The position numbers were made by a program, and so were the translations under genes. The notes beneath the pieces were generated by a model. It worked only from the letters and a program-made list of their open reading frames with translations, searched no databases and had not been told where the DNA came from. From the IMG/VR virus record IMGVR_UViG_3300032087_005124, positions 1,975-65,974 of that record: a DNA stretch of 64,000 nucleotides. The stretch is one strand, 5' to 3'. Of this stretch, positions 1 to 64,000 are shown one piece after another. How positions within the stretch are numbered: position 1 is the first letter of the stretch; every line of letters starts with the position of its first letter. The stretch is from a virus.

Positions 1-1
1 T

Positions 2-496
2 AATAAGCCAATTGTTGATTCAGGGGAATATGTTTGCATATCTCCTTTCACCTCATTAGAATGTAAAAGTTTATCTATTGATCTAATTTTAGCGATAAAA
101 GATTTTTGCGATTCTAAAGGTTTAGAATTAATACAATTATCTAGCGACTCTTGTCCAAAAGTTGATGGAGTAAAGAAATTTAATGGTAATTATTATCAGT
201 CTGTCTTAAAAATGCTTGGATCTAAATTTCTCGTTACTGCTGATACTGGAATGTGTTGGGCAGCCTCAGCTTTTCAGCATAAAACTTTTGGTGTTTATTT
301 TAGAGAATATAATACTATGAAAATGATGCTTCCTTTTTATTCAGATAAAAACAAAAGATCAAATTATATAATTGAACCTATAAGTTGCAAAAATATAGTA
401 CCTAAAAACCCCAATATGAATTATATTGAATACGTCAATCGCAAGGATTTAAACATTGAAAACGTTATAGAAAAATTAAGAAATTATGTTAAGTGA
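2..496 (+). CDS. Glycosyltransferase family 9 (heptosyltransferase-like), C-terminal part; 5' truncated by window edge
   Basis: Frame is open from base 2 (NKPIVDSGEYVCISPFTS...ELIQLS...KFLVTADTGMCWAASAFQHKTFGVY), which matches the GT9/GT-B C-terminal pattern 'fvgxDSGxxHlAaa'; the ORF-track Met at 212 is internal. Confidence 0.6.
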   Translation, partial: NKPIVDSGEYVCISPFTSLECKSLSIDLILAIKDFCDSKGLELIQLSSDSCPKVDGVKKFNGNYYQSVLKMLGSKFLVTADTGMCWAASAFQHKTFGVYFREYNTMKMMLPFYSDKNKRSNYIIEPISCKNIVPKNPNMNYIEYVNRKDLNIENVIEKLRNYVK

Positions 497-1058
497 AACA
501 AGCAAATCGGAACTTCGCAGAGAAAAAGAAGGTTTCTTTAAAAAATACATATCAGGGGAAGGTATTGATATAGGTTGTGGCCGTCTGTATGAATATGGCG
601 AATTAGACAAAATTTACCCATCAGCCTTTCCACATGATAAAGATGATTGTGACGCACATACAATGGAGATTTTTAAAGATGAAAATTTTGACTATGTTTA
701 CGCATCTCATACTTTAGAGCATTTAGAAGATCCAGTTTTGGCAATAAAAAATTGGTACAGGATTTGTAAAACAAATGGGTTTATAATAATAGCAGTTCCA
801 TGTAAATACAAATATGAAAAGAAAAAAGAATTGCCATCTAGGTGGAATCCAGATCATAAAAGATTTTATAATGTAGCTTCTTTAGCTGCTGAGATTTCTG
901 ATGCGTTAGATTGCTACTCTTATAAAATTGAATACATAAAAGATTGCGATGAAGGCTTTGATTGGTCTATAATCCCTTCAGAGCATTCTATCGGAGAGTA
1001 CCAGATAGAATGTGTTATAAGAAAACAAAAAAAACCAAATTGGATTAATTTAGTATGA
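486..1058 (+). CDS. Class I SAM-dependent methyltransferase (Methyltransf_11-like)
   Basis: GIDIGCG motif I; FDYVYASHTLEHL and WYRICKTNGFIIIAVP motifs. Confidence 0.85.
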   Translation: MLSETSKSELRREKEGFFKKYISGEGIDIGCGRLYEYGELDKIYPSAFPHDKDDCDAHTMEIFKDENFDYVYASHTLEHLEDPVLAIKNWYRICKTNGFIIIAVPCKYKYEKKKELPSRWNPDHKRFYNVASLAAEISDALDCYSYKIEYIKDCDEGFDWSIIPSEHSIGEYQIECVIRKQKKPNWINLV

Positions 1059-1771
1059 AAACAATTTTAATTTCTACCATCGTTAGGAATAGAGCAAGCA
1101 AACTTAATAAATGGTATAACCAAATAAAAAATTTAGTATCCCTAGATAATAAAAACGCTTACTATCTTTCTGTCTATGAAAATGATTCTACTGACAATTC
1201 AAAAGAAATGCTAAATAATTTTGATTTTTCTTTTTTAGCAGGAGTAAAAATCCAAAATGAAAAAATTGAAACAGAATATTTTTATCAAGAAAATTTAGAG
1301 TCTAATAGAAAAAAAAGAGTTGAAAATTTAGCTTTAGCTAGAAATAAAACATTATTTGGGATTACTTTTTTAAGTGAATGCTCTCATGTTTTATGTATAG
1401 AACCAGATATTGTCTATGACCCTCAGTCTATAATTAATAATATTATTAATTCAGATTTCGATATTGTTTCGCCTATCAGTAGGCAAGATGGATTTATTTT
1501 ATATGATGGTTGGGCAACAAGAAAAGAGAAAGAAGATGTTTATTGGAATAATAAAATAAATCTAAATGGAGTTTTAGATGTGTGGTCCACGTTTAATTGT
1601 TTATGCTTTTATAAGTCTGACCCATTTAAATTTGGTGTTGGCTTTGGCTTTGAAAACCCAAGAACAAAAAAGTATGATTGCGACACTACGGTAATTTGTG
1701 AAAATTTTAGAAAATTCGGTTATGATAAGATAAAATTAAATTGTAATGTCATTGTAGATCATTTGAGATGA
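1055..1771 (+). CDS. GT-A fold glycosyltransferase (GT2/Anp1-like)
   Basis: ILISTIVRN start, YENDSTD, LALARN, CIEPD (DxD-like), STFNCLCFYK. Confidence 0.7.
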   Translation: MKTILISTIVRNRASKLNKWYNQIKNLVSLDNKNAYYLSVYENDSTDNSKEMLNNFDFSFLAGVKIQNEKIETEYFYQENLESNRKKRVENLALARNKTLFGITFLSECSHVLCIEPDIVYDPQSIINNIINSDFDIVSPISRQDGFILYDGWATRKEKEDVYWNNKINLNGVLDVWSTFNCLCFYKSDPFKFGVGFGFENPRTKKYDCDTTVICENFRKFGYDKIKLNCNVIVDHLR

Positions 1772-2937
1772 GTAAACTACCACTTAACATAAATAATTTT
1801 TCATTTATTGATAAGCTTAAAATTTGTCAATTTATACTTAATAATAAAAATAGATGGACTCAAGGCGAACAAGTAAAACAATTTGAAAAGAAATTTGCAA
1901 AATATGCTGGCAGCAAATACGCTGTCTTTGTATCAAGTGGGTCTACTGCTAATGAGTTAATAGCCCAATATGTAAAGGAAACGTGTGGCTCTAGAGATTT
2001 AGTGATTCTTCCTTCTACAACTTGGCAAACCTCTTGTTCTCCTTGGATTAAAAATGGCTTTAAACCTCACTTTATTGATATTTCTTTAGAGGATTTCTCT
2101 TTAGATAAAGATAAATTAATTTCTTTTGTTGAAGCTAATTCAAATCGTATTGCTTGTATTTTTCCAACTTCTCTTATTGGATTTAGTCCAAATATGGACT
2201 TTTATAAAAAGCTACAAAAGGATTATGGTTTAAAAATTTGCTTTGACAATTGCGAGAATACTTTTGGTAGCTTTGATGGTAAAAATGTTTCTTCATTTTT
2301 CACATCTTCAACTTCAACTTATTTTGGACATCAAATTCAATCAATAGAAGGGGGATTTATTTTTACAAACTCTGAAGATGAATACAGATACTATTTAATT
2401 AATAGAAATCACGGCATGGTTAGAAGCTTGGATTTTTATGCATTGAATTATAGTGATATTCAAAATAAATTAGTCGATCCTCTTTTTGATTTTTATTCTT
2501 TTGGAAGCAATTACAGAAACACCGATTTAAATGCCTATATAGGTCAGTTAGACTTTAAAAGAGTAGACATTTATAAAAAATCTAGAAATAAATTTTACTC
2601 TTTGTTGAAGTCTGAATTAGATGAGTCTAAGTTTTTTTTACCAAAAAACAGAGCAAAATCTGTAGATTGTGCTTTTTGTTTCCCAATAATTTTTAAAAAT
2701 AATGATAGAGATAATATAAATATAGCAAAACAAATTTGTGACGACCTAGAAATTGAGTATAGGCCAATTATTTCAGGTTTTTTAGGTTATCAAACTTGCT
2801 ATAAAAAATATTTTGAGTCTTTTTTAGAGTATGAAAATTCCATAAAACTACATCGTGATGGATTTTACATAGGTTTATACCATAATATGAATTATAATTT
2901 AGCAAAATCTTTTGTAAAAAAAGTAAACATGATTTAA
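1768..2937 (+). CDS. DegT/DnrJ/EryC1/StrS-family PLP enzyme, ColD/E1-like sugar 3-dehydratase
   Basis: FEKKFAKY, VFVSSGSTAN, DNCE, and STYFGHQIQSIEGG with His at the position of the usual Schiff-base Lys; adjacent to gmd. Confidence 0.8.
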   Translation: MSKLPLNINNFSFIDKLKICQFILNNKNRWTQGEQVKQFEKKFAKYAGSKYAVFVSSGSTANELIAQYVKETCGSRDLVILPSTTWQTSCSPWIKNGFKPHFIDISLEDFSLDKDKLISFVEANSNRIACIFPTSLIGFSPNMDFYKKLQKDYGLKICFDNCENTFGSFDGKNVSSFFTSSTSTYFGHQIQSIEGGFIFTNSEDEYRYYLINRNHGMVRSLDFYALNYSDIQNKLVDPLFDFYSFGSNYRNTDLNAYIGQLDFKRVDIYKKSRNKFYSLLKSELDESKFFLPKNRAKSVDCAFCFPIIFKNNDRDNINIAKQICDDLEIEYRPIISGFLGYQTCYKKYFESFLEYENSIKLHRDGFYIGLYHNMNYNLAKSFVKKVNMI

Positions 2938-2938
2938 A

Positions 2939-4006
2939 ATGAAAAAAGTAATAGTTACAGGAGTTACAGGCCAAGATGGTAGTAATATGGTTGATTATCT
3001 CTTGAGAGAGACTGATCACATTATAATTGGCGGAGTAAGAAGGCTTAGTGTTAAAAATCATCAGAATATTGAACACTTAGAAAATGAAGATAGATTTTTC
3101 TTAATTGACTTAGATGTAACTGATGCTCAAAATACTGACGAGGTTATAGCTGAACATAAGCCAGATTATTTTATTAATTTTGCCGCTAATTCTTTTGTTG
3201 GTACAAGTTGGAAAATGCCAACTCAACACATGGAGACGAATGCTTTAGCTGTACTGCATCAACTTGAAGCTATAAAAAAACATTGTCTTGATTGCAGATA
3301 TTACAATGCAGGATCTTCTGAAGAGTTTGGAGACGTAATCTGCACACCTCAAAGTGAACTACATCCATTAAGACCCCGTAGTCCATATGGAGCTTCCAAA
3401 TGTTCAGCTAGACATTTAGTAAAAGTTTACAGAGACTCTTATGACCTATACGCTATTCAAGGCTGGCTTTTCAATCACGAAGGAACTAGAAGAGGTGAAG
3501 AATTTGTGACTAGAAAAATAACTAAAAATGTTGCTCGCATTTCTTTTGAGTACTCTAAAGAAAAAACCTTTAAACCTTTAGTTCTTGGGAATGTTGACTC
3601 AAAGAGAGATTGGAGCGATTCTGAAGATTTCATGGACGGTATATGGAGAATGCTAAATCAAGATAATTTTGATTCTTATATAGACAATAATTACAAGCCA
3701 AAAGAGTATGTTCTTTCTTCTGATGAAACTCATACAATAAGAGAGTTTGTTGAAGAGGCTTTTCATATAGCTGGCTTTCATAGATCGATGTGTCGCTGGG
3801 AAGGCAAGGGAGTACATGAGAAATATTATCATGGAGATGATCTACTTGTAGAAATTAGCGATAAATTTTATAGACCCGCTGAAGTTGATTTACTTTATGG
3901 TGATTCTTCTAGAGCGAGAAGAGATTTAGAATGGAACCCTAAAACAGATTTTACAGGTTTAGTGACTAAAATGGTTAAACATGATTTAGAGCTTGCAAAA
4001 TCTTAA
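2939..4006 (+). CDS. gmd: GDP-mannose 4,6-dehydratase
   Basis: TGVTGQDGS, NFAANSFVG, YNAGSSEEFG, PRSPYGASK, FNHEG, RRGEEFVTRKI, LGNVDSKRDW, RPAEVDLLYGD. Confidence 0.95.
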   Translation: MKKVIVTGVTGQDGSNMVDYLLRETDHIIIGGVRRLSVKNHQNIEHLENEDRFFLIDLDVTDAQNTDEVIAEHKPDYFINFAANSFVGTSWKMPTQHMETNALAVLHQLEAIKKHCLDCRYYNAGSSEEFGDVICTPQSELHPLRPRSPYGASKCSARHLVKVYRDSYDLYAIQGWLFNHEGTRRGEEFVTRKITKNVARISFEYSKEKTFKPLVLGNVDSKRDWSDSEDFMDGIWRMLNQDNFDSYIDNNYKPKEYVLSSDETHTIREFVEEAFHIAGFHRSMCRWEGKGVHEKYYHGDDLLVEISDKFYRPAEVDLLYGDSSRARRDLEWNPKTDFTGLVTKMVKHDLELAKS

Positions 4007-4021
4007 AATTAGTTATATCCT
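3993..4021 (+). promoter_or_regulatory. Possible sigma70-like promoter TTGCAA-17-TATCCT
   Basis: Hexamers read at 3993-3998 and 4016-4021; ATG at 4027 lies 5 nt downstream. Confidence 0.35.
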
Positions 4022-4026
4022 CTGGC

Positions 4027-4488
4027 ATGCCTAGAGGTTATAAACTTTGTCCAAAATGTGGTGATAATATTCCATCATTTTCAAAAAAATGTAAATGTGG
4101 AGAGATTTTTTCTAGCAAAAAGAGGATAAAAAAACCTGTAAATGAAGGTCATAAAAGGCTGGTAGATTTTATCTCTAGAAATCTCCCAAATAAGTTATCT
4201 TCAAAAGAAATGTCTAGAGAAATTCACGTAGCAAAAATTATGCTAAAAACTTGCTATGATGATTATGATTTCTTAGCTAAGTATAAAATACCTAGTTGGG
4301 TAAAAAAAAGAAATACTTTGCTTTGGTTTAAAACTAAAGATGGCAAAAAGTATTTAAACTCTAAATATAATGAATATTTATTTCAACCTGAAGTAAAAGA
4401 AGATATTTTTGTTGACGAGGGGGAAATTAAGGGTGAGAATGTAGAATATAAGAAGAAAAAGAGTTTAAGAGAATTTTTAGATGAGTAA
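4027..4488 (+). CDS. Hypothetical protein with N-terminal zinc ribbon
   Basis: CPKC...CKC motif; basic protein heading the replication operon. Confidence 0.6.
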   Translation: MPRGYKLCPKCGDNIPSFSKKCKCGEIFSSKKRIKKPVNEGHKRLVDFISRNLPNKLSSKEMSREIHVAKIMLKTCYDDYDFLAKYKIPSWVKKRNTLLWFKTKDGKKYLNSKYNEYLFQPEVKEDIFVDEGEIKGENVEYKKKKSLREFLDE

Positions 4489-5608
4489 GAAAAAAGATAA
4501 AGGTAAAAGTGCTAGTGATTTTTCTAGCGAGTATTTTAAGTCAAACAAAGACGATCATTATAATTTCGCGAAAGCCGCAGAAGAGTATTTAGTTTCGAGT
4601 GGATCTATGTATATGGATCACGTTCTTGGTGGTGGATTTGGTGCAGGTCTACATAGATTTACAGGAGCAAACGAAGGTGGTAAAACTAACGCTGCATTAC
4701 ATGTAATGTTTAACATGTTAAAAAGCGTAAATAAAGCTAAAGGTCTTTTTATAAAAGCAGAAGGTAGATTAAGTAAAGAAATAAAAGAGAGGTCTGGTCT
4801 TAAGTTCGTCTATGATCCAGCAAAATGGGTGAGCGGAACATGTTTAGTTTTTGAATGTAATGTTTTTGATACTGTAATAGATTATCTAAGAGGTCTTCTT
4901 CAGAATAATAGTGAAGATGAAAGGTTTTGTATAATTATAGATAGTATGGATGGAATGATAGCCAAAGATGACTTAGATAAAAGCACTCATGAGGCTAGAA
5001 AAGTTGCGGCAGGAGCTTTAATTACGTCAGATTTTTTAAAGAGGGTCAGTCTCGGAATGTCAAAGTTTGGACATATGTGTATTATGATATCTCAAGTGAG
5101 GTCAGCCATCAAAGCTAGTCAATATACAAAAAGCGATCCCAATAATCAAACTAACAGTAGTGGTGGTAATGCTATTTTGCATTATCCAGATTGGATTTTA
5201 GAATTTAAAAAAAGAAAACAAGCTGATCTTTTCTTACAAGACTCAGGAGCAACATTAAGTCTTACAAATAAACCAATAGGTCATATAGCAACAGTTCAAA
5301 TACTAAAATCTACAAATGAAACTACAGGTCAAACAGTTCAATATCCTATAAAGTATGGGAGAACAAACGGGCGGTCTATATGGGTAGAAAAAGAGGTTAT
5401 AGATATGCTTCTTATGTGGTCTTATTTGCAAAAGAGAAGTTCTTGGATTACAGTTGATTCAACTTTACTTGAACACTGCAAATCTAATAAACTAGATATG
5501 CCTGAAAAATTCCAAGGTACAAATAAAATTTTAGAGAGTCTTGAGGAGAATCCTCAAATTAAAGATATCTTAAAAGATTTTGTACAGAAAGAAATAATGG
5601 CCCAATGA
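4481..5608 (+). CDS. recA: RecA/UvsX-family recombinase
   Basis: Walker A GANEGGKT, IIIDSMD Walker B, ISQVR, SSGGNAILHYPDW, PIKYGR. Confidence 0.9.
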   Translation: MSKKKDKGKSASDFSSEYFKSNKDDHYNFAKAAEEYLVSSGSMYMDHVLGGGFGAGLHRFTGANEGGKTNAALHVMFNMLKSVNKAKGLFIKAEGRLSKEIKERSGLKFVYDPAKWVSGTCLVFECNVFDTVIDYLRGLLQNNSEDERFCIIIDSMDGMIAKDDLDKSTHEARKVAAGALITSDFLKRVSLGMSKFGHMCIMISQVRSAIKASQYTKSDPNNQTNSSGGNAILHYPDWILEFKKRKQADLFLQDSGATLSLTNKPIGHIATVQILKSTNETTGQTVQYPIKYGRTNGRSIWVEKEVIDMLLMWSYLQKRSSWITVDSTLLEHCKSNKLDMPEKFQGTNKILESLEENPQIKDILKDFVQKEIMAQ

Positions 5609-6018
5609 TTTTCCTTTGCACAAATGGCAGAAAGAAAAAAATAGCAAACTCAGTAAAATATCTAATAAACTGGGATGCTGATTGTAAAAGCGGCATTCAA
5701 AAAACAGTAAAAAATGTTTTATACGATAATTGGTTTGCTGATGTAGTCTTTGAAGAATTTCCAGTTGCAGGTACTAGGTTGACTTTTGATTTTTTTAACG
5801 CTACAAGAAATATAGCAGTTGAAGTTGATGGAAATCAGCATTATAAGTATAACAAATTTTTTCACTCTAATTCTAGGCAAAACTTTTTGTCCCAACTCCA
5901 AAGAGATGAAAAAAAAGAATACTTTTGTGAAATTAATAACATAGAACTTATTAGGATATTAGAGTCTGAAATAGTTGAAGGCAAATTCCCTAATAAAACT
6001 TTTTTAAATAGTATATAA
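5605..6018 (+). CDS. Vsr/DUF559-like PD-(D/E)xK endonuclease
   Basis: EEFPV...TFDFF...IAVEVDGNQH...RDEKKEYFC...LIRI pattern. Confidence 0.75.
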   Translation: MIFLCTNGRKKKIANSVKYLINWDADCKSGIQKTVKNVLYDNWFADVVFEEFPVAGTRLTFDFFNATRNIAVEVDGNQHYKYNKFFHSNSRQNFLSQLQRDEKKEYFCEINNIELIRILESEIVEGKFPNKTFLNSI

Positions 6019-6019
6019 T

Positions 6020-6244
6020 ATGTCTCTTGTTGAAGAAGAAAGCGCGTTACCACAATCTCTACTACAAAAACTTTATGATTCAACAGGGTCATCTACAGGA
6101 GGTAATAAAGGCTTTTTGCTTGTTTATGTAAACTCTGAAGGTGAGCCTGTTATAAGCGGTAAAACAGAAAATTCTTGTGTAGAAATGGCTTTGACAAAGC
6201 TGTTAGAATTAAGCCTTAAAAATGATGAAAGTTTAAGTAGATGA
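6020..6244 (+). CDS. Hypothetical protein
   Basis: Coupled ORF within the replication operon. Confidence 0.6.
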   Translation: MSLVEEESALPQSLLQKLYDSTGSSTGGNKGFLLVYVNSEGEPVISGKTENSCVEMALTKLLELSLKNDESLSR

Positions 6245-7776
6245 TTAGCTCCCAAAGTTTAGAGAAAAATGTTTTAAGTTGCATACTCCAACACCAACAT
6301 AAGTGGGAGGAGGTGGCCACTTATCTGAATGAAGATGATTTTTATAGTGAAGACTCTAAAGTTAATTGTTCTATATTTAAGTTGTTGAAACATTCTCTAG
6401 ATAGTGCAGAAAGAATAGATGAGCATATACTAATAGAAAGATTAAAATCTTTAGGTGTTTCTTTTCCTGATAGCATTGATGTAAGTGAATACATCAGACA
6501 AATGGCATTTATACCAATCTCTGAAGATTTGCTATTGCCTAATGTAAAAGAGTTAAAAAAATATTCGGCAAGAAGGCATATATATAATGCTTGTGTAAAA
6601 GTGAGCAAGTATGTCAAAAATATAGATCCTAATTTTAAATACTCAGAGATTATAGATCAGTGTGATAAAATTTATAATACTGAGCTTCAAAATTTTGAGG
6701 GTGGAGAAACTGAAACCCAAAACTTGTTTGAGTTAATGGTTCCTGTTATTGAGGAACGTGGAGAAAACCCAAAGCAAGAGTTTGGAATGATGGGTCCACA
6801 TAAAAGAATAAATGAGATATATGGGTCTTTGCTTCTAGCAGGAAATATTTCAGTCATAGTGGCGAGATCAGGTGTTGGTAAAACTAATTTCTGCATGGAT
6901 TTTACCACTAAAGTTTCCAAGCAATATAATGTTCCTGTAGTTCATTTTGACAATGGAGAGATGAGTGAAGAAGAGTTGATCTTTAGGCAAGCTTCAGCAT
7001 TGACAGGATTGCCTATTTGGCTTTTTCAAACTGGTGATTGGAGAAGTCATTCATACAATGGCGTACCTGCTGAAGAGATAACAAAAAAAGTCAGAGACAC
7101 TCTTGATGAAGTTAAGAATATGAAATTCTACTATGAGAACGTTGCAGGAATGACCCCTGATGAAATGTGTTCTTTATTAAAGAGATTGTACTATACAAAA
7201 GTTGGAAGAGGTAATCCTATGATTTTTAGTTTTGACTACATCAAAAGCGACTTCTCTAAGATGGGAGATAGTCCATGGCAACAAGTTTCTTACATGGTAC
7301 ATAGGTTCAAGCAAGCAATACATAGAGAATTATGTTTTGAAGGCAATCCTTGTGTATCTATGATTACTTCCGTTCAAGCAAATAGATTTGGAATTACAAA
7401 TAACAGGGGTGCTGATACTATAGTTGATGATGAGAGTGTCGTCTCTCTTTCTGATGGTATTACGCAATTTTGCTCTCACTTATTTCTTCTTCGCAAAAAA
7501 GTTGTCGAGGAAATGAACCAAGATGGAGCTGATAGAGGAACTCATAAATTAATAAATTTAAAATCAAGACATTTAGGTAAAAATCCACTCAGAGCAATCA
7601 ATGATGTTGAAATGCTTGATGGTTCTAAGCAAAGAAACTATATAAATTTAGAGTTTAGAAATTTTGCTGTTAAAGAGAAGGGTGATCTGCAAGACATTGT
7701 TGACGCACAATCAGGGGCTAATGTAAACGTCGTTACAAATAACGGAGAAGAAGTTCCAATGACATTAAGGGAGTAA
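6241..7776 (+). CDS. dnaB: Replicative DNA helicase, DnaB family
   Basis: N-terminal 'EKNVLSCIL' domain, Walker A ARSGVGKT, NGEMSEEEL, FDYIK, SVQANR, SDGITQFCS. Confidence 0.9.
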   Translation: MISSQSLEKNVLSCILQHQHKWEEVATYLNEDDFYSEDSKVNCSIFKLLKHSLDSAERIDEHILIERLKSLGVSFPDSIDVSEYIRQMAFIPISEDLLLPNVKELKKYSARRHIYNACVKVSKYVKNIDPNFKYSEIIDQCDKIYNTELQNFEGGETETQNLFELMVPVIEERGENPKQEFGMMGPHKRINEIYGSLLLAGNISVIVARSGVGKTNFCMDFTTKVSKQYNVPVVHFDNGEMSEEELIFRQASALTGLPIWLFQTGDWRSHSYNGVPAEEITKKVRDTLDEVKNMKFYYENVAGMTPDEMCSLLKRLYYTKVGRGNPMIFSFDYIKSDFSKMGDSPWQQVSYMVHRFKQAIHRELCFEGNPCVSMITSVQANRFGITNNRGADTIVDDESVVSLSDGITQFCSHLFLLRKKVVEEMNQDGADRGTHKLINLKSRHLGKNPLRAINDVEMLDGSKQRNYINLEFRNFAVKEKGDLQDIVDAQSGANVNVVTNNGEEVPMTLRE

Positions 7777-8813
7777 TGAGTTATAAAGACATATTAGAAA
7801 ACTTAGGCTACAAACTCAGTGACCATGGAAGTTACTGGAGAACTAATGCTTTGTATAGATCTGGTGATAATACTACAGCTTTGCAAATTTATAAGGATTC
7901 TGGAGTTTGGAAAGACTATGTTGAGGATAGTATGTTTCTACCATTTGAAGCTCTTGTTCAAAAAACAACAAAAACATCTAATGTAAAATCTATCTTAAAA
8001 GACTTAAAAACAACAAGCTTAAGTGTAAAAACTGAGAAAAACCTATTGAAAGAAGAAAAAACATATGACCCTATCTGTCTTAAAAGGCTGCTCCCTCATT
8101 ATGATTTTTATTTAAATAAAAATATCTCAAAACAGACACTTTTAGATTTTAAATGCGGATTAGCTCATTCTGGACCTATGTACCAAAGAATAGTTTTTCC
8201 AATATTTAGAGATGATAAAAGAATTCATGGGTTCTCTGGCAGGAAAATAACCAATGACGATAGGCCAAAATGGTTACACAAGGGCAAAACTGCAAATTGG
8301 TTTTATCCTTATTTTACTATTAATGAAGTTGAGGAACAAATAAATCTAAAAAAACAAGTTCATATAGTAGAGTCTATAGGAGATTGCATGGCTCTTTATA
8401 ATTGTGGTATAAAAAACGTTTTAGTTTCTTTTGGTTTGAATATGTCTCCTAAATTTATTGCAAGATTGGCAGCTTTAAATTTACAAAACATTTATATCTC
8501 TTATAATAATGATAGTGATTCAGAAAGGAACAGGGGTTTTGAAGGTGCAGTTAAATCCATCTTTAAACTTTCAGATGCTGTAGATTTTGACAGGATTTAT
8601 TTCTGTCCTCCTGACAGCAATGATTTTGGAGATATGACAAAAGAGCAAATATATTTTTACGAGGATAGGTGTTTTTCTGCCGATCATCAAACCTCTATGC
8701 ATAAAGTTATATCAATCGCAGAAGAGATGGATAAGAAAGGGATAAATAAATCTTTTTCTCAGTCTCTAAAGAAACTGAAGAAAAAATATAAATTTTATTA
8801 TGGGCGACTATGA
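7776..8813 (+). CDS. dnaG: DNA primase, DnaG/TOPRIM type
   Basis: RIVFPIF...IHGFSGR, IVESIGDCMAL TOPRIM motif, YNND and NDFGDM; follows the helicase. Confidence 0.85.
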   Translation: MSYKDILENLGYKLSDHGSYWRTNALYRSGDNTTALQIYKDSGVWKDYVEDSMFLPFEALVQKTTKTSNVKSILKDLKTTSLSVKTEKNLLKEEKTYDPICLKRLLPHYDFYLNKNISKQTLLDFKCGLAHSGPMYQRIVFPIFRDDKRIHGFSGRKITNDDRPKWLHKGKTANWFYPYFTINEVEEQINLKKQVHIVESIGDCMALYNCGIKNVLVSFGLNMSPKFIARLAALNLQNIYISYNNDSDSERNRGFEGAVKSIFKLSDAVDFDRIYFCPPDSNDFGDMTKEQIYFYEDRCFSADHQTSMHKVISIAEEMDKKGINKSFSQSLKKLKKKYKFYYGRL

Positions 8814-9840
8814 AAACAAACCGTTATCAGCGTCTAGAATAAAAACATTACAAACTTGTTCTTGGCAATACTGGTGCAAATATCACTTAAAACTTCCTGA
8901 TAGATCAAACGAAGGAAGTCTGCGAGGCACTATATGTCATGCCATCTTTGAAAATCTTGGCAACCCAAGACATAAAAAACACTATACAAGAATAATCAAA
9001 ACTCAAAACACTTACGCTTCTCCACCTATCAAAAGAATGGTTGAAGCTTATGCTAAAAAACATGGCATAGACGATTTTGAGAATATGGACCTTATTAACA
9101 GAATGACAGTTGAAGGGTTGAATTGTGATTTTTTTGGTTCTAAAGATGGCAAACCTACAGAATCAATAAGTGAAAAAGACTTTGATATCTCTATAACAGA
9201 GGATGATAAAAACTACAGAATACTTGGGTTTATAGATAAATTATTTCTTTTTAAGAAAAAACGCTTAGCAATAATCCGAGATTTTAAAACATCTAAACAA
9301 ATGTTTTCTGGCAAAGATTATACAGACAACATTCAAAACTTGATGTACTGCTTGGCTGTTAAACACCTTTATCCAGACTTTCTTAAAAGACAGATGGAGT
9401 TTTTGTTTTTAAAGTTTGATTGCAATAACGAAGGTATGATGAGGATGGAAAACTTAAATGAGGAGGAGCTAGAAGGGTTTGAATATTTTCTTACAGAGGT
9501 TCAAGAAATTATTAATAATTTTAATTCAGATTCTGCGACTAAAAATTTAGCATACAATAAAGGTTATCTAGGTAGAGATGATGGCTTTGCTGGTAGAGTT
9601 GTCTGCGGCAGAGCAGATTATGCAGGTCAATTAAAAAAGGATGGAACTTTAATGTGGCATTGCCCTTTTAAGTTCCCAAAGAAGTTTTATGTGCTTAAAG
9701 ATAAAGATGGGGAGGTGATATCTTCATCTGAGGATAAAAATGTATTGCAAGAGAAAAAGACAGATGAGCAGGATATAGAAATGAGAAATTATGATGGTTG
9801 TCCTGCTTTTTCTTTTGACAACACTGATGACTTACTTTAA
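8800..9840 (+). CDS. PD-(D/E)xK exonuclease, Cas4/RecB/AddB-like
   Basis: LSASRIKTLQTC, GFIDKL, IRDFKTS, QNLMY; four spaced Cys compatible with an Fe-S staple. Confidence 0.85.
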   Translation: MGDYENKPLSASRIKTLQTCSWQYWCKYHLKLPDRSNEGSLRGTICHAIFENLGNPRHKKHYTRIIKTQNTYASPPIKRMVEAYAKKHGIDDFENMDLINRMTVEGLNCDFFGSKDGKPTESISEKDFDISITEDDKNYRILGFIDKLFLFKKKRLAIIRDFKTSKQMFSGKDYTDNIQNLMYCLAVKHLYPDFLKRQMEFLFLKFDCNNEGMMRMENLNEEELEGFEYFLTEVQEIINNFNSDSATKNLAYNKGYLGRDDGFAGRVVCGRADYAGQLKKDGTLMWHCPFKFPKKFYVLKDKDGEVISSSEDKNVLQEKKTDEQDIEMRNYDGCPAFSFDNTDDLL

Positions 9841-9849
9841 CATTTAAAA

Positions 9850-10551
9850 GTGATCATTCCACTTTTTAAAACTAGCTACAGCATAGGTAAATCTTTATTA
9901 AGAATTGAAGATATTATAACCATAGCTCAAGACAATAAACTAAAGAAAGTTACATTAGTTGAAGATAACTTCTATGGATTTAGAGCTGCTAATTCCGCTT
10001 TTCTTCATGCAGACATTCCTATGGTTTATGGAGTAAGAATCCCAGTATTTCAAAGTGAATCAGAAAGATCAAGTAAACTTGTATTTTTTGCAAAAAACAA
10101 TAGAGGTTTAAATAATCTTAGAAATTTATATAGTAAATCAAAATTAAGTGCTTTAGAAGTTTTAAACATTTCTAATATAGAAGATTCAGAACTGGAAGAT
10201 ATAAAAATAGGAGTGCCTTTTTACGATTCCTATATTTATAATAACATTTTTCATTTTGGTTTGTGTGATCTAAATTTAGACGGCTATGATCATTTTTACA
10301 TGGAAGAGGATAATAACCATCCCTTTGATTTTCAAATTAAAGAAAAGCTTAAAAACTTAAATATTAAAACACAAAAAACAAAAACAATCTATTATAGAAA
10401 TAGAGAAGACTTTGAAGCTTTCCAAATGTACAAAGCTGTATGTGCAAGAAAGCAAGGAAAAGTCCCAACTTACAGTAAGCCAAATCTGAATGACTTTTGC
10501 TCAGATGATTTCTGCTTTGAATCATATTTAGAAAATAATGCTTCCATATAA
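9850..10551 (+). CDS. Stand-alone PHP domain of DNA polymerase III alpha (degenerate metal site)
   Basis: KTSYSIGKS, VTLVEDNFYG, VYGVRI, LVFFAKNNRGLNNLRNLYS correspond to the DnaE N-terminal PHP; GTG start. Confidence 0.8.
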   Translation: MIIPLFKTSYSIGKSLLRIEDIITIAQDNKLKKVTLVEDNFYGFRAANSAFLHADIPMVYGVRIPVFQSESERSSKLVFFAKNNRGLNNLRNLYSKSKLSALEVLNISNIEDSELEDIKIGVPFYDSYIYNNIFHFGLCDLNLDGYDHFYMEEDNNHPFDFQIKEKLKNLNIKTQKTKTIYYRNREDFEAFQMYKAVCARKQGKVPTYSKPNLNDFCSDDFCFESYLENNASI

Positions 10552-11152
10552 TCAAAAATATTTAGTTGTAGACACTGAGACTGAGGGTCTTAATTTACAT
10601 TCTTCTAAAGCTTGGCAACTCTCTTGGATTGTTTGTCAAGGTAATAAAATTTTAGAAGAGCATGACGAGTTTATAGCACATAAAAATTTAAACATCCCAG
10701 AGGTTGTTAAAAAAATGACTGGATTTAATTGGGATAAGTATAATCAAAAATCTAAATCTCTTTCGAAGGTTTGGTCTAAATTTGAAAATTATTTATATGA
10801 CCCACAATATATTATAGTAGGTCAAAATTTATTGGGGTTTGATGTTTATATGTTGGCTCTTTTACAAAAAATGTTAGGTCAACAACCTGACTACTCTTAT
10901 TTACCTAGAATTTATGACACAAGAGCTTTGGCTAAAGCATATAGAGAAAACCTTGATAAACCAAAAGATAATTTCCTAAGTTGGCAGTATAAAATCATTA
11001 ACAATAGAAGCTTGAAAGCTAAAGTGTCTCAAGGCACTTTATTAAAATTCTTTGACATTGACCACGATGAGTCTAAATTACATGACGCTCTTTATGACAT
11101 AAAAAAATGTTTTGAAGTTTTTTGTGAGTTAAAAAGGAGAATGGATTTATGA
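10538..11152 (+). CDS. dnaQ: DEDDh 3'-5' exonuclease (DnaQ/epsilon-like proofreading subunit)
   Basis: ExoI VDTETEG, ExoII GQNLLGFD, ExoIII LHDALYD. Confidence 0.85.
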   Translation: MLPYNQKYLVVDTETEGLNLHSSKAWQLSWIVCQGNKILEEHDEFIAHKNLNIPEVVKKMTGFNWDKYNQKSKSLSKVWSKFENYLYDPQYIIVGQNLLGFDVYMLALLQKMLGQQPDYSYLPRIYDTRALAKAYRENLDKPKDNFLSWQYKIINNRSLKAKVSQGTLLKFFDIDHDESKLHDALYDIKKCFEVFCELKRRMDL

Positions 11153-13731
11153 TTTTTGATGACTGTACCATATACGATGACTGTGAACCAGCAGGAGTAG
11201 AGCTTCCAAAGACCATTGTTAAATCGAGCAAACTCAAAGAAATAGGCTTAAATGCTGATAGCTCGACAAAAGAGATTTTATACGAACTTGCTCGAAAGGG
11301 TTTAAGAGAAAAGGGTATTACTAAGTATAAAAATAAAGATGTTTACTTTGAAAGAACTAAACAGGAATTAGAAACATTTGAAGAGTTAGGATTCACTGAT
11401 TATATATTACTTAACTGGGATGTTTTAAATTTTTGCCACGATAATAAAATACCGACTGGAGCGGGTAGAGGTTCTGCGGCAGGTTCCCTTGTATTATACT
11501 TACTAGGAGTAACTAATATTGACCCTATTCCTAATAGTTTATTTTTTGAGAGATTTGTATCAAAATCTAGAGCTAAAAAAGTTACAGATAAAAAGGGTAA
11601 AGAATTTCTTGTGGGTAGTCTTTTACCTGATGTTGACTCTGATATTTCATATGACCAAAGACATAAAGTCATATCTTATATAGAAAAACAACACGAAGGA
11701 AGGACAGCTAAAATATTAACATTTAATACTTTTAGTTCAAAACTTTGCATTAAAGAGGCGGCAAAATATTTTGATGAGGCTTCTGAGGAACGGGCGATGA
11801 GGATTTCAGATTCTATACCTAAACTTCATGGACAGGTCTTGCCTCTTGAAACTGCTTTTGTAGAAAGTGATAAATTTAGAGAGTGGGCGAGAGAGCATCA
11901 TCATACTTATAAAAATGCGCTGAAGGTACAAGGATTACCGAAAAATACTGGGGTTCATCCCTCTGGTATTGCAATTTGTTCTCAAAAAATATCAGATGTA
12001 GTTCCTCTTCAAAAAACTAAAGATGGAGATCTTGTCACTGGCTACAATATGGATGATGTCGCAGACCTGATGGTTAAGTTTGATATCTTGGGATTGAGAA
12101 CTTTAACAATCGCTCATAAATGCTGTGAAAAAGTTAATATAGATATAGATGACATTGATCCTAATGATGATTTTATATATGAAAAGCTTCAAGATTTTAA
12201 ACATCCAGCAGGTTTGTTTCAAATTTCTGCTGAGACAAACTATAGAGTTTGCAAGGATGTAAAGCCTGAAAATTTAACAGAGTTATCTGACGTTATAGCT
12301 TTAGCTAGACCTGCGGCATTAGAGCATGTGCAGACATATATACAGCAAAAAAGAGCTTTAACTGAGCTAAACTTACATCCAGAGCTAGATAAGATTCTTT
12401 CATGGTCTAAAAACGTAATCTTATTCCAAGAGCAGATTATGCAAATAGCTAATAAAGTTTTTGGGTTTACTTTAGAAGAAGCGGAAACGCTTAGAAGAAT
12501 AGTTGGAAAGAAAAAAGTTGATCAAATGCCTCAATGGCGGCAAAAGATTTTTGATGCAGCAGAAGAAAAAGGTTTAGATGAAAGAGTAGCAGAGTTTTAT
12601 TGGGTGTCACTAGAAGCTTCTGCACACTATTCTTTCAATAAATCTCATAGCTTTGCTTATGCTGATTTGGCAGCTAAAACTATCTACCTTAAATATAAAT
12701 ATCCGCAAGAATTCTTTTTGTCTATACTAGAGTGTTCTGAATTTGAGCCAGATCCATTAGAAACCATTAGCTTAGTTAGCCAAGAATTAAAATCATTTAA
12801 AATAGATTTATTGCCACCATGTTTATATAAATCAGACTTTGATTTTAAAATAGAAGGCAGAAATATTAGATATGGGTTGAAATCTATAAAAGGTGTTTCA
12901 GATAAAAATTTAAAAAGCTTAATTGATTTTAGAGGTTTTCAATTTAATGACCGATATGAAATCTTTGTTGCCGCTAAAGAATGTGGTATTCCTATAAATG
13001 TTTTATCTTCTTTAATACAAGCAGGATTAATGGACAATACGTCTGAGGATAATCCTATTTCAAGAAGCAAATTAGTTTTGCAAGCTCAGTCTTTTAATCT
13101 TTTAACTGACAGAGAAAAAAGAAACTTTTCTAGATTAGCGCCAAGATTGGGATTCAACATATTAAAAGCCATACAACAGGCTTTATTTAATAAAATTCTA
13201 GCTGATGACGGAAAAATATTAATAAAGGAAAGTAGATTCAATACCTTTCGCTCTAAATATGATAGGTATAGAGATATTTATTATAAAAATAAAGACCATG
13301 AAAAATTTGCGTCTTGGACTTTTGAGAATAGCCTTTTAGGGTTTTCATATTCTTACGACTTAAAACAATGCTTTGAGGATGATGACGATGTAGATAATTT
13401 ACATTATTTGTCTGACATTGAAGATTTAGGAGATAGAACAAGGTTTTGTTCTATATGTTTAGTAAAGGACTTCTTCACAAAGGAATCTCAAGCTGGCAAT
13501 AAATATATGATCATGACTTTATCTGATAATACAGCCACAAAGAATATGATGTTTATAGATGGTAGAGATAATGAGAAGTTTAGTGACTTTATGAGTTCAA
13601 ATAAACTAAAGAAAAATGACGTAGTTCACTTGACTGCGAGCAAATCCAATAATACTATTTTCATTGACGAATTAAAAATAAAAGGCCCAGAGATATACAT
13701 GTATAAGAGGCAAGTTAAAAAGAAAAAATAA
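11149..13731 (+). CDS. dnaE: DNA polymerase III alpha catalytic subunit lacking the N-terminal PHP
   Basis: GRGSAAGS, FERF, PDVDSD, GVHPSG, KFDILGLRTL, FQEQIM, YSFNKSHS, HhH LKSIKGV, C-terminal OB fold. Confidence 0.95.
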   Translation: MIFDDCTIYDDCEPAGVELPKTIVKSSKLKEIGLNADSSTKEILYELARKGLREKGITKYKNKDVYFERTKQELETFEELGFTDYILLNWDVLNFCHDNKIPTGAGRGSAAGSLVLYLLGVTNIDPIPNSLFFERFVSKSRAKKVTDKKGKEFLVGSLLPDVDSDISYDQRHKVISYIEKQHEGRTAKILTFNTFSSKLCIKEAAKYFDEASEERAMRISDSIPKLHGQVLPLETAFVESDKFREWAREHHHTYKNALKVQGLPKNTGVHPSGIAICSQKISDVVPLQKTKDGDLVTGYNMDDVADLMVKFDILGLRTLTIAHKCCEKVNIDIDDIDPNDDFIYEKLQDFKHPAGLFQISAETNYRVCKDVKPENLTELSDVIALARPAALEHVQTYIQQKRALTELNLHPELDKILSWSKNVILFQEQIMQIANKVFGFTLEEAETLRRIVGKKKVDQMPQWRQKIFDAAEEKGLDERVAEFYWVSLEASAHYSFNKSHSFAYADLAAKTIYLKYKYPQEFFLSILECSEFEPDPLETISLVSQELKSFKIDLLPPCLYKSDFDFKIEGRNIRYGLKSIKGVSDKNLKSLIDFRGFQFNDRYEIFVAAKECGIPINVLSSLIQAGLMDNTSEDNPISRSKLVLQAQSFNLLTDREKRNFSRLAPRLGFNILKAIQQALFNKILADDGKILIKESRFNTFRSKYDRYRDIYYKNKDHEKFASWTFENSLLGFSYSYDLKQCFEDDDDVDNLHYLSDIEDLGDRTRFCSICLVKDFFTKESQAGNKYMIMTLSDNTATKNMMFIDGRDNEKFSDFMSSNKLKKNDVVHLTASKSNNTIFIDELKIKGPEIYMYKRQVKKKK

Positions 13732-16053
13732 ATGGTTCAATTACCCTTTACTCCACATATAGAAGGTGTTCTTCAAAAGTCTAAAGATTTATCTGTAATC
13801 TTAGAAAGAAATGGCGTTGATTTAGATATATTATTTCACTGCTTTATTAGTGACTTGAGTTTATCTTGCACTTCTATATTTAAGAAAATTGGAGTGGATG
13901 GAGGCGAACTGATAAAAGACTCAAGAAACATTTTACATAAAAAGAGAAAAAACAAAAATATATCTGATAAGTTCAAAACAGATGCTAGAAAGTTTTTAAA
14001 GTTTTGCGAGAAGCTTTGTAAAGACACTTACTCTTTGGATTATATTCCGCCAGAGGTAATGTTGATGAATTTTTTTGATGAACAATTTACTCCTAAAGTT
14101 CTAAAAGAGTCTTTTCCAGAAGGAGTAGAAGCTGCTGATAGCGTAAGGTTTGGCATAGTTGCAGAATGTGCTTTAGTTATAAAAGACTTTGAAGCAGAAA
14201 AGATAGAATCAAGACTGAAAGAGCTTGAGGAGACTCCTGACAACTGGATAGACATGTTTGACAATAATGAAATATTGTCTCAGTTTGCAGAGAATCTTAA
14301 TGCAAAAGCGGCGGCTGGTGAATTTGATAAGATTGTAGATTATGATGGGAAGATTGATGAGCTTGCGACTATTTTGTGTCGCAAAAAGAAACCAAATGCG
14401 ATATTGGTTGGCCCTGCTGGTACTGGCAAAACTTCATTAGTAGAAGGGTTGGCAACAAAAATAGCGGCAGGAGATGCTCCAGAGCTTATAGCTAATAAAG
14501 TAATTTATTCTGTTAGTTTATCTAGCATGGTTGCTGGTACTGAGTACAGAGGTCAATTTGAAAAGCGGCTAGAAGATTTTGTAAATGAAGCTAAAAAATA
14601 TACAAACTTAATTTTATTTATAGATGAGATACACACTTTGATTGGAGCAGGGGGAGCTAACAACAATTCTCTTGAAGCTTCTAATATTCTCAAGCCAGAA
14701 TTGGCTAGAGGAACAATAAGTTGTATCGGTGCTACAACTATAAATGAGTATACAAATACAATAAAGAAAGATACTGCTCTTGATAGAAGATTTGAAAGGG
14801 TTGTAGTAAAAGAACCTTCTAAGTTTCAGATGGAGGAGATTTTACCTACCATTGTTTCTTATTATGAAACATTTCATGGTGTGGAATACAGCGATGAATT
14901 TTTAAATAACATCATAAAATATTGTGAAAAATATACTCCAAATAAATATTACCCAGATAAAGCTATTGATGTTATAGATCATTGTGGCGCTCAAGCAAAA
15001 GTTACATATTGGGATGTAAAACCATCTATCAAAGAAATGCAGACAGAGATAGTTGAATCTGCACTTCATCCAGAAAAAGATCATTCTGCTTTAATAGAGA
15101 AGCTTAATAAAAGTTTGGAAAAATGGGTTGAGTCTGATGAAACTGCAAATAAACCAGAGGTAACTCGTTTTCACTTAAAAGAATTTTTTGATAGAAAGGT
15201 CAATCCTTTAAATAAAAAAAGTAAAATAAATAAAGTGTTTGATTGCTTTTCTAAATCTTTTGTAGGTCAAGCAGATATCCTAGAAGAGTTAAAACATGAA
15301 ATTATTTTAAGTAGTATTGGTGTTAGAACTACTAGAAAATTTTCTACTCCAGAATGTTACGTTATCAGCGGTGAAGAATCTAGTGGCAAATCGCTGTTTT
15401 GTGAGTTATTAGAAGACTCTCTACAAAAGCATGGAGTAAATGTTTTATCTTATAATGGCATTCATTTTTCAGATAATTTTTCTCCACATAAAATTGCATC
15501 CTCTCAAGGTAACAACACTTCAATATGCGAAAAGATTGTTATAACTCCTAATAGTGTTTTAATTATAGATGACTTTCATAAGATAGATAAAACTGCTGTA
15601 CCTATTTTTAATCAGATACTTAAAGAGGGTAAGATTCAGATGAACAATGGAGATGTGGCAGATTTTTCAAATTGTAAAATCTTTTTAACAAGTTGCTTAT
15701 CTCACACTAGTCAACTTGGCTTCAATATAGAAAGATCCCGCAATGATGATCCCCTCATACATAAAGATATTTATTCTTTGGTTAAGAACTCTTTTATTTT
15801 AAATGAATTAAAAACAAAAGATTTGCGTAGAATTTTATGGAACAAACTTAGAAACATAAAAGCTAATTTAGAAGACAATGGGGTCTATTTAGATTTTACT
15901 GTTAAATATATTTCTAATAATGTAGAAAAGATAAAAGATGAAGCGTCTCCGATTAAAAGCTTGAATGAATTAGTAGCATCAAAGATTAAGCCATTCATCT
16001 CTGAATGTATCTCTAATGGTAATGATAAAATAAAACTTTTTGTTGAAAAATAA
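13732..16053 (+). CDS. ClpA/ClpC-like Hsp100 AAA+ chaperone with a degenerate second ATPase module
   Basis: Clp N-domain; NBD1 GPAGTGKT, FIDEIH, GTEYRGQFE, DRRF, PDKAIDVID; NBD2 GEESSGKS and IDDFHK; LGF loop. Confidence 0.9.
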   Translation: MVQLPFTPHIEGVLQKSKDLSVILERNGVDLDILFHCFISDLSLSCTSIFKKIGVDGGELIKDSRNILHKKRKNKNISDKFKTDARKFLKFCEKLCKDTYSLDYIPPEVMLMNFFDEQFTPKVLKESFPEGVEAADSVRFGIVAECALVIKDFEAEKIESRLKELEETPDNWIDMFDNNEILSQFAENLNAKAAAGEFDKIVDYDGKIDELATILCRKKKPNAILVGPAGTGKTSLVEGLATKIAAGDAPELIANKVIYSVSLSSMVAGTEYRGQFEKRLEDFVNEAKKYTNLILFIDEIHTLIGAGGANNNSLEASNILKPELARGTISCIGATTINEYTNTIKKDTALDRRFERVVVKEPSKFQMEEILPTIVSYYETFHGVEYSDEFLNNIIKYCEKYTPNKYYPDKAIDVIDHCGAQAKVTYWDVKPSIKEMQTEIVESALHPEKDHSALIEKLNKSLEKWVESDETANKPEVTRFHLKEFFDRKVNPLNKKSKINKVFDCFSKSFVGQADILEELKHEIILSSIGVRTTRKFSTPECYVISGEESSGKSLFCELLEDSLQKHGVNVLSYNGIHFSDNFSPHKIASSQGNNTSICEKIVITPNSVLIIDDFHKIDKTAVPIFNQILKEGKIQMNNGDVADFSNCKIFLTSCLSHTSQLGFNIERSRNDDPLIHKDIYSLVKNSFILNELKTKDLRRILWNKLRNIKANLEDNGVYLDFTVKYISNNVEKIKDEASPIKSLNELVASKIKPFISECISNGNDKIKLFVEK

Positions 16054-16075
16054 AATTATTAGTAGATCATAAGGT

Positions 16076-16246
16076 ATGAGCGGCTCAGTAGCTAAGAAAA
16101 TAAGAAAATTAGTTGGGTATCATCCAAAAAATGAAAATCCGATGATAAAAAAACTTTACAAGAAACTAAAAGGGCGTTATTATGCCCTTGGACCTTCTGC
16201 CTTTTGGAAAAGTGTTGAAGGTAAATTTAATTTTAATAACTTATGA
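16076..16246 (+). CDS. Small basic hypothetical protein (56 aa; not in ORF track)
   Basis: MSGSVAKKIRKLVGYHPK...FNFNNL*; stop overlaps the next ATG (ATGA). Confidence 0.6.
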   Translation: MSGSVAKKIRKLVGYHPKNENPMIKKLYKKLKGRYYALGPSAFWKSVEGKFNFNNL

Positions 16247-16458
16247 GCGATAGTAATACTAAAAATAACGACGAATGGAAAAAGCGCGAACTAGGCGCTC
16301 TTTGGCGAGTTGAAGGTAGAAACCAATCTTTCTATAGTGGAGAGATTGCTTTATCTGACGGTTCAAAGCAGAAAATCGTCATCTTTAAAAATAAATTCAA
16401 AGAGCAAGGCACTAAACAGCCTGATCTAAGAATTTATCAGAGCATGGATACTGAGTAA
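16243..16458 (+). CDS. DUF736-like small protein (possible ssDNA-binding protein)
   Basis: ELGALW...YSGEI...IVIFKNK...QPDLRIY pattern. Confidence 0.55.
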   Translation: MSDSNTKNNDEWKKRELGALWRVEGRNQSFYSGEIALSDGSKQKIVIFKNKFKEQGTKQPDLRIYQSMDTE

Positions 16459-16679
16459 TGGATGCTGAAAAACAAGAAGAGTTAAAAGCTCTTTTAGTAT
16501 CTGAAATGGTATCCAGAATCACGGTAGCGGAGGCTGTCAATATAATGCACAACATCGCTATTTCGGAAGTCGATAAAAATATCGCAAAGATGTCTGATGA
16601 GGAGAAACTCTCAGCTTTAGAAGAACTTACAAAAAGAGTAAGTCCTTCTGAAGAAAATGAGTCAAATTTGGAAATTTAA
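16458..16679 (+). CDS. Hypothetical protein
   Basis: Coupled ORF, helical and acidic. Confidence 0.55.
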   Translation: MDAEKQEELKALLVSEMVSRITVAEAVNIMHNIAISEVDKNIAKMSDEEKLSALEELTKRVSPSEENESNLEI

Positions 16680-17172
16680 GTGTAAGACACAGAGAATGCC
16701 TTATACTCTTTCTTTTTTAGATCAAAAATTATATACCAGTTTATCTTTTGATGCTGATATAAAATTTCCTGAGTCCAGTGACTTTGTTAAGAAGTTTTGG
16801 ATTTTGAAGGAATATAAAAAAGTAAGTTCAGATTTGGAGCTTTCAGAGTCTAAAGATTCTGATAAACAAATGACAAGCTCTTCTTCTTATGAGATACACA
16901 AAAGGTTTCAAGGCGATGAACTTATCGTTGAGATAGTTCAAAGCCTTGCTTTTTGTGAAGAATTTGATTATTTTAGCAAGGCGGATTTTGATTTGCCTAC
17001 AGGAGATGAAGAATTAGATAAAATGCTCAATGATATAAAAGATTCTGATTTTGATGAATCAGTTATAAAAGCTTCTATCTTAGATAGTGTGCTTCAAGGC
17101 AATTATCCTCAAAATCCTGATGATGAACCAAAAGAGGAAGAAGAAGATTCCTCTGAGGAATCAAGTGAATAG
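16657..17172 (+). CDS. Hypothetical acidic protein
   Basis: 171-aa ORF in operon with acidic C-terminal tail. Confidence 0.6.
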   Translation: MSQIWKFKCKTQRMPYTLSFLDQKLYTSLSFDADIKFPESSDFVKKFWILKEYKKVSSDLELSESKDSDKQMTSSSSYEIHKRFQGDELIVEIVQSLAFCEEFDYFSKADFDLPTGDEELDKMLNDIKDSDFDESVIKASILDSVLQGNYPQNPDDEPKEEEEDSSEESSE

Positions 17173-18001
17173 AGTTTTAATAACTGGAGCTGGCGGGTTT
17201 ATAGGAGGGAACTTAGCCGCATATTTAGAAGCTCGCGGCTTTCAAGTCACAAGATTTGATATATCTTTAGGCAACACTGGTTATCCAGATATTTTTAATC
17301 AAGATTTTGTTATTCATCTTGGTGCAAATTCAAGCACTACAGAAACCAATCTAAAAAAAATATTAGATCAAAACTTTGAATACTCAGCCAACCTTTACAA
17401 GATGTGTGAGGCTTATGAGATAAAGTTTCAATATGCTAGTAGCGCATCTGTTTATGGTACATCTAAAACTTTTAAAGAAGATGAGTTTTGCAAGCCATTG
17501 AGTCCTTATGCCTTTAGTAAGTATATGTTTGATTGTTGGCTAATGAATCAAGAATATCCATACCAAGGGTTTAGATATTTTAATGTTTACGGTTTGGGTG
17601 AAGATAAAAAAGGAAAGCAAGCTAGTCCTGTTTCAAAATTTATAAAAGAAGCGCAGACAGGCGGCAAAATAAAAATCTTTGAGAAAAGCGAAAAATATAA
17701 AAGAGATTTTGTTTCTGTAGACGATGTGTGTGAAATGCATTACAAACTTTTGACAAATGACGCTTCAGGAATATTTAATATAGGTACAGGTCAGCCTATC
17801 TCTTTCAGAGATGTAGCAGAGATAATAAAAGAAAACTCTAACTCTGAGATAGAAGAAATACCAATGCCCAAAGAGCTAAAAGGGCAGTATCAAAAATTTA
17901 CAAAAGCTGATATATCAAAGCTAAATGAAATAATTGGTGATTATGAGTGGAAAAGTGTAAGTCAATATGTAGAAGAAAACATTGATGCTTTCCTTAATTA
18001 A
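17165..18001 (+). CDS. hldD: ADP-L-glycero-D-manno-heptose 6-epimerase
   Basis: TGAGGFIG, HLGANSSTTE, NFEYS, YASSASVYG, YAFSK, FRYFNVYG, RDFVSVDD, GIFNIGTG, YQKFTKAD; likely GTG start at 17165 (track start 17087). Confidence 0.9.
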   Translation: MNRVLITGAGGFIGGNLAAYLEARGFQVTRFDISLGNTGYPDIFNQDFVIHLGANSSTTETNLKKILDQNFEYSANLYKMCEAYEIKFQYASSASVYGTSKTFKEDEFCKPLSPYAFSKYMFDCWLMNQEYPYQGFRYFNVYGLGEDKKGKQASPVSKFIKEAQTGGKIKIFEKSEKYKRDFVSVDDVCEMHYKLLTNDASGIFNIGTGQPISFRDVAEIIKENSNSEIEEIPMPKELKGQYQKFTKADISKLNEIIGDYEWKSVSQYVEENIDAFLN

Positions 18002-18251
18002 AAGTGTTTTAAAATCAATTGAGCTATATTTATCTTTAAAAAATAAGCTCTTCTACATAGAATTAAGACATAACCATGAAAAAACACGCAAAAGAATTAT
18101 TCAAGAGCTTGAAGATATTAGGGCTAGTGGCGGTGATGCAGACCGTGCTGATCTCTTGCGAGACGAACTCATCCGTGAAGACGCAAGTTTTAAATATTTA
18201 TCAGCCTTCTACGCTGAGTCTAGAGAAGGGAAGTCCGATAAGGACAACTAA
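17982..18251 (+). CDS. Putative i-spanin (Rz-like)
   Basis: Hydrophobic/amphipathic N-terminus plus charged helical body; overlapped in the +1 frame by a lipoprotein gene. Confidence 0.5.
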   Translation: MMLSLIKSVLKSIELYLSLKNKLFYIELRHNHEKTRKRIIQELEDIRASGGDADRADLLRDELIREDASFKYLSAFYAESREGKSDKDN

Positions 18252-18345
18252 AGGTATTTACACTCCTCAAACCGATGAGGTTTGGCACTCTGATGCGAGG
18301 TTCCGCAAACTTGAGCGCCAGTTATATTTTCCCAGCAATAAGTGA
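18076..18345 (+). CDS. Lipoprotein, putative o-spanin (Rz1-like)
   Basis: Basic N-terminus, h-region, lipobox L-I-S-C28; overlaps the preceding ORF in the +1 frame. Confidence 0.6.
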   Translation: MKKHAKELFKSLKILGLVAVMQTVLISCETNSSVKTQVLNIYQPSTLSLEKGSPIRTTKGIYTPQTDEVWHSDARFRKLERQLYFPSNK

Positions 18346-18367
18346 GCTTTTTGTGTAATTAAGACAA

Positions 18368-18649
18368 ATGGCTTTTATTACTGGGATTCCTATTAGAAAT
18401 AGTATACACACTGATTTATCTACAGACAGTGGTGATTGGCAGAATTATAGAAATATTTTAACTGGTCAATTTTATAGCGGAGGAGGGGTAAATACAGGTA
18501 GATATCAAGAGTTTACTCAAGATATACAAGAGTATAATAGGAAGATAGATACCCTTACAGGCAGATGGGGTCATACTGGACTTTTCCTTGATCCATATAA
18601 TGCTGGATTCAGATATACAGGTACAGGAAATTTTAGAACTTGGCCTTGA
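18368..18649 (+). CDS. Small TG-rich hypothetical (probably virion) protein
   Basis: 93 aa with seven Thr-Gly dipeptides; preceded by GTGTAA. Confidence 0.6.
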   Translation: MAFITGIPIRNSIHTDLSTDSGDWQNYRNILTGQFYSGGGVNTGRYQEFTQDIQEYNRKIDTLTGRWGHTGLFLDPYNAGFRYTGTGNFRTWP

Positions 18650-18673
18650 TTTTTTTTTATAGTATCATATAAT
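18646..18673 (+). promoter_or_regulatory. Sigma70-like promoter TTGATT-16-TATAAT
   Basis: Hexamers at 18646-18651 and 18668-18673; ATG 8 nt downstream. Confidence 0.5.
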
Positions 18674-18681
18674 ACAAATAT

Positions 18682-18888
18682 ATGAAAACTATTGAATTCA
18701 CTGATCAGGAATTGCAGGTTCTCACTCAACTTTTAGATATCGCAGTAAAAGCTGGCGGTCTCAATGTTGCTGAAGCTGCAAGCGTACTCGCAAGGAAAAT
18801 TTCTCAAGAAATTGAGCAAACTCCTCAATTTGCAGAACCTTCAATCGCTCCCGTAGAGGATGACGAAGAAGAAAGCGCAGAGGAATAA
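18682..18888 (+). CDS. Small hypothetical protein with acidic tail
   Basis: 68-aa ORF with its own promoter-like upstream region. Confidence 0.65.
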   Translation: MKTIEFTDQELQVLTQLLDIAVKAGGLNVAEAASVLARKISQEIEQTPQFAEPSIAPVEDDEEESAEE

Positions 18889-18898
18889 AATATTTCCC

Positions 18899-18927
18899 TT
18901 GACGATTACAAAATTGTAATATAAAGT
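18899..18927 (+). promoter_or_regulatory. Sigma70-like promoter TTGACG-17-TAAAGT with an inverted repeat ATTACAA-N2-TTGTAAT in the spacer
   Basis: Inverted repeat at 18905-18920; ATG of the beta-barrel gene 7 nt after the -10. Confidence 0.55.
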
Positions 18928-18934
18928 TAAGATT

Positions 18935-19612
18935 ATGAAGAAATTTATTCTTACACTACTATTGGGCGCTATCTTTGGTGGCGCAGCGTATGGGACAACT
19001 ATTGCAGATTCTTCTGTAGGAGTTGGCTTTTCAGCTTATAACTTCGAAACAAGTAGAGGTTTAGCAGCTAGAGAAGACGCTCTTGGTTATTCCCTTGATT
19101 TAACAGCACCTCTTAACGGCGGAGACCTCTCATTTAATGTAGGTTTGTATGATGTTGATGGAGATTCTGAAGATTCAGATTATTCTATCACCTATACAAA
19201 AGGCATTGAACTATTAGGTCAAAAGCTAGGGGCTACAGCAAGTTTCTCTGGACTTGATTCCACTTTCGGGGACAGAGATGAAATTGCAGTTGGCTTATCT
19301 TACAAGTACTCTCTATTAGATACATCATGGGCAGTTTGGCATGATTTAGATAATGAGTGGTATGGTGTTGAGATTGGAGCTTCAAGCACTTTTGAGACTC
19401 CTATTTCAAACCTATCAGTAACTCCATTTGTTACTCTTAACCTTGTAGATGAGTATACAGCAGTTGAGGCTGGTCTTAAAGCAGGTTGGTCTATCACTGA
19501 CCAGTTATCCGTACTCTCTAAGATTTCATACAATAACAATGATTTCGAAGGATCTTCTTTTGAAGTAGAAGATGAGTGGATTATTGGAGCAGGAATAGGC
19601 TTTAAATTCTAA
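18935..19612 (+). CDS. Outer-membrane beta-barrel protein (TorF/Gcw_chp-like putative porin)
   Basis: Sec signal peptide, alternating amphipathic beta strands, C-terminal IGAGIGFKF Bam signature ending in Phe. Confidence 0.75.
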   Translation: MKKFILTLLLGAIFGGAAYGTTIADSSVGVGFSAYNFETSRGLAAREDALGYSLDLTAPLNGGDLSFNVGLYDVDGDSEDSDYSITYTKGIELLGQKLGATASFSGLDSTFGDRDEIAVGLSYKYSLLDTSWAVWHDLDNEWYGVEIGASSTFETPISNLSVTPFVTLNLVDEYTAVEAGLKAGWSITDQLSVLSKISYNNNDFEGSSFEVEDEWIIGAGIGFKF

Positions 19613-19650
19613 TTTAAAATTAATTTTAATTAGTTTTAATAACAAAATTA

Positions 19651-19679
19651 AAAAGCTCTCCGCAAGGAGGGCTTTTTTT
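19651..19679 (+). terminator. Rho-independent terminator
   Basis: GCTCTCC-GCAA-GGAGGGC stem with GNRA loop followed by T7; upstream A4 suggests bidirectionality. Confidence 0.85.
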
Positions 19680-19694
19680 GTGTAAGTACTTTCA

Positions 19695-20012
19695 ATGGAA
19701 CCAGAAAAATCCTTGTTAAAAGAATTCCTTCAGGGTGGATGGCTTGTCCCTTTGATTGGAGCCGCCGCCATGTTTGCTAGACTTTTGTCTGCAAATAACG
19801 AGTTAAGTTTAAAACAACAATTTAAAAGAATCCTTACGGCCGCTATCGCTTCAGGTATTGCTTGGTTTGTTTTAGAACAAACGGATGTATCTTCTCTTAC
19901 TAAAGCTATAACTTATGGAATAATAGGTGTTGTTAGTCCTGAAGTTATAGGAGGTATAGTGAGATTAGGCCAGAAGTTTGAGACTAGCCCTTGGAAATTT
20001 TTTAAAAAATGA
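19695..20012 (+). CDS. Putative holin
   Basis: Several hydrophobic segments and a basic C-terminus; upstream of the endolysin. Confidence 0.55.
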   Translation: MEPEKSLLKEFLQGGWLVPLIGAAAMFARLLSANNELSLKQQFKRILTAAIASGIAWFVLEQTDVSSLTKAITYGIIGVVSPEVIGGIVRLGQKFETSPWKFFKK

Positions 20013-20254
20013 AATCTAAGTATATAATATTTTGCATATTAGGTATAGTAGCAGCATTTGCTGCTCAATTTCTTTCCATCTACAATGAACTACATGGCTT
20101 ATTATTGCATGGATATGAAACAGGATTATCTGTTGATGATATGAAACATTTACTTGATGAAAATATGTATAATTTTAAATCTTCTATAACAAAAATGTTG
20201 GCGTTGCTTTTTGTTATAGGTATTTGCGCGTCGTTTAAGAAAAAATGTTACTAA
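20009..20254 (+). CDS. Small two-TM membrane protein (holin/antiholin-like)
   Basis: N- and C-terminal hydrophobic helices; lies between the holin-like gene and the endolysin. Confidence 0.45.
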   Translation: MKSKYIIFCILGIVAAFAAQFLSIYNELHGLLLHGYETGLSVDDMKHLLDENMYNFKSSITKMLALLFVIGICASFKKKCY

Positions 20255-20255
20255 A

Positions 20256-20876
20256 ATGAATTTTAAAGGTAAAAAAGAAGTAGTTAAAGCTGTACAAAAA
20301 CTATTAGGTGTTTCTGCTGATGGGGCAGATGGTCCCGTAACATGGAATGCTATTTTAGCAAAGCTATCCACAAAGAATGTTCCAGCACCAGATGGTGATA
20401 TACCTCAAAAAATGGTTTCATTAGCTAGAGAAGAAATAGGAGTTTCTGAGGTTGATGGTAGTAACTGCGGGCCAAGAGTAGATGAATATAAAGCCGCGAC
20501 TTGGCTTGATCCAGATAAAGGTTGGCCATGGTGCGCTGCTTTTATTTGTTGGCTAGTCAGAGAGGCAATTGAAGGTGAGGATGTAAAGTTTAAAAGACCA
20601 AGAACTGCTGGCGCTTGGGATTTTGAGAATTGGGCCAAACAGCAGGTTTCAAATGGCATAGATCTTCGTAAACCAACAAATGGAAATATTAAAGCTGGAG
20701 ATATAGTTGTCTTTACCTTTTCCCATATAGGCATCGCTGTCAAAGATATAGACTCAAGTGGTTATGTAGTAACTATAGAGGGGAATACAAATGGCGCTGG
20801 AAGCAGAGAAGGTGGATCTGTCTTAGAGAAGAAGCGCCATGTTTCTAAAATAAGAAGTAGAATAAGAATTCTTTAA
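20256..20876 (+). CDS. Endolysin: peptidoglycan-binding domain plus CHAP amidase
   Basis: VQKLLGVSADGADGPVT PG-binding motif; WCAAF, SHIGIA and IEGNT CHAP motifs. Confidence 0.9.
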   Translation: MNFKGKKEVVKAVQKLLGVSADGADGPVTWNAILAKLSTKNVPAPDGDIPQKMVSLAREEIGVSEVDGSNCGPRVDEYKAATWLDPDKGWPWCAAFICWLVREAIEGEDVKFKRPRTAGAWDFENWAKQQVSNGIDLRKPTNGNIKAGDIVVFTFSHIGIAVKDIDSSGYVVTIEGNTNGAGSREGGSVLEKKRHVSKIRSRIRIL

Positions 20877-20919
20877 TATTTTGTTGCTTTATTTTCTTTT
20901 TACGTTATTTCTTTTTTAA

Positions 20920-21216
20920 ATGGAAGATATACCTATAAAAGTTGATAGAAATGAAATATTTAATTTTGTGGTCGGCAAATCTATTTTTGACCCTATAGAA
21001 AAATGTATAGACCCTACTAGATATGAAGTTTTTGATACTTTTATCTATGACAATGAAACTGATAGGAAATATGTACAAGGGCCAGTTTATAATAGATTTT
21101 GCTGGGAAGTGACTAAGTTAAAAAACTTATCAGAAAATATGACAGGTGCAGAAATTATAAGAATTTGCGAAGAATTAGAGGAAATAGCACCTAAACTTGT
21201 CAATCTTGAGAAATAA
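20920..21216 (+). CDS. Hypothetical protein
   Basis: 98-aa ORF filling the gap on the coding strand. Confidence 0.6.
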   Translation: MEDIPIKVDRNEIFNFVVGKSIFDPIEKCIDPTRYEVFDTFIYDNETDRKYVQGPVYNRFCWEVTKLKNLSENMTGAEIIRICEELEEIAPKLVNLEK

Positions 21217-21266
21217 TTCCCTGTTGTGGTTCTTTGTGTAATATATTGTATAACCTATAATATATT

Positions 21267-21455
21267 ATGGAAGTAATTCTCAAATTAATTGAAGACAATC
21301 CTTGGTTCGGTGTTCTTACCGCCGCAATCGCTTTAGCATCTGCAATTACAGCAGCAACTCCTACACCCAAAAAAGGTACTATTTGGGCTAAAATCTACGC
21401 TCTTATTGATTGGGCTGCGATTAACATAGGAAAAGCTAAAGATAAAGGGGAATAA
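21267..21455 (+). CDS. Small membrane protein, holin-like
   Basis: WFGVLTAAIALASAITAATPTP hydrophobic segment; basic C-terminus. Confidence 0.5.
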   Translation: MEVILKLIEDNPWFGVLTAAIALASAITAATPTPKKGTIWAKIYALIDWAAINIGKAKDKGE

Positions 21456-21458
21456 TCC

Positions 21459-21486
21459 TTGAATAATCTTTGTGATAGGCTATAAT
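21459..21486 (+). promoter_or_regulatory. Sigma70-like promoter TTGAAT-16-TATAAT for the heptose gene run
   Basis: TATAAT at 21481-21486; ATG 7 nt downstream; no Shine-Dalgarno. Confidence 0.55.
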
Positions 21487-21493
21487 ACTCTTA

Positions 21494-21868
21494 ATGAGTA
21501 TGCAGCCTATTTTTAGCCGATTAGAAGTTCACCCCAAGGGTTGGGGAGAAGAGCTTTGGATTACCAACAATTATAAATATTGTGGTAAAATTTTACGTTT
21601 TAAACAGGGGTCTTCCTTCTCAATGCATTATCACATTCAGAAGGAAGAAACTTGGTGTGTCACTAGAGGTAAACTAAAGTTAGAATATTTTAATTTAGAG
21701 ACTTCTGAACGCCTTGAAAAAGAATTAGTAGAAGGCGACACTGTTCATTTAAAACCTTGCATCCCGCACAAGTTGACAGCATTAGAAGATTCAGATGTCT
21801 TTGAAGTCAGCACTCAACATTTCAATGAGGACTCTTATAGAGTAGAAAAAGGCTCATCGCAGAAATGA
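21494..21868 (+). CDS. Cupin-fold protein (sugar isomerase-like)
   Basis: KGWGEE, SMHYHIQKEETW, IPHKLTALEDS, EVST cupin metal motifs. Confidence 0.8.
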   Translation: MSMQPIFSRLEVHPKGWGEELWITNNYKYCGKILRFKQGSSFSMHYHIQKEETWCVTRGKLKLEYFNLETSERLEKELVEGDTVHLKPCIPHKLTALEDSDVFEVSTQHFNEDSYRVEKGSSQK

Positions 21869-22611
21869 AGTTTTTAGTTATAGGTGAAACTTGCAAAGAC
21901 GAGTTTTGCTATGGCAAAGCTAATCGTTTGTGTCCAGAAGCTCCTGTTCCTGTATTTATACCAGATCATAATACAAGCAACTTAGGTATGGCGGCTAATG
22001 TTTATGAAAATATGCGGGCTATAGATAACGAGACTCATAAAGATATACCTTTTAAAAATGACATAGCATTAAGTACTAATTACTGCGTTGGTTCTAAAAC
22101 TAGATATATTGACATAGAATCAAATCAAATGTTTTTAAGGGTTGATACAGATAAGTATGAAGCTTGTGACAAGTTGCCAGAAAACATAGAGTCATTTGAT
22201 GCCGTTATTGTTTCAGATTATAACAAAGGATATTTAACAGACTCGCAGTTAAGAGAGATTGCAAGAAGAAGCAAATTAAGTTTTTTAGATACTAAAAAAC
22301 AATACAATCAAGAATGGGCTAATTTGTTTACTTTTATTAAGATAAATGATAAAGAGTACAAGGAGAATAGTTGGACACATCAAGGAGAGAATTTAATAAT
22401 CACAAAAGGTTCAAAGGGTTGTTGGTACAATAATAAAGATTATAAACTTAGCAAACCTTCAGAAGTTAGAGATGTTTCAGGCGCAGGAGATACATTTTTA
22501 GCTGCATTTGCTTATTCATATACAGCCACCAAAGATGTTGAATGCTCAATAATATATGCCCAAGATTGTTGTCAAAGAGTAATTAAAAAGAAAGGTGTTG
22601 CTACAATATGA
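21865..22611 (+). CDS. hldA: Heptose-7-phosphate kinase (HldE kinase domain/HldA, PfkB family)
   Basis: RLCPEAPVPV, GMAANV, AVIVSDYNKG, IKINDKE, ITKGSKG, DVSGAGDTF. Confidence 0.85.
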   Translation: MKFLVIGETCKDEFCYGKANRLCPEAPVPVFIPDHNTSNLGMAANVYENMRAIDNETHKDIPFKNDIALSTNYCVGSKTRYIDIESNQMFLRVDTDKYEACDKLPENIESFDAVIVSDYNKGYLTDSQLREIARRSKLSFLDTKKQYNQEWANLFTFIKINDKEYKENSWTHQGENLIITKGSKGCWYNNKDYKLSKPSEVRDVSGAGDTFLAAFAYSYTATKDVECSIIYAQDCCQRVIKKKGVATI

Positions 22612-23114
22612 AACATAAGAAAATAATGACTTTTGAGGAAATAAAAAATGAAAGACTTTTCGCTAAACAGTTAGAAGAAGTAGGCATAAAAAAATTTTTT
22701 ATTTTTACTAACGGTTGCTTTGATTTATTTCATGCTGGACACGCTAGTTTGCTTAACGGGATGAAGAATGCTTGTAGTTTAAATTCTAAGTTAGTGGTTG
22801 GTATAAATGGAGATGCGAGTGTTAAATCAGTAAAAGGTAAAGACAGGCCAATAATACCCGCTAAACAAAGAGCTTATACTGTAGCTTGTCATGAAGCTGT
22901 TGATTATGTATTTATTTTCAATACTAAAACTGTAGCTAAACAACTAAAAGAACTTCAGCCAGATTTTTGGTGCAAAGGTGGCGATTATAATGAAGATTCT
23001 TTAAATAAATCAGAGTTAAAAGCAAAAGGTAATGCTATACTAAAAGTGATACCTTTTGTAGAAAATGTAAGTACAAGTAATATAATAAGTAAAATTCATG
23101 ATAAAAAGTTATAA
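22608..23114 (+). CDS. hldC: Heptose-1-phosphate adenylyltransferase (HldE domain II/HldC)
   Basis: FTNGCFDLFHAGH, LVVGINGDASV, KGKDRPI, VDYVFIF, KGGDY, STSNII. Confidence 0.9.
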   Translation: MKHKKIMTFEEIKNERLFAKQLEEVGIKKFFIFTNGCFDLFHAGHASLLNGMKNACSLNSKLVVGINGDASVKSVKGKDRPIIPAKQRAYTVACHEAVDYVFIFNTKTVAKQLKELQPDFWCKGGDYNEDSLNKSELKAKGNAILKVIPFVENVSTSNIISKIHDKKL

Positions 23115-23664
23115 AGAGATAGAAGGGTGGTTTAATTATGAGAGAGTTTATGAAGACTTTTCTAATTTTTTAAGAGACGATGATATTTTTGTTGAGATTG
23201 GAGTTTGGAAAGGTGCTTCTATTTGTTTTTTAGGAGAGAGGCTGAGTGCAAAAAATAAAAAACCAAAAATTTTTGCTGTTGACACCTTTAAAGGTAGCTC
23301 TAATGAGGAAATTCATATAGAAAAAGTAAAAGAAGCAGGAGGTTCTAATTTACCTATCTTCAACCAAAATCTTAAAGATTTAAAATTACAATCTTTGATA
23401 ACTCCCATTGAAAAAACTTCAATTGAAGCCTCACAATTATTCGATGATAATAGTCTGGCAGGGGTGTTTATTGATGCAAATCATACATACGAAGAGGTAA
23501 AAAAAGATCTCGGTGCTTGGTATCCTAAGATTAAAAAAGGCGGTTGGATTACTGGGCATGACTACGTAGCTGACGTAAAAAAAGCTGTTGATGAATTTTT
23601 TTCGTATAATAAAAATCCTAAAGGTTATAAAAATTGTAATTGGTGTTGGGCCGTGCAAGTATGA
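23098..23664 (+). CDS. Class I SAM-dependent methyltransferase (Methyltransf_24-like)
   Basis: FVEIGVWKGAS, AVDTF, FIDANHTYE, GGWITGHDY. Confidence 0.85.
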   Translation: MIKSYKEIEGWFNYERVYEDFSNFLRDDDIFVEIGVWKGASICFLGERLSAKNKKPKIFAVDTFKGSSNEEIHIEKVKEAGGSNLPIFNQNLKDLKLQSLITPIEKTSIEASQLFDDNSLAGVFIDANHTYEEVKKDLGAWYPKIKKGGWITGHDYVADVKKAVDEFFSYNKNPKGYKNCNWCWAVQV

Positions 23665-23999
23665 AATATATTATAGACATAGATGGAACAATCTGTACAC
23701 ATGATAGTCCAGATACCCCTTACGACCAAGCGAGACCGATAAAAGATAGAATACATTTTTTTAATCAATTATTTGATGCTGGTCATGAAATAGTTTATTG
23801 GACTGCTAGAGGGGGAAATAGCGGTAAAGATCACGCCTCTTTAACAAAAAAGCAGCTTGATGAATGGGGTGTTAAAAGAACAAAATTAATGATGGGTAAG
23901 CCTCCATATGATTATTGGATTGATGATAAAGCTTACAATGTAAAAGATTTTTTTATGACTGACACGACAACGGGGGAAACAGAAACAATTACGTTATGA
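23661..23999 (+). CDS. HAD-superfamily phosphatase (capsule-biosynthesis type)
   Basis: IIDIDGTI motif I, WTARG, MGKP, WIDDK; likely start ATG 23661 (track start 23640). Confidence 0.8.
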   Translation: MKYIIDIDGTICTHDSPDTPYDQARPIKDRIHFFNQLFDAGHEIVYWTARGGNSGKDHASLTKKQLDEWGVKRTKLMMGKPPYDYWIDDKAYNVKDFFMTDTTTGETETITL

Positions 24000-24532
24000 T
24001 ATCTAATAAAGCTAAAAGTTTATCTTCAGCAGGTCACATAACTCAGTCCTTTAAGGCAGGGACAGAGGGCCAGCAAAGATTTTATGATTCTTGCAGAGCA
24101 TTAAATAAAGATATAAAGAAAACCTCAAAAGCTGATGATATTGGGAATCACACAGACTTTGTTGTAGATGGTCAAACTTTTGATGTTAAGGGTTTAAAAA
24201 AGACGCAAAAAGAGGGTAAAATTTTACTAGAGTTAAAAAATGTTCAAGGCAAAATGGGTTGGTGCAATCATGAATTAAAGCCTGAGTGGATAGCTTTTGA
24301 TTTTGGTGCATTTTTTCTTTGTGTCCGAAATACTCATCTCAGAGAGTTGGTAGAAAATAAATGCGATTGGGAGGATGAAGTATCTAAAATTAATGACGCT
24401 TTATACAAAGGATATACTAGAAAAGATAGGAAAGATTTAATGACTGTTGTCACCCTGTTTGATGTTTTAAATACATGCGAGCATTGGTTTTTACCTTATC
24501 AGGAATATCGTTCCCCAATGGAGCTTTTGTAG
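23996..24532 (+). CDS. PD-(D/E)xK nuclease-fold protein
   Basis: HTDFVV...FDVKG...ILLELKN...GW pattern. Confidence 0.55.
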   Translation: MISNKAKSLSSAGHITQSFKAGTEGQQRFYDSCRALNKDIKKTSKADDIGNHTDFVVDGQTFDVKGLKKTQKEGKILLELKNVQGKMGWCNHELKPEWIAFDFGAFFLCVRNTHLRELVENKCDWEDEVSKINDALYKGYTRKDRKDLMTVVTLFDVLNTCEHWFLPYQEYRSPMELL

Positions 24533-24560
24533 TGTAAAAGCAATAAAATATATATACATT

Positions 24561-26147
24561 ATGCCGCTTCCAGTACCTAAGAATAATGAGAAAAAGAGCG
24601 ACTTTATGAGTCGTTGTGTTACAAACTTAACAGAAAAAGAAGAATTCAACGACAATAAACAGAGAGTTGCTGTTTGTATGAACATTTTCAGCGATTCTGA
24701 GTCGAAAGCATCTGTTGTTACTGGAGAAGGAGAAGATAAAAAACTTTTCTTTTCTGAGGCTGCAAATGAAAATAAAACTTTAAACAAGCCATTTAGAACT
24801 CCTAAAGGCCCAAAGAAGTTCTCTGTATATGTAAAGAACCAAAAAGGAAACGTCGTTAAAGTTAATTTTGGAGATCCAAACATGGAGATCAAAAGAGACG
24901 ATCCAAAAAGAAGAAAGGCGTTTAGAGATAGACATAGCTGCGATACAGCTAAAGATAAAACAACTCCTAGATATTGGTCATGTAAAATGTGGAGTGCTAG
25001 AAGTGTCACAAGTTTAACTAAAGGGTCAGAAGAATATGAGTGGGATGGAGAAACACTATTTGATCATGACGAGCTTTTGTCTGCTTGTCCATCATTAGCT
25101 TATGTTGATGAAATAACAGAGGAATCAGAAGCAGCAAAACGTCGTGGTCCTAAAAGCGGAGCGCAGACACCAGCAGAGCCAAGTGAAAGAAGAAAAGGTT
25201 CTAAAAGAAATCCAAAAGGTAGTGCTAAAAAAGGTGGTGGCAAAATCACATTTAGTGAAAAGACAACTAATGCACTAAAAGAAAAAGTAAAGGCTCACAA
25301 TGCTAAATATTCCAAGAAGGTGACTTTAGGTCAGTTAAAGCGTGTTTATAGGCGTGGTGCTGGAGCTTTCAGCACATCTCATAGACCAAATATGAGTAGA
25401 CATGGCTGGGCTATGGCTAGAGTAAATACATTTCTTAAAATGATGAGAGGTGGAAAGGTAAAAGAGTCATACAGAAAAGCTGATCAAGATATAGCTAAAG
25501 CAGCTTATAAAGATAAGAAAGTTTATGGCATGGATATGGATGACAAAGAAAAGACCATGTTTAAATCTTACATGAGTCATTGTATGATGACTGATGGTGA
25601 GCTTGTTGATACAAAAGGTATGGACATGGATAAAACAATGTCTACTTGTGCAGTTCAGTACAAGAAAGATAGAGCCATGCTTATGGAAGAGAACGAGGGT
25701 AAGCTAACTGAAAAACAAAAAAGTTTGCCTAGCTGGCTTCAGAAAGAGATTCTAAAAAAACAAAAACAAAAAGAAAGTAAAGCTGCTCATCACGAAAAGA
25801 AGAAAAAATCTTATGGCGCTCCTGATGTTATGAAGCATTACTTTGAGACTAAGGAAGAAGCTGAAAAAGATGCAGAGAAGATGGGTTTGAAAGGTATTCA
25901 CACTCATAAAACTGATGATGGAAAGACTTTGTATATGGCAGGTCCGAATCATGAGGCGTTTATGAAGCGTCATAATGAGATTTTAAAAGGGAAAGAAAAG
26001 TCTGATAGTAGTCTTTGGGAGAATATCAGAAAGAAAAAAGAGCGTATTAAAAGAGGTTCTGGAGAAAAGATGAGAAAAAAAGGCGATAAGGGCGCTCCTA
26101 CACCAGAGCAAATGGAAAGAGCAAAAGGCTCAGAGGAATCTGATTAA
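24561..26147 (+). CDS. Multi-module basic protein, probable internal head/core protein
   Basis: String of short basic modules typical of large-phage head proteins; preceded by GTGTAA. Confidence 0.5.
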   Translation: MPLPVPKNNEKKSDFMSRCVTNLTEKEEFNDNKQRVAVCMNIFSDSESKASVVTGEGEDKKLFFSEAANENKTLNKPFRTPKGPKKFSVYVKNQKGNVVKVNFGDPNMEIKRDDPKRRKAFRDRHSCDTAKDKTTPRYWSCKMWSARSVTSLTKGSEEYEWDGETLFDHDELLSACPSLAYVDEITEESEAAKRRGPKSGAQTPAEPSERRKGSKRNPKGSAKKGGGKITFSEKTTNALKEKVKAHNAKYSKKVTLGQLKRVYRRGAGAFSTSHRPNMSRHGWAMARVNTFLKMMRGGKVKESYRKADQDIAKAAYKDKKVYGMDMDDKEKTMFKSYMSHCMMTDGELVDTKGMDMDKTMSTCAVQYKKDRAMLMEENEGKLTEKQKSLPSWLQKEILKKQKQKESKAAHHEKKKKSYGAPDVMKHYFETKEEAEKDAEKMGLKGIHTHKTDDGKTLYMAGPNHEAFMKRHNEILKGKEKSDSSLWENIRKKKERIKRGSGEKMRKKGDKGAPTPEQMERAKGSEESD

Positions 26148-26160
26148 AAATTAATTTTAA

Positions 26161-26325
26161 TTACCTACAAGCCCCATAAATTAGGGCTGCCGCTATAATT
26201 AATAGCACTACTGTTGGTACATCATCCCAAGGGAATTTAAACTGCTTTTTAAAATCCTTGGCTTCTTTCTTTGTTCTAGGTCGCTCGCTCACTCTACTTC
26301 TTGGGTAATCTTCGTCTATGGTCAT
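26161..26325 (-). CDS. Small membrane protein (54 aa; not in ORF track)
   Basis: MTIDEDYPRS...VPTVVLLIIAAALIYGACR*; upstream TTGCAT-16-TAAAAT on the minus strand. Confidence 0.55.
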   Translation of the reverse strand: MTIDEDYPRSRVSERPRTKKEAKDFKKQFKFPWDDVPTVVLLIIAAALIYGACR

Positions 26326-26446
26326 TTTACACTACTTACATCCATATGCAAGTTTGGTAAAAAAAAATACGTGTCATTTCTGTAACATGCTTTCATTTTT
26401 CGAATAAAAATTGAAATAGGTGTAATTATTTTATATCATTATTAAA

Positions 26447-26791
26447 GTGAAAACCATCGTAAAAAAGACTATAAAGTTTGAAACAAAGCGACACGACTTT
26501 GATAATGATTTTGCATATATTGAACATTGGCAGAATACAACACTCAAAGATTGTTATTTTGCAGAAAAACAATATCTTTTTCCAGATGGATCGCTAAAAA
26601 TAGGTGGTACTAAGTATTTTTATTCGCCTTTCTCTGGAGAAGATATAGAAAAAGAGATCAAACCCGTTAATTTTAATAAATTTAAATGGTTTGACAGATT
26701 ATTTTATATAAACAGAGAAGGTGAAGTTTGCTCTATTGACCAAAAATGTGAGTTAGACAATGAATTATCTTCTGTAAATAATGAAGATTAA
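26447..26791 (+). CDS. Hypothetical protein
   Basis: GTG-start ORF directly upstream of fibre 1. Confidence 0.55.
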   Translation: MKTIVKKTIKFETKRHDFDNDFAYIEHWQNTTLKDCYFAEKQYLFPDGSLKIGGTKYFYSPFSGEDIEKEIKPVNFNKFKWFDRLFYINREGEVCSIDQKCELDNELSSVNNED

Positions 26792-26796
26792 TTCTA

Positions 26797-29700
26797 ATGG
26801 GAGACTTTCAAAGAAGATTAGATAACGGTGCAGCATCTAATGACTTAGTGCCATTTTCTCCATCTGTATCGCCTTTATATGATACAAATGGAGCTTTAAG
26901 TGGTTACAGTTATGCATTTAACCAAGGTTATGTTTTTAATAACATGGCCTCTGGGAAAACATCTCGTGAAGAATCCATCATAGCAGGGATGGATCAAGTT
27001 TACAATGTCGGAGAAAATGAAGAGGTCTCATTTAAGGTTGATGTTGTTTTAAACAAAGAAAACTTTTTAGTTGACTCTAAAGTTTTTGGAACTGGAACTG
27101 GACAATCATCTTTTCCTGCTACAACCTTTCAATATTTATTTGATGATAGTATTGAAGATACAGGTTTTATTACAGGCTATTATCCTGTATGCAAGGTTAA
27201 AGGTGGCCATATTTTAGAATTAGAACTTAGAGATAATATACAGTTTGATAAAAGGGGATTACAGCAAATAGGCGCTACAGGGGCATCTTCAGAAGGTGAA
27301 GGAGGTATTGGGCATATTATTATAGAATCTGGCAGAGATGATGAAACTCTTCCTACAAGATTTAGAGCTATATCAGGGGGTTCAGGAATACAAGTTAGAT
27401 ATGATGACACTGGAAATCCTTCAGGAAGCCCATATATAGTTATTGACACAACCAATCAGGGTCTTGGCAATTATGTAGCAAATACTAGTATAACTGGAGG
27501 TTCTACAGGAGCAAGAATTTATATCACTGGAACTAATAGACCTCAACTATTAAGAGAACTTACAGGGGCGGCAGCAGATAGTAGTACTCAATTTTCAGAA
27601 ATTTATGTTTTTGAGGAAGATAGCAAAATTGTTTTAAGCGGTCAAGTAACAGGTTTATGGACTGGAGAAAATGTTACTCAAACTGATGGGGCCACACCAG
27701 AATATATTTACTTAGATAATACGGGTCCAACTGAAAACCCTCCTAGCAAGGCGCAATTTAGAGGTATAAGAGGGAAAGCTGTTACAGAGTCTAGTGTTTC
27801 AGAAGGCAAGCAAACAGCAACCGTAAATGTTGATGAAGTTGATGAAGTTATAGAAATATCTGTAGATTTAAGTGATTGTGTTGGTATTGGTGGTTCGGCG
27901 GCAACAAATAAGGTTATAACAGGTTCTCTTCCTACAGGTTCGATAATAGTAGGAGGCGCTCATAACTCTATTAGTGGTCACTTCAATGTAATCAGTGCGG
28001 GATCTCACAATAAAATCTCTGGAAATGAGTTAAACTTTATTGGTGGTGGTTCAGGTAATGATGTTACTTTTAGTAGATTTTCATCTTCTCTTGGGGGTGA
28101 GAACAATGATATAAGTGGATCAAATAGATCTGTCGTATTAGGAGGTAGAAATAATCTTATACATAGTGGTGGATTTAGTTTTTTAGGTGGGGGTGACGGT
28201 AATAAAATTACTGGAAGTCAAAGTTCCTATTCTTCAATTATTGGAGGTGGAGGTAACTTAATCACTGGTTTAAATTCAGTTTTAGCTGGAGGTAATGTAA
28301 ACTCTATATTTAGCGATTACTCTTTTATAGGTGGAGGAGAATCAAATATAGCCAGTGGAGAATTTTCTATTATAGCTGGAGGAGAAGAAAATAAAACATT
28401 TAGCACTCACTCTGTAGTGCTTGGTGGCCAAGATAACACGGCTTCTGGTATTTATTCATTTGTAGGTGCTGGTAAAGAAAACAAAGTTTTAGCTGATTAT
28501 GGTTTTGCTGCTGGTAGAAACTCTACAGTACAAGAAAACCATGATGGTGCTTTTGTTTTATCAGATAGTAACACAACAGAAACTTTATCTTCTGGCGCAA
28601 ATACTTTAACACTAAATTTTAAAAGCGGTGTTTTTGTTGACTCTGATAGTGGTATTTATATAAATGGTAATCCTGTACTAACAGGAGTTAGTGGATCTGA
28701 GGGAGATACTTTACAGATTGTTACTGATAGAGGTGCGACTACAACTAATGATATAACAGCTCCTAATCTTTTTGTATTCAATAACGCAGCATTAAAAGCT
28801 AACGGCGTTGGATACCTTGAGCTAGGAAACACTGGCGGTGGAGTTATACAAGTTGGTGGAGATGGTGTAAACAGCACAATAGCACCAAGGTTCAATAACC
28901 TGAAGATACAAACATCAAGAGATTCTGATGACATAATATTTTTAGCAGGTGCTTCAACAACAGAGCTTCTTCGTCTAGATGCTTCGGCTAGTTCCATCAA
29001 CGTGCCTGATAATGTTCAGTTAAATATTGGTGCTGGCATTGACTTAATTCACAATAGTACAAATGGTTTTATAAAAAACACTGTCGGTGATCTTTACATT
29101 GAGAACACGACAAACGGAAAAGACACAATATTTAAAAATGATAATGACTCAGGCACAGCAACCGAGCTACTTAGACTCGACGGGTCGGCTAGTTCAATCA
29201 AAGTCCCAGATGATGTCTTTTTACAATTTGGTTCTTCAAATGATTTACAAATTTACCACACAACAACCACCAACCAAAGTTGGATATATAACAGTCAAGG
29301 GCATTTAAAATTAACTAATGCCGCTATCAATTCTGATATAGTTTTTTCCTGTAAAGACGCAACAACTGTTAACGAGTTAATGAGACTCGATGGATCGACT
29401 AGTAATGTCGGTATAGGAACAAGTGTACCTTCAGGAAAATTAGATGTCAATGGAGCAATTCATGCAAGAGGAGGCACAGTTGCTGGCAATACAGGAGAAT
29501 CTGACACTACTAATGCAGCTATAGTTCTTCAAGATAATAACTATATTTATGGACAGACTTCTAATAATTACTTAAGAAGGATTATTGGAAAAGACTCCGC
29601 TGGAGTAATTACTGTAGGACAAGGCGAAACTTCTATTGTAAAAGAAATTTCATTTGAAGCGGGTAATCATAGTGATGGAAAATACACCTTCCATTCAGGA

Positions 29701-32700
29701 ACTACAGAATTAGCAAGAATACAAGCGGATGGTAACATGGGTATTGGCACAGATTCTCCAAGTGCTAGACTCCATGTCAACGGTCCCGCTGCGGGATTTG
29801 CAGAAGCTTTAAGGTTACAAAGAGCGGGTGGTAATTATTATTCTGTTGGTTTAGATAATAGCAGGGTTAATTTTGTTTACAATAGTCAAACTACTGCAAA
29901 CTCAACTCTCACCATAGATGGTGGTAATACTAGAGTCGGTATAGGCACACATGCACCATCAAGGCATCTTCATGTTGAAGGAGGAGGAACAAATGTTCTT
30001 GCAAACTTTGAAAGCACAGATGCTGGGGCTTATTTGTCTTTCTCTGATGATTCTACAACCAACGATACTTCCGTTCGTTTGGGGGCAGTAGGAAATAATT
30101 TTCAGTTTTTTACTAATGGGTCAGAACAAGTTAGGATAACTTCTTCTGGTAATGTCGGTATAGGAACAGACAATCCAGTTTATACATTAGAAGTCGATGT
30201 TGACAATGATGATTGGGTAAGGTTTAAAAGCAATGATAATAAGATGGGTCTTATCTTAGCGGATAATGACACTGTTCAATATTTAATGGCTGAAAATAGC
30301 GCATTAAGCTTAGGTCATCGAGCAGCCCTTCACAATGAAAATTTAAATATTATAGATGGCGGAGATGTTGGCATAGGAACGACAACTCCTTCAGGTAAAC
30401 TTCATGTTTTTAATACTGGAAATGCCTCTGGTGATATATTTATTGTAGATGGATCTCACGGAAGGCTCTTCAATGTTTCTGATGAGACTACTGGAATTAT
30501 ATTTAGCGTAAATGATGCTGCTGGACTTCCTGTTTTAGAAGTCGATAGCACTTCTGGTTATGATAAGATTTCTATAGGAGAATTTGGAACAAATGCATTA
30601 GTTGTTTCTGGTAGTACATCTACTTTTGGAGGTGACGTACTAGGAACTGGGGCAGGTAACCGCATTACGAACAACGGAACTCCTTACCTTCTTTCTGGCG
30701 ATGCGGCAGCGACACTCACGCTCCAAGATGTTACTGATAATGGGGCAACTACGACTAACGCTTTAAAAACACAACTTATTTCTATAACAGGAGGAGGCAC
30801 TGACTCACCTGTTGGAGTCAATGGACTTCACTTAACATACGATGGCACAGCAACAGCTTATATTAATGCACAACACAATGGCACTAGTAATAGGCACTTA
30901 ATATTTAAAGCTGCTTCATACAATTTTAATATTGGTGATTTAGCGGTAAATACCGACAATTTATATGTAGATGTATCTGAAAATAGAGTAGGTATAAATG
31001 AAGATAGTGTTGATGCGACCTTACACATGACCAATGTCGGTGGAGGTGTGGTTAACCAAAAATTTGAGCGGGCAGGAGTATCTGCTTGGCGATTAGGCAT
31101 ACCTAATGGGCAAACTTACTTTGCATTCGATGATACTAATGATGATTTATCAACTGCGAAGGTAGTCATCACAAAAACTGATGGCCATGTTGGTATAGGA
31201 ACAAATGCTCCTTCAGGCGCATTAGATGTTAACGGCGTTGCTTACTTTAGAGGTGGCACAACTCAAGGCCATACTCAAGATGAAACTGATGCAGCTATAG
31301 TTCTGTACGATGATGATTATATCTACTCTAGAAATGCGGGAGATTATTTAAGAAGAGTTATAGGAAAAGATTCTGGTGGAGCGATACATATTGGAGAACC
31401 TAGTACTTCAATAATTAATGAAGTAAAATTCTATGCGGGTAGTGGATCTTCAACTAAATACACATTCCACTCAGGAACTACAGAGTTAGCTAGAATCGAC
31501 GGAAGTGGTAACTTATTAATTAACACAACATCAAACAATTTCGGCAATAAACTTAATGTTGCAGGAGGCTCAACTAGAGTAAAAGAATTGCAAGTAGCTG
31601 CGGGTGTTGGCTACTCCAATTACGGCAAATTAACTCATAATGACAATCAATTTATTATAGAAGCACAAAGAGGGTCTCTTGATGGAGATATCGTTATAAA
31701 ACCTTACAGAAACTTGCTTATTAGTGGTGATAATGTAGGTATAGGAACTACTAATCCTGCTGATACTCTTCAAGTAGCAGGACAAGTAAGAATTGATGGT
31801 TCTACAACAGATGGACTGACAATAACATCTAGTGCAGGGGCAAGTCAAGGATTATTACTTTATAATAACTCAAACACAGATACAGCTAGTATTATAAACT
31901 TCTATGATGGGCCATTAATCTTGGGACAGGCTAACGCAGAAGTCATGAGACTTCATGATAATGGTAATGTTGGTATAGGGACAGATAATCCTCAAAGAAA
32001 GTTAGATGTCAGAGGAACTGCTGGTGTTCAATATGCACCTACAGCTCACGACACTCAAGGTGCAATCTTTCTTCTTGCTGACGGTAGTAACAACTCATAC
32101 ATAGAACTTAGAGACGGAAGTAGTAATGTAGATGTTAAACTTAACACTGCTGGGGATAGTTATTTTAACGGCGGTAATGTTGGTATAGGAACCACAAGCC
32201 CATCAGCACCTTTACACATTCAATCAAGTACTGATCATAATAAAATAAGACTCACAAATGATAACTCTCAAACTTGGGGGTTAATGATTGGCAATTCTGG
32301 GTATTATCAAGGGTACTTTATGATTGACCAAGTTGGGTCAGGTCAAAGGTTTGTAATAAATGATCAAGGAAGTGTAGGAATAGGAACTAATGCCCCATCA
32401 GAAAAACTCCATGTGGATGAAGGCTTTATACTTGCTGATGGAGCATCCACAAATCACGGATTTGAATTAAGAAGAGATTCTTCTGACACTTTCCAAATAA
32501 GACATTTAGGCGGTAATTTTACTATAAATAACCTTACTGATAATCGTAAAGATTTATCTATTGATGGAAATGGTAATGTTGGTATAGGAACAGATATTCC
32601 ATCTGAAAAACTTACGGTTGATGGTAACATAAGAATAAATGGTGACAGTAGAGAATTTTATTTTGCTGGAAACCAAGCGCAGATAAGAGCTAGTAGTGCT

Positions 32701-35643
32701 TCAACTGATATTACTTTCGTTAACTCTAGCACTGAATTAGTAAGATTTGCATCTGATGGTAAAGTGGGCATCAACGACACAGCACCTCAAGGAAAGTTAC
32801 AAATAGATGCAGGAGGTGATGTAAATTGCATACATTTAGTTAACAGTAGTCAAAGTTTTTCTAATTTTGCTACAAGACCAATATCAATAATTTTTGGTGA
32901 TGAGCAAAAAGGTGCAAGCGCAAGGCATCAAGCAAGCATAAATTGTGTTCGTGAAGCATGGTCAAATACACCTGCTGCGTTGACATTTAAAACAGCTGCT
33001 GGAGTTAATACAGCGACTGAAAGGATGCGTATTACTTCTGCTGGTAATGTCGGTATAGGAACAGATAATCCACAAGAGCTTCTACATATAGATGGGTCTA
33101 GCCCTAGAATAAGATTAAGAGATAGTGACGCAGCAGGAACGCCTTACGCTCATATCGACGCTAGTGATGGGGCATTACTTATTGAAGCTGATAAAGGAGA
33201 TGAAACCGCTTCAAGTTACATAGCGCTTACTGTTGATGGCAGTGAATCTATACGTGCAATTGCTGGCGGTAACGTTGGTATAGGAACATCAAGTCCAACA
33301 ACGACACTTGATGTATATAAATCAAGTAGCACCAGTGCGACTTCTACAGGAACAACTCTTTTTAAATTACATAATTATGTTGGCGTTGATCTTAATCAGC
33401 AGAAATCATTTATTGATTTTGCTCTTACTGATGATAATACTAATGAAACCCCTCAAGTTAGAATTGGCGCAGAGGTTGGACAGAATGGAAATGCTGACAG
33501 TCAGATAAAAGAAGGTTGCGGGGCATTCGTAGTTTACACCAATAATGCTGAACATACTACTGGTGATGCTGGTGCATCTTTAGAGGAAAGAATGCGGGTT
33601 GATTACCAAGGTAAAGTTGGTATAGGAACAACAAATCCTGCTTTTGAATTAGATGTAGATGGCACAATCCACGGCACAAGTGGAAACTTTGAAAATGGCA
33701 TTACCATAGATGGCAATCCAGTGCTTACTGGAACATCTCCTTTTGAGACAGATACATTGCAAACTGTTACTGATAGAGGGGCTACTACAACAAACGCTAT
33801 ATCGATTCACAACAGCGCTGCTGGAGGTAACCCAAGATTATCTGTTGGTAGAGAGACTAGTCAGTCGATTGAAATTGATGTTGATGATAACAATAATACT
33901 ATCGTTGCTAGGCAGGACACTGATAGTGATCAAGATCATAAATTTGTTCTTAATAGAGTCTTTGGTGGCACAGGAGAGAATGATTTCCAAATCTCAAAAG
34001 CAGGAACTGCCCAACTAACAATAGATACTGATGGAAAGGTTGGAATAGGAACAACTAATCCAAGTCAAAGACTTCATGTTAATTCAAGCGCAATAAATGA
34101 AGTAGCTATATTTGAAAGCACTGATGGCACTGCTTATATATCTATTCAAGATTCTGGAACGTCTACTGGATTACATGGATATGGAGCTATAGGAGATAAT
34201 TTAACGCTTTATGCCAGTGGTGCGGAAAGAGTTCGTATTGCGTCTGACGGTAAAGTTGGGATAGGGTCAAAGAATCCATCTTTTGTATTAGATACTGTAT
34301 TTACAGGAGATAATGGCGCTCGTTTAAGAAGCACTGACAATCATTCATCTTTAACTGTTCACTCACATCCTTCTTATGGGGCTTACTTAAGATTCATGGA
34401 TGGTAGTAATAGATATTGGCTACAAGCAAGATCTGACGATAAGTTACACTTTAGACCAAATGCTACTCTTTTAGAGTCTGCTAGTATTTACTTTGATGAG
34501 ACTGGTAAAGTTGGTATTGGGGTTAGTAACCCAACAGAGAAATTAGAAATAAATCCAGATACAGATGTTTCTGCTATTATTGGTAAGGCACATGTTGGAT
34601 ACATGGGGCAAGCTGATAGCGCATTTTTCGGCCATATTAATTACGCCAATACTAGTAATTATGCTTTAAAACAAAATAATCTTGGAAATACATTTTTAAA
34701 TTGTAAAACAGCAGGAACTATTGCGTTTAATATCAATAATGCGACAATAGCAGCTTTTGATAACGGTGGAGATTTTCAAGTCGATACAGATACTTTATTT
34801 GTAGATGCTTCTGAAGATAGAGTTGGTATAGGAACTCAAACTCCTTCAGGTACTCTCCATGTATCATCTAATTTTACAAATGTATTTATACAAGATGCAA
34901 ATTCATCATATCCAACAGCTGCCGCTTTAATTAATTTTAATGATAATGGGACTCAAGGTATAATGGGTTCTATTGGATACGAGACAGACGGCAATTTAAC
35001 TATATCTCAAAGAAACCCAAGTAGATATATAGCTTTAACTGGAAGTAATGTTGGAATAGGAACTACAAGCCCTTCAACACCTTTACATGTAAAAGGTAAT
35101 ATAAGAGCAGAAGCTTCTGCAAGCACTGCATTTGCTGATTTTAAGAGTTCTCAGATATATGCTTCGAGTACGTATGATGTTATTGTAGGATCAAGTAATT
35201 CTTTACATTTCAGAACAGACGATACCAGAAGGATGACCATCCTTGGAGATGGTAAAGTAGGTATAGGAACAACCATTCCAAGCAATGCCCTCGATGTTGT
35301 TGGCCACTTCTCAGCGACAAGTAAATCTTTCCTTATTGATCACCCAACAAAAGAAAACAAAAAACTCCAGTACGCATCTTTGGAGGGTCCAGAGAATGGA
35401 GTTTATGTAAGAGGCACAACAAATAGTGCGATCATAGAACTGCCAGATTATTGGTCTGCATTAGTACATGAGGACTCTATAACAGTTGTCCTCACACCAA
35501 TAGGAAAGAAACAAGATTTATACATAAAATCTAAAAGCCCCGAAACTGTCATGATTGGCGGTGTTGAAGGATCTTATGATTATGTAGTTTATGGAGAACG
35601 TAAAGATATAGATAGATTGGAGATAGAACCAGATGGGAACTAA
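26797..35643 (+). CDS. Giant modular tail fibre/adhesin 1 (2948 aa)
   Basis: TG-rich N-terminus, GGxxN repeat block, about 22 GNVGIGTxxP-type linkers, C-terminal KSFLIDHP...LEGPENGVYVRG domain. Confidence 0.8.
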   Translation: MGDFQRRLDNGAASNDLVPFSPSVSPLYDTNGALSGYSYAFNQGYVFNNMASGKTSREESIIAGMDQVYNVGENEEVSFKVDVVLNKENFLVDSKVFGTGTGQSSFPATTFQYLFDDSIEDTGFITGYYPVCKVKGGHILELELRDNIQFDKRGLQQIGATGASSEGEGGIGHIIIESGRDDETLPTRFRAISGGSGIQVRYDDTGNPSGSPYIVIDTTNQGLGNYVANTSITGGSTGARIYITGTNRPQLLRELTGAAADSSTQFSEIYVFEEDSKIVLSGQVTGLWTGENVTQTDGATPEYIYLDNTGPTENPPSKAQFRGIRGKAVTESSVSEGKQTATVNVDEVDEVIEISVDLSDCVGIGGSAATNKVITGSLPTGSIIVGGAHNSISGHFNVISAGSHNKISGNELNFIGGGSGNDVTFSRFSSSLGGENNDISGSNRSVVLGGRNNLIHSGGFSFLGGGDGNKITGSQSSYSSIIGGGGNLITGLNSVLAGGNVNSIFSDYSFIGGGESNIASGEFSIIAGGEENKTFSTHSVVLGGQDNTASGIYSFVGAGKENKVLADYGFAAGRNSTVQENHDGAFVLSDSNTTETLSSGANTLTLNFKSGVFVDSDSGIYINGNPVLTGVSGSEGDTLQIVTDRGATTTNDITAPNLFVFNNAALKANGVGYLELGNTGGGVIQVGGDGVNSTIAPRFNNLKIQTSRDSDDIIFLAGASTTELLRLDASASSINVPDNVQLNIGAGIDLIHNSTNGFIKNTVGDLYIENTTNGKDTIFKNDNDSGTATELLRLDGSASSIKVPDDVFLQFGSSNDLQIYHTTTTNQSWIYNSQGHLKLTNAAINSDIVFSCKDATTVNELMRLDGSTSNVGIGTSVPSGKLDVNGAIHARGGTVAGNTGESDTTNAAIVLQDNNYIYGQTSNNYLRRIIGKDSAGVITVGQGETSIVKEISFEAGNHSDGKYTFHSGTTELARIQADGNMGIGTDSPSARLHVNGPAAGFAEALRLQRAGGNYYSVGLDNSRVNFVYNSQTTANSTLTIDGGNTRVGIGTHAPSRHLHVEGGGTNVLANFESTDAGAYLSFSDDSTTNDTSVRLGAVGNNFQFFTNGSEQVRITSSGNVGIGTDNPVYTLEVDVDNDDWVRFKSNDNKMGLILADNDTVQYLMAENSALSLGHRAALHNENLNIIDGGDVGIGTTTPSGKLHVFNTGNASGDIFIVDGSHGRLFNVSDETTGIIFSVNDAAGLPVLEVDSTSGYDKISIGEFGTNALVVSGSTSTFGGDVLGTGAGNRITNNGTPYLLSGDAAATLTLQDVTDNGATTTNALKTQLISITGGGTDSPVGVNGLHLTYDGTATAYINAQHNGTSNRHLIFKAASYNFNIGDLAVNTDNLYVDVSENRVGINEDSVDATLHMTNVGGGVVNQKFERAGVSAWRLGIPNGQTYFAFDDTNDDLSTAKVVITKTDGHVGIGTNAPSGALDVNGVAYFRGGTTQGHTQDETDAAIVLYDDDYIYSRNAGDYLRRVIGKDSGGAIHIGEPSTSIINEVKFYAGSGSSTKYTFHSGTTELARIDGSGNLLINTTSNNFGNKLNVAGGSTRVKELQVAAGVGYSNYGKLTHNDNQFIIEAQRGSLDGDIVIKPYRNLLISGDNVGIGTTNPADTLQVAGQVRIDGSTTDGLTITSSAGASQGLLLYNNSNTDTASIINFYDGPLILGQANAEVMRLHDNGNVGIGTDNPQRKLDVRGTAGVQYAPTAHDTQGAIFLLADGSNNSYIELRDGSSNVDVKLNTAGDSYFNGGNVGIGTTSPSAPLHIQSSTDHNKIRLTNDNSQTWGLMIGNSGYYQGYFMIDQVGSGQRFVINDQGSVGIGTNAPSEKLHVDEGFILADGASTNHGFELRRDSSDTFQIRHLGGNFTINNLTDNRKDLSIDGNGNVGIGTDIPSEKLTVDGNIRINGDSREFYFAGNQAQIRASSASTDITFVNSSTELVRFASDGKVGINDTAPQGKLQIDAGGDVNCIHLVNSSQSFSNFATRPISIIFGDEQKGASARHQASINCVREAWSNTPAALTFKTAAGVNTATERMRITSAGNVGIGTDNPQELLHIDGSSPRIRLRDSDAAGTPYAHIDASDGALLIEADKGDETASSYIALTVDGSESIRAIAGGNVGIGTSSPTTTLDVYKSSSTSATSTGTTLFKLHNYVGVDLNQQKSFIDFALTDDNTNETPQVRIGAEVGQNGNADSQIKEGCGAFVVYTNNAEHTTGDAGASLEERMRVDYQGKVGIGTTNPAFELDVDGTIHGTSGNFENGITIDGNPVLTGTSPFETDTLQTVTDRGATTTNAISIHNSAAGGNPRLSVGRETSQSIEIDVDDNNNTIVARQDTDSDQDHKFVLNRVFGGTGENDFQISKAGTAQLTIDTDGKVGIGTTNPSQRLHVNSSAINEVAIFESTDGTAYISIQDSGTSTGLHGYGAIGDNLTLYASGAERVRIASDGKVGIGSKNPSFVLDTVFTGDNGARLRSTDNHSSLTVHSHPSYGAYLRFMDGSNRYWLQARSDDKLHFRPNATLLESASIYFDETGKVGIGVSNPTEKLEINPDTDVSAIIGKAHVGYMGQADSAFFGHINYANTSNYALKQNNLGNTFLNCKTAGTIAFNINNATIAAFDNGGDFQVDTDTLFVDASEDRVGIGTQTPSGTLHVSSNFTNVFIQDANSSYPTAAALINFNDNGTQGIMGSIGYETDGNLTISQRNPSRYIALTGSNVGIGTTSPSTPLHVKGNIRAEASASTAFADFKSSQIYASSTYDVIVGSSNSLHFRTDDTRRMTILGDGKVGIGTTIPSNALDVVGHFSATSKSFLIDHPTKENKKLQYASLEGPENGVYVRGTTNSAIIELPDYWSALVHEDSITVVLTPIGKKQDLYIKSKSPETVMIGGVEGSYDYVVYGERKDIDRLEIEPDGN
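27949..28570 (+). repeat. GGxxN 14-15-residue repeat block (YadA-head/beta-roll-like) inside fibre 1
   Basis: IVGGAHN, FIGGGSGN, SLGGENN, VLGGRNN, FIGGGESN, IAGGEEN, VLGGQDN etc.; coordinates approximate. Confidence 0.7.
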
Positions 35644-36352
35644 TTACTCACCAAGAATAGTAACAGATGGATTAATAGTTTGTCTAGACGCTAAAGATAT
35701 TAAATCATATGCGGGTAGTGGCACAACGTGGACTGATAGAAGTGGCAATGATACTAATGGTAGCATAAATGGGGCTACTTTTAATTCAAATGGTTATTTT
35801 GATTTTGATGGAACTAATGATTTAGTAGGGCCAGATACTTTCGACTATGATGATAGTGGTGGACAATTTACTGTATGTGTTTGGCTTAATCCAGATACCT
35901 TTACAAGCAGTAATACTTACTTAGCGATTGTAAACAGAACTGATAACAGTAATCATATATACAGTTTGTTTATAGATTCTAGTTCTGGTAGCGGTACGGA
36001 TGGTGAAATGGCATCTTGGTTTTTTGACACTGGTGGAACAATTCGTAACCATACCTCTAGTGCAAATTGTGTTTTAAGTTTAAATAAATGGAATTTTTGC
36101 GTATGGAGGTTTGCTGATGCCGTTGGATATACTTATGATGTTTTAAATTCTGACGGTTCTTCAAATCATACATCATCTGCCACTCAAGCTATTAGAAAAG
36201 ACTCTACTAGTCAGTTTACTATTGCTCGTTGGAGGGATGGTAGTTACTTCTTTAATGGCAAGTTAAGTAACATAAATATTTACAATAAAAAACTTACAGA
36301 CGAGGAGGTAAAACAAAACTTTAATGCTCAAAAAAGGAGGTTTGGAATATAA
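35633..36352 (+). CDS. LamG/concanavalin A-like lectin domain protein (paralogue 1)
   Basis: SPRIVTDGLIVCLDA N-terminus, FDFDGTND, FTVCVWL, YFFNGKLSNINIYNKKLTDEEV. Confidence 0.8.
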   Translation: MGTNYSPRIVTDGLIVCLDAKDIKSYAGSGTTWTDRSGNDTNGSINGATFNSNGYFDFDGTNDLVGPDTFDYDDSGGQFTVCVWLNPDTFTSSNTYLAIVNRTDNSNHIYSLFIDSSSGSGTDGEMASWFFDTGGTIRNHTSSANCVLSLNKWNFCVWRFADAVGYTYDVLNSDGSSNHTSSATQAIRKDSTSQFTIARWRDGSYFFNGKLSNINIYNKKLTDEEVKQNFNAQKRRFGI

Positions 36353-37302
36353 TGGGCGGAGAAATATCACATGACTCTTTTGGGTTTTTAGAAAACGGCG
36401 ATCTTCAAGATGGCAACGAAAACTTTACCTTCGTGACAAGTTATGTCCCGACTGGAGGGCCGCATCCTAATAGAGACTTTGGATATTTGATGATTTCTGG
36501 TGGAAATGGCGGCAGTGCTAATTCCTCACAAAAATTTTACCCAGATTTTACTAAAAACTATAGACAAATAACTTATGTAAAAACTCTCACAAGAGATAGT
36601 AACGGCGATTTGTGTGGAGGACATATAGGTCTAACACACTATGATAAAAATGACAATCGTATAGATCTTAGAAGCCTCGGAGGTCATGCAAACACAACTT
36701 TGAGTAGAGATTTAAGTGCTGGAGATTCTCATGCTTATGTTAACTCAAATGCTGGCTGGTCTACATCTTCAAATAAAATTTTTAGACATTTTTGTTTATA
36801 TCCAGCTAGTCACCCTGATTATTCAACTCCATACGAATACACCAGAATTGGCCATGGAGACTACAATATATACTATAGTGAATCTGGCGCACAATTAACA
36901 GCAGAAGGTGATTATAAAATACCTTTAACACAAACAGACGGTGTAACGGCTGGGACTTTTCCAGATATAGGTTATTCGACACCATCAGGAACACCTGTTA
37001 TGAATGGAAGAGCTGGATCAACTTATGTCTATCACAATTATTTGAGAGATTATCCAGAGGATTGGACTGCTATCACTAGTTTTAATAACGAAGGGAGTAA
37101 TACTAATTTAATTACTGGTTTTGGAAATGATTCATTAAGTAGTCCACAATATTCAGTTTGGAGATATGGGACTGTATATGTGAAATTTTTAATATTAAGA
37201 AATTACACCTACAGAACTGGCCCAAATGACGGAACTTTTGCATTGGCAAACCTTTTTTTAGCGCCAGAACTAGGAGATAAAGATTATAGGAATATAGTAT
37301 GA
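36352..37302 (+). CDS. Beta-rich hypothetical virion/receptor-binding protein
   Basis: Gly/Tyr/Asn/Thr-rich; coupled to the LamG gene. Confidence 0.5.
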   Translation: MGGEISHDSFGFLENGDLQDGNENFTFVTSYVPTGGPHPNRDFGYLMISGGNGGSANSSQKFYPDFTKNYRQITYVKTLTRDSNGDLCGGHIGLTHYDKNDNRIDLRSLGGHANTTLSRDLSAGDSHAYVNSNAGWSTSSNKIFRHFCLYPASHPDYSTPYEYTRIGHGDYNIYYSESGAQLTAEGDYKIPLTQTDGVTAGTFPDIGYSTPSGTPVMNGRAGSTYVYHNYLRDYPEDWTAITSFNNEGSNTNLITGFGNDSLSSPQYSVWRYGTVYVKFLILRNYTYRTGPNDGTFALANLFLAPELGDKDYRNIV

Positions 37303-37418
37303 GCGACCCCCACATTATAAAGGAAGAAATAGAAGACGACATGGGAGATAAGCTCGTTGTCACCACTTATGATGGTGGCGAAGTTATTATGGTTCCCTTA
37401 GAAGAAACAGAAAATTAA
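37299..37418 (+). CDS. Small acidic protein (39 aa; not in ORF track)
   Basis: MSDPHIIKEEIEDDMGDKLVVTTYDGGEVIMVPLEETEN*; ATGA overlap with the upstream gene. Confidence 0.45.
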   Translation: MSDPHIIKEEIEDDMGDKLVVTTYDGGEVIMVPLEETEN

Positions 37419-37435
37419 GTGTAATTTAAAGTAGT

Positions 37436-40400
37436 ATGCCAAACATCCTTATCAACCCAGAATCTGGATTTTTAGAGTTTAATACAGGCTCTGCATCAGG
37501 CAGCACTTTCGATACCTCTTTATCTGGAGCCGCCAGATTAAAGTTCCAAAACAGCGGAGAGTTAAATTTAACAAGTCTTGGTACTGGTGTAGCTGATAAA
37601 TTTACTGTAGATGGGTCAAATGGTAGGCTTTTGACGGTAAATAATACAGTTACTGGGTCTATTTTCTCGGTAAATGATGTCGCTGGATTGCCAATCGTAG
37701 AGGTTTTTAGTGACGATAGGGTTGTAATGGGTCAATATGCAACTGATGCTCTGGTCGTTTCAGGTAGCGATGTAACTTTTGCTAATATACCTACAGTAAG
37801 CGGTAATCCTTTTATTACTGGATTTACGGAAGGCGATACTCTACAAACCGTTACTGATAGAGGAGCGACTACGACTAATCTTCTAAGTCTTAATAACGGT
37901 GTTTCTGTTACAGATTCAATTCATCCAGTCACTATAAATAGAACAGATGGAAATCCTGCCTTAATATCTTTAAATACTCAAGGAACACTAAGATCTTATT
38001 TAGGAGCGAATAGTACAGATGCTCTTAATGTATGGAATGCCACTCCTACTAGATTATTGACTGTTTTAGATGGCGGTAATGTTGGAATAGGAGTTGCTGA
38101 CCCAGATGCGACTCTAGAAATTAAAAGCACGGGAACAAGTATTAATACAGAAGCATTCAGGGTTAGAAATGCTAATAACAGCGAACTTTTAAGAGTTGAC
38201 GATAATGGTATTGTCGTAGTTTCTAATAACTATTTTTATGCTTCTTCTAGTGCTGGAGCTTATGTCGAACATGACTTGCGGGTTAGAGGCTCTCTTCTTA
38301 ACGACCAAGGAACTTTAGCTATAAATGGTGATGTTAATTTTGATTCTGATACTTTATATGTAGATAGCACAAATAATAGAGTAGGTATAGGAACAACTAG
38401 TCTAATAAAAGAACTTCAAGTTAATGGATCTGTTCTTACAAAGAACAATGGAGGGTATCTTTCATATGACTTTCAAGGCAATATAGCTACCATCTTAAAC
38501 TTAACTACGGCTAATGAGCTTTCTATTGGTCAAGCTAGTCATGTTGACTCTATGTCATTTAATGTTGGAGGCACGGATGATGCGATTTTTATTAATTCTT
38601 CAGCTAATGTTGGTATAGGAACAATTAATCCCACAGCGAGTCTTGATGTCGTAGGAAACGCAAGAATTAAAGGGTCTTCTAGTGATGGCGTTTTGACTAT
38701 GGAGAACGCAGCGGGATCTCAAAGTCTTCGCATAGATCAAAACAGCCTTAGAACTAACACAAGTAATAATTTAACTTTATTTACTAGCGGTAACTCAACT
38801 CAACTGGTTTTACATCAAGGTGGGAATGTCGGCATAGGAACAAACAATCCAGCAGGTACAACAACTATTCATAGTGCCTTAGATTGCTCAAGTGATTTTA
38901 ATACTCATAATAAATACGCCTTAAATCTTCATAATTTAGCTAATGACACTAATGAAAGCATTGGTATTTCTTTTGGACTTTCAAGCGATGCAACAGCGGT
39001 AGGTGCTGCAATAGCTCACGAAAGAAAAGGCCCTTCAAGTTATGGGGATTTGTATTTTTTAACTAGACCAAGCGGTGGAAATGTAACTGAACGGATGCGT
39101 ATCACAAGCGCAGGTAATGTTGGTATAGGAAAAAATAATCCATCATATAAGCTTGAAATTGATGGCGGCGACTTTCTTGTTAGTACCGCAAATGGTGGAT
39201 ATGTACAAGTTGATGAATCAGATAACTCTTTAAAGCTTTCTGATAATATAAGGTTGAAATTAGGCACATCAAATGACATACAAATATATTCAGACAATGC
39301 GAATTTATACTATGATCACAATAATTATGATGTCTATTTTAGATCACTAACTAACGATAAGGATATTATTTTTGAAACCAGAACATCAGATTCGCAAGTT
39401 GAGATAATGCGTTTTGATGGATCGACTTCAAGAGTTGGTATAGGAACAAATAGTCCTGTTAGCAAAGTTCATATCGAAAATACAGCTTATGACTTGGATA
39501 GTTCTCCAGCAGTTGGTGACTTCCATTTAATGCTCAGAGATTTAGATAGTAGTACCTCTGGGGATGCAATTTCTATAGGGTTTGCACAAACAACTGATGC
39601 TAATACGGTAGGTGCGAAATTAAGCTTTTTAACTGAGGCATCACATTCAAGAGGTAGTTTAGTATTTTCAACTAATAGTACCGCAGACACAGGAGATAAT
39701 ACTGCTGAACGGCTGCGTATTACTTCTGCTGGTAATGTTGGTATAGGAAGAACTGATCCACAAACAAAGCTAGACGTTAATGGCACTTTTAGATCTGTAG
39801 GTATTGCATATCTAAATAGCGATGTGCAAGTTGGTGGTGATCAAATCATTTTTACAAATGATGCTGCGTCAGCATATATACAAGCCGCTGATGCTTTATA
39901 CATCGAATCTGATTACGATAATGATGATAGTAATAACAAACCAATAGTTTTCAAGTGTTCTGCTAGTGAGCGCATGATAATTCAAGGAGATGGTAAGGTT
40001 GGGATAGGAACTACTAGCCCTGATACTTTACTACATTTAGAAGCAAGCGATCCTGTATTAAAGATTAGAGACACATCTGATGCAACAAACTCTGCCACTC
40101 TCTGGCTGCAAGAAAGTGACAACTTTGGGGCGAAACTTCACTATAACAGTAATAGTAATAATTTTTTCACAATAGGCATTATAGACGGTGGTACTGAAAC
40201 AGAAAGGTTTGCAATTGATAGATACGGTGATGTAAAAATCGATACAGATACTTTATATGTAGACGTTTCCGAAGGTAATGTTGGTATAGGAACAAACTCT
40301 CCTTTAGGTAAACTAGAAGTTAATAGTTCAACTGTCATTGGGTCAGTTAACGCTGGTGCTGATGACTTTATTATTCAAAATTCTGGATATGCTGGAATGT

Positions 40401-43400
40401 CAATTATGGCCGCTAGCAATTCAGCGGGTCAAATACTTTTTGGTGATGAAAATGCGAATGTGGAAGGTAAGATTCAATACTTCCATTCAGATGATAGTTT
40501 TAGATTTAGCACAAATCAAAACGAAGCTGTTCGTATTACAAGCGGAGGTAATGTTGGTATTGGAACAACTAATCCAAGTAAGTCTCTTCATGTTAGTGGG
40601 GATGATGCAAATGGTGAACTAATTAAACTTGAGGGAGATGCGAGTTATGGAGCTACAATTCAATATGGAAGATCAATAAATTATCTTTGGAGAGCGGGTG
40701 TTGGAGGAGGATCTTCTACTAACTCAAAAATTCCAACAAGTTATTGGGGCATAGAAGATGTTACTTCAAGCGACACTCCATCTATAGTCTGTAGACCGAT
40801 TAATCAGTATGTAGGAGTTAAAAATACAAATCCTCAATACGAACTTGATGTAAGTGGCACAATTCACGGCACAAGCGGAAACTTTGAAAATGGTATTACT
40901 ATAAATGGTAATCCTGTCATGACAGGAGCTAGCGATTTAGATACTGATACCCTTCAAACGGTTACCGACAGAGGTAATATAACAACCAATGATATTGGCG
41001 CTGGAACAATAACAGGAAATACTTTAGTCATTACTGGTGCTAATTCTACCTTCAAAGCTTTTGAACAAGCTAACGATGATTTCCGTATAGGGACAGACAC
41101 TGCTGATGATATAAGTATAATAACTAATGGTAGCAGAAGGTTAACTGTTACTGATGCTGGTAATGTAGGTATTGGGACAACTGATCCAACAGCGCAATAC
41201 GACAAAACTATACATATTGAGGGAGCGAATCCTACCTTTAGAGCAGAAACGAATGCCTCTGCGGGTTGGGCTTATAATCAATACGTAAGTCCAGAGACCA
41301 CTTGGTCAGTCGGGATAGACCATAATGATAAATATATTATAGCTAACTCTGCAACTTTAAACAGTAATATTAAATTCGTTATAGATGATGCTAACGGCAA
41401 TGTCGGTATAGGAACGACTGCACCAGAACAACCCTTCCATTTGGCAGCAACTAATTACAAGCCAGCTTTAATACAAAGAACCGCTGGAACTAATTGTTAC
41501 TTATTATTAGAAGATCAAAATACCACTCAAGATGTAGGTGTTGGAGCTACCACAAATGACCTAAAATTCAGAGCAGGAAATGTTGATTATATGGCTCTTA
41601 ACAGTGTTGGTGTTTTAAATGTCGGCACAGAAGCTGTAACAGATACAAAGCTTTTTGTCACTGGCGCTCGTTCTGATAGCCTTGCAAGATTTAAAGATGG
41701 CTCAGATGGAGTAGAAATAACTACAAGAGGAGTTTCAAGACAACAAATTGACTTCTTGGGTTCTAATACTTCTGCTATAAATGCAAAAGGTTCTCTGCAT
41801 ATTAATTATGATTCAGATAATAATGGGTCTAATGATAGTATACATTTCACTAGAAATGGTGCGGATGAGGCTGGCACTGTTGATATGGTTATCAAAGAGG
41901 GTAATGTCGGTATAGGAGTAGGTGACCCAGATGCTATGTTGCAAATAGGAGATGGAAGTTCAGAGGCTACTCTATTTCATAGTTATGACCAATATAATGA
42001 AGTAAAGTTTTATGGTTTCAGTGACACCACTGACAGTGGTGTTTGGCAGTTTATAAATGATGGGACTTGGGATCAAACAAGATTTTTTATTCAAGATGCT
42101 AATAACTCAAGCAGCCGTTTAACCTTACATGTAAAAGGTAATAATGGAGCTACCGAAATTTTAGCTGCAACCTCTGCGGGTAATGTAGGTATAGGAACAA
42201 CTAATCCTGCTGAATTGCTACATGTGGAGGGCAGTAATGCAACAGTAAATGTAGTAGAAAACGGTGCTGCTACTGTAAAACTCCGAGCAGGATCTGTTGG
42301 TAGGGTGGGGACATACTCAAACCATGATTTTTCTATCGTCAGCAATAGCACGGATCAAGTCCGTATTAAGAGTGATGGTAATGTCGGTATAGGAACAACT
42401 AACCCACAAGTAAAATTAGATCTTCGTGGTGATATGAGGTTGGATAGCGCGGGCAATACTGATAGAAGCATTTACTTTAGAAATCAAGCTACTGCGGGAA
42501 AAGTAAGAAGTGATGCCTCTTTGCAATTTGACGTAGGAGTTTCGGATTCTCCTAGTGTCGCAATGTATATTGAAGAGGATACCAGAAATGTTGGTATACT
42601 TACTACTGACCCACAATCAAGACTTGATGTGAGTTTAGGTGCTGGAGCGACTTCTCCCACAATGAATTCCACTGGAGTTAATAATCTATTAACTCTACGA
42701 GTAGGAAATAATGAAGATCCTGCAAATGTTGCAAACGCAGGTGCTAAGTGGGGAATGAGATTAAGAGGGTTTGTTAATGACAATTCTAGCCCAAATAGAA
42801 AAACTGCTGCTGTTTACGCTGTTTCTGAGGATGTTGGAGCAGGTTATAACAGAAGAGTCGGAATGGCCTTGCACACAAGTCCATTTGATTCAGACCATGT
42901 AGAGAGAGTACGTATAGATGCTGAAGGTTTAGTAGGTATAGGAACAAACGACCCTCGATCACGCCTTCATGTTTATGAAGATGCTGTTAATAATGCATCA
43001 AATGCCGATTACGGCATAGCAGCTTTTGAAAATGTCAATAAAGAAGGTTTAAGTATTGGCTATGATGCAGACGATAACTATACTTATTTATATAGTAGAG
43101 AAGTTGGAGTTGCTAGTAGATCATTAAGATTAAATGGATCAATATACGTAGAGAATTATGACGGAAATGTTGGTATTGGAACAACTGATCCTGATAAAAC
43201 TCTTCAGGTAGGAGGGCAAGTAAGAATTGATGGTTCTACAACAGATGGACTGACAATAACATCTAATGCAGGGGCTAGCAGAGGACTTGAACTTTACAAT
43301 AACTCAAGCACAGACACTGCTAAAATTATAAACTATTATAATGGACCATTAATCTTGGGTCAATCAAACGCTGATGTCTTAACTATTGATAATGATAGTG

Positions 43401-44023
43401 TTGGTATTAATGTCGCTGCCCCCGCAGGTGACAAACTAATGGTTCAAGCAGAGAATAATTATTTTGCTGCTCGTTTAGATGGATCAACTACAGCGGGTCA
43501 GAGTAGAGGTTTAAGAGTTAGAGCAGGATATAATTCAAGTGATTTCCCTGTATTGATTGAAAAAGGAGACGGAACAGACATTTTTATAATTGATGGATTG
43601 GGTAATGTAGGCATAGGAAGCGCTCCAAGCTATGAACTTGATGTCGCTGGTACTACAAGATCTACTTACTACATCGGTGGTGCTTACTTAGAGGAGAACG
43701 CATCTTCCAGCAAATTGAAATTTTACAAAGACGGAACAGTCCTTGTTATAGACGGAGATGGTGAATTAAAACCATGCGATAAAGAAAATGACACTTTAGT
43801 TTTTGGTGTTAGTAAAATAGATTTTGATTCTCCTGTAGTGCTTGGAGCAGAGCCTATTCTTGTAACAGGCCCAATTAAAGTCGGTGATTATATTGTTACA
43901 TCAAGCAAACAAGGCCATGGGCAAGCCATGAAAGAGCAAAACCTAGGCACGATTATAGCCCAAGCCATGGAAAATGGCGATGGCGAATCGTATAATATTA
44001 AAGCGATGATTAGAAAAATGTAA
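37436..44023 (+). CDS. Giant modular tail fibre/adhesin 2 (2195 aa)
   Basis: About 21 GNVGIGT-type linkers; C-terminal EPILVTGPIKVGDYIVTSSKQGHG domain resembling fibre-tip chaperone/autocleavage domains. Confidence 0.8.
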   Translation: MPNILINPESGFLEFNTGSASGSTFDTSLSGAARLKFQNSGELNLTSLGTGVADKFTVDGSNGRLLTVNNTVTGSIFSVNDVAGLPIVEVFSDDRVVMGQYATDALVVSGSDVTFANIPTVSGNPFITGFTEGDTLQTVTDRGATTTNLLSLNNGVSVTDSIHPVTINRTDGNPALISLNTQGTLRSYLGANSTDALNVWNATPTRLLTVLDGGNVGIGVADPDATLEIKSTGTSINTEAFRVRNANNSELLRVDDNGIVVVSNNYFYASSSAGAYVEHDLRVRGSLLNDQGTLAINGDVNFDSDTLYVDSTNNRVGIGTTSLIKELQVNGSVLTKNNGGYLSYDFQGNIATILNLTTANELSIGQASHVDSMSFNVGGTDDAIFINSSANVGIGTINPTASLDVVGNARIKGSSSDGVLTMENAAGSQSLRIDQNSLRTNTSNNLTLFTSGNSTQLVLHQGGNVGIGTNNPAGTTTIHSALDCSSDFNTHNKYALNLHNLANDTNESIGISFGLSSDATAVGAAIAHERKGPSSYGDLYFLTRPSGGNVTERMRITSAGNVGIGKNNPSYKLEIDGGDFLVSTANGGYVQVDESDNSLKLSDNIRLKLGTSNDIQIYSDNANLYYDHNNYDVYFRSLTNDKDIIFETRTSDSQVEIMRFDGSTSRVGIGTNSPVSKVHIENTAYDLDSSPAVGDFHLMLRDLDSSTSGDAISIGFAQTTDANTVGAKLSFLTEASHSRGSLVFSTNSTADTGDNTAERLRITSAGNVGIGRTDPQTKLDVNGTFRSVGIAYLNSDVQVGGDQIIFTNDAASAYIQAADALYIESDYDNDDSNNKPIVFKCSASERMIIQGDGKVGIGTTSPDTLLHLEASDPVLKIRDTSDATNSATLWLQESDNFGAKLHYNSNSNNFFTIGIIDGGTETERFAIDRYGDVKIDTDTLYVDVSEGNVGIGTNSPLGKLEVNSSTVIGSVNAGADDFIIQNSGYAGMSIMAASNSAGQILFGDENANVEGKIQYFHSDDSFRFSTNQNEAVRITSGGNVGIGTTNPSKSLHVSGDDANGELIKLEGDASYGATIQYGRSINYLWRAGVGGGSSTNSKIPTSYWGIEDVTSSDTPSIVCRPINQYVGVKNTNPQYELDVSGTIHGTSGNFENGITINGNPVMTGASDLDTDTLQTVTDRGNITTNDIGAGTITGNTLVITGANSTFKAFEQANDDFRIGTDTADDISIITNGSRRLTVTDAGNVGIGTTDPTAQYDKTIHIEGANPTFRAETNASAGWAYNQYVSPETTWSVGIDHNDKYIIANSATLNSNIKFVIDDANGNVGIGTTAPEQPFHLAATNYKPALIQRTAGTNCYLLLEDQNTTQDVGVGATTNDLKFRAGNVDYMALNSVGVLNVGTEAVTDTKLFVTGARSDSLARFKDGSDGVEITTRGVSRQQIDFLGSNTSAINAKGSLHINYDSDNNGSNDSIHFTRNGADEAGTVDMVIKEGNVGIGVGDPDAMLQIGDGSSEATLFHSYDQYNEVKFYGFSDTTDSGVWQFINDGTWDQTRFFIQDANNSSSRLTLHVKGNNGATEILAATSAGNVGIGTTNPAELLHVEGSNATVNVVENGAATVKLRAGSVGRVGTYSNHDFSIVSNSTDQVRIKSDGNVGIGTTNPQVKLDLRGDMRLDSAGNTDRSIYFRNQATAGKVRSDASLQFDVGVSDSPSVAMYIEEDTRNVGILTTDPQSRLDVSLGAGATSPTMNSTGVNNLLTLRVGNNEDPANVANAGAKWGMRLRGFVNDNSSPNRKTAAVYAVSEDVGAGYNRRVGMALHTSPFDSDHVERVRIDAEGLVGIGTNDPRSRLHVYEDAVNNASNADYGIAAFENVNKEGLSIGYDADDNYTYLYSREVGVASRSLRLNGSIYVENYDGNVGIGTTDPDKTLQVGGQVRIDGSTTDGLTITSNAGASRGLELYNNSSTDTAKIINYYNGPLILGQSNADVLTIDNDSVGINVAAPAGDKLMVQAENNYFAARLDGSTTAGQSRGLRVRAGYNSSDFPVLIEKGDGTDIFIIDGLGNVGIGSAPSYELDVAGTTRSTYYIGGAYLEENASSSKLKFYKDGTVLVIDGDGELKPCDKENDTLVFGVSKIDFDSPVVLGAEPILVTGPIKVGDYIVTSSKQGHGQAMKEQNLGTIIAQAMENGDGESYNIKAMIRKM

Positions 44024-44220
44024 TGAGAGTTTATTTTAAATACGATAAAAACACAAATGAGACTTCTCTTTATGGAGACGAGGATGCTTTGAATCTTTTT
44101 GAAGTAGAAAGTATTACAAATGATGATGATGAAGTTTTATTAAGTGTTGTTGTTAAAGTGGGAATGGAACCTTTGGGAGCGCCTCAAACTATAGAAGAAA
44201 TGATAGAATTTGAAGATTAA
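44023..44220 (+). CDS. Small acidic hypothetical protein
   Basis: Coupled TAATG junctions on both sides. Confidence 0.55.
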   Translation: MRVYFKYDKNTNETSLYGDEDALNLFEVESITNDDDEVLLSVVVKVGMEPLGAPQTIEEMIEFED

Positions 44221-46859
44221 TGGCAGCTTACACATCTACACAAAACGGCAATTTTAATGATGCTTCCACATGGGGTGGTGGTGGTTTTCCTAATGCAAAT
44301 GGAGATACATTCACTATAACAAATGGGCATACCGTTGTTTACAATGTTAGTGGCACTATCTCTGACGGTTTTGGAAATTCTAATATCTATGGGCATTTAA
44401 GACACTCTGGCGGAATGGTTACAGAGTTAAGAATGGATGGAAACTTAGACGTAAGAACAAATGGTCTTTATGAAATGGTGGATGACAGCACCTTAGTTTT
44501 TAAAGGGACAAATGCTGACGATCATGGTTTAAATGTAAGAGCTGAAGCTGGAGCGAGTTTTTTAGCTACTGGAAGTTCACCAACGCAAGAAACAAAACTT
44601 TCTGCTTCTGGAGATGTTGGAGATGCATATTTTAGTGTTGATAGTTCAACTAATTTTGCATCAGGTGACTGGTGTAGCATTCATTATAGATATCATGATT
44701 TAAAAACAAGAGACCAATGGATTGCTAATACAAATTACCCCACTGGTCCTTTATCTGGAGATGGTGTTAATCAATCAAGAAGTTCTTGGGAATCTGACAA
44801 CCAAGCTCACAATGAATCAGCGCATAGTTTAGATGAGGGTTTTATTATTCATGATATTGATAGCAATAATATTTATCCAAGGCAATTAGTTGGTCCTGAA
44901 GATACAGTTGTTTCAGCTAGAGATAATAAAATAAAAGTAAATGACTCTAGAATTTTTAGAGTTGGGCAAACTTTAATTTTTGGAAATGGCAGCGATAGAA
45001 ATGTTTTAGTTATTTCTGATATTAACAATAATTTAAATAGAATAACTTTTGAAAGTAATCTATCTAGCACCAACGTTGTTGGACAAAAAGTTTACTTAGG
45101 CGGCGCTGTATCACACCACTATGCAAAATCTACTGTAAGGCGAGTCGCATCTATGGTGACATCTCATACAGCAAAAGATTCTACAACTATAACTATAAAT
45201 GATGCTAGTGATTATTCTGTTGGTGATGAATTTTACGTTGATCACATAAAAACTGATGATGAAACTTTTGACCAGTTATTTCCTAATGACAATAATAATT
45301 GGTATTTAGATACAAACAAAAGGCACTTAATAAGCAACAAATCAGGAAACACTTTGACATTTAGCCCCGCTTTACCTCATGCGGTTGCAGTAAACACTTT
45401 CTTATATAAAGCTAATAGAAAAATAACAATAAGAGGCGCAGATTATTCTGTAGATAAGCCTTATGTATATTTTCAATATAGAACCACTGGAACTACTATA
45501 GATGGTCAAACCAGATATGATAGAAAACTTTTAATAAAAGATGTTCAGTTTTTAGGTTTAGGTAATAGTAGTTCTTCTTACCAACTTTGGTTTAGAGGAG
45601 GTTATAACGACGGCTATTGGAGATATTCTCACACTTGTGAAGGTGTTGTAGTTGATGGTATGGGGAATTCTGATGCTAATTACATAAGAGCAGACAGTTA
45701 CTTCTATAGTATGTGGAGAAACTGGATTATAGCTAACATGTATAGAGGTGGGTATTCTGGTAGTACAGATAATAACATATTTAATTCTGTTTATTTAAAC
45801 TGCCGCCGATCAAACGAAAATAGATATGTATATTATCGTAATGGTAAGTATTGGTTTAATAGAATGGTTAGAATAAGAGAATATGATTATTCAAGATCTC
45901 CAAGTAAAATGGGGGGTCAAATAAGTCATTATCAAAATTATTACAATGGAGAATATGGTATATATTTACATGATGCCGCAGAAATGTTTCAATGCGAAAT
46001 ACATTACAGATATTACCCTATCAGAGCTTACTATGGAACTCAAAAATCAATCAGTTACAGTAAATGTGTAGCGGAGGTTATTAATAATAATGATGAAACT
46101 TATTATGAAAGTTCTAGATCTATTGATAGATATAGCCCAGAGTTTAATTTATTATTTAAAGATAAAGATTATATTTTAGGTAATGATTTTATTTATTCTG
46201 GTGGAGTTGCAAAATGTTGGAAAGAAGAAGAGGGCGCTTACAGGGTTTATGGTGGTATAAGTGGGGGATATGCAGATCCAGATGGGTCTTATCAAGAAAT
46301 TGAAGTGCCAGCAAGAGCTACAATTAGGATAACTGGTGAAGCTAAATTGCCAGAAACAACATATAATAATGCAACAAGTTGGAGTTATTGCCCGCATTTA
46401 ATCTATTATTTTATTTCAGATAGGAATCATTATACAGGGACATATAGTGACCAGTATTATTATTCAGATTTTTTTAGTGGTAATAAAAACAGTAGATATT
46501 TGATTAAGCCAGATGTTCATGTGAATTTTGGCAGTCAAGGTAGATTTGATTACGATAGCACTACCCCAGCGGAAAGTTACCAAAACACACCGTTTAATTC
46601 AAAAACTCAATACAATAGCAAAACTATCACAATAACTAATGAGAGTTGGTTTCCTAAGAAACTTAGAGTTGGATTTTGTTCTGTAAGCTCTAATGCTAGA
46701 CTTGGGTGGTGGGAAAAACCCTTAAAAATAGCAATAACCAATGAAGGTGGAATAGGTAATAGAAGATTAAATACTCTTAAAAAGGTAGGAGAATACATCT
46801 TTAAGATAGGTGTAAGTACAGTAAACAACATTAAAAGAATCGGAGGTTCTAGAATATAA
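44220..46859 (+). CDS. Large beta-rich virion protein with G8-like N-terminus (tailspike/adhesin-like)
   Basis: NGNFNDASTWGGGGFP...DTFTITNGHTV start; Tyr/Asn-rich beta-helix-like C-terminal half. Confidence 0.55.
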   Translation: MAAYTSTQNGNFNDASTWGGGGFPNANGDTFTITNGHTVVYNVSGTISDGFGNSNIYGHLRHSGGMVTELRMDGNLDVRTNGLYEMVDDSTLVFKGTNADDHGLNVRAEAGASFLATGSSPTQETKLSASGDVGDAYFSVDSSTNFASGDWCSIHYRYHDLKTRDQWIANTNYPTGPLSGDGVNQSRSSWESDNQAHNESAHSLDEGFIIHDIDSNNIYPRQLVGPEDTVVSARDNKIKVNDSRIFRVGQTLIFGNGSDRNVLVISDINNNLNRITFESNLSSTNVVGQKVYLGGAVSHHYAKSTVRRVASMVTSHTAKDSTTITINDASDYSVGDEFYVDHIKTDDETFDQLFPNDNNNWYLDTNKRHLISNKSGNTLTFSPALPHAVAVNTFLYKANRKITIRGADYSVDKPYVYFQYRTTGTTIDGQTRYDRKLLIKDVQFLGLGNSSSSYQLWFRGGYNDGYWRYSHTCEGVVVDGMGNSDANYIRADSYFYSMWRNWIIANMYRGGYSGSTDNNIFNSVYLNCRRSNENRYVYYRNGKYWFNRMVRIREYDYSRSPSKMGGQISHYQNYYNGEYGIYLHDAAEMFQCEIHYRYYPIRAYYGTQKSISYSKCVAEVINNNDETYYESSRSIDRYSPEFNLLFKDKDYILGNDFIYSGGVAKCWKEEEGAYRVYGGISGGYADPDGSYQEIEVPARATIRITGEAKLPETTYNNATSWSYCPHLIYYFISDRNHYTGTYSDQYYYSDFFSGNKNSRYLIKPDVHVNFGSQGRFDYDSTTPAESYQNTPFNSKTQYNSKTITITNESWFPKKLRVGFCSVSSNARLGWWEKPLKIAITNEGGIGNRRLNTLKKVGEYIFKIGVSTVNNIKRIGGSRI

Positions 46860-49800
46860 TGCCAACAGTAACAGGAGACAATTTCTATATAGATAAACAC
46901 ACACTCCAGTTTAGAACTGGGGAGACAGGAGTAGCTTCTATTGTTTATGATAAAACTGATGAAAGTATTAGTATTGCTAATGCTGGCACAGGTCAAATAA
47001 GTATAGGAGATGCAGGTGGAGATATTTATATCGGAGATGGAAGTACTGAGACTGATATTATTTTTGAGCAGAATGGAGCTATAAGAGCTTTAACAAACAA
47101 AACTTTAAAGTTAGGTCAGGGTGATTCTGATGTAAAAGTAGAAGCACAAAACTTTCTTGTTACTGGGGATGCAGGATTTAGCGGGGTAGTTACAATAAAT
47201 GGCAACCCTGTAATGACAGGAGCCAATCCTTATGATGAGGATACTCTACAGACTGTTACTGATAGGGGGGCGACTACTACAAATGCGATAACCTTACAAA
47301 ACAATTTAACTTTATCGTATAATTATCCAAGGATAAATTTAACTGACACTAATAATGATTCTGACTACTCCATAATAAACAATGATGGAAGTTTTGGAAT
47401 TTATGATGTTACAAACACAGCTTATCGTTTGCAGATTTTATCTGGAGGCAATGTCGGTATAGGAAGCGCAACTCCTGCTTACAAGCTTGATGTTGCAGGA
47501 GATATAGCTACAGATAGATATATAAGGCATAACGGAGATACAAATACTTACTTTGGTTTCCCTTCTGATGATACTATTCAATTCAATACTAATTCATCAG
47601 AGAGAATGCGTATTACAAGCGCAGGTAATGTTGGTATAGGAACAAATAGTCCCAATCAAAAGTTTGTTGTTACAGCTAGATCAAACTTTGACTCACAAAA
47701 TAATTTCTACGGTTCTTGGGTAGATGGAAACACTGCTGGAGACAGCTTCTTTGCTGTTGGTCAGTGGTGGAATGTTGGAGGCCGTATGCAAGCGGGTTCC
47801 AATAACATGTATATCCATACTCATAATAGCTCACATGATTTAGTTCTGCAAAGTGGCGGGGGATATGTAGGCATAGGAACAAATAGTCCATCGCAAAAAT
47901 TAGAAATTATAGCAGATGCTACTGCATTAGCAGATCAACCAGCAGAGCCTTTATTTGTACATAATGATGGCAATAGTATTGATGGTAGAGTTTTCTTATC
48001 TGTTAAACATGATGAAATAACTACAGCTCAAGCTCTTGGTGCTGGATTAAAAATGACAGCGGGCGCGGTTACTGCGGGAACTGCATCTTACTTTGATTCT
48101 TTAATATTTTTAGAAGGCGCTGCCGCAGGTAGCGACACAATTCATTCTGCGCCAAAGGCTATTAAATTTTATGTAGATAACCATGGTACAGCAGCGGGAG
48201 ATGGAAATGATTATAGTCAACTTGGTGATCTTAGGTTAACTATCGCAGAGGATGGCAATATTGGTATAGGTGATGCTAGTCCTATTGGAGATTTACAAAT
48301 TGGCACTAATGTCTTTAGTGGGGCTAATGGTGTCTATGCAGATGACCGTATTGGCCTTTCTGTAAATGGCGGTCTTAAAAGCATGGTTTATGCTTCTACT
48401 TATAATAATGCTACATATCCAGACTATGGTATGGTCTTTATTCATGGGCCTAATACTGGTGATTATAATGTCTGGAGTATTTCACCTGATGGACCAGCAA
48501 AAGGAAGTGGTTTAAATTTTATTTACAGAAAAGATGCTACAAATATACATACAACAACCCCAAAAGTTGTTTTTGATGGTAATGGCAATGTTGGAATAGG
48601 AACGAATGATCCTAATGTGCCACTAGAGATTGCCATGAATTCCACTGAATTGGTTAATTTGGGTTCTAGTGGGCCTAATGCTACAATACAATTCGGTTCT
48701 GCTAGTAGCACAACTTTTGGAAGTATTGGAGCTAGGCAAACAAATACCTCTCAATCTGCATTAGGATTTTTGGCAGCTACACCAAATTCCTCTACTGCTC
48801 TTTATGGCGACATGTTTTTCTCTACTAGAGAAAATGATGACAGTGATTTTAGCACAACCGCAGGTAAAAGAGCTTTCTCTTTTGTGAGGTATACAAATCC
48901 GCTAATGACCATCATGCGTGATGGCAAAGTTGGTATAGGAACAACAAGTCCAGAAGATTTACTTACAGTTTCAGCAGGTGCAGGATCATCAACCACCGAC
49001 TTAGTGAATGTCGGAGGAACTGGAAATGGTCGTATGCTAGTAAGGCATATAGAAGGGAAAGATTTTAATAGTGCAAGTCTTGATACATTATATTTAAATT
49101 ATGATAGCAATGGTGCTATTATAGCAGCTTATGGAGGCGGTAATGTTGGAATAGGAACAAATAATCCTGACGCTAAACTACATTTACATAAAAATTCTGC
49201 GGGATCGGTTTCAGCCATAAGCCAATCAACCTTAGTTGTTGAAAATAATTCAGCTAACGCCATATCGATGTTGACTCCGAACAACACAACATCTTATTTG
49301 GTTTTTGGTGACCCAGACGATAACCAAAGAGGTTACCTTAGTTATACTCATGCTGATGACACTATGAGATTTAAAGTTGGTGGTGATGAAAGAATGTTTA
49401 TCACTGGCAATGGTAATATTTCTATAGGAACAACAGCCCTTGCTCCACATAAACTGAACGTAAAAGGCACAATCGTTCACCTAAACGATTCAAATATTCA
49501 AGTTGTTGGGATAACTAATGCTAATGGTGATGGTAGATTTTATGCAAACAACGCTGGAGGGGTAACAAAAGCTCTAATTGATTCTAATGGAGATAGCTAC
49601 ATTAATGGTGATAAGTTTCATGTTGGGGTGCAAAGTTCATCCCATGCATTTGTTCATATTAATGGAAGACAACTTGTAGAATCTCCAACCGTTCCTTCTA
49701 CTGTAACGATATCAGATTCAGGAGATTCGACAAAAGCAATAAGAATAGGTTATGAGCCTACTTGGGACGTAGGATGTATCTCTGCTTCTGATCTTGGAGC

Positions 49801-52800
49801 AGGTTGGAAAGATATCGTCATAGCCCCACATGGTGCTAATGGCAATGTTGGTATAGGAACAACTAATCCTGATAGAAAAGTCGTTATTGATGCAGGTGCT
49901 GGATACCCTTTAAAACTCAACTCAACTCAAGAATATTTATTAGGTTTAGCTAGAAATGGCACAGAACAATGGTGGTTCAAGGTTAATACTGCTGGTGACT
50001 TTACAATACATGAAAATTTCGCTAATGATAGATTTCGTATAAAAGCAGGTGGTAATGTCGGTATAGGAGTAGGTGACCCAGATGCAACTCTAGAAGTTAA
50101 AGGCGCAGGAAATACCAATGCTACTACATCTCTTCATGTTAGAGATAGTGACGACCAAAAGTTATTCATGGTTAGAAATGACGGTGTTGTAACTGTAGAG
50201 CATAATTACTTCTATGCTAGTGCAAGTGCTGGAGCTTATGTTGAAAACGGATTAAGAGTTAGAGGGTTTCTTGAGAATGACCAAGGAGCTTTAGCAATAA
50301 ATGGTGATGTTAACTTTGATTCAAATACTTTATATGTAGATAGCTCAAATAATAGAATTGGTCTAGGGACAAATAGTCCTTCAGGTATATTAGACGTTGA
50401 CGGTGTTGCTTATTTTAGAGGAGGAACATCAGTAGGGCATACAGCTAATGAAACTGATGCGGCAATGGTTATTAAAGATGATTTCTTTATCCATACTCAA
50501 ACAAGTAGTAATTATTTAAGGAGGCTTATAGGTAAAGACAGTAGTCATAACATACATGTTGGCGAATCTCAAACAGAACTAATTCAATCAATAAAGTTTT
50601 ATGCTGGTTCATCTGCCAATGCTCATTACGCATTTCACGGTGGAGCAACAGAAAGAATGCGAATAGAAGGGGGTGGCAATGTTGGCATAGGATCAACTAA
50701 CCCACAAGTAAAATTAGATGTAAATGGAAATATTAAAGCGTCTCAAGTAGGAGTAACAAACATTGTCACAAACAAAATCGTTAAATTTGGAGGCACTTAT
50801 TTAGACGATAGTATTATTTATGATGACGGGACAAACGTAGGTATAGCAACAAATAGTCCGACATCAAAACTTCATGTTTATGGTGGAGATAACACGGGTC
50901 TTTTTGGGTCAATAAGAAATGACTTTACCAACAGAATGAACATAAAGGTCGCAATGGGTTCGACCACACGTTACATTGGAACAGTTGAGCAATACGGTAA
51001 TGGAGATTCATCAGGTTTTACTATCAGAATATATGATGGGGCAGAAAAAGTCTTTAGAATTGTTCGTGTTGTTGTTCAAAATAGTGGAGGAACTAATTCT
51101 GTCTCGGCAACTGTTGAAGGTGGTGGAGAAGATACTGATATTCATATAAATTTAGAATATAAAAATAGAGATGGAGATGCGACTAAGACAGACTTCTTCC
51201 TTGTTCCTACATCAAAAAGCTTTACTCAATATGTTGAAATAGAAGGATACATATTAAGAGATACTGGTTGGAATACAACTTCACTTACAAGCGTTAGCCT
51301 TGATGATGACCTTGCTTTAAATATTCTTGATTCTGTCAACGGCAGTAGAGTTGGTGTTGGAACTACAGATCCATCAGCAAAGTTTCATGCTGAAGGTTCC
51401 ATGATAGTTAAAGGTGATGCTGGTTGGGCTGGAACAGATAATCAAGATGGAGCTATATTTTTAAACACTGCTGGAAGAGCATTACTTGGAGCTTTCTCCA
51501 CTAGTTATGCAAGACCTTTAATTAGAACTTCTAATAATTACATAGAGCATGGTAGCGCAGGAACCAGTTTAATTAATGGATTTAGATTTTATGCAGGAAG
51601 CGAAAGTTCTCCTATTGGAACATATGATTTCTATACAAGTGGATCTAATAGCAGATTACATATAGAAAAAGGCGGTAATATTGGTATAGGTACAAACAGT
51701 CCATCAGCTAATTTAGATATTTATAATGGTTCTAGTTGGTCGGAGTTACACCTTGATGGATCTAATGGAGGCGAAATAAAACTTCAAAAAGCAGGGACCA
51801 CTCATCTTGACATATATGCATCTGATGTAGGGAGTACTGCTTCTGTTATTAAAGCACAATCACACTTACAACTAGCTTCAAATAATAGCACTGCTGCTAA
51901 CAGTAGTATTTATTTAAAGTCAAATGGCAACGTAGGCATAGGAACAGATTCTCCTTCAGGAACTCTTCATGTTTCAAATACAGGTTCCGAATATACTGAC
52001 AAATTTATTGTAGACGGTTCTCACGGTAGATTATTTAATGTTTCTGACGAAACAACAGGAATTATATTTAGCGTCAATGACGCGGCTGGTTTACCAGTTT
52101 TAGAAGTAGATAGTACATCTGGATATGATAAAGTTAGTATCGGTGAATTTGGTACAAATGCTTTAGTTGTTTCTGGTAGCGGTGTTAGTATAGGTGTGAC
52201 AGGTTCTAGGGAAGAAGTTTTAGAGGTTTATCCAGACAAGGATGAAAGTGCTATTCTAGGTAAAGCGCATGTTGGATATGTTGGCTTTAGTAATTTTGCT
52301 GGTTTTAGTCATGTAGATAGAAACTCTACTACAACTTATGCCTTACTACAAAGTGAAGCAGGTTCAACTTATTTAAATAAAGCAGCAGGTCAGCAAATTT
52401 ATTTTAGAAATGGAAATAGCAACGTAGGTGGTTTTAATAATTATGACGACTTCTATGTTGGTGCTAGCTCTACAGATAATATTTTTTATGTTGATAGATC
52501 TACTGATAGAGTTGGTATAGGTACTACATTGCCAAGTCATACATTGACTTTATCCGATGCAACTAGTCCTTCCTTAAAAATAATTGACACTACTAACGAC
52601 GTTACACTTTTAGCTTACTCACAAGATAGTGATGCACACGTTGGAACATACAGTAATCATTCATTAATCCTTGATACAAATAGTTCCGAAGCAATTCGGA
52701 TTACAAGTGCAGGAAATGTTGGAATAGGTGTTAGTAGTAATCCTAGTTCTAAACTAGAAGTAAATGGTTCATTCTCGGCTAGTAGTAAAACTTTTAATAT

Positions 52801-53140
52801 TGAACATCCCACACAATCTGGGAAAAGGTTAATTCATGGTTGTTTTGAGGGGCCAGAGCATGGGGTTTACTTTAGAGGCAAAACACAAGATAGCGGCATA
52901 CAAGCTCCAGAATATTGGTCTGGATTAGTTGATATTGATTCAATGACAGTCGATGTAACTCCAATAGGACCAAATCAAAGTATTTATGTTGATAGGATAG
53001 AAGATAATGGAGATGTTTATGTGGGGGCTAATACTGAAGAACCACTTAATTATTTTTATGTTGTTTATGGCGAGAGAAAAGATATAGATAAGTTGGAGGT
53101 AGTGAAAGATGCTCCTGTTGCAGATACAGCAATAGTTTAG
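46859..53140 (+). CDS. Giant modular tail fibre/adhesin 3 (2093 aa)
   Basis: About 18 GNVGIGT-type linkers; C-terminal KTFNIEHP...FEGPEHGVYFRG domain paralogous to fibre 1. Confidence 0.8.
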   Translation: MPTVTGDNFYIDKHTLQFRTGETGVASIVYDKTDESISIANAGTGQISIGDAGGDIYIGDGSTETDIIFEQNGAIRALTNKTLKLGQGDSDVKVEAQNFLVTGDAGFSGVVTINGNPVMTGANPYDEDTLQTVTDRGATTTNAITLQNNLTLSYNYPRINLTDTNNDSDYSIINNDGSFGIYDVTNTAYRLQILSGGNVGIGSATPAYKLDVAGDIATDRYIRHNGDTNTYFGFPSDDTIQFNTNSSERMRITSAGNVGIGTNSPNQKFVVTARSNFDSQNNFYGSWVDGNTAGDSFFAVGQWWNVGGRMQAGSNNMYIHTHNSSHDLVLQSGGGYVGIGTNSPSQKLEIIADATALADQPAEPLFVHNDGNSIDGRVFLSVKHDEITTAQALGAGLKMTAGAVTAGTASYFDSLIFLEGAAAGSDTIHSAPKAIKFYVDNHGTAAGDGNDYSQLGDLRLTIAEDGNIGIGDASPIGDLQIGTNVFSGANGVYADDRIGLSVNGGLKSMVYASTYNNATYPDYGMVFIHGPNTGDYNVWSISPDGPAKGSGLNFIYRKDATNIHTTTPKVVFDGNGNVGIGTNDPNVPLEIAMNSTELVNLGSSGPNATIQFGSASSTTFGSIGARQTNTSQSALGFLAATPNSSTALYGDMFFSTRENDDSDFSTTAGKRAFSFVRYTNPLMTIMRDGKVGIGTTSPEDLLTVSAGAGSSTTDLVNVGGTGNGRMLVRHIEGKDFNSASLDTLYLNYDSNGAIIAAYGGGNVGIGTNNPDAKLHLHKNSAGSVSAISQSTLVVENNSANAISMLTPNNTTSYLVFGDPDDNQRGYLSYTHADDTMRFKVGGDERMFITGNGNISIGTTALAPHKLNVKGTIVHLNDSNIQVVGITNANGDGRFYANNAGGVTKALIDSNGDSYINGDKFHVGVQSSSHAFVHINGRQLVESPTVPSTVTISDSGDSTKAIRIGYEPTWDVGCISASDLGAGWKDIVIAPHGANGNVGIGTTNPDRKVVIDAGAGYPLKLNSTQEYLLGLARNGTEQWWFKVNTAGDFTIHENFANDRFRIKAGGNVGIGVGDPDATLEVKGAGNTNATTSLHVRDSDDQKLFMVRNDGVVTVEHNYFYASASAGAYVENGLRVRGFLENDQGALAINGDVNFDSNTLYVDSSNNRIGLGTNSPSGILDVDGVAYFRGGTSVGHTANETDAAMVIKDDFFIHTQTSSNYLRRLIGKDSSHNIHVGESQTELIQSIKFYAGSSANAHYAFHGGATERMRIEGGGNVGIGSTNPQVKLDVNGNIKASQVGVTNIVTNKIVKFGGTYLDDSIIYDDGTNVGIATNSPTSKLHVYGGDNTGLFGSIRNDFTNRMNIKVAMGSTTRYIGTVEQYGNGDSSGFTIRIYDGAEKVFRIVRVVVQNSGGTNSVSATVEGGGEDTDIHINLEYKNRDGDATKTDFFLVPTSKSFTQYVEIEGYILRDTGWNTTSLTSVSLDDDLALNILDSVNGSRVGVGTTDPSAKFHAEGSMIVKGDAGWAGTDNQDGAIFLNTAGRALLGAFSTSYARPLIRTSNNYIEHGSAGTSLINGFRFYAGSESSPIGTYDFYTSGSNSRLHIEKGGNIGIGTNSPSANLDIYNGSSWSELHLDGSNGGEIKLQKAGTTHLDIYASDVGSTASVIKAQSHLQLASNNSTAANSSIYLKSNGNVGIGTDSPSGTLHVSNTGSEYTDKFIVDGSHGRLFNVSDETTGIIFSVNDAAGLPVLEVDSTSGYDKVSIGEFGTNALVVSGSGVSIGVTGSREEVLEVYPDKDESAILGKAHVGYVGFSNFAGFSHVDRNSTTTYALLQSEAGSTYLNKAAGQQIYFRNGNSNVGGFNNYDDFYVGASSTDNIFYVDRSTDRVGIGTTLPSHTLTLSDATSPSLKIIDTTNDVTLLAYSQDSDAHVGTYSNHSLILDTNSSEAIRITSAGNVGIGVSSNPSSKLEVNGSFSASSKTFNIEHPTQSGKRLIHGCFEGPEHGVYFRGKTQDSGIQAPEYWSGLVDIDSMTVDVTPIGPNQSIYVDRIEDNGDVYVGANTEEPLNYFYVVYGERKDIDKLEVVKDAPVADTAIV

Positions 53141-53172
53141 AAAAAGTAATTAAAATTAATAAAATATATTAA

Positions 53173-53778
53173 ATGGCAGTAAATTATCAGAATAAAATTG
53201 TAACAGATGGATTGGTTCTCTGTTTAGATGCAGGAGATCCAAAATCATATGCTGGGTCAGGTGATGACTGGAAAGATAGAAGCGGTAATAGTTTTGACTT
53301 TACTAATGAGGCTGGTTTTTCAGCCAACTTTAATTCTGAAGGATACTTCGGGCTTGAAGCGCCTGATGGAACTAATTACTATAACACTATAACAAATAAC
53401 ACAACATGCACTGTTGTTATTTGGATGAGAACAACAGAAGTACAAGCTTTGTTCTGGCATGGACAAAGTGGCGGCCAATACCTTGGCGCTTATAGGAGTG
53501 ACAATAAAGAATATCATTCCGATTGTGGCTCGCCTGATTTTTACATGGATACAGTGGAAAAAAGTAATATTTATGATCATATTAGAGATGGGGAATGGCA
53601 TATGGTTGAATTTAAAAATGTAAATTTTGCTAACTGGACTCACAATAGATTTAATAATTATGGAGGTTATGATTTTGGTGATGGAGCCGTAGGAAAGATA
53701 TTAATTTATAATAGGAATTTAACAGCGGCTGAAAGTACACAAAATTTTAATGCTCTAAGAGGAAAATTTGGAATATGA
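53173..53778 (+). CDS. LamG-like lectin domain protein (paralogue 2)
   Basis: IVTDGLVLCLDAGDPKSY...KILIYNRNLTAAESTQNFNALRGKFGI. Confidence 0.75.
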   Translation: MAVNYQNKIVTDGLVLCLDAGDPKSYAGSGDDWKDRSGNSFDFTNEAGFSANFNSEGYFGLEAPDGTNYYNTITNNTTCTVVIWMRTTEVQALFWHGQSGGQYLGAYRSDNKEYHSDCGSPDFYMDTVEKSNIYDHIRDGEWHMVEFKNVNFANWTHNRFNNYGGYDFGDGAVGKILIYNRNLTAAESTQNFNALRGKFGI

Positions 53779-54464
53779 GTTTAGCACACAGTCCAAGAAT
53801 AATAACAGATGGGCTTGTCTTCTGCGTGGACGCAGCAGACAAGAAGTCCTATATTGGTAGTGGATCTACATGGACAGACAGAAAAAGCGGCAATAACCAA
53901 TCTCTTAATGGAGCTACTTTTGATTCTGGTAATCGTGGTAGTATAGTGTTTGATGGCGTAAATGATTATAGTATAAATACAGGTTCATCAGATTACGATT
54001 TAACAGAAGGAACTGTGGAGTGTTGGGCTAAAGTTCACAGTAGCACAACTAATTATTTTGGAGTAGGTTCTATTGTTACAATAAATCCATATAAAGGTTT
54101 TGGGATTCATAGTTATGCTAACTCTACTAAGTTTTCACTTTTTATTACTTACAATGCAGCTGGAACAATTAGATATTTGGATGCTGATAATAATTATGTG
54201 ATAGACCAGTGGTATCATTTGGTCGGCACAGTTGGAGCTTCAAGGGCTGATTTTTATATTAATGGGGTTCGAAATGAATACTTTACATACACAACAGCAA
54301 TTGCACCTTCATCACCGTCGATAACTATTGGTAGGTTTTACTCTAATGTTAACAATTTTTATGCGCCATGTAATATAGCATCTGTCAAATTTTATAATAG
54401 AGCTTTAACGGAAGATGAAGTCCTCCAAAACTATAACGCAACAAAAGGAAGATTCGGACTATGA
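53775..54464 (+). CDS. LamG-like lectin domain protein (paralogue 3)
   Basis: SPRIITDGLVFCVDA, FDGVND, TVECWAK, WYHLVGT, VKFYNRALTEDEV. Confidence 0.85.
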   Translation: MSLAHSPRIITDGLVFCVDAADKKSYIGSGSTWTDRKSGNNQSLNGATFDSGNRGSIVFDGVNDYSINTGSSDYDLTEGTVECWAKVHSSTTNYFGVGSIVTINPYKGFGIHSYANSTKFSLFITYNAAGTIRYLDADNNYVIDQWYHLVGTVGASRADFYINGVRNEYFTYTTAIAPSSPSITIGRFYSNVNNFYAPCNIASVKFYNRALTEDEVLQNYNATKGRFGL

Positions 54465-55168
54465 GTGCAAGTGCAAACCCAGATATAGTGGATGATGGAT
54501 TAGTTCTTTGTTTAGATGCAGGAGATCCAAAATCTTATAATGGTAATGGAACTACTTGGTTTGATAGATCAGGTCAAGATAATAATGCAATATCCCAAGC
54601 TTCAGCTTCAACGACAGAAGGAAGGTTTAATAGTAATGGTTATTTTGATTTAAATGAGGCTAGTGATGTTTATTTTTTAATTTCTGGGTTAAATAATTAT
54701 GATTTTGGTTCAAACTTAACAGTCGATTTCTGGATTAAAAATACTGGGGGAGATTATAGAGCAATAGTGCAAAATTCTGATACGAATGCGGCAGACGATA
54801 CAATAGATATTAGATTTGGTAGAGAGGATTATTATGGAGGTGCAAATAATGGAACTCGATGTAGATTTAATCTTAATAGTAGCTCTACATTTTTAGCGTT
54901 TTATGTACCATTAAATGTTTGGACTCATGTAACTTGCACATTTGATGGATCTACTATGAGGGTTTATACAAATGGAGAAGAGTTTAGTAATACTTCATAT
55001 TCTTCATCTATTAACCAATCAGCAAATGATATGAAATTATTTAGACATTATAATACTGGGGAGGATTTAGTGAATCCATTTGCTTCTATAAGAATTTACA
55101 ATAAAACATTCACGGCAGCAGAAGTTGCACAAAACTTTAAAGCTACTAGAAGTAGATTTGGTCTTTAA
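54461..55168 (+). CDS. LamG-like lectin domain protein (paralogue 4)
   Basis: IVDDGLVLCLDAGDPKSY, TVDFWIK, WTHVTCTFDG, IRIYNKTFTAAEV. Confidence 0.85.
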   Translation: MSASANPDIVDDGLVLCLDAGDPKSYNGNGTTWFDRSGQDNNAISQASASTTEGRFNSNGYFDLNEASDVYFLISGLNNYDFGSNLTVDFWIKNTGGDYRAIVQNSDTNAADDTIDIRFGREDYYGGANNGTRCRFNLNSSSTFLAFYVPLNVWTHVTCTFDGSTMRVYTNGEEFSNTSYSSSINQSANDMKLFRHYNTGEDLVNPFASIRIYNKTFTAAEVAQNFKATRSRFGL

Positions 55169-55197
55169 TTTTTGATATTATTGAATATAATATCAAT

Positions 55198-55881
55198 ATG
55201 TTAAAATGTGTTTTCTTAACTCCGATAGCTAGCGGCATTACAGGGAATTTAGTCCCTAATTATCTACGATTACAATCTTGGTGTGATAAAAATAATTCTG
55301 CTATATTAACTTGTCATAGATTATTTCTAAACTTTGCCCGCAATTACCTTGCAACAGGAGGAAAAGGATTTGTTGATACCAGCCCACCAGATGCAGAATG
55401 GTTGTTTTGGATTGATTCTGATGTAAATTTTACAATAGAACAGGTAGAAAAAATATTATCAATAGGAGATGAGCATAAGTTTGTTACAGGTTGGTATAGA
55501 TCAAACTACTCAGATCAAGCTATGGTTGGTAACTGGGATGAAGATTTTTTTAGAAAGAACCATCATATGCCTTTTACTTCAGTGGAATGGCTCGATAAAA
55601 TGGGCAAAGAAGAGCCAAATAAGTTAGTTGAGGTAGATTGGTGTGGATTTGGGTTTACTAAGATACATAGATCAATTTTTGAAGAGATGGAATATCCATA
55701 CTTTCCCCTTAATCATGCAAATATAGAGGGGTGTGATGACAGAAAAGGTGGTAAATTTGACCTAAAGGATTTATCGTTTGAGGATGTTAGTTTTTGCCAA
55801 AATTGCTATAAAAAGACTGGAATTAAGCCTTTAGTAGTACCATCAGTAAGATTGCCACATTATAAATCCTTTTTTGTTTAA
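55198..55881 (+). CDS. GT-A fold glycosyltransferase
   Basis: ARNYL, WLFWIDSD (DxD), EVDWCGFGF, EDVSFC, terminal H. Confidence 0.75.
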   Translation: MLKCVFLTPIASGITGNLVPNYLRLQSWCDKNNSAILTCHRLFLNFARNYLATGGKGFVDTSPPDAEWLFWIDSDVNFTIEQVEKILSIGDEHKFVTGWYRSNYSDQAMVGNWDEDFFRKNHHMPFTSVEWLDKMGKEEPNKLVEVDWCGFGFTKIHRSIFEEMEYPYFPLNHANIEGCDDRKGGKFDLKDLSFEDVSFCQNCYKKTGIKPLVVPSVRLPHYKSFFV

Positions 55882-55931
55882 ACGAGTGTAAGAAATATTA
55901 GATATAATAATAATTTTAACTATAATTAATT

Positions 55932-56453
55932 ATGCCAGAAGATAATTTAGGAGATCCAATTCCAAGAGACGAGCCATTTGTGGTTCCTGCCCAACCAGAA
56001 GAAACATTTGATTCTGTTTGGTTGCGTAGTATTAATATTTATGCACCAAATACAGCAGAAGCTGATCCTACTCAGGGGAGTATTAATGTTGAAATGTTGC
56101 CTTATGATGCAGAGAATAAAAAAGTTTTAATAACTGCTGATAATGAAGGGGCTGAATACATTAATGTACCTTCTAGAGTTAACGGAAGAAAACCTTTTTG
56201 GCAGATGATTCAAGAAGTTCCAGAGGCGGCCGCTGCCATGGATGCTATCATTGCTGCTATACCTGCTATTAGAACTTGGGCAAATACACCGCCCCCTGAG
56301 CCAGAGCCACCTGAGCCATCACCACCAGAGCCTGATCCAGAGCCAACTCCAGATCCAGAACCAACTCCAGATCCAGAGCCTGTTGACGATGGTGCTGATC
56401 CAGAGCCTGTTGACGATGGTGCTGATGCAGAGCCTGTTGACGATGGCGTTTAA
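55932..56453 (+). CDS. Hypothetical protein with Pro/Glu/Asp tandem-repeat tail
   Basis: Globular N-terminus followed by PEPEPP/PDPEPT/PEPVDDGAD repeats. Confidence 0.65.
   Translation: MPEDNLGDPIPRDEPFVVPAQPEETFDSVWLRSINIYAPNTAEADPTQGSINVEMLPYDAENKKVLITADNEGAEYINVPSRVNGRKPFWQMIQEVPEAAAAMDAIIAAIPAIRTWANTPPPEPEPPEPSPPEPDPEPTPDPEPTPDPEPVDDGADPEPVDDGADAEPVDDGV
56337..56446 (+). repeat. In-frame tandem repeats: 2 x 18 nt followed by about 2.7 x 27 nt
   Basis: ccagagccaactccagat / ccagaaccaactccagat; ccagagcctgttgacgatggtgctgat units at 56373, 56400, 56427. Confidence 0.9.
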
Positions 56454-56488
56454 GCCAAAGGTTAACGTTTATTTTTGCAAATAAGGTG

Positions 56489-56821
56489 TTAGGATATGTC
56501 TTTCTTGATGTATCCTAACATTTTTATTTGTCCTATTAAGCTCATAACGTTAACACAATTTATACTTTTTGCGACTACAGTTAACGGGTAGTTATGTTCG
56601 GTGTCTAAACGTACACCTTCTTCTCTTTTATCTGGGCTAAGTATTTCTGACACATAGTCATAGAAACCTTTTTTCTTTAGAATCTTATAATAATAGTCTA
56701 TTTGAGATTCAGGAGCCTCAATTAGCACATCCATCTCCAAATAAGACTTGGCGGTCATGCTAAGAAATCTGAAATATAGACCTTCGTTTAGAGTTAAATC
56801 AGATACAACAATCAAGTTCAC
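56489..56821 (-). CDS. Hypothetical protein (possibly a degenerate HAD-like fold)
   Basis: GTG start preceded by GTGTAA on the minus strand; LIVVSD...KKGFYDYVSEIL. Confidence 0.5.
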   Translation of the reverse strand: MNLIVVSDLTLNEGLYFRFLSMTAKSYLEMDVLIEAPESQIDYYYKILKKKGFYDYVSEILSPDKREEGVRLDTEHNYPLTVVAKSINCVNVMSLIGQIKMLGYIKKDIS

Positions 56822-56904
56822 TATAATTTTTACACAAATATAGCCTAAAAATCGCCTTAATTGAATTTAAATTAATTAAAATTAAGAATAGATCTAGTAA
56901 TAAA

Positions 56905-56941
56905 TTACTTCCAAGAATGAGAGCTAAAGAGCCAAATATAG
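56905..56941. repeat. 37-bp dispersed repeat, copy 1
   Basis: ttacttccaagaatgagagctaaagagccaaatatag; same spacing as the copies at 57713 and 57750. Confidence 0.65.
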
Positions 56942-56947
56942 TAGGGT

Positions 56948-57709
56948 TCATTTAATCCAATTACATTTTGAATTAATCAATTGTTTTTTTGTTTTCTTTT
57001 TATAAGGAACTCTAAAACTTAAATCGTCTTTGATTATATCTCTTTCTTCACTGTTTAAATGATGATCGTTTTTATTATGAAACCTATAATAATATAATTT
57101 ATCTTTTATGTGGAAACATCTATTTTTACCTGCCATTTCTGCCATTGGTACAAATAAAACCATATCTTCTCCATACTTGAAAAATTTTCCATCTTTATAT
57201 TTTAAGTCTACATCTTTTACATTTTTCAATAAGAAAAATTTATGAGACCTTAAATGTGTTAAACAAAATCTTTGATTTCTTAATGATTTAGACCAGTCTA
57301 CAGGTGACAAATGGTCTTCTGGGAATTGAATTAGTGGAGAGGAAGAAAAACCTCCATAAGTAAACCAGTAACCTTTTGAATATATTGTTTTTAAATAAGA
57401 TAAAGTCTTTGCGTATTTTAAATGGTCATCACCATCTACAGTAACAATAATATCTTCATCATCAGGTTTGGCGACAGAAACAAAATTTATAGTCTTATTA
57501 AAGACAGCACCTTTGTTTTGTTTATTTTGTGTTATGATTATTCTTGAATCTTTTTTTGCAAATTCTCTTGCTACGTTTACAGATGAGTCGGTACTCGCAT
57601 CATCCATGATATACATCTCCCAATTTTGCTCCTCTTGCATTTGAATGCTTTTAATACAAGAACTTATATAGCTTTCGCAGTTATAGCAGGTTGTGATAAT
57701 TTTAATCAT
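56948..57709 (-). CDS. Glycosyltransferase family 2
   Basis: IITTCYN, DDASTD, IVTVDGDD (DxD), YGEDM, LYYYR. Confidence 0.9.
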   Translation of the reverse strand: MIKIITTCYNCESYISSCIKSIQMQEEQNWEMYIMDDASTDSSVNVAREFAKKDSRIIITQNKQNKGAVFNKTINFVSVAKPDDEDIIVTVDGDDHLKYAKTLSYLKTIYSKGYWFTYGGFSSSPLIQFPEDHLSPVDWSKSLRNQRFCLTHLRSHKFFLLKNVKDVDLKYKDGKFFKYGEDMVLFVPMAEMAGKNRCFHIKDKLYYYRFHNKNDHHLNSEERDIIKDDLSFRVPYKKKTKKQLINSKCNWIK

Positions 57710-57712
57710 AAA

Positions 57713-57786
57713 AAAGTTCCAAGTTTAAGAGTAAAAAAGCCAAATATAGAAAGTTCCAAGTTTGAAGAGGAAAAAGCCAAATAAAG
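57713..57786. repeat. Two tandem copies of the 37-bp repeat
   Basis: aaagttccaagtttaagagtaaaaaagccaaatatag (57713-57749) and aaagttccaagtttgaagaggaaaaagccaaataaag (57750-57786). Confidence 0.85.
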
Positions 57787-57821
57787 AACTTCAAATCAAA
57801 TAAAAAAACAAAATAAAAAAA

Positions 57822-58181
57822 TTAATCTGGCAAAACAATTTCTTCTTTTGTGGAATATTTCTTTTCTTTTCTTTCTTTTATCAACATTGCTTTTGCTAAA
57901 ATCGCATAGTTTACAATGTCATCACAAGCATCTGTAACAGTCTCATCTGAAACAGAAAGTTCTTTGTCGTTAGTAAAAGAATTAATTCTTTGTATTTTGT
58001 CAATAACACGAATTAAAAGACCTTTTACTGGATGCATACCAATAATTTTGGCTGAGTTAAAATTAGCAAAAATATCTTGTGCGGTTTTACCACCAGTATA
58101 ATCGCTGTTTTTCTTTACCATGACTTCCCTGCAACTATTACAGGTGTCTTCGTGAATGTTTAATAATTCATTTAAATCCAT
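57822..58181 (-). CDS. DUF1599 (nucleotide-modification-associated domain 1)-like protein
   Basis: KKNSDY...NF...IRVIDKIQRI...DACDDIVNYAIL. Confidence 0.7.
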   Translation of the reverse strand: MDLNELLNIHEDTCNSCREVMVKKNSDYTGGKTAQDIFANFNSAKIIGMHPVKGLLIRVIDKIQRINSFTNDKELSVSDETVTDACDDIVNYAILAKAMLIKERKEKKYSTKEEIVLPD

Positions 58182-58184
58182 TTT

Positions 58185-58442
58185 TTATTCCTCAGATTGT
58201 TCTTGTTTTTTTTGTTCCATTCTATAAATGTGTCTAGTCCACATATCAGCTTGTTCCATAGTTACTCTATCAGACCATTGTTTATAAGTACCCATGTATA
58301 TATAAAAAGGGTATTCTATTACTTTTGTAATAAAGCTTACTATACCTGCAAGAATTCCTAATGGAATGCCGATAAGAATAGCTAATAAAAAGATAAATGA
58401 TTTTCCAAAAAATAATTCCAATCTATTCATCTTCTTCTTCAA
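58185..58442 (-). CDS. Membrane protein
   Basis: Long hydrophobic stretch FIFLLAILIGIPLGILAGIVSF. Confidence 0.6.
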   Translation of the reverse strand: MKKKMNRLELFFGKSFIFLLAILIGIPLGILAGIVSFITKVIEYPFYIYMGTYKQWSDRVTMEQADMWTRHIYRMEQKKQEQSEE

Positions 58443-58560
58443 GTCTTTCTAATTCGTTTATTGCTTGTTCTATTTCTTCGTATGTCGGATAACGCATTCT
58501 ATGTTTTTCACTTTCTGGAATAACTCCCATCCAACAGATACTTTTTTCTTCGTCTTTCAT
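58423..58560 (-). CDS. Small hypothetical protein (45 aa; not in ORF track)
   Basis: MKDEEKSICWMGVIPESEKHRMRYPTYEEIEQAINELERLEEEDE*; lies directly behind a consensus promoter. Confidence 0.6.
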   Translation of the reverse strand: MKDEEKSICWMGVIPESEKHRMRYPTYEEIEQAINELERLEEEDE

Positions 58561-58569
58561 AATACATAT

Positions 58570-58597
58570 ATTATAAATAGTAAACTGGTATTGTCAA
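58570..58597 (-). promoter_or_regulatory. Consensus sigma70 promoter TTGACA-16-TATAAT (leftward)
   Basis: tgtcaa at 58592-58597 and attata at 58570-58575 on the + strand; ATG 9 nt downstream. Confidence 0.8.
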
Positions 58598-58622
58598 AGG
58601 AATTTTTATTCAAAAAAAATAC

Positions 58623-58650
58623 TTGACCATATAAAAAGTTGTAGTAAATT
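58623..58650 (+). promoter_or_regulatory. Sigma70-like promoter TTGACC-16-TAAATT with upstream A-tract (rightward)
   Basis: Back-to-back with the leftward promoter; ATG 6 nt downstream. Confidence 0.7.
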
Positions 58651-58656
58651 AGCCTT

Positions 58657-59595
58657 ATGCAAAAAGTAAACGAAGTCTTCAAAGACGCAATTGGACAGGA
58701 TTCTGTCAAAAAGACATTAAGTGTCTATATAGATGCTTATAAGAAAACAAATCGTATGCCCTTCTTGAATTTCACTACTCAAAAGGGTGGCGGTAAAACA
58801 TTCTTCGCTCGTAAGTTTAGAGAAGCTCTACAGCGAACAGATGGTAGTAGACCTCCAATGCTTGAGGTCAATGGTAAAACAATAAAAAACGCAAATAGTT
58901 TCTTCGAACAAGTTTATCCAGTTTGGATACAGAACAAAGCACATTTGTTTATTGATGAAGGACATAATTTGCCTAATGAATTACAGCAGATTTTTCTTTC
59001 TGTTTTTAATGTGGATAAGAATCCTATTAGAACAGTTGAGCATGATACTATTCCCTATACTTTTGATTTTAGAGAAATATCATTCTGCATGGCAACTACA
59101 GATCAGCAGAAGTTAGCTGAACCATTGAGAGATCGTCTTCGTGATATTGCTTTTGAGGAATATTCAAATGAAGATCTATATAGTATATTCTATGATAACA
59201 TGGAGAATAAAGCAGATATAAAGCAGAGCGTACAGGAAGATATTGTTTCTACTTTTAGAGGCAATCCAAGAGATGCGGTTGTTAAAGCAGAAGATTTAAA
59301 AACTTTCGTTTCTGCAAGATCTCTTAAAGAGATTACAAAGTATGTATGGCAGGATTTCTGTAAGACTATGGGAATACTTAAATACGGCTTAACTGCTTCT
59401 GAGATGTCAATCATAAAAACTCTTGGAGAAAGAGGGGCTATGTCATTAACTGGATTGTCTTCAATCACTGGATTCCAAAAAGGAGCTATCCAGAAAGATT
59501 ATGAAGCAATATTAATCAAGAAGAATCTAATGAAAATAGACTCTAAAAGAGAATTAACTAAAAAAGGATTGGATCTTGCAAGAGCTTTTGCTTAA
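58657..59595 (+). CDS. RuvB-like AAA+ ATPase with C-terminal winged helix
   Basis: IGQDSVK, QKGGGKT Walker A, FIDEGH Walker B, ATT...LAEPLRDR, RGNPRDA, wHTH GLTASE...YEAILI. Confidence 0.8.
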   Translation: MQKVNEVFKDAIGQDSVKKTLSVYIDAYKKTNRMPFLNFTTQKGGGKTFFARKFREALQRTDGSRPPMLEVNGKTIKNANSFFEQVYPVWIQNKAHLFIDEGHNLPNELQQIFLSVFNVDKNPIRTVEHDTIPYTFDFREISFCMATTDQQKLAEPLRDRLRDIAFEEYSNEDLYSIFYDNMENKADIKQSVQEDIVSTFRGNPRDAVVKAEDLKTFVSARSLKEITKYVWQDFCKTMGILKYGLTASEMSIIKTLGERGAMSLTGLSSITGFQKGAIQKDYEAILIKKNLMKIDSKRELTKKGLDLARAFA

Positions 59596-59603
59596 AATTA
59601 TAT

Positions 59604-59915
59604 ATGCGAAAAAACTATAAGCCCAAAGAAATCATAATCGCAGGAACAAAGTTTGATATTGTATATAAAACAATGAAAGATTTTGGCGAATTAGATTTCG
59701 ATGAAAGAAAGATATATGTATCTAATAAAATAAAAGGAGAAGTTCTTTTAGATACAATCATTCATGAAGCTGTTCATGTCATGCTTTCTTTCTCAGGGCT
59801 TGGTTATATCCTCGAAGATGTACAAACAGAATTAGAGGAAGCATTAGTTCGGGCATTTGATAACATAGCAATCCCAATTATAAAAGAACAAATTAAATCT
59901 TACTATGAGGTTTAA
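59604..59915 (+). CDS. Small HExxH metallopeptidase-like protein
   Basis: FGELDFDERKIYV...TIIHEAVH...EEALV. Confidence 0.7.
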   Translation: MRKNYKPKEIIIAGTKFDIVYKTMKDFGELDFDERKIYVSNKIKGEVLLDTIIHEAVHVMLSFSGLGYILEDVQTELEEALVRAFDNIAIPIIKEQIKSYYEV

Positions 59916-59935
59916 TTTTTATTTAAAAAAAATAG

Positions 59936-59963
59936 TTGACATTAAAAGCGAACAGAGTATATT
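59936..59963 (+). promoter_or_regulatory. Sigma70-like promoter TTGACA-16-TATATT with A-tract
   Basis: Hexamers at 59936-59941 and 59958-59963; ATG 9 nt downstream. Confidence 0.7.
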
Positions 59964-59972
59964 AGAAGCACT

Positions 59973-60173
59973 ATGAGAATTACAGTTGAATATGATCATG
60001 TCATTCAGAATGCTACTCAAACATCTTTTTCTTTTAAAGAGATGGCTATGAAGCACCACGACTGGCTTTGTGATCAAGGTATTTTGTATGAAGGTTACGA
60101 TGAGTTACCTTTTACTGAAAAACAGTTTGAAGCTGTTATCGATTATTTAGACAGAAAAAGTCATCAAATCTAA
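59973..60173 (+). CDS. Hypothetical protein
   Basis: ORF behind a promoter. Confidence 0.6.
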   Translation: MRITVEYDHVIQNATQTSFSFKEMAMKHHDWLCDQGILYEGYDELPFTEKQFEAVIDYLDRKSHQI

Positions 60174-60199
60174 TAAACATAAAACTAAAAAACAAAACA

Positions 60200-60412
60200 A
60201 TGGGTAGAGGTAGACCAAAAGGAGCAAAGTCATTTGTAAACATTGACATGGAAACACTGAATAATTATTTTGGTGCTAGACAGTTTGTTCCAGTTAGCAG
60301 GGTTTGGCTAGAAAAGCTAAACATCGTAGTTGATGAAAGTCAACCGAACGTAGTAAAAACTTCGGCTAAACCGACAGAAGGTGAAGTCATATCAATGAAC
60401 TTAACACAATGA
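60200..60412 (+). CDS. Small protein with N-terminal AT-hook-like motif
   Basis: MGRGRPKGAK. Confidence 0.6.
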   Translation: MGRGRPKGAKSFVNIDMETLNNYFGARQFVPVSRVWLEKLNIVVDESQPNVVKTSAKPTEGEVISMNLTQ

Positions 60413-60657
60413 GAACTTTACTTGATGCAATTAAATTAGCAGAAAGCGAAGAGATTGATGGTCTATGGGCTATCTTAAAGTACAAAGATATTGGTATAAT
60501 GAGGAAGCTAAAATCTATGTCAGCTTTATTAGATATAGATGATAATAAAGTTATTGATGAAGCTCCTAAAGACGAAGATAATAGAATAATAGATTTTAAA
60601 ACTAGAAATCAAATACATAAAATATTATTAGAAACTAGCAAGCAAGCTTATGAGTGA
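60409..60657 (+). CDS. Hypothetical protein
   Basis: ATGA-coupled ORF. Confidence 0.55.
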   Translation: MRTLLDAIKLAESEEIDGLWAILKYKDIGIMRKLKSMSALLDIDDNKVIDEAPKDEDNRIIDFKTRNQIHKILLETSKQAYE

Positions 60658-60847
60658 AAAAATTAATTTTACCTTATTAGGAGGTTGGATTTTAAAAGCA
60701 GAAGTTGACGAAGAGAATGAAGTAATTCATGTTACTCTTGGCAATGAAAAAGGGCAAATAGCAAAAAAAGATTTGTCTAATTACACAGGTGGACACCTTG
60801 ATGAAGATACAACATCTTACGTTCTGATCAATGAAGGAAGTAATTAA
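60650..60847 (+). CDS. Hypothetical protein
   Basis: Coupled ORF. Confidence 0.5.
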   Translation: MSEKINFTLLGGWILKAEVDEENEVIHVTLGNEKGQIAKKDLSNYTGGHLDEDTTSYVLINEGSN

Positions 60848-61022
60848 GTATATTGTTCTTGATAGAAAGAACAGAAAGATGGGAGGATATTCTACAAAAT
60901 TGCAAATAGGATGTCCTAGAAAAATGGCTATACAAAACGCAGAGCAATCAAACGGAACAGTTTTTGCGGTTGATGAAGATGGAGACATGAGAGAAGTGTA
61001 TCCAAAAGATAAATTAAAATGA
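60831..61022 (+). CDS. Hypothetical protein
   Basis: Coupled ORF. Confidence 0.5.
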   Translation: MKEVIKYIVLDRKNRKMGGYSTKLQIGCPRKMAIQNAEQSNGTVFAVDEDGDMREVYPKDKLK

Positions 61023-61264
61023 TTATTTCAGAGAACGCACTGTATCTACACGGATTAAAAGATGCGATTGCAGGGTCTTCAAGTTGTGGAAAGATAGTAT
61101 ATGACTATGAAAAGGTTGTTGCTATTTTTGTAAAACAAGGGATGACACAAGAAGAAGCAATTGATTATGTTGATTATAATGTAATGGGATTGCAATGCAA
61201 TGGCGATGGATTTATCATGATGTATGATAAAAATATGATTGACATAGAGGATTTTGAGGAGTAA
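61019..61264 (+). CDS. Hypothetical phage protein
   Basis: DAIAG...IVYDYEKVVAIF...EEAIDYVDYNV; ATGA-coupled. Confidence 0.6.
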   Translation: MIISENALYLHGLKDAIAGSSSCGKIVYDYEKVVAIFVKQGMTQEEAIDYVDYNVMGLQCNGDGFIMMYDKNMIDIEDFEE

Positions 61265-61271
61265 TTTTTAT

Positions 61272-61300
61272 TTGACACCGAATTTAAATTAATTTAAATT
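61272..61300 (+). promoter_or_regulatory. Sigma70-like promoter TTGACA-17-TAAATT containing a perfect 20-bp A/T palindrome
   Basis: AATTTAAATTAATTTAAATT at 61281-61300; ATG 7 nt downstream. Confidence 0.75.
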
Positions 61301-61307
61301 AAAACAT

Positions 61308-61490
61308 ATGAAGAAGTTTAAAGTTACATTCAGAGATGAAATAGAAGCAGAATCAGAAGAGGAAGCGTATAAAAACATTCTTAATTTTTGTGCAATGGTT
61401 TACAATAGTTCAGATGTTACAGCTTTTAAATTTGAAGAAGTTTTAGAAGATGGCAATGGGCATGAGATTAAAATGCCTGTAACCCCATAA
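61308..61490 (+). CDS. Hypothetical protein
   Basis: ORF behind a promoter; FKVTFRDEIEAESEEEA. Confidence 0.55.
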   Translation: MKKFKVTFRDEIEAESEEEAYKNILNFCAMVYNSSDVTAFKFEEVLEDGNGHEIKMPVTP

Positions 61491-61495
61491 AATTA

Positions 61496-61651
61496 ATGAA
61501 AAGTATTTGGAGATTGTGGGCAAAAGCGTTAGGAGAAAAACAAGGAAAAGATAGTGAGGCTGATTTTGTAGCACTTATTAGAACTTTGATTATTCTTCAA
61601 GCTATTATTTGCAATTTCTTTATTGTGGCTAATATTATAAAAAATTGGTAA
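61496..61651 (+). CDS. Small membrane-associated phage protein (51 aa; not in ORF track)
   Basis: MKSIWRLWAKALGEKQGKDSEADFVALIRTLIILQAIICNFFIVANIIKNW*; TAATG junction to the next gene. Confidence 0.65.
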   Translation: MKSIWRLWAKALGEKQGKDSEADFVALIRTLIILQAIICNFFIVANIIKNW

Positions 61652-62121
61652 TGAATATATTTGCAGTAGACAAAGATCCTAAAATTTCAGCACAGCAGTT
61701 GTGCGACAAACACGTTGTAAAAATGATTCTAGAATCGGCACAAATGCTTTGTGCGGTTTATGACAATGGTACAGCACCATACAAAAGAGCTTTTTACAAT
61801 CACCCTTGCACCATTTGGGCTAGGGAATCACAAGAAAACTATGAGTGGTTATTAGATCATGCTTATGCCATGTGTCAAGAGTATACAAGACGTTATGGCA
61901 AAGTACATAAATCTATTTATGCTATCGAGTGGTGCGGTAAAAACTACCACAGATTAAATTTACCTAAGATTGGTTTGACACCTTTTGCTCAAGCTATGCC
62001 AGAAGAGTACAAAAACGATTGTGCTATTAAAGCATACAGAGCTTATTATAATGGAGAGAAAGCATATTTTGCTACTTGGAAAACAAGAAAAACTCCTGAG
62101 TGGTTTCAGCCAGTTAAATGA
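61651..62121 (+). CDS. Pyrimidine-dimer DNA glycosylase (endonuclease V/DenV-like family)
   Basis: MNIF...CDKHVVKMILESAQML, NHPCTIW, RRYGKVHKS, TPFAQAMP, AYRAYY; likely start 61651. Confidence 0.8.
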   Translation: MNIFAVDKDPKISAQQLCDKHVVKMILESAQMLCAVYDNGTAPYKRAFYNHPCTIWARESQENYEWLLDHAYAMCQEYTRRYGKVHKSIYAIEWCGKNYHRLNLPKIGLTPFAQAMPEEYKNDCAIKAYRAYYNGEKAYFATWKTRKTPEWFQPVK

Positions 62122-62405
62122 ATTTTTTAAAACTAATTTTTGCATATATCAATATAGTAGTTCCTGCTCCTTCAGAGGAGTGGGAGCTACACCATGCAAA
62201 TACTGAAGCGGTTGGCGGTGGAGATAATCATTATCTAATTGTTCATACAAGTGGAAGATGGTATGAAAAAATAGTTGACAAGCAAAATAGACCACTATAT
62301 ATTTCAAACAGCGAAAGTTATCGCTACATAATTTCTTGGGAACAAGATAAACCAATAATAAAATATAAAGCACCCAACTCTTGGAAGTGGGTAAAACTAA
62401 ATTAA
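62118..62405 (+). CDS. Hypothetical protein
   Basis: ATGA-coupled ORF; contains an internal promoter-like sequence. Confidence 0.45.
   Translation: MNFLKLIFAYINIVVPAPSEEWELHHANTEAVGGGDNHYLIVHTSGRWYEKIVDKQNRPLYISNSESYRYIISWEQDKPIIKYKAPNSWKWVKLN
62275..62303 (+). promoter_or_regulatory. Possible intragenic sigma70 promoter TTGACA-17-TATATT
   Basis: Preceded by aaaaaatag, the same upstream context as the 59936 promoter. Confidence 0.45.
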
Positions 62406-62409
62406 GCGT

Positions 62410-62967
62410 ATGGCAAATATTATTACAAATAAACTAACAATAAGAAAGGGAGCAAAAAAAATCTTTTCTTCTCTTGGTTCTGAAGTTGCTAATCACACAA
62501 TAGTAAGCGATGAACTTTACGACATCTTAAAAAACTTTTCTTTCCAGAAGATTATAAAGTGCGACCCTGATGATCGTCAGGAAGCTTTTGATAAGTGGGG
62601 TTGCCCTAGTGATGCTGAAACTTCTCATGAAGAGTTTTTAGGTGAAGACGACACTGTTAATCTAATAAATAGTTTTGGTGAGTTCTGTACAGAATGGCAT
62701 CCGCCAGTAGAAATAGTAAGAGCATTGCAAAAGAAGTTTCCTGATTATACTTTTGCGTTGGACTTTATAGACGAAGGATTTTGTTTTTGTGGTTCTGTAG
62801 ATATAAATGGTGAAGAAAATTTCTCAGAGGAAGAAAAAGATATGAGATATTACGGAGCTTATCTCTTAAACTTATCGCACAAAGAATTAGATGAGTTTCT
62901 AGAAGTTGATGAAGAGGATGGTAAAGTCAAGAATGACATTGATAAATTTATTGAAAAAAACTCTTGA
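62410..62967 (+). CDS. DUF1281/YubB ferredoxin-like domain protein
   Basis: MANIITNKL start, KWG, FCTEWHPP, KKFPDYTFALDFIDEG. Confidence 0.6.
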   Translation: MANIITNKLTIRKGAKKIFSSLGSEVANHTIVSDELYDILKNFSFQKIIKCDPDDRQEAFDKWGCPSDAETSHEEFLGEDDTVNLINSFGEFCTEWHPPVEIVRALQKKFPDYTFALDFIDEGFCFCGSVDINGEENFSEEEKDMRYYGAYLLNLSHKELDEFLEVDEEDGKVKNDIDKFIEKNS

Positions 62968-62992
62968 CCCTGAATTTAAATTAATTTAAATT
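62964..62992 (+). promoter_or_regulatory. Sigma70-like promoter TTGACC-17-TAAATT with the same 20-bp A/T palindrome
   Basis: Palindrome at 62973-62992; ATG 6 nt downstream. Confidence 0.75.
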
Positions 62993-62998
62993 AAAATC

Positions 62999-63178
62999 AT
63001 GAACCACTATTACACAGACGAAGCAGATTCAGTGATAGATACACTGGAAGAACACAAACATTTAATTATGGAAGCATTCAATCCTATCGGAGATGTATTC
63101 GACGATATGGAAGCACAGTTTGATTTGATGATTAATGAAGCAACAAGAGTATTAAACAATAGCAAGAGAGTAAAATGA
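62999..63178 (+). CDS. Small acidic hypothetical protein (59 aa; not in ORF track)
   Basis: MNHYYTDEADSVIDTLEEHKHL...NNSKRVK*; behind a promoter, ATGA junction to the next gene. Confidence 0.65.
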   Translation: MNHYYTDEADSVIDTLEEHKHLIMEAFNPIGDVFDDMEAQFDLMINEATRVLNNSKRVK

Positions 63179-63396
63179 GTAAAGGATACACAACCGAAGA
63201 AGTACAGCAGTGGCAAGATTATGTTAACAGCAGACAAAAGAAGAAATATTATGTTGGCGTTAGCATTCTGAATGTCTACGAAGTAGAAGCTAAAAATAAA
63301 GAAGAAGCAGAAGAGGCAATTAGAAATTATTCTAATGAAGAACTGCTTGAGGATCATGATTTTAATATTAACTATATTGACGAGATAAAAGAATGA
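63175..63396 (+). CDS. Hypothetical protein
   Basis: YEVEAKNKEEAEEAI motif, similar to the 61308 ORF; coupled. Confidence 0.55.
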   Translation: MSKGYTTEEVQQWQDYVNSRQKKKYYVGVSILNVYEVEAKNKEEAEEAIRNYSNEELLEDHDFNINYIDEIKE

Positions 63397-63590
63397 GCGA
63401 GAAAACATACGAGAAACCAAGTCTCTGGACAGTAGATCTTAACACGGTGTTTAAAAACATTCTATTTGAATGCACTGAGGATGAGCTAGAACAAAATGTT
63501 CAAGAGTTTGTTATTAGCGAATTGGAAAATTTAGACTGGACATATGAAAGAGCAGATGTTAATGTAAGTAAAACAATGAAGATATCATGA
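63393..63590 (+). CDS. Hypothetical protein
   Basis: ATGA-coupled ORF. Confidence 0.5.
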   Translation: MSEKTYEKPSLWTVDLNTVFKNILFECTEDELEQNVQEFVISELENLDWTYERADVNVSKTMKIS

Positions 63591-63865
63591 GTGAAGAATT
63601 GCGAAAAGGTTTTATGAATCTAAAAAGTGTACCAGTAACAGATAAATTACGAAGAGGATTCGTCGTAGAAGCTGTTAAAACAAAATGTGGATGCGAGAAT
63701 AAACAGATCCATAATCTAATAAAAGATGAAGAGATTGGGTTAGATTTATTCCAAGCTATGACAGAAGATTACAATTACTATATTGATGAGATCCAAGGTC
63801 GCTGTAGAGACTGCGACACAGAAGTTGAAGTAGATTTACACTACACAGTAACCCACGAAGAATAA
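63587..63865 (+). CDS. Hypothetical protein with possible zinc site
   Basis: KCGC...CRDC. Confidence 0.5.
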   Translation: MSEELRKGFMNLKSVPVTDKLRRGFVVEAVKTKCGCENKQIHNLIKDEEIGLDLFQAMTEDYNYYIDEIQGRCRDCDTEVEVDLHYTVTHEE

Positions 63866-64000
63866 TGATGCTATTAAATCCAGACTATTGGGATTGTGAA
63901 TGCGAAAGTAATTACATCCACGAAAAAGCAGAAACAAATCATTGTATTAAGTGTGATACATATGAAGAAGATCAACCAGATTCAAGGCAGGAGGAAATAG
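63865..64000 (+). CDS. Cys-rich hypothetical protein, 3' truncated by window edge
   Basis: MMLLNPDYWDCECESNYIH...HCIKCD... Confidence 0.45.
   Translation, partial: MMLLNPDYWDCECESNYIHEKAETNHCIKCDTYEEDQPDSRQEEI

What the first reader, a model, noticed from the sequence alone, without database searches (positions are those of the whole stretch)
17165..23999. Near-complete ADP-heptose pathway in a phage that also carries a GT9-like transferase and giant adhesins: candidate virion-heptosylation or LPS-rewriting system
Seen: HldD, separate HldE kinase and adenylyltransferase genes, a HAD phosphatase, a cupin and a methyltransferase lie here. A GT9-like gene is at the window start, three more GTs are elsewhere, and about 29 kb encode Ser/Thr/Gly-rich adhesins. 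Established: ADP-L-glycero-D-manno-heptose is the donor for LPS core heptosyltransferases (GT9) and for protein heptosyltransferases such as Aah/TibC that decorate autotransporter adhesins. Inference: the phage makes its own ADP-heptose either to glycosylate its fibres/capsid (shielding, stability, receptor tuning) or to remodel host LPS against superinfection.
Basis: partly seen in the sequence, partly recalled or inferred. Interest (0 to 1): 0.8.

Follow-up and report, generated by a model that had tools for sequence, protein, structure and literature searches.

The report
Phage heptose-sugar module with cupin isomerase
An uncultured marine phage carries a gene set for making the activated seven-carbon sugar ADP-heptose, of a kind long annotated in ocean phages, in which a small cupin protein most likely replaces the usual first enzyme; what the phage puts the sugar on is still unknown.

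Summary
The window, an IMG/VR phage record about 52% complete, encodes an HldD-like epimerase (17165-18001). After 3.5 kb of lysis and membrane genes comes a translationally coupled operon (21494-24532): cupin, HldA-type kinase, HldC-type adenylyltransferase, sugar O-methyltransferase, mini-HAD phosphatase and an unknown ORF. No GmhA or GmhB orthologue is present.

The same cupin, kinase, transferase, HAD and epimerase genes cluster in cyanomyoviruses such as P-SSM5, and the kinase occurs in at least 423 IMG/VR stretches. Viral heptose enzymes were reported active in vitro in 2024, so the module is not new.

The cupin most likely replaces GmhA:
- It folds like the isomerase domain of type II phosphomannose isomerases.
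- It abuts the kinase in most loci.
- It is fused to a full HldE-type kinase in a CPR bacterium that has no SIS-domain match.

This scan has already noted that idea on other DNA (63 notes, at least 54 genomes). I found no paper describing it.

The "GT9-like" gene is a heptosyltransferase by fold. It has a second GT9-like neighbour and lies in a 3.4-kb island absent from the closest relative.

The acceptor (host envelope or virion) is unresolved. The fibres have no serine runs or other sign of glycosylation.

The parts
1..496 (+). C-terminal part of a 301-aa GT9-like glycosyltransferase. The whole gene is contig 1565-2470 (L001:1565-2470). A second, 271-aa GT9-like ORF lies just upstream, outside the window (L001:753-1568).
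   Evidence: No Pfam hit. Atlas feature score 0.97 and TM 0.73-0.78 to GT9 clusters. AF2 pLDDT 78.7. Of the top 30 Foldseek PDB hits, 29 are GT9 heptosyltransferases (WaaF 1psw E 2.8e-8, WaaC, 3tov, TibC). The 271-aa ORF matches PF01075 weakly, E 8e-4. The gene lies in a 3.4-kb island absent from relative G001.
486..4006 (+). Other sugar genes next to the GT9-like gene: class I methyltransferase (486-1058), CAP59/Anp1-like glycosyltransferase (1055-1771), DegT-family PLP enzyme (1768-2937) and GDP-mannose 4,6-dehydratase (2939-4006).
   Evidence: Pfam. Everything up to 2938 belongs to the variable island, while gmd is shared with G001.
17165..18001 (+). HldD-like ADP-glycero-manno-heptose 6-epimerase. 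The ORF is open from GTG 17087 and the true start is uncertain.
   Evidence: TIGR02197 1.7e-69. PDB 1eq2 3e-48 with catalytic Ser/Tyr/Lys/Lys conserved and the N-terminal Rossmann segment about 25 aa shorter.
18076..21455 (+). Intervening genes that are not sugar genes: small ORFs, a porin-like ORF (18935-19612), a holin-like ORF (19695-20012), a CHAP endolysin (20256-20876) and a small membrane ORF (21267-21455).
   Evidence: Pfam and PHROG. Conserved in the same order in relatives.
21494..21868 (+). Metal-binding cupin of type II phosphomannose-isomerase type. Proposed sedoheptulose-7-P to D-glycero-D-manno-heptose-7-P isomerase, taking the place of GmhA.
   Evidence: Cupin_2 and Lyx_isomer over their cut-offs. 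AF2 pLDDT 95. The top 17 Swiss-Prot fold hits are the PMI domain of XanB, ManC and AlgA. 30 of 36 relatives hit PF01050. Stop/start overlap with the kinase. Co-occurrence and fusion data.
21865..22611 (+). Compact (248 aa) HldA/HldE-domain-I-type heptose-7-phosphate kinase.
   Evidence: TIGR02198 2.1e-32. phrog_8133 1.7e-69. PDB 4e84, with PEAPVPV and GAGD motifs.
22608..23114 (+). HldC/HldE-domain-II-type heptose-1-phosphate adenylyltransferase.
   Evidence: TIGR02199 1.8e-39. PDB 5x9q 6e-23. HxGH motif and FVENVSTS, with Val, not Arg, at motif position 5.
23098..23664 (+). SAM-dependent sugar O-methyltransferase-like gene. It is a strain-variable insertion between the transferase and the HAD.
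   Evidence: Methyltransf_24 2.3e-21, with TylF and CmcI over their cut-offs. Absent from L006-L010 and present in L011; the L005 contig ends 22 codons into it. Found in 1 of 86 kinase loci.
23661..23999 (+). Mini-HAD phosphatase (112 aa, DxDxT). Proposed heptose-1,7-bisphosphate 7-phosphatase, taking the place of GmhB.
   Evidence: phrog_1238 8.6e-25, a family mis-named 'phosphoheptose isomerase'. PDB 9iqw 'capsule biosynthesis protein' 2.3e-8. Within 10 kb of the kinase in 44 of 86 viral loci.
23996..24532 (+). Unknown 178-aa ORF that closes the operon. A terminator-like hairpin lies at 24510-24524.
   Evidence: No family hit. The Atlas finds only viral hypothetical proteins. Conserved in this lineage, 12 of 86 loci. 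Hairpin.
26797..53140 (+). Giant fibre-like ORFs of 2948, 2195, 879 and 2093 aa.
   Evidence: No Pfam domains apart from a weak T4 gp36 hit. S+T+G is about 30% in the three largest (26% in the 879-aa ORF), with 38 VGIGT motifs. No Ser run is longer than 4.

Best explanation
The phage encodes its own route to ADP-L-glycero-beta-D-manno-heptose, built from non-standard parts.

Proposed steps (all inferred from homology and gene context; none assayed):
1. A PMI-type metal cupin isomerises sedoheptulose-7-P to D-glycero-D-manno-heptose-7-P, in place of SIS-fold GmhA.
2. A compact HldA-type kinase phosphorylates C1.
3. A 112-aa capless HAD removes the 7-phosphate, in place of GmhB.
4. An HldC-type transferase adds AMP.
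5. A separately placed HldD epimerase converts the D,D form to the L,D form.
6. A strain-specific O-methyltransferase may methylate the sugar or the finished glycan.

The five operon enzymes are translationally coupled (ATGA overlaps).

The donor is then most likely used by phage GT9-fold transferases. Two lie in tandem at the contig start. Relatives carry a further ORF that passes the Pfam GT9 cut-off, and P-SSM5 has a weakly GT9-like ORF two genes from its cassette.

The acceptor is not identified. My odds are about 45% a host envelope glycolipid or glycan (receptor masking or superinfection exclusion), 35% virion proteins, and 20% something else.
For: - Enzyme identities.
- The same five genes cluster in cyanomyovirus P-SSM5 at 31-47% identity, and three of them in S-SM2.
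- No SIS/GmhA match in 14 kinase-bearing viral records, one of them 100% complete.
- The cupin lies within 10 kb of the kinase in 60 of 86 viral loci, as often as the transferase.
- The cupin is found elsewhere in the three most complete 'cupin-less' records.
- The sets of cultured phages carrying the cupin and the kinase are almost identical.
- When both genes are in one locus the median gap is -6 bp.
- The cupin fold matches the PMI domain of XanB, ManC and AlgA, rmsd 1.3-2.0 A.
- 30 of 36 cupin relatives hit PF01050.
- A Levyibacteriota MAG has a kinase-cupin fusion, a transferase-GmhB fusion and an HldD scoring above its cut-off. No SIS match was found in that 1.2-Mb genome, whose completeness is not given.
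- GT9 fold of the 301-aa ORF. GT9 signals in the neighbouring ORF, in relatives and in P-SSM5.
- Viral heptose enzymes are reported to make ADP-heptose in vitro.
Against: - Nothing was assayed.
- The kinase, transferase and epimerase score below NCBIfam equivalog cut-offs.
- In the PDB fold search the cupin resembles dioxygenase and decarboxylase cupins as closely as isomerases.
- About half of viral cupin loci and 67 of 79 cellular cupin loci have no kinase nearby, so the cupin is not dedicated to this pathway.
- Two of five cellular genomes that have the cupin-kinase pair also have strong SIS_2 matches, which need not be GmhA.
- The host is unknown and could supply heptose-7-P itself.
- The 301-aa GT9-like gene is missing from the closest relative, and its Pfam membership fails.
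- No acceptor evidence of any kind was found.
Confidence: 0.62

Rival explanations
1. Virion heptosylation. The ADP-heptose is used in the cytoplasm by the phage GT9-like enzymes to O-glycosylate fibres or capsid proteins, as TibC/Aah heptosylate autotransporters and as mycobacteriophages are said to glycosylate their virions.
For: - The operon lies directly upstream of the structural and fibre block.
- TibC is among the fold hits.
- The N-terminal half of the 301-aa GT9-like protein is acidic, pI 4.9. That fits poorly with an anionic Kdo-lipid A acceptor (weak argument).
- No lipid-carrier, flippase or ligase genes were seen in the window.
- The glycosyltransferase island varies between near-identical phages.
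- An earlier scan note describes a similar phage with serine-run fibres (unchecked).
Against: - The fibres have no serine runs or AIDA-type repeats.
- WaaF and WaaC rank above TibC in the fold search.
- The GT9-like genes sit beside replication genes, about 25 kb from the fibres.
- No glycoproteomic data exist for this or any related phage that I could find.
Confidence: 0.3
2. The module makes an activated hexose, not heptose. The cupin acts as a true phosphomannose isomerase (fructose-6-P to mannose-6-P), and kinase, HAD and transferase then give an NDP-mannose without a mutase, feeding Gmd and the DegT-family enzyme at 1768-4006.
For: - The cupin is closest to PMI domains.
- gmd is in the same genome and in 14 of 86 kinase loci.
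- Viral cupin 'MPI' genes are read this way in the cyanophage literature.
Against: - An HldD orthologue with all catalytic residues travels with the module, and C6 epimerisation needs a heptose side chain.
- The kinase carries the HldA-specific PEAPVPV loop.
- In the CPR fusion locus the partners are heptose-specific by NCBIfam best hit: HldD above its cut-off and a GmhB-type domain at 157.7 bits (cut-off 178).
- From memory, PfkB-type HldA makes the beta-anomer whereas Gmd needs GDP-alpha-mannose.
Confidence: 0.08
3. It is an auxiliary metabolic module without a dedicated phage transferase. It tops up or diverts the host's own heptose supply, either to keep LPS core synthesis going or to drain sedoheptulose-7-P from the pentose-phosphate or Calvin cycle. 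The GT9-like genes are unrelated passengers.
For: - The 301-aa GT9-like gene is dispensable in the closest relative.
- Many kinase loci show no GT9-like gene within 10 kb.
- The cyanophage literature treats such genes as LPS or carbon-metabolism auxiliary genes.
Against: - GT9 signals recur in this lineage.
- P-SSM5 has a weak GT9 signal two genes from its cassette.
- A full five-enzyme pathway including the final epimerase is costly for a mere top-up.
Confidence: 0.1

Closest known systems
Bacterial ADP-L-glycero-beta-D-manno-heptose pathway (GmhA; HldE, or HldA plus HldC; GmhB; HldD)
   Same: The kinase, adenylyltransferase and epimerase are homologues. Their best PDB sequence hits are HldA 4e84, 5x9q and HldD 1eq2, and signature and catalytic residues are kept. 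The split kinase and transferase genes follow the Burkholderia HldA/HldC layout (that layout is from memory).
   Different: There is no SIS-fold GmhA; a PMI-type cupin sits in its place. There is no GmhB orthologue either; a 112-aa capless HAD of the 'capsule biosynthesis phosphatase' type is present instead. All the enzymes are shortened and score below equivalog cut-offs. The genes are carried by a phage.
Heptose gene set of T4-like cyanophages (T4-GC 304-308 in S-SM2; P-SSM2/P-SSM5 'LPS genes') and rfaE of pelagimyophages
   Same: The same five proteins occur at 31-47% identity and are clustered in P-SSM5. The kinase family is also found in at least 423 IMG/VR stretches.
   Different: This phage belongs to another lineage: DnaE-type replication, no psbA, few PHROG matches. 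Its hldD is separated from the operon by the lysis cassette, and it has an extra methyltransferase and an extra ORF of 178 aa. In the database records the cupin is labelled 'cysteine dioxygenase' or 'nucleotidyltransferase' and the HAD 'phosphoheptose isomerase'.
NDP-heptose biosynthetic enzymes across kingdoms (Tang et al. 2024, Science 385:678, read here through PMC11461863 and PMC11573728)
   Same: That work reports that viruses carry heptose enzymes able to make ADP-heptose in vitro and leaves their role in viruses open.
   Different: The commentary says the phosphatase is absent from viruses, whereas a small HAD travels with the module here. The transferase here has Val, not the Arg ('STTR5') that widens NTP choice, so ADP-heptose is the expected product. 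This assumes I read the motif numbering correctly.
GT9 heptosyltransferases: WaaC and WaaF (LPS core) and TibC/Aah (protein O-heptosylation)
   Same: Two-Rossmann GT-B fold, TM 0.58-0.65 to WaaF, WaaC and 3tov. It has an N-terminal G-D motif and a C-terminal D-T/S-G...A-A-S motif (the motifs as GT9 features are from memory).
   Different: Sequence identity is 10-16% and the Pfam GT9 model does not detect the 301-aa protein. It is shorter (301 aa), has an acidic N-terminal half, and no TibC-type extra elements are evident. The acceptor is unknown.
Type II phosphomannose isomerase domain (C-terminal cupin of AlgA, XanB, ManC)
   Same: The fold agrees at rmsd 1.3-2.0 A over about 110 residues. 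The His/His/Glu/His metal site is present. The chemistry is the same: a ketose phosphate converted to a manno-configured aldose phosphate.
   Different: It is stand-alone at 124 aa and only 17-22% identical. The query itself is below the PF01050 cut-off. The proposed substrate has seven carbons.

Membership tests
ADP-heptose pathway | SIS-fold sedoheptulose-7-P isomerase GmhA | tested here: not met
   PF13580 finds nothing in this record, in 3 relatives or in 10 further kinase-bearing viral records, while the control genomes respond.
ADP-heptose pathway | HldA/HldE-domain-I heptose-7-P kinase | tested here: inconclusive
   The best family is TIGR02198 (2.1e-32), but 112 bits is far below the 345 cut-off. 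The best PDB hit is HldA 4e84, and the PEAPVPV loop and GAGD catalytic motif are present.
ADP-heptose pathway | HldC/HldE-domain-II heptose-1-P adenylyltransferase | tested here: inconclusive
   TIGR02199 gives 134.8 bits against a cut-off of 181.5. The best PDB hit is 5x9q at 6e-23. The HxGH and ...VSTS motifs are present.
ADP-heptose pathway | GmhB (HAD-IIIA heptose-1,7-bisphosphate phosphatase) | tested here: not met
   No hit to TIGR00213 or NF006506. The HAD matches TIGR01689, PNKP-type and phrog_1238 models, and PDB 9iqw. The DxDxT, T and K..DD motifs are intact.
ADP-heptose pathway | HldD ADP-heptose 6-epimerase with Ser/Tyr/Lys triad and second catalytic Lys | tested here: met
   The four best PDB sequence hits are HldD enzymes. 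The alignment to 1eq2 keeps ASSA, YxxxK and the K178 equivalent. TIGR02197 gives 234 bits, below the 274.6 cut-off, because the N-terminal segment is shortened.
Marine-phage heptose module (cyanomyovirus T4-GC 304-308 type) | Homologous cupin, kinase, transferase, HAD and epimerase clustered in one phage genome | tested here: met
   tblastn to P-SSM5 gives 31-47% identity for all five genes within 2.8 kb, and to S-SM2 for three within 2.7 kb (a cupin homologue lies about 7 kb further on). IMG/VR co-occurrence is 60, 60, 44 and 37 of 86 loci.
Glycosyltransferase family 9 | Match to the family sequence model (PF01075) | tested here: not met
   The 301-aa ORF has no hit at E 0.01. The neighbouring 271-aa ORF scores 14 bits against a cut-off of 22. 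A profile of 12 homologues reaches 3tov only at E 0.72.
Glycosyltransferase family 9 | GT-B fold closest to known heptosyltransferases | tested here: met
   Of the top 30 Foldseek PDB hits, 29 are WaaF, WaaC, Veillonella GT9 or TibC (the other is a PSI-NDH supercomplex chain), with E down to 2.8e-8. Atlas structure TM is 0.73-0.78 to GT9 clusters.
Bacterial autotransporter heptosyltransferases (TibC/Aah) | Protein acceptor with serine-bearing repeats; iron-finger and dodecamer elements | tested here: inconclusive
   TibC ranks below WaaF and WaaC (TM about 0.5). No serine runs or AIDA-type repeats occur in the fibres. The extra TibC elements were not examined.
Type II phosphomannose isomerase cupin domain (PF01050) | Family model match and cupin metal site | tested here: inconclusive
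   The query scores 18.6 bits against a cut-off of 23.6, but 30 of 36 close relatives match at E<=0.01. The top 17 Swiss-Prot fold hits are this domain. H45, H47, E52 and H92 are invariant.

The most novel reading that the evidence does not exclude
The cupin is a real sedoheptulose-7-phosphate isomerase, a non-homologous replacement of GmhA used by hundreds of ocean phages and by CPR bacteria and DPANN archaea. In this phage the resulting (methyl-)heptose is put by fast-evolving GT9-like enzymes onto the virion itself, giving a strain-variable sugar coat on a marine phage.
Probability: 0.2. Interest if true: 0.75.

Novelty: new variant of a known kind. Interest (0 to 1): 0.5.

Why it matters
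ADP-heptose is an LPS building block and a potent innate-immune signal. The commentary by the authors of the 2024 cross-kingdom study says it remains unsolved why viruses make it.

This window adds three testable points:
- The viral modules are complete after all: a PMI-type cupin stands in for GmhA and a mini-HAD for GmhB. Both are mislabelled in the databases, which affects counts of 'MPI' and 'phosphoheptose isomerase' auxiliary genes in ocean viromes.
- The donor has plausible phage-encoded users of GT9 fold.
- Those users sit in a strain-variable island, which suggests that the glycan itself is under diversifying selection.

A cupin-type heptose isomerase would also explain heptose pathways in CPR and DPANN genomes that lack GmhA.

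Tried and rejected
- **GmhA elsewhere.** I looked for it in the record, in relatives and in 'cupin-less' kinase phages, expecting a complementary distribution. None has a SIS domain, and the more complete ones have the cupin elsewhere.
- **Sequence proof of GT9.** Pfam finds nothing. A 12-sequence profile against PDB gives only E 0.72. Only the fold gave an answer.
- **Cupin function from PDB folds.** The hits are non-specific: quercetinase, CapF and oxalate decarboxylase rank beside sugar isomerases. The Swiss-Prot library discriminated better.
- **Host.** No tRNA genes. No close cellular relative of the porin-like gene. No psbA in five lineage records. Runs holding the DNA are all marine or related metagenomes, with no culture among them. 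The host stays unknown.
- **DNA-sugar modification as the target.** No thymidylate-synthase-type hydroxymethylase in four records. An Nmad1 domain next to a GT2 gene is the only hint. Judged unlikely.
- **Late-promoter link between operon and fibres.** TTGTGTAA occurs 6 times against 4.05 expected, and sigma-70-like sites are at chance level. No conclusion on timing.
It does not apply to these fibres.
- **ORF 23996-24532.** No function found.
- **RNA evidence.** Only one RNA run, holding 7% of the sampled words; I did not lay reads on it.

Full report
**What is there.** The window is bases 1975-65974 of a 66.8-kb IMG/VR virus record that CheckV rates 52% complete. It carries these phage genes:
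- a RecA/UvsX-like protein, DnaB, a primase, a PD-(D/E)XK nuclease, a split PHP/DnaQ/DnaE polymerase and a Clp-type ATPase;
- a holin-like ORF and a CHAP endolysin;
- four giant fibre-like ORFs.

It has no tRNAs, and I saw no cellular housekeeping genes. The cassette DNA occurs almost unchanged in at least 19 sequencing runs from at least 10 studies, mostly of seawater and other marine samples. I treat it as a cosmopolitan marine phage of unknown host. There is no psbA in five records of the lineage.

**Checking the observation.**
- ORF 17087/17165-18001 is an SDR whose best NCBIfam model by 48 orders of magnitude is ADP-glycero-manno-heptose 6-epimerase (1.7e-69). Its four best PDB sequence hits are HldD enzymes. 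The alignment to E. coli 1eq2 keeps the Ser, Tyr-x3-Lys and second Lys of the active site.
- ORF 21865-22611 is a 248-aa PfkB kinase whose best model is rfaE domain I. Its best PDB hit is Burkholderia HldA, and it has the PEAPVPV loop and GAGD motif.
- ORF 22608-23114 matches rfaE domain II. Its best PDB hit is 5x9q, deposited as 'putative cytidylyltransferase', which I take from memory to be Burkholderia HldC. Its C-terminal motif reads FVENVSTS. The commentaries on Tang et al. link Arg at motif position 5 to CTP/UTP use, and this protein has Val there. If I read the numbering correctly, ADP-heptose is the expected product.
- ORF 23098-23664 is a Methyltransf_24/TylF/CmcI-type methyltransferase.
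- ORF 23661-23999 is a 112-aa HAD with intact DxDxT, Thr and Lys..Asp-Asp motifs. It is closest to small 'capsule biosynthesis' phosphatases.
- ORF 21494-21868 is a cupin with an invariant His-x-His...Glu...His metal site.

All the sugar enzymes are compact and score below curated equivalog cut-offs, so membership by score is not formally met.

About 3.5 kb of lysis and membrane genes separate hldD from an operon that runs 21494-24532. In that operon successive genes overlap by ATGA. It ends with an unknown 178-aa ORF and a terminator-like hairpin.

**This module is already known.** The same five proteins (epimerase, cupin, HAD, kinase, transferase) sit together in Prochlorococcus phage P-SSM5 at 31-47% identity. 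Three of them cluster in Synechococcus phage S-SM2, where they carry the T4-like gene-cluster numbers 304-308. The kinase is found in 31 records of cultured marine cyanomyoviruses (plus four single-cell 'Marine virus' records), and the cupin in an almost identical set. IMG/VR holds at least 423 stretches encoding the kinase.

The literature already covers the following:
- Sullivan et al. 2005 described the P-SSM2 'LPS genes' and proposed host-surface alteration (PMC1079782).
- The pelagimyophage study reports rfaE and glycosyltransferases, many of them inside the host-recognition cluster with tail fibres (PMC7029224).
- Commentaries on Tang et al. 2024 state that viral heptose enzymes make ADP-heptose in vitro. 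They also say the reason viruses have them is unsolved, and that no phosphatase was found in viruses (PMC11461863, PMC11573728).

So a phage ADP-heptose pathway is not a surprise in itself.

**The missing first enzyme.** No SIS-domain protein is encoded in this record, in three relatives or in ten further kinase-bearing viral records, one of them rated 100% complete. The same search responds in the control genomes. The cupin fills the gap on four independent grounds.

1. Position and co-occurrence.
   - The cupin's stop overlaps the kinase start.
   - In 86 viral kinase loci it lies within 10 kb in 60, exactly as often as the transferase. The HAD does so in 44 and the epimerase in 37.
   - In the three most complete records whose kinase locus lacked it, it is present elsewhere.
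   - When both genes are in one locus the median gap is -6 bp.
2. Fold.
   - The AF2 model has pLDDT 95.
   - Its 17 best hits among reviewed proteins are all the C-terminal phosphomannose-isomerase cupin of XanB, ManC/RfbM and AlgA, at rmsd 1.3-2.0 A over about 110 residues.
   - D-lyxose/mannose isomerases and a Thermococcus PMI appear in the PDB list.
   - 30 of 36 close relatives hit PF01050 and 31 hit PF07385, but only one hits FdtA.
3. Chemistry, by inference. Fructose-6-P to mannose-6-P and sedoheptulose-7-P to glycero-manno-heptose-7-P are the same ketose-to-manno-aldose step.
4. A gene fusion. In a Levyibacteriota (CPR) MAG, three overlapping genes encode the following:
   - a full-length HldE-type kinase (314 bits) fused to this cupin;
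   - an adenylyltransferase fused to a GmhB-type phosphatase domain (157.7 bits, best hit, cut-off 178);
   - an HldD above its cut-off (401 bits).

   That 1.2-Mb genome, whose completeness is not given, shows no SIS match.

Counter-evidence on the cupin:
- About half of viral cupin loci and most cellular ones have no kinase nearby.
- Two of five cellular genomes with the cupin-kinase pair also have strong SIS_2 matches, which need not be GmhA.
- The PDB fold list is not specific.

I put the isomerase reading at about 65-70%. No paper in the searchable library contains the words cupin, sedoheptulose, heptose and isomerase together. This scan, however, has already recorded the idea many times on other DNA: 63 notes in at least 54 genomes. 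I had reached it independently. The fusion test was prompted by those notes and confirmed on a locus I fetched myself.

**Phosphatase and methyltransferase.** The mini-HAD is not a GmhB orthologue, but it travels with the kinase in at least 44 of 86 loci. PHROGs and GenBank records mislabel it 'phosphoheptose isomerase'. It is the obvious candidate for the phosphatase said to be missing from viruses.

The methyltransferase is an insertion. It is absent from L006-L010, where the transferase gene abuts the HAD gene in the closest relatives. It is present here and in L011, and L005 ends 22 codons into it.

**Users of the sugar.**
- The ORF whose tail opens the window is 301 aa long (contig 1565-2470). 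Pfam sees nothing in it, and a 12-sequence profile reaches a GT9 structure only at E 0.72. Its AF2 model (pLDDT 78.7) nevertheless matches WaaF, WaaC, a Veillonella GT9 and TibC in 29 of its first 30 PDB hits, the other being a PSI-NDH supercomplex chain. The Atlas agrees.
- The 271-aa ORF just upstream gives a weak PF01050-independent signal: a PF01075 (GT9) match at E 8e-4. By eye it has the N-terminal G-L-G-D and C-terminal D-S-G...A-Y-A motifs, which I recall as GT9 features.
- Relatives carry a further 374-377-aa ORF that passes the GT9 cut-off. It lies about 10 kb before the point where our contig starts.
- P-SSM5 has a weakly GT9-like 370-aa ORF two genes from its cassette.

The 301-aa gene lies in a 3.4-kb block together with a methyltransferase, a CAP59-like glycosyltransferase and a DegT-family enzyme. 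That block is replaced in a relative whose flanks are 96-98% identical. The glycan toolkit therefore varies between strains.

**What receives the heptose.** I could not settle this.
- For the host envelope: WaaF and WaaC are the nearest folds, the glycosyltransferase genes sit with early and replication genes, and this is the standard reading in the literature.
- For the virion: the operon abuts the structural block, no lipid-carrier, flippase or ligase genes were seen, and the putative acceptor domain of the 301-aa enzyme is acidic (pI 4.9).
- The fibres are S/T/G-rich (about 30% against 17%), but they have no serine run longer than four and no autotransporter-type repeats. Nothing marks them as acceptors.
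- DNA as a target is unlikely, because no hydroxymethylase gene was found.

My odds are host envelope 45%, virion 35%, other 20%.

**Verdict.** The module is a new lineage's copy of a known marine-phage heptose cassette. The point of interest is the pathway variant: a cupin in place of GmhA and a mini-HAD in place of GmhB, with variable GT9-like partners. I did not find that variant in the literature I could search, though this scan has already seen it repeatedly.

Noticed in passing
L001:753-2470 (contig bases before and at the window start; window 1-496): There are two tandem, 4-nt-overlapping GT9-like ORFs (271 and 301 aa), not one. The second lies in a 3.4-kb block (contig 1535-4912) that is replaced in relative G001 although the flanks are 96-98% identical.
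   Followed up: partly
window 56948-58181 (- strand): A GT2 glycosyltransferase (PF00535, 8.6e-19) lies next to a 119-aa ORF with an Nmad1/DUF1599 'nucleotide modification associated' domain (25.2 bits, at the cut-off). This could be a nucleotide or DNA modification pair. No thymidylate-synthase-type gene was found in four lineage records.
   Followed up: partly
L237:5023-8322 (Candidatus Levyibacteriota MAG, contig PLZJ01000002.1): A compact three-gene heptose locus made of fusions: HldE-type kinase plus cupin (438 aa), adenylyltransferase plus GmhB-type phosphatase (336 aa), then HldD. No SIS-domain match in the 1.2-Mb genome.
   Followed up: yes
Cultured cyanophage records (e.g. NC_015279 S-SM2, NC_006883 P-SSM2, NC_020837 S-CAM1): Systematic mis-annotation. 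The cupin is labelled 'cysteine dioxygenase' or 'putative nucleotidyltransferase', and the small HAD is labelled 'phosphoheptose isomerase'.
   Followed up: partly
L016 (G002:C1:29511-30368, - strand): The copy of the 301-aa GT9-like gene in a more distant relative has an in-frame TGA. It may be a pseudogene, a sequencing error or recoding.
   Followed up: no
L024:7694-14476 (relative G001, about 10 kb upstream of where this contig begins): A cluster holding a GT9 ORF over the Pfam cut-off (its GT9 match lies at residues 85-143 of 374, so the architecture is unusual), two weak GT-B/GT1-like ORFs (573 and 362 aa) and an Hsp20 gene, followed by ribonucleotide reductase genes. This part is probably missing from the present incomplete contig.
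   Followed up: partly
window 35633-36352, 53775-54464, 54461-55168: Three LamG/concanavalin-like lectin-fold proteins (Laminin_G_3, E 1e-14 to 1e-18) are interleaved with the giant fibre genes. They are candidate carbohydrate-binding receptor-recognition modules.
   Followed up: no
window 17165-17300: The HldD-like enzyme lacks about 25 residues of the N-terminal Rossmann segment present in E. coli HldD (residues about 25-67). Cofactor binding may therefore differ.
   Followed up: no
L013 and L014 (metagenome contigs with distant cupin relatives): The same cupin family also occurs without any heptose kinase nearby. In one case it sits directly before a 4,6-dehydratase-like SDR and near a DegT enzyme; in the other it lies among small phage ORFs. 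The family therefore probably has more than one substrate or role.
   Followed up: partly

Follow-up and report, generated by a model that had tools for sequence, protein, structure and literature searches.

A bipartite repeat unit as candidate boundary motif of a single accessory-gene hotspot in a large family of uncultured marine phages

In the modular theory of phage evolution, as developed for the lambdoid phages, short conserved linkers lie between exchangeable modules, and mosaic joints cluster at these linkers. The concept closest to the locus described here is the promoter-early stem-loop (PeSL) cassette of T4-type phages. PeSLs are conserved gene-boundary motifs of hyperplastic regions, each composed of a promoter with sigma70 consensus and a stem-loop terminator, and they occur many times per genome, in several regions (PMC2839356; PMC4122927). 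In close relatives, indels and gene replacements are bounded by these motifs; no dedicated recombinase is known, UvsX-type recombination being presumed, and mini-circles are formed by exchange between flanking motifs (PMC2839356; PMC4122927).

The window analyzed here is a stretch of 64,000 nucleotides from the IMG/VR record IMGVR_UViG_3300032087_005124 (positions 1,975 to 65,974), in which a GT2 glycosyltransferase (GT) gene is bracketed by copies of a 37-nt direct repeat. It belongs to a large family of uncultured marine phages of about 100 kb, which share a single hotspot of accessory genes. On balance, the evidence favors a reading in which the repeat units are the boundary motif of this hotspot, located by a DUF1599 gene, where cargo is swapped by exchange between co-infecting relatives.

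The repeats of the window and their gene neighborhood

The genes of the locus are all on the minus strand (Table 1). In the sense of the genes, the order is: promoter, a 45-aa ORF, an 85-aa ORF, the DUF1599 gene, a T-rich tract, copy 3, copy 2, 8 nt, the GT2 gene, a 50-aa ORF (p50) with copy 1 inside, and a 110-aa gene (p110); copy 1 starts 9 nt 3′ of the GT stop codon. The coordinates that the initial annotation had given for the arrangement around the GT gene are correct, while its layout has to be reoriented, since the flanking genes are all on the minus strand.

Table 1. Features of the locus and of the window discussed in the text (positions are those of the window)
Feature	Position	Strand	Remarks
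UvsX-like recombinase	4481..5608	+	phrog_97, E 1.6e-32; candidate for short-homology exchange
p110, 110-aa conserved gene	56489..56821	-	borders the variable region in most relatives; homologues 57-98% identical, about 30 loci
p50, 50-aa hydrophobic ORF	56799..56951	-	start overlaps the GT stop by 4 nt
Copy 1	56905..56941	-	decayed unit within codons 4-15 of p50
GT2 glycosyltransferase, 253 aa	56948..57709	-	cargo gene; Pfam PF00535, E 8.6e-19
Segment absent from empty-site genomes	56952..57711		760 nt, exactly the GT ORF
Copy 2	57713..57749	-	unit directly 5′ of the GT start
Copy 3	57750..57786	-	found by repeat search of the window; best-preserved unit of the family-wide bipartite boundary motif
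T-rich tract, 35 nt	57787..57821	-	between the DUF1599 stop and the unit doublet
DUF1599 gene	57822..58181	-	conserved anchor, bordering the variable region opposite p110; Pfam PF07659
Sigma70-type promoter	58570..58597	-	perfect, 12/12 consensus, 16-nt spacer; heads the minus-strand module

A repeat search confirmed the three copies, in the same orientation and at the positions already reported; they form one repeat family, the other two copies being 76% and 81% identical to copy 2. No fourth copy was found, either in the 64-kb window or in its 66.8-kb source contig. Copies 1 and 2 are equal at 28 of 37 positions without gaps, the previously noted match of 27 out of 33 in the core was reproduced, and the longest identical run is 12 nt. 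The similarity of copy 1 exceeds the shuffled background, as no more than 26 positions matched copy 2 in any of 200 shuffled versions of the window with dinucleotides preserved; the copies are also non-palindromic, as had been stated, with no inverted repeat in the unit. A profile built without the lineage of the window clearly recognizes copy 3 (16.9 bits, E 3e-4, the best of 30 shuffled windows scoring 10.7), while copy 2 is recognized weakly and copy 1 is not recognized, indicating that the copies are progressively decayed. The 9-mer at 56835-56843, which had been regarded as a recurrence of the repeat core, is real; however, it occurs six times in the window and is part of another upstream motif, ahead of the 110-aa gene, which the unit profile does not recognize.

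All three copies had also been described as intergenic; this is not clearly the case for copy 1, which lies inside p50. The latter is probably a real gene, coding for a small membrane protein: in the closely related genome L008 its 5′ part is strongly diverged, yet it remains in frame across a 3-nt indel and still encodes a hydrophobic sequence, and further downstream an Arg codon carries a synonymous two-base change. Two N-terminal alleles of p50 are found in the lineage of the window. As regards p110, the AF2 model (pLDDT 90.7) predicts a small Rossmann-like alpha/beta fold; neither a significant PDB match nor a sequence relative of significance was obtained, and the search of a protein atlas was equally empty-handed. 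A role of p110 as the unit-binding protein was considered and rejected, the confident model predicting a Rossmann-like fold with no DNA-binding signature.

The cargo is probably read from the promoter that heads the minus-strand module. Similar promoters are found ahead of plus-strand early genes, at about 59940 and 61272; these, together with the perfect sigma70 promoter of the locus, indicate that the host is probably a bacterium with a standard sigma70, from outside the Bacteroidota. Elsewhere in the window, a 173-aa gene carries a Pro/Glu/Asp-rich tail of tandem 27-nt and 12-15-nt coding repeats (56288-56450); its version in the contig L009 is shorter (159 aa), showing that the repeat number differs between near-identical genomes.

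A bipartite unit conserved across the phage family

Relatives were collected using the DUF1599 protein as a probe, which yielded 166 related stretches, 80 of which were fetched; the unit was searched first with a loose regular expression and then with an nhmmer profile. Searches of annotated phages by DNA or by protein found no cultured relative. According to the profile, the unit is present in 82 of 83 related viral loci, and across the family it recurs where the variable region begins and ends. With a length of about 29 nt, it consists of two conserved boxes at fixed spacing, the core measuring 29 nt in 56 out of 59 unique units: box A, TTATTTGGC, is followed by a spacer of 9-10 nt of variable sequence and by box B, which is TTCGATCTGGG in most relatives and AAACTTGG(G/A)AC in the subgroup of the window.

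The unit occurs one to three times, at one locus only, with no more than two or three copies per genome in three records of 94-109 kb and in the window; by the profile, loci have up to three units. In these three records, at most two matches each to the exact pattern were found, all of them at the DUF1599-flanked locus; one record, 70% complete, had none. In the usual layout, one unit is located at the 3′ end of the DUF1599 gene, where it overlaps the last codons and the stop, antisense to the orientation seen in the window; cargo follows, and then, 0.5-4 kb further, one or two tandem units, an A/T-rich tract and a convergent 110-aa gene. A similar AT-rich tract is found ahead of the distal units in the relatives. 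The orientation of the unit relative to the neighboring genes differs between subgroups, and the unit is coding in some of them and non-coding in others; in most relatives it is antisense to all the neighboring genes or lies between convergent genes.

Different ORFs enter the unit and terminate within it. From its other strand, unrelated proteins take their final codons and their stop, among them DUF1599, a denV-like glycosylase, GT2 and others (L010-L049). The proteins entering the unit share one frame and end in ...SQI(E) or ...SQIE-x3-AK (L014:4310-4344, L028:4068-4103, L019:4887-4921), which may be either the trace of crossovers inside the unit or a common C-terminal tag. In one subgroup (L037, L052, L062, L065, L071 and L075; for example L062:5810-5870) the unit is directly followed by a T-run, then by a GTGTAA motif and the start of a gene; in the window, this GTGTAA motif precedes the 110-aa gene (56830-56843).

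Both boxes are still present in two contigs whose DUF1599 identity is only 51-53%. The boxes are kept while DUF1599 drops to about 51% identity and the spacer varies, a selection not expected for a stretch that only supplies homology; a direct function of the unit itself is therefore probable. That both boxes, and the distance between them, are strongly conserved over such a deep divergence suggests that a protein reads the unit. The units would be more than passive landmarks.

The same conservation can be accommodated by an alternative which we hold to be unlikely, while granting it some weight: the unit could be primarily a protein-binding site, for instance an iteron of a replication origin, with the AT-rich tract beside it as the site of unwinding, or, at the boundary between modules, an operator or a roadblock, with the variation of the cargo being incidental, since module boundaries tolerate insertions. 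A binding site agrees with the bipartite boxes, the variable spacer, the occurrence in either orientation relative to genes, the lack of RNA structure, the deep conservation and the single locus per genome; the tandem doublets do adjoin a T/A-rich tract, and the locus is situated between the late and the early/replication modules. However, cargo genes between the units of one set would be odd for an origin, one unit is usually located inside the coding end of DUF1599, and the copy number ranges from one to three within one lineage, in which copy 1 is dispensable in the type represented by L008. Moreover, no initiator or repressor was identified, and p110 has no predicted DNA-binding fold.

The position of the units in the window's lineage, where a start codon follows each unit doublet by 4-14 nt, past a T-run, could suggest that the unit is a promoter or a 5′ leader (translation-initiation region) for whichever cargo gene comes next; in addition, copies 2 and 1 hold a -10-like hexamer, which by eye fits the Bacteroidota -7 box. 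This proposal appears very improbable, because in the relatives the unit is mostly antisense or between convergent genes. The sigma-A -7 box (TAnnTTTG) was rejected: apart from the three local sites, no occurrence is both non-coding and just ahead of a gene start, the phage's other genes are not preceded by the pattern, and the consensus of the family departs from it. Although a perfect sigma70 promoter heads the module, the sigma70 scan gave no site in the units; neither such a promoter nor an intrinsic terminator was found in 57710-57821 or at copy 1, and the family consensus has no -35/-10 pair. At the RNA level, the folding z-score of 59 unique units, taken with their flanks, averages about 0 for either strand, and no Rfam match was obtained. 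A role as RNA is thus unlikely, as the orientation with respect to the genes differs between subgroups and the unit is sometimes coding and sometimes not, and the RNA leader elements proposed in the initial annotation are disfavored.

Other roles were considered and discarded. A host attachment site or tRNA fragment was rejected because the unit had 30 matches in 596 Gb of prokaryote genomes, as compared to about 26 expected by chance (computed by hand). Two of these matches (L103 and L120) are in contigs binned to Flavobacteriaceae and Verrucomicrobiales MAGs; both contigs encode DUF1599 and clamp-loader homologues of the phage family and carry the unit, and they are probably mis-binned phage contigs, which makes them poor evidence for the host. 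A genome terminus or terminal-repeat boundary was tentatively set aside, the locus being 6-13 kb from the contig end in several long contigs.

Cargo states and junctions at the locus

In 39 loci, the space between the units is occupied by shuffled sets drawn from 44 gene clusters, most of which are sugar-modifying. They include GT2, a GT34-like transferase, sulfotransferases, an epimerase, Glf, a formyltransferase, a denV-like glycosylase, a GDSL hydrolase, a 2OG oxygenase, a cupin, HNH and EndoVII nucleases and a pyrophosphatase; homologues of the window's GT2, with 79-91% identity, are found in other cargo combinations. Homology breaks at 86% of 111 unit sites vs 43% of 971 other gene junctions, a comparison in which the loci are related and non-independent, so that the p-value is indicative only, and which is partly circular, since the units sit at the edge of the variable region.

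The cassette states are best seen in contigs of the same lineage, whose DUF1599 is 94-100% identical to that of the window; two of them come from the fetched loci, the others from a metagenome scan with the window-type unit. Four contigs have no cargo at this site (L009, L135, L136 and L138), two have an epimerase (L008 and L137), two the GT together with the epimerase (L130 and L133), and one the pyrophosphatase alone (L131). The last two (L140 and L141) contain four genes, coding for a sulfotransferase, a GT, a weak sulfotransferase-like protein and a pyrophosphatase, and have no unit ahead of the GT. In L009 (DUF1599 99% identical), copy 3 and copy 2 are followed by 11 nt, which contain the p50 start codon, and by copy 1, with no GT gene; in L008 (DUF1599 100% identical), an NAD-dependent epimerase takes the place of the GT, the replaced stretch being delimited by the 3′ edges of copies 2 and 1. 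The presence of different cargo at one site in near-identical genomes indicates that the GT is optional and exchangeable cargo, and the proposal of the initial annotation that it forms an exchangeable cassette has been borne out, both by the genomes without GT or with another gene and by the further cargo sets. Unit copy number likewise ranges from one to three within the lineage.

Two side observations concern these contigs. In L133 (996-1746), the GT homologue matches in three frames, so that it is either frameshifted, as decaying cargo, or affected by assembly errors. Furthermore, a second sugar module is present on the other strand just past the 110-aa gene in L008 (5793-7567), L131 (7026-8320) and L137 (3549-4843); it comprises a 55%-identical GT2 and a further gene, Glf-like by eye, of 329 aa in L008 and 169 aa in L131 and L137. 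Being absent from the window, this module marks a second variable spot.

For the cassette, the initial annotation had proposed recombination between the bracketing copies, which would delete or amplify the GT within a genome and produce phase-variable glycosylation. The copies are indeed direct and significantly similar, and adjacent units do recombine or slip: in L133, whose GT is 86% identical, a single unit precedes the GT, and precisely 37 nt, one period, are missing. However, comparison of the window with L009 by blastn showed flanks 97.3% identical over 3.8 kb and 91% identical over 1.8 kb, which are contiguous in L009, and the indel is 760 nt, not the 808 nt of the repeat period. Copies 3, 2 and 1 are all retained in each of the four empty-site contigs, where the p50 start codon lies between copies 2 and 1, and copy 1 is found 11 nt beyond copy 2; thus, the repeats were not left behind by an insertion, nor was the empty state generated by exchange between copy 2 and copy 1. 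Such an exchange predicts a hybrid copy, which the lineage's other contigs, 11 in number, all lack; the identical run between the copies does not exceed 12 nt, and the deletion would take the p50 start away. Nothing indicates variation within a genome, as the differences lie between genomes from different samples. We therefore regard an origin of the cassette by recombination of copy 2 with copy 1, and the phase variation that would follow, as extremely improbable. A transposon or insertion with target-site duplication was also rejected, since it predicts one copy in the empty site, and the empty sites carry three.

The junctions point to a different history. On the left side, the window is collinear with all its relatives through the DUF1599 gene and the units. 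On the right side, it tracks the GT-plus-epimerase genomes up to the end of the GT and then switches to the empty-site sequence at ATGAA, 5 nt that are common to the epimerase start and to the p50 start; this explains why the GT stop overlaps the next start. The right junction of the window is therefore not at a unit. Copy 2 is 36/37 identical to the unit preceding the epimerase in L008 and identical to the single unit of L133, which precedes the GT there: copy 2 travels with the cargo. Sorting the units of three close genomes into shuffled variants was attempted and dropped, as identities of 31-36/37 leave too little difference.

Units that bracket the cargo, and that at times separate single cargo genes, could also be the target of a dedicated site-specific recombinase, in an integron-like cassette system of the phage. 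Consistently, the conserved boxes resemble a recognition site, and in the more distant L014, whose GT is 79% identical, homology to GT-bearing genomes such as L130 starts inside the unit preceding the GT. Nevertheless, neither the locus nor the window contains an integrase, an invertase or a transposase; the unit is non-palindromic and forms no hairpin, unlike attC; the junctions fall at no fixed position of the unit, and one of them is start-codon microhomology; and several units are retained at the empty sites. A dedicated recombinase is thus improbable.

The favored reading, exchange between co-infecting relatives at the boundary units, would proceed as follows. Cargo, mostly sugar-modifying enzymes, would be gained, lost and replaced at the units; the units and the adjoining conserved genes would provide homology for one crossover, while the other junction can be microhomology. 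The GT2 of the window would have arrived together with copy 2, from a donor having a unit-GT-epimerase arrangement, into an empty site containing copy 3, copy 2 and then copy 1 inside p50. The left crossover would have occurred in the common stretch from DUF1599 to the unit, and the right joint would be microhomology at the 5 nt over which the start codons of the epimerase and p50 overlap; one DUF1599-to-unit crossover and one start-codon microhomology joint represent the simplest history. Some observations weigh against this reading: the boxes are more conserved than passive homology would require, the right junction of the window is not at a unit, the GT of L140 and L141 has no unit ahead of it, and the data consist of assembled contigs, in which recombination intermediates cannot be seen. 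We infer that the exchange is carried out by general homologous recombination, as the phage has a UvsX-like recombinase, and this enzyme would then have a part at the repeat locus.

Significance and comparison with known systems

At this locus, the exchange of accessory genes in an abundant family of uncultured marine phages can be followed concretely, at the level of defined sequences, with the before, after and alternative natural states resolved to the base. The motif is also a practical handle, which pulls the variable locus and its repertoire of sugar-modifying cargo out of metagenomes. Its conservation raises the question of how such a motif, being neither promoter nor terminator, is maintained. 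A stronger version of the proposal, which we consider rather improbable, is that the unit is a recognition site for a phage or host protein that actively directs gene exchange to one locus, an accessory-gene “dock”. If so, the dock would be integron-like in function and mechanistically new, and the motif would be selected because it allows the swapping of glycan- or nucleotide-modifying genes beside DUF1599, which is itself associated with nucleotide modification.

Comparison with origin iterons reveals direct tandem repeats of tens of bases, placed by an AT-rich tract at one locus per genome; however, there are only one to three units, with genes between them and one usually in a coding end, and no initiator gene was recognized. 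With integron attC sites the locus shares the single position, the row of promoterless single-gene cargo and the repeated site between cargo units, while it differs in the absence of an integrase, of an imperfect inverted repeat and of a hairpin, and in junctions that are not at a fixed point; no IntI or other integrase was found among neighbors or cargo by Pfam and PHROGs, in a contig that is about 52% complete. Similarly to the linkers of lambdoid phages, the units are short conserved stretches at the joints of exchangeable modules; unlike them, the unit is a defined bipartite motif, present on both sides of the variable block and conserved far beyond the adjacent non-coding DNA.

The PeSL cassette remains the nearest parallel, since here, too, the indels and replacements that distinguish close relatives have the unit at their borders. 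The unit differs in having no promoter match, no stem-loop and no fixed orientation to genes, in occurring only one to three times at a single locus, and in being often partly in coding sequence. Lacking the promoter, the stem-loop and the many copies of PeSLs, as well as the hairpin and the integrase of attC systems, it belongs to neither class; in the favored reading, it would extend the PeSL idea, that boundary motifs channel gene shuffling, to an unrelated group of phages.
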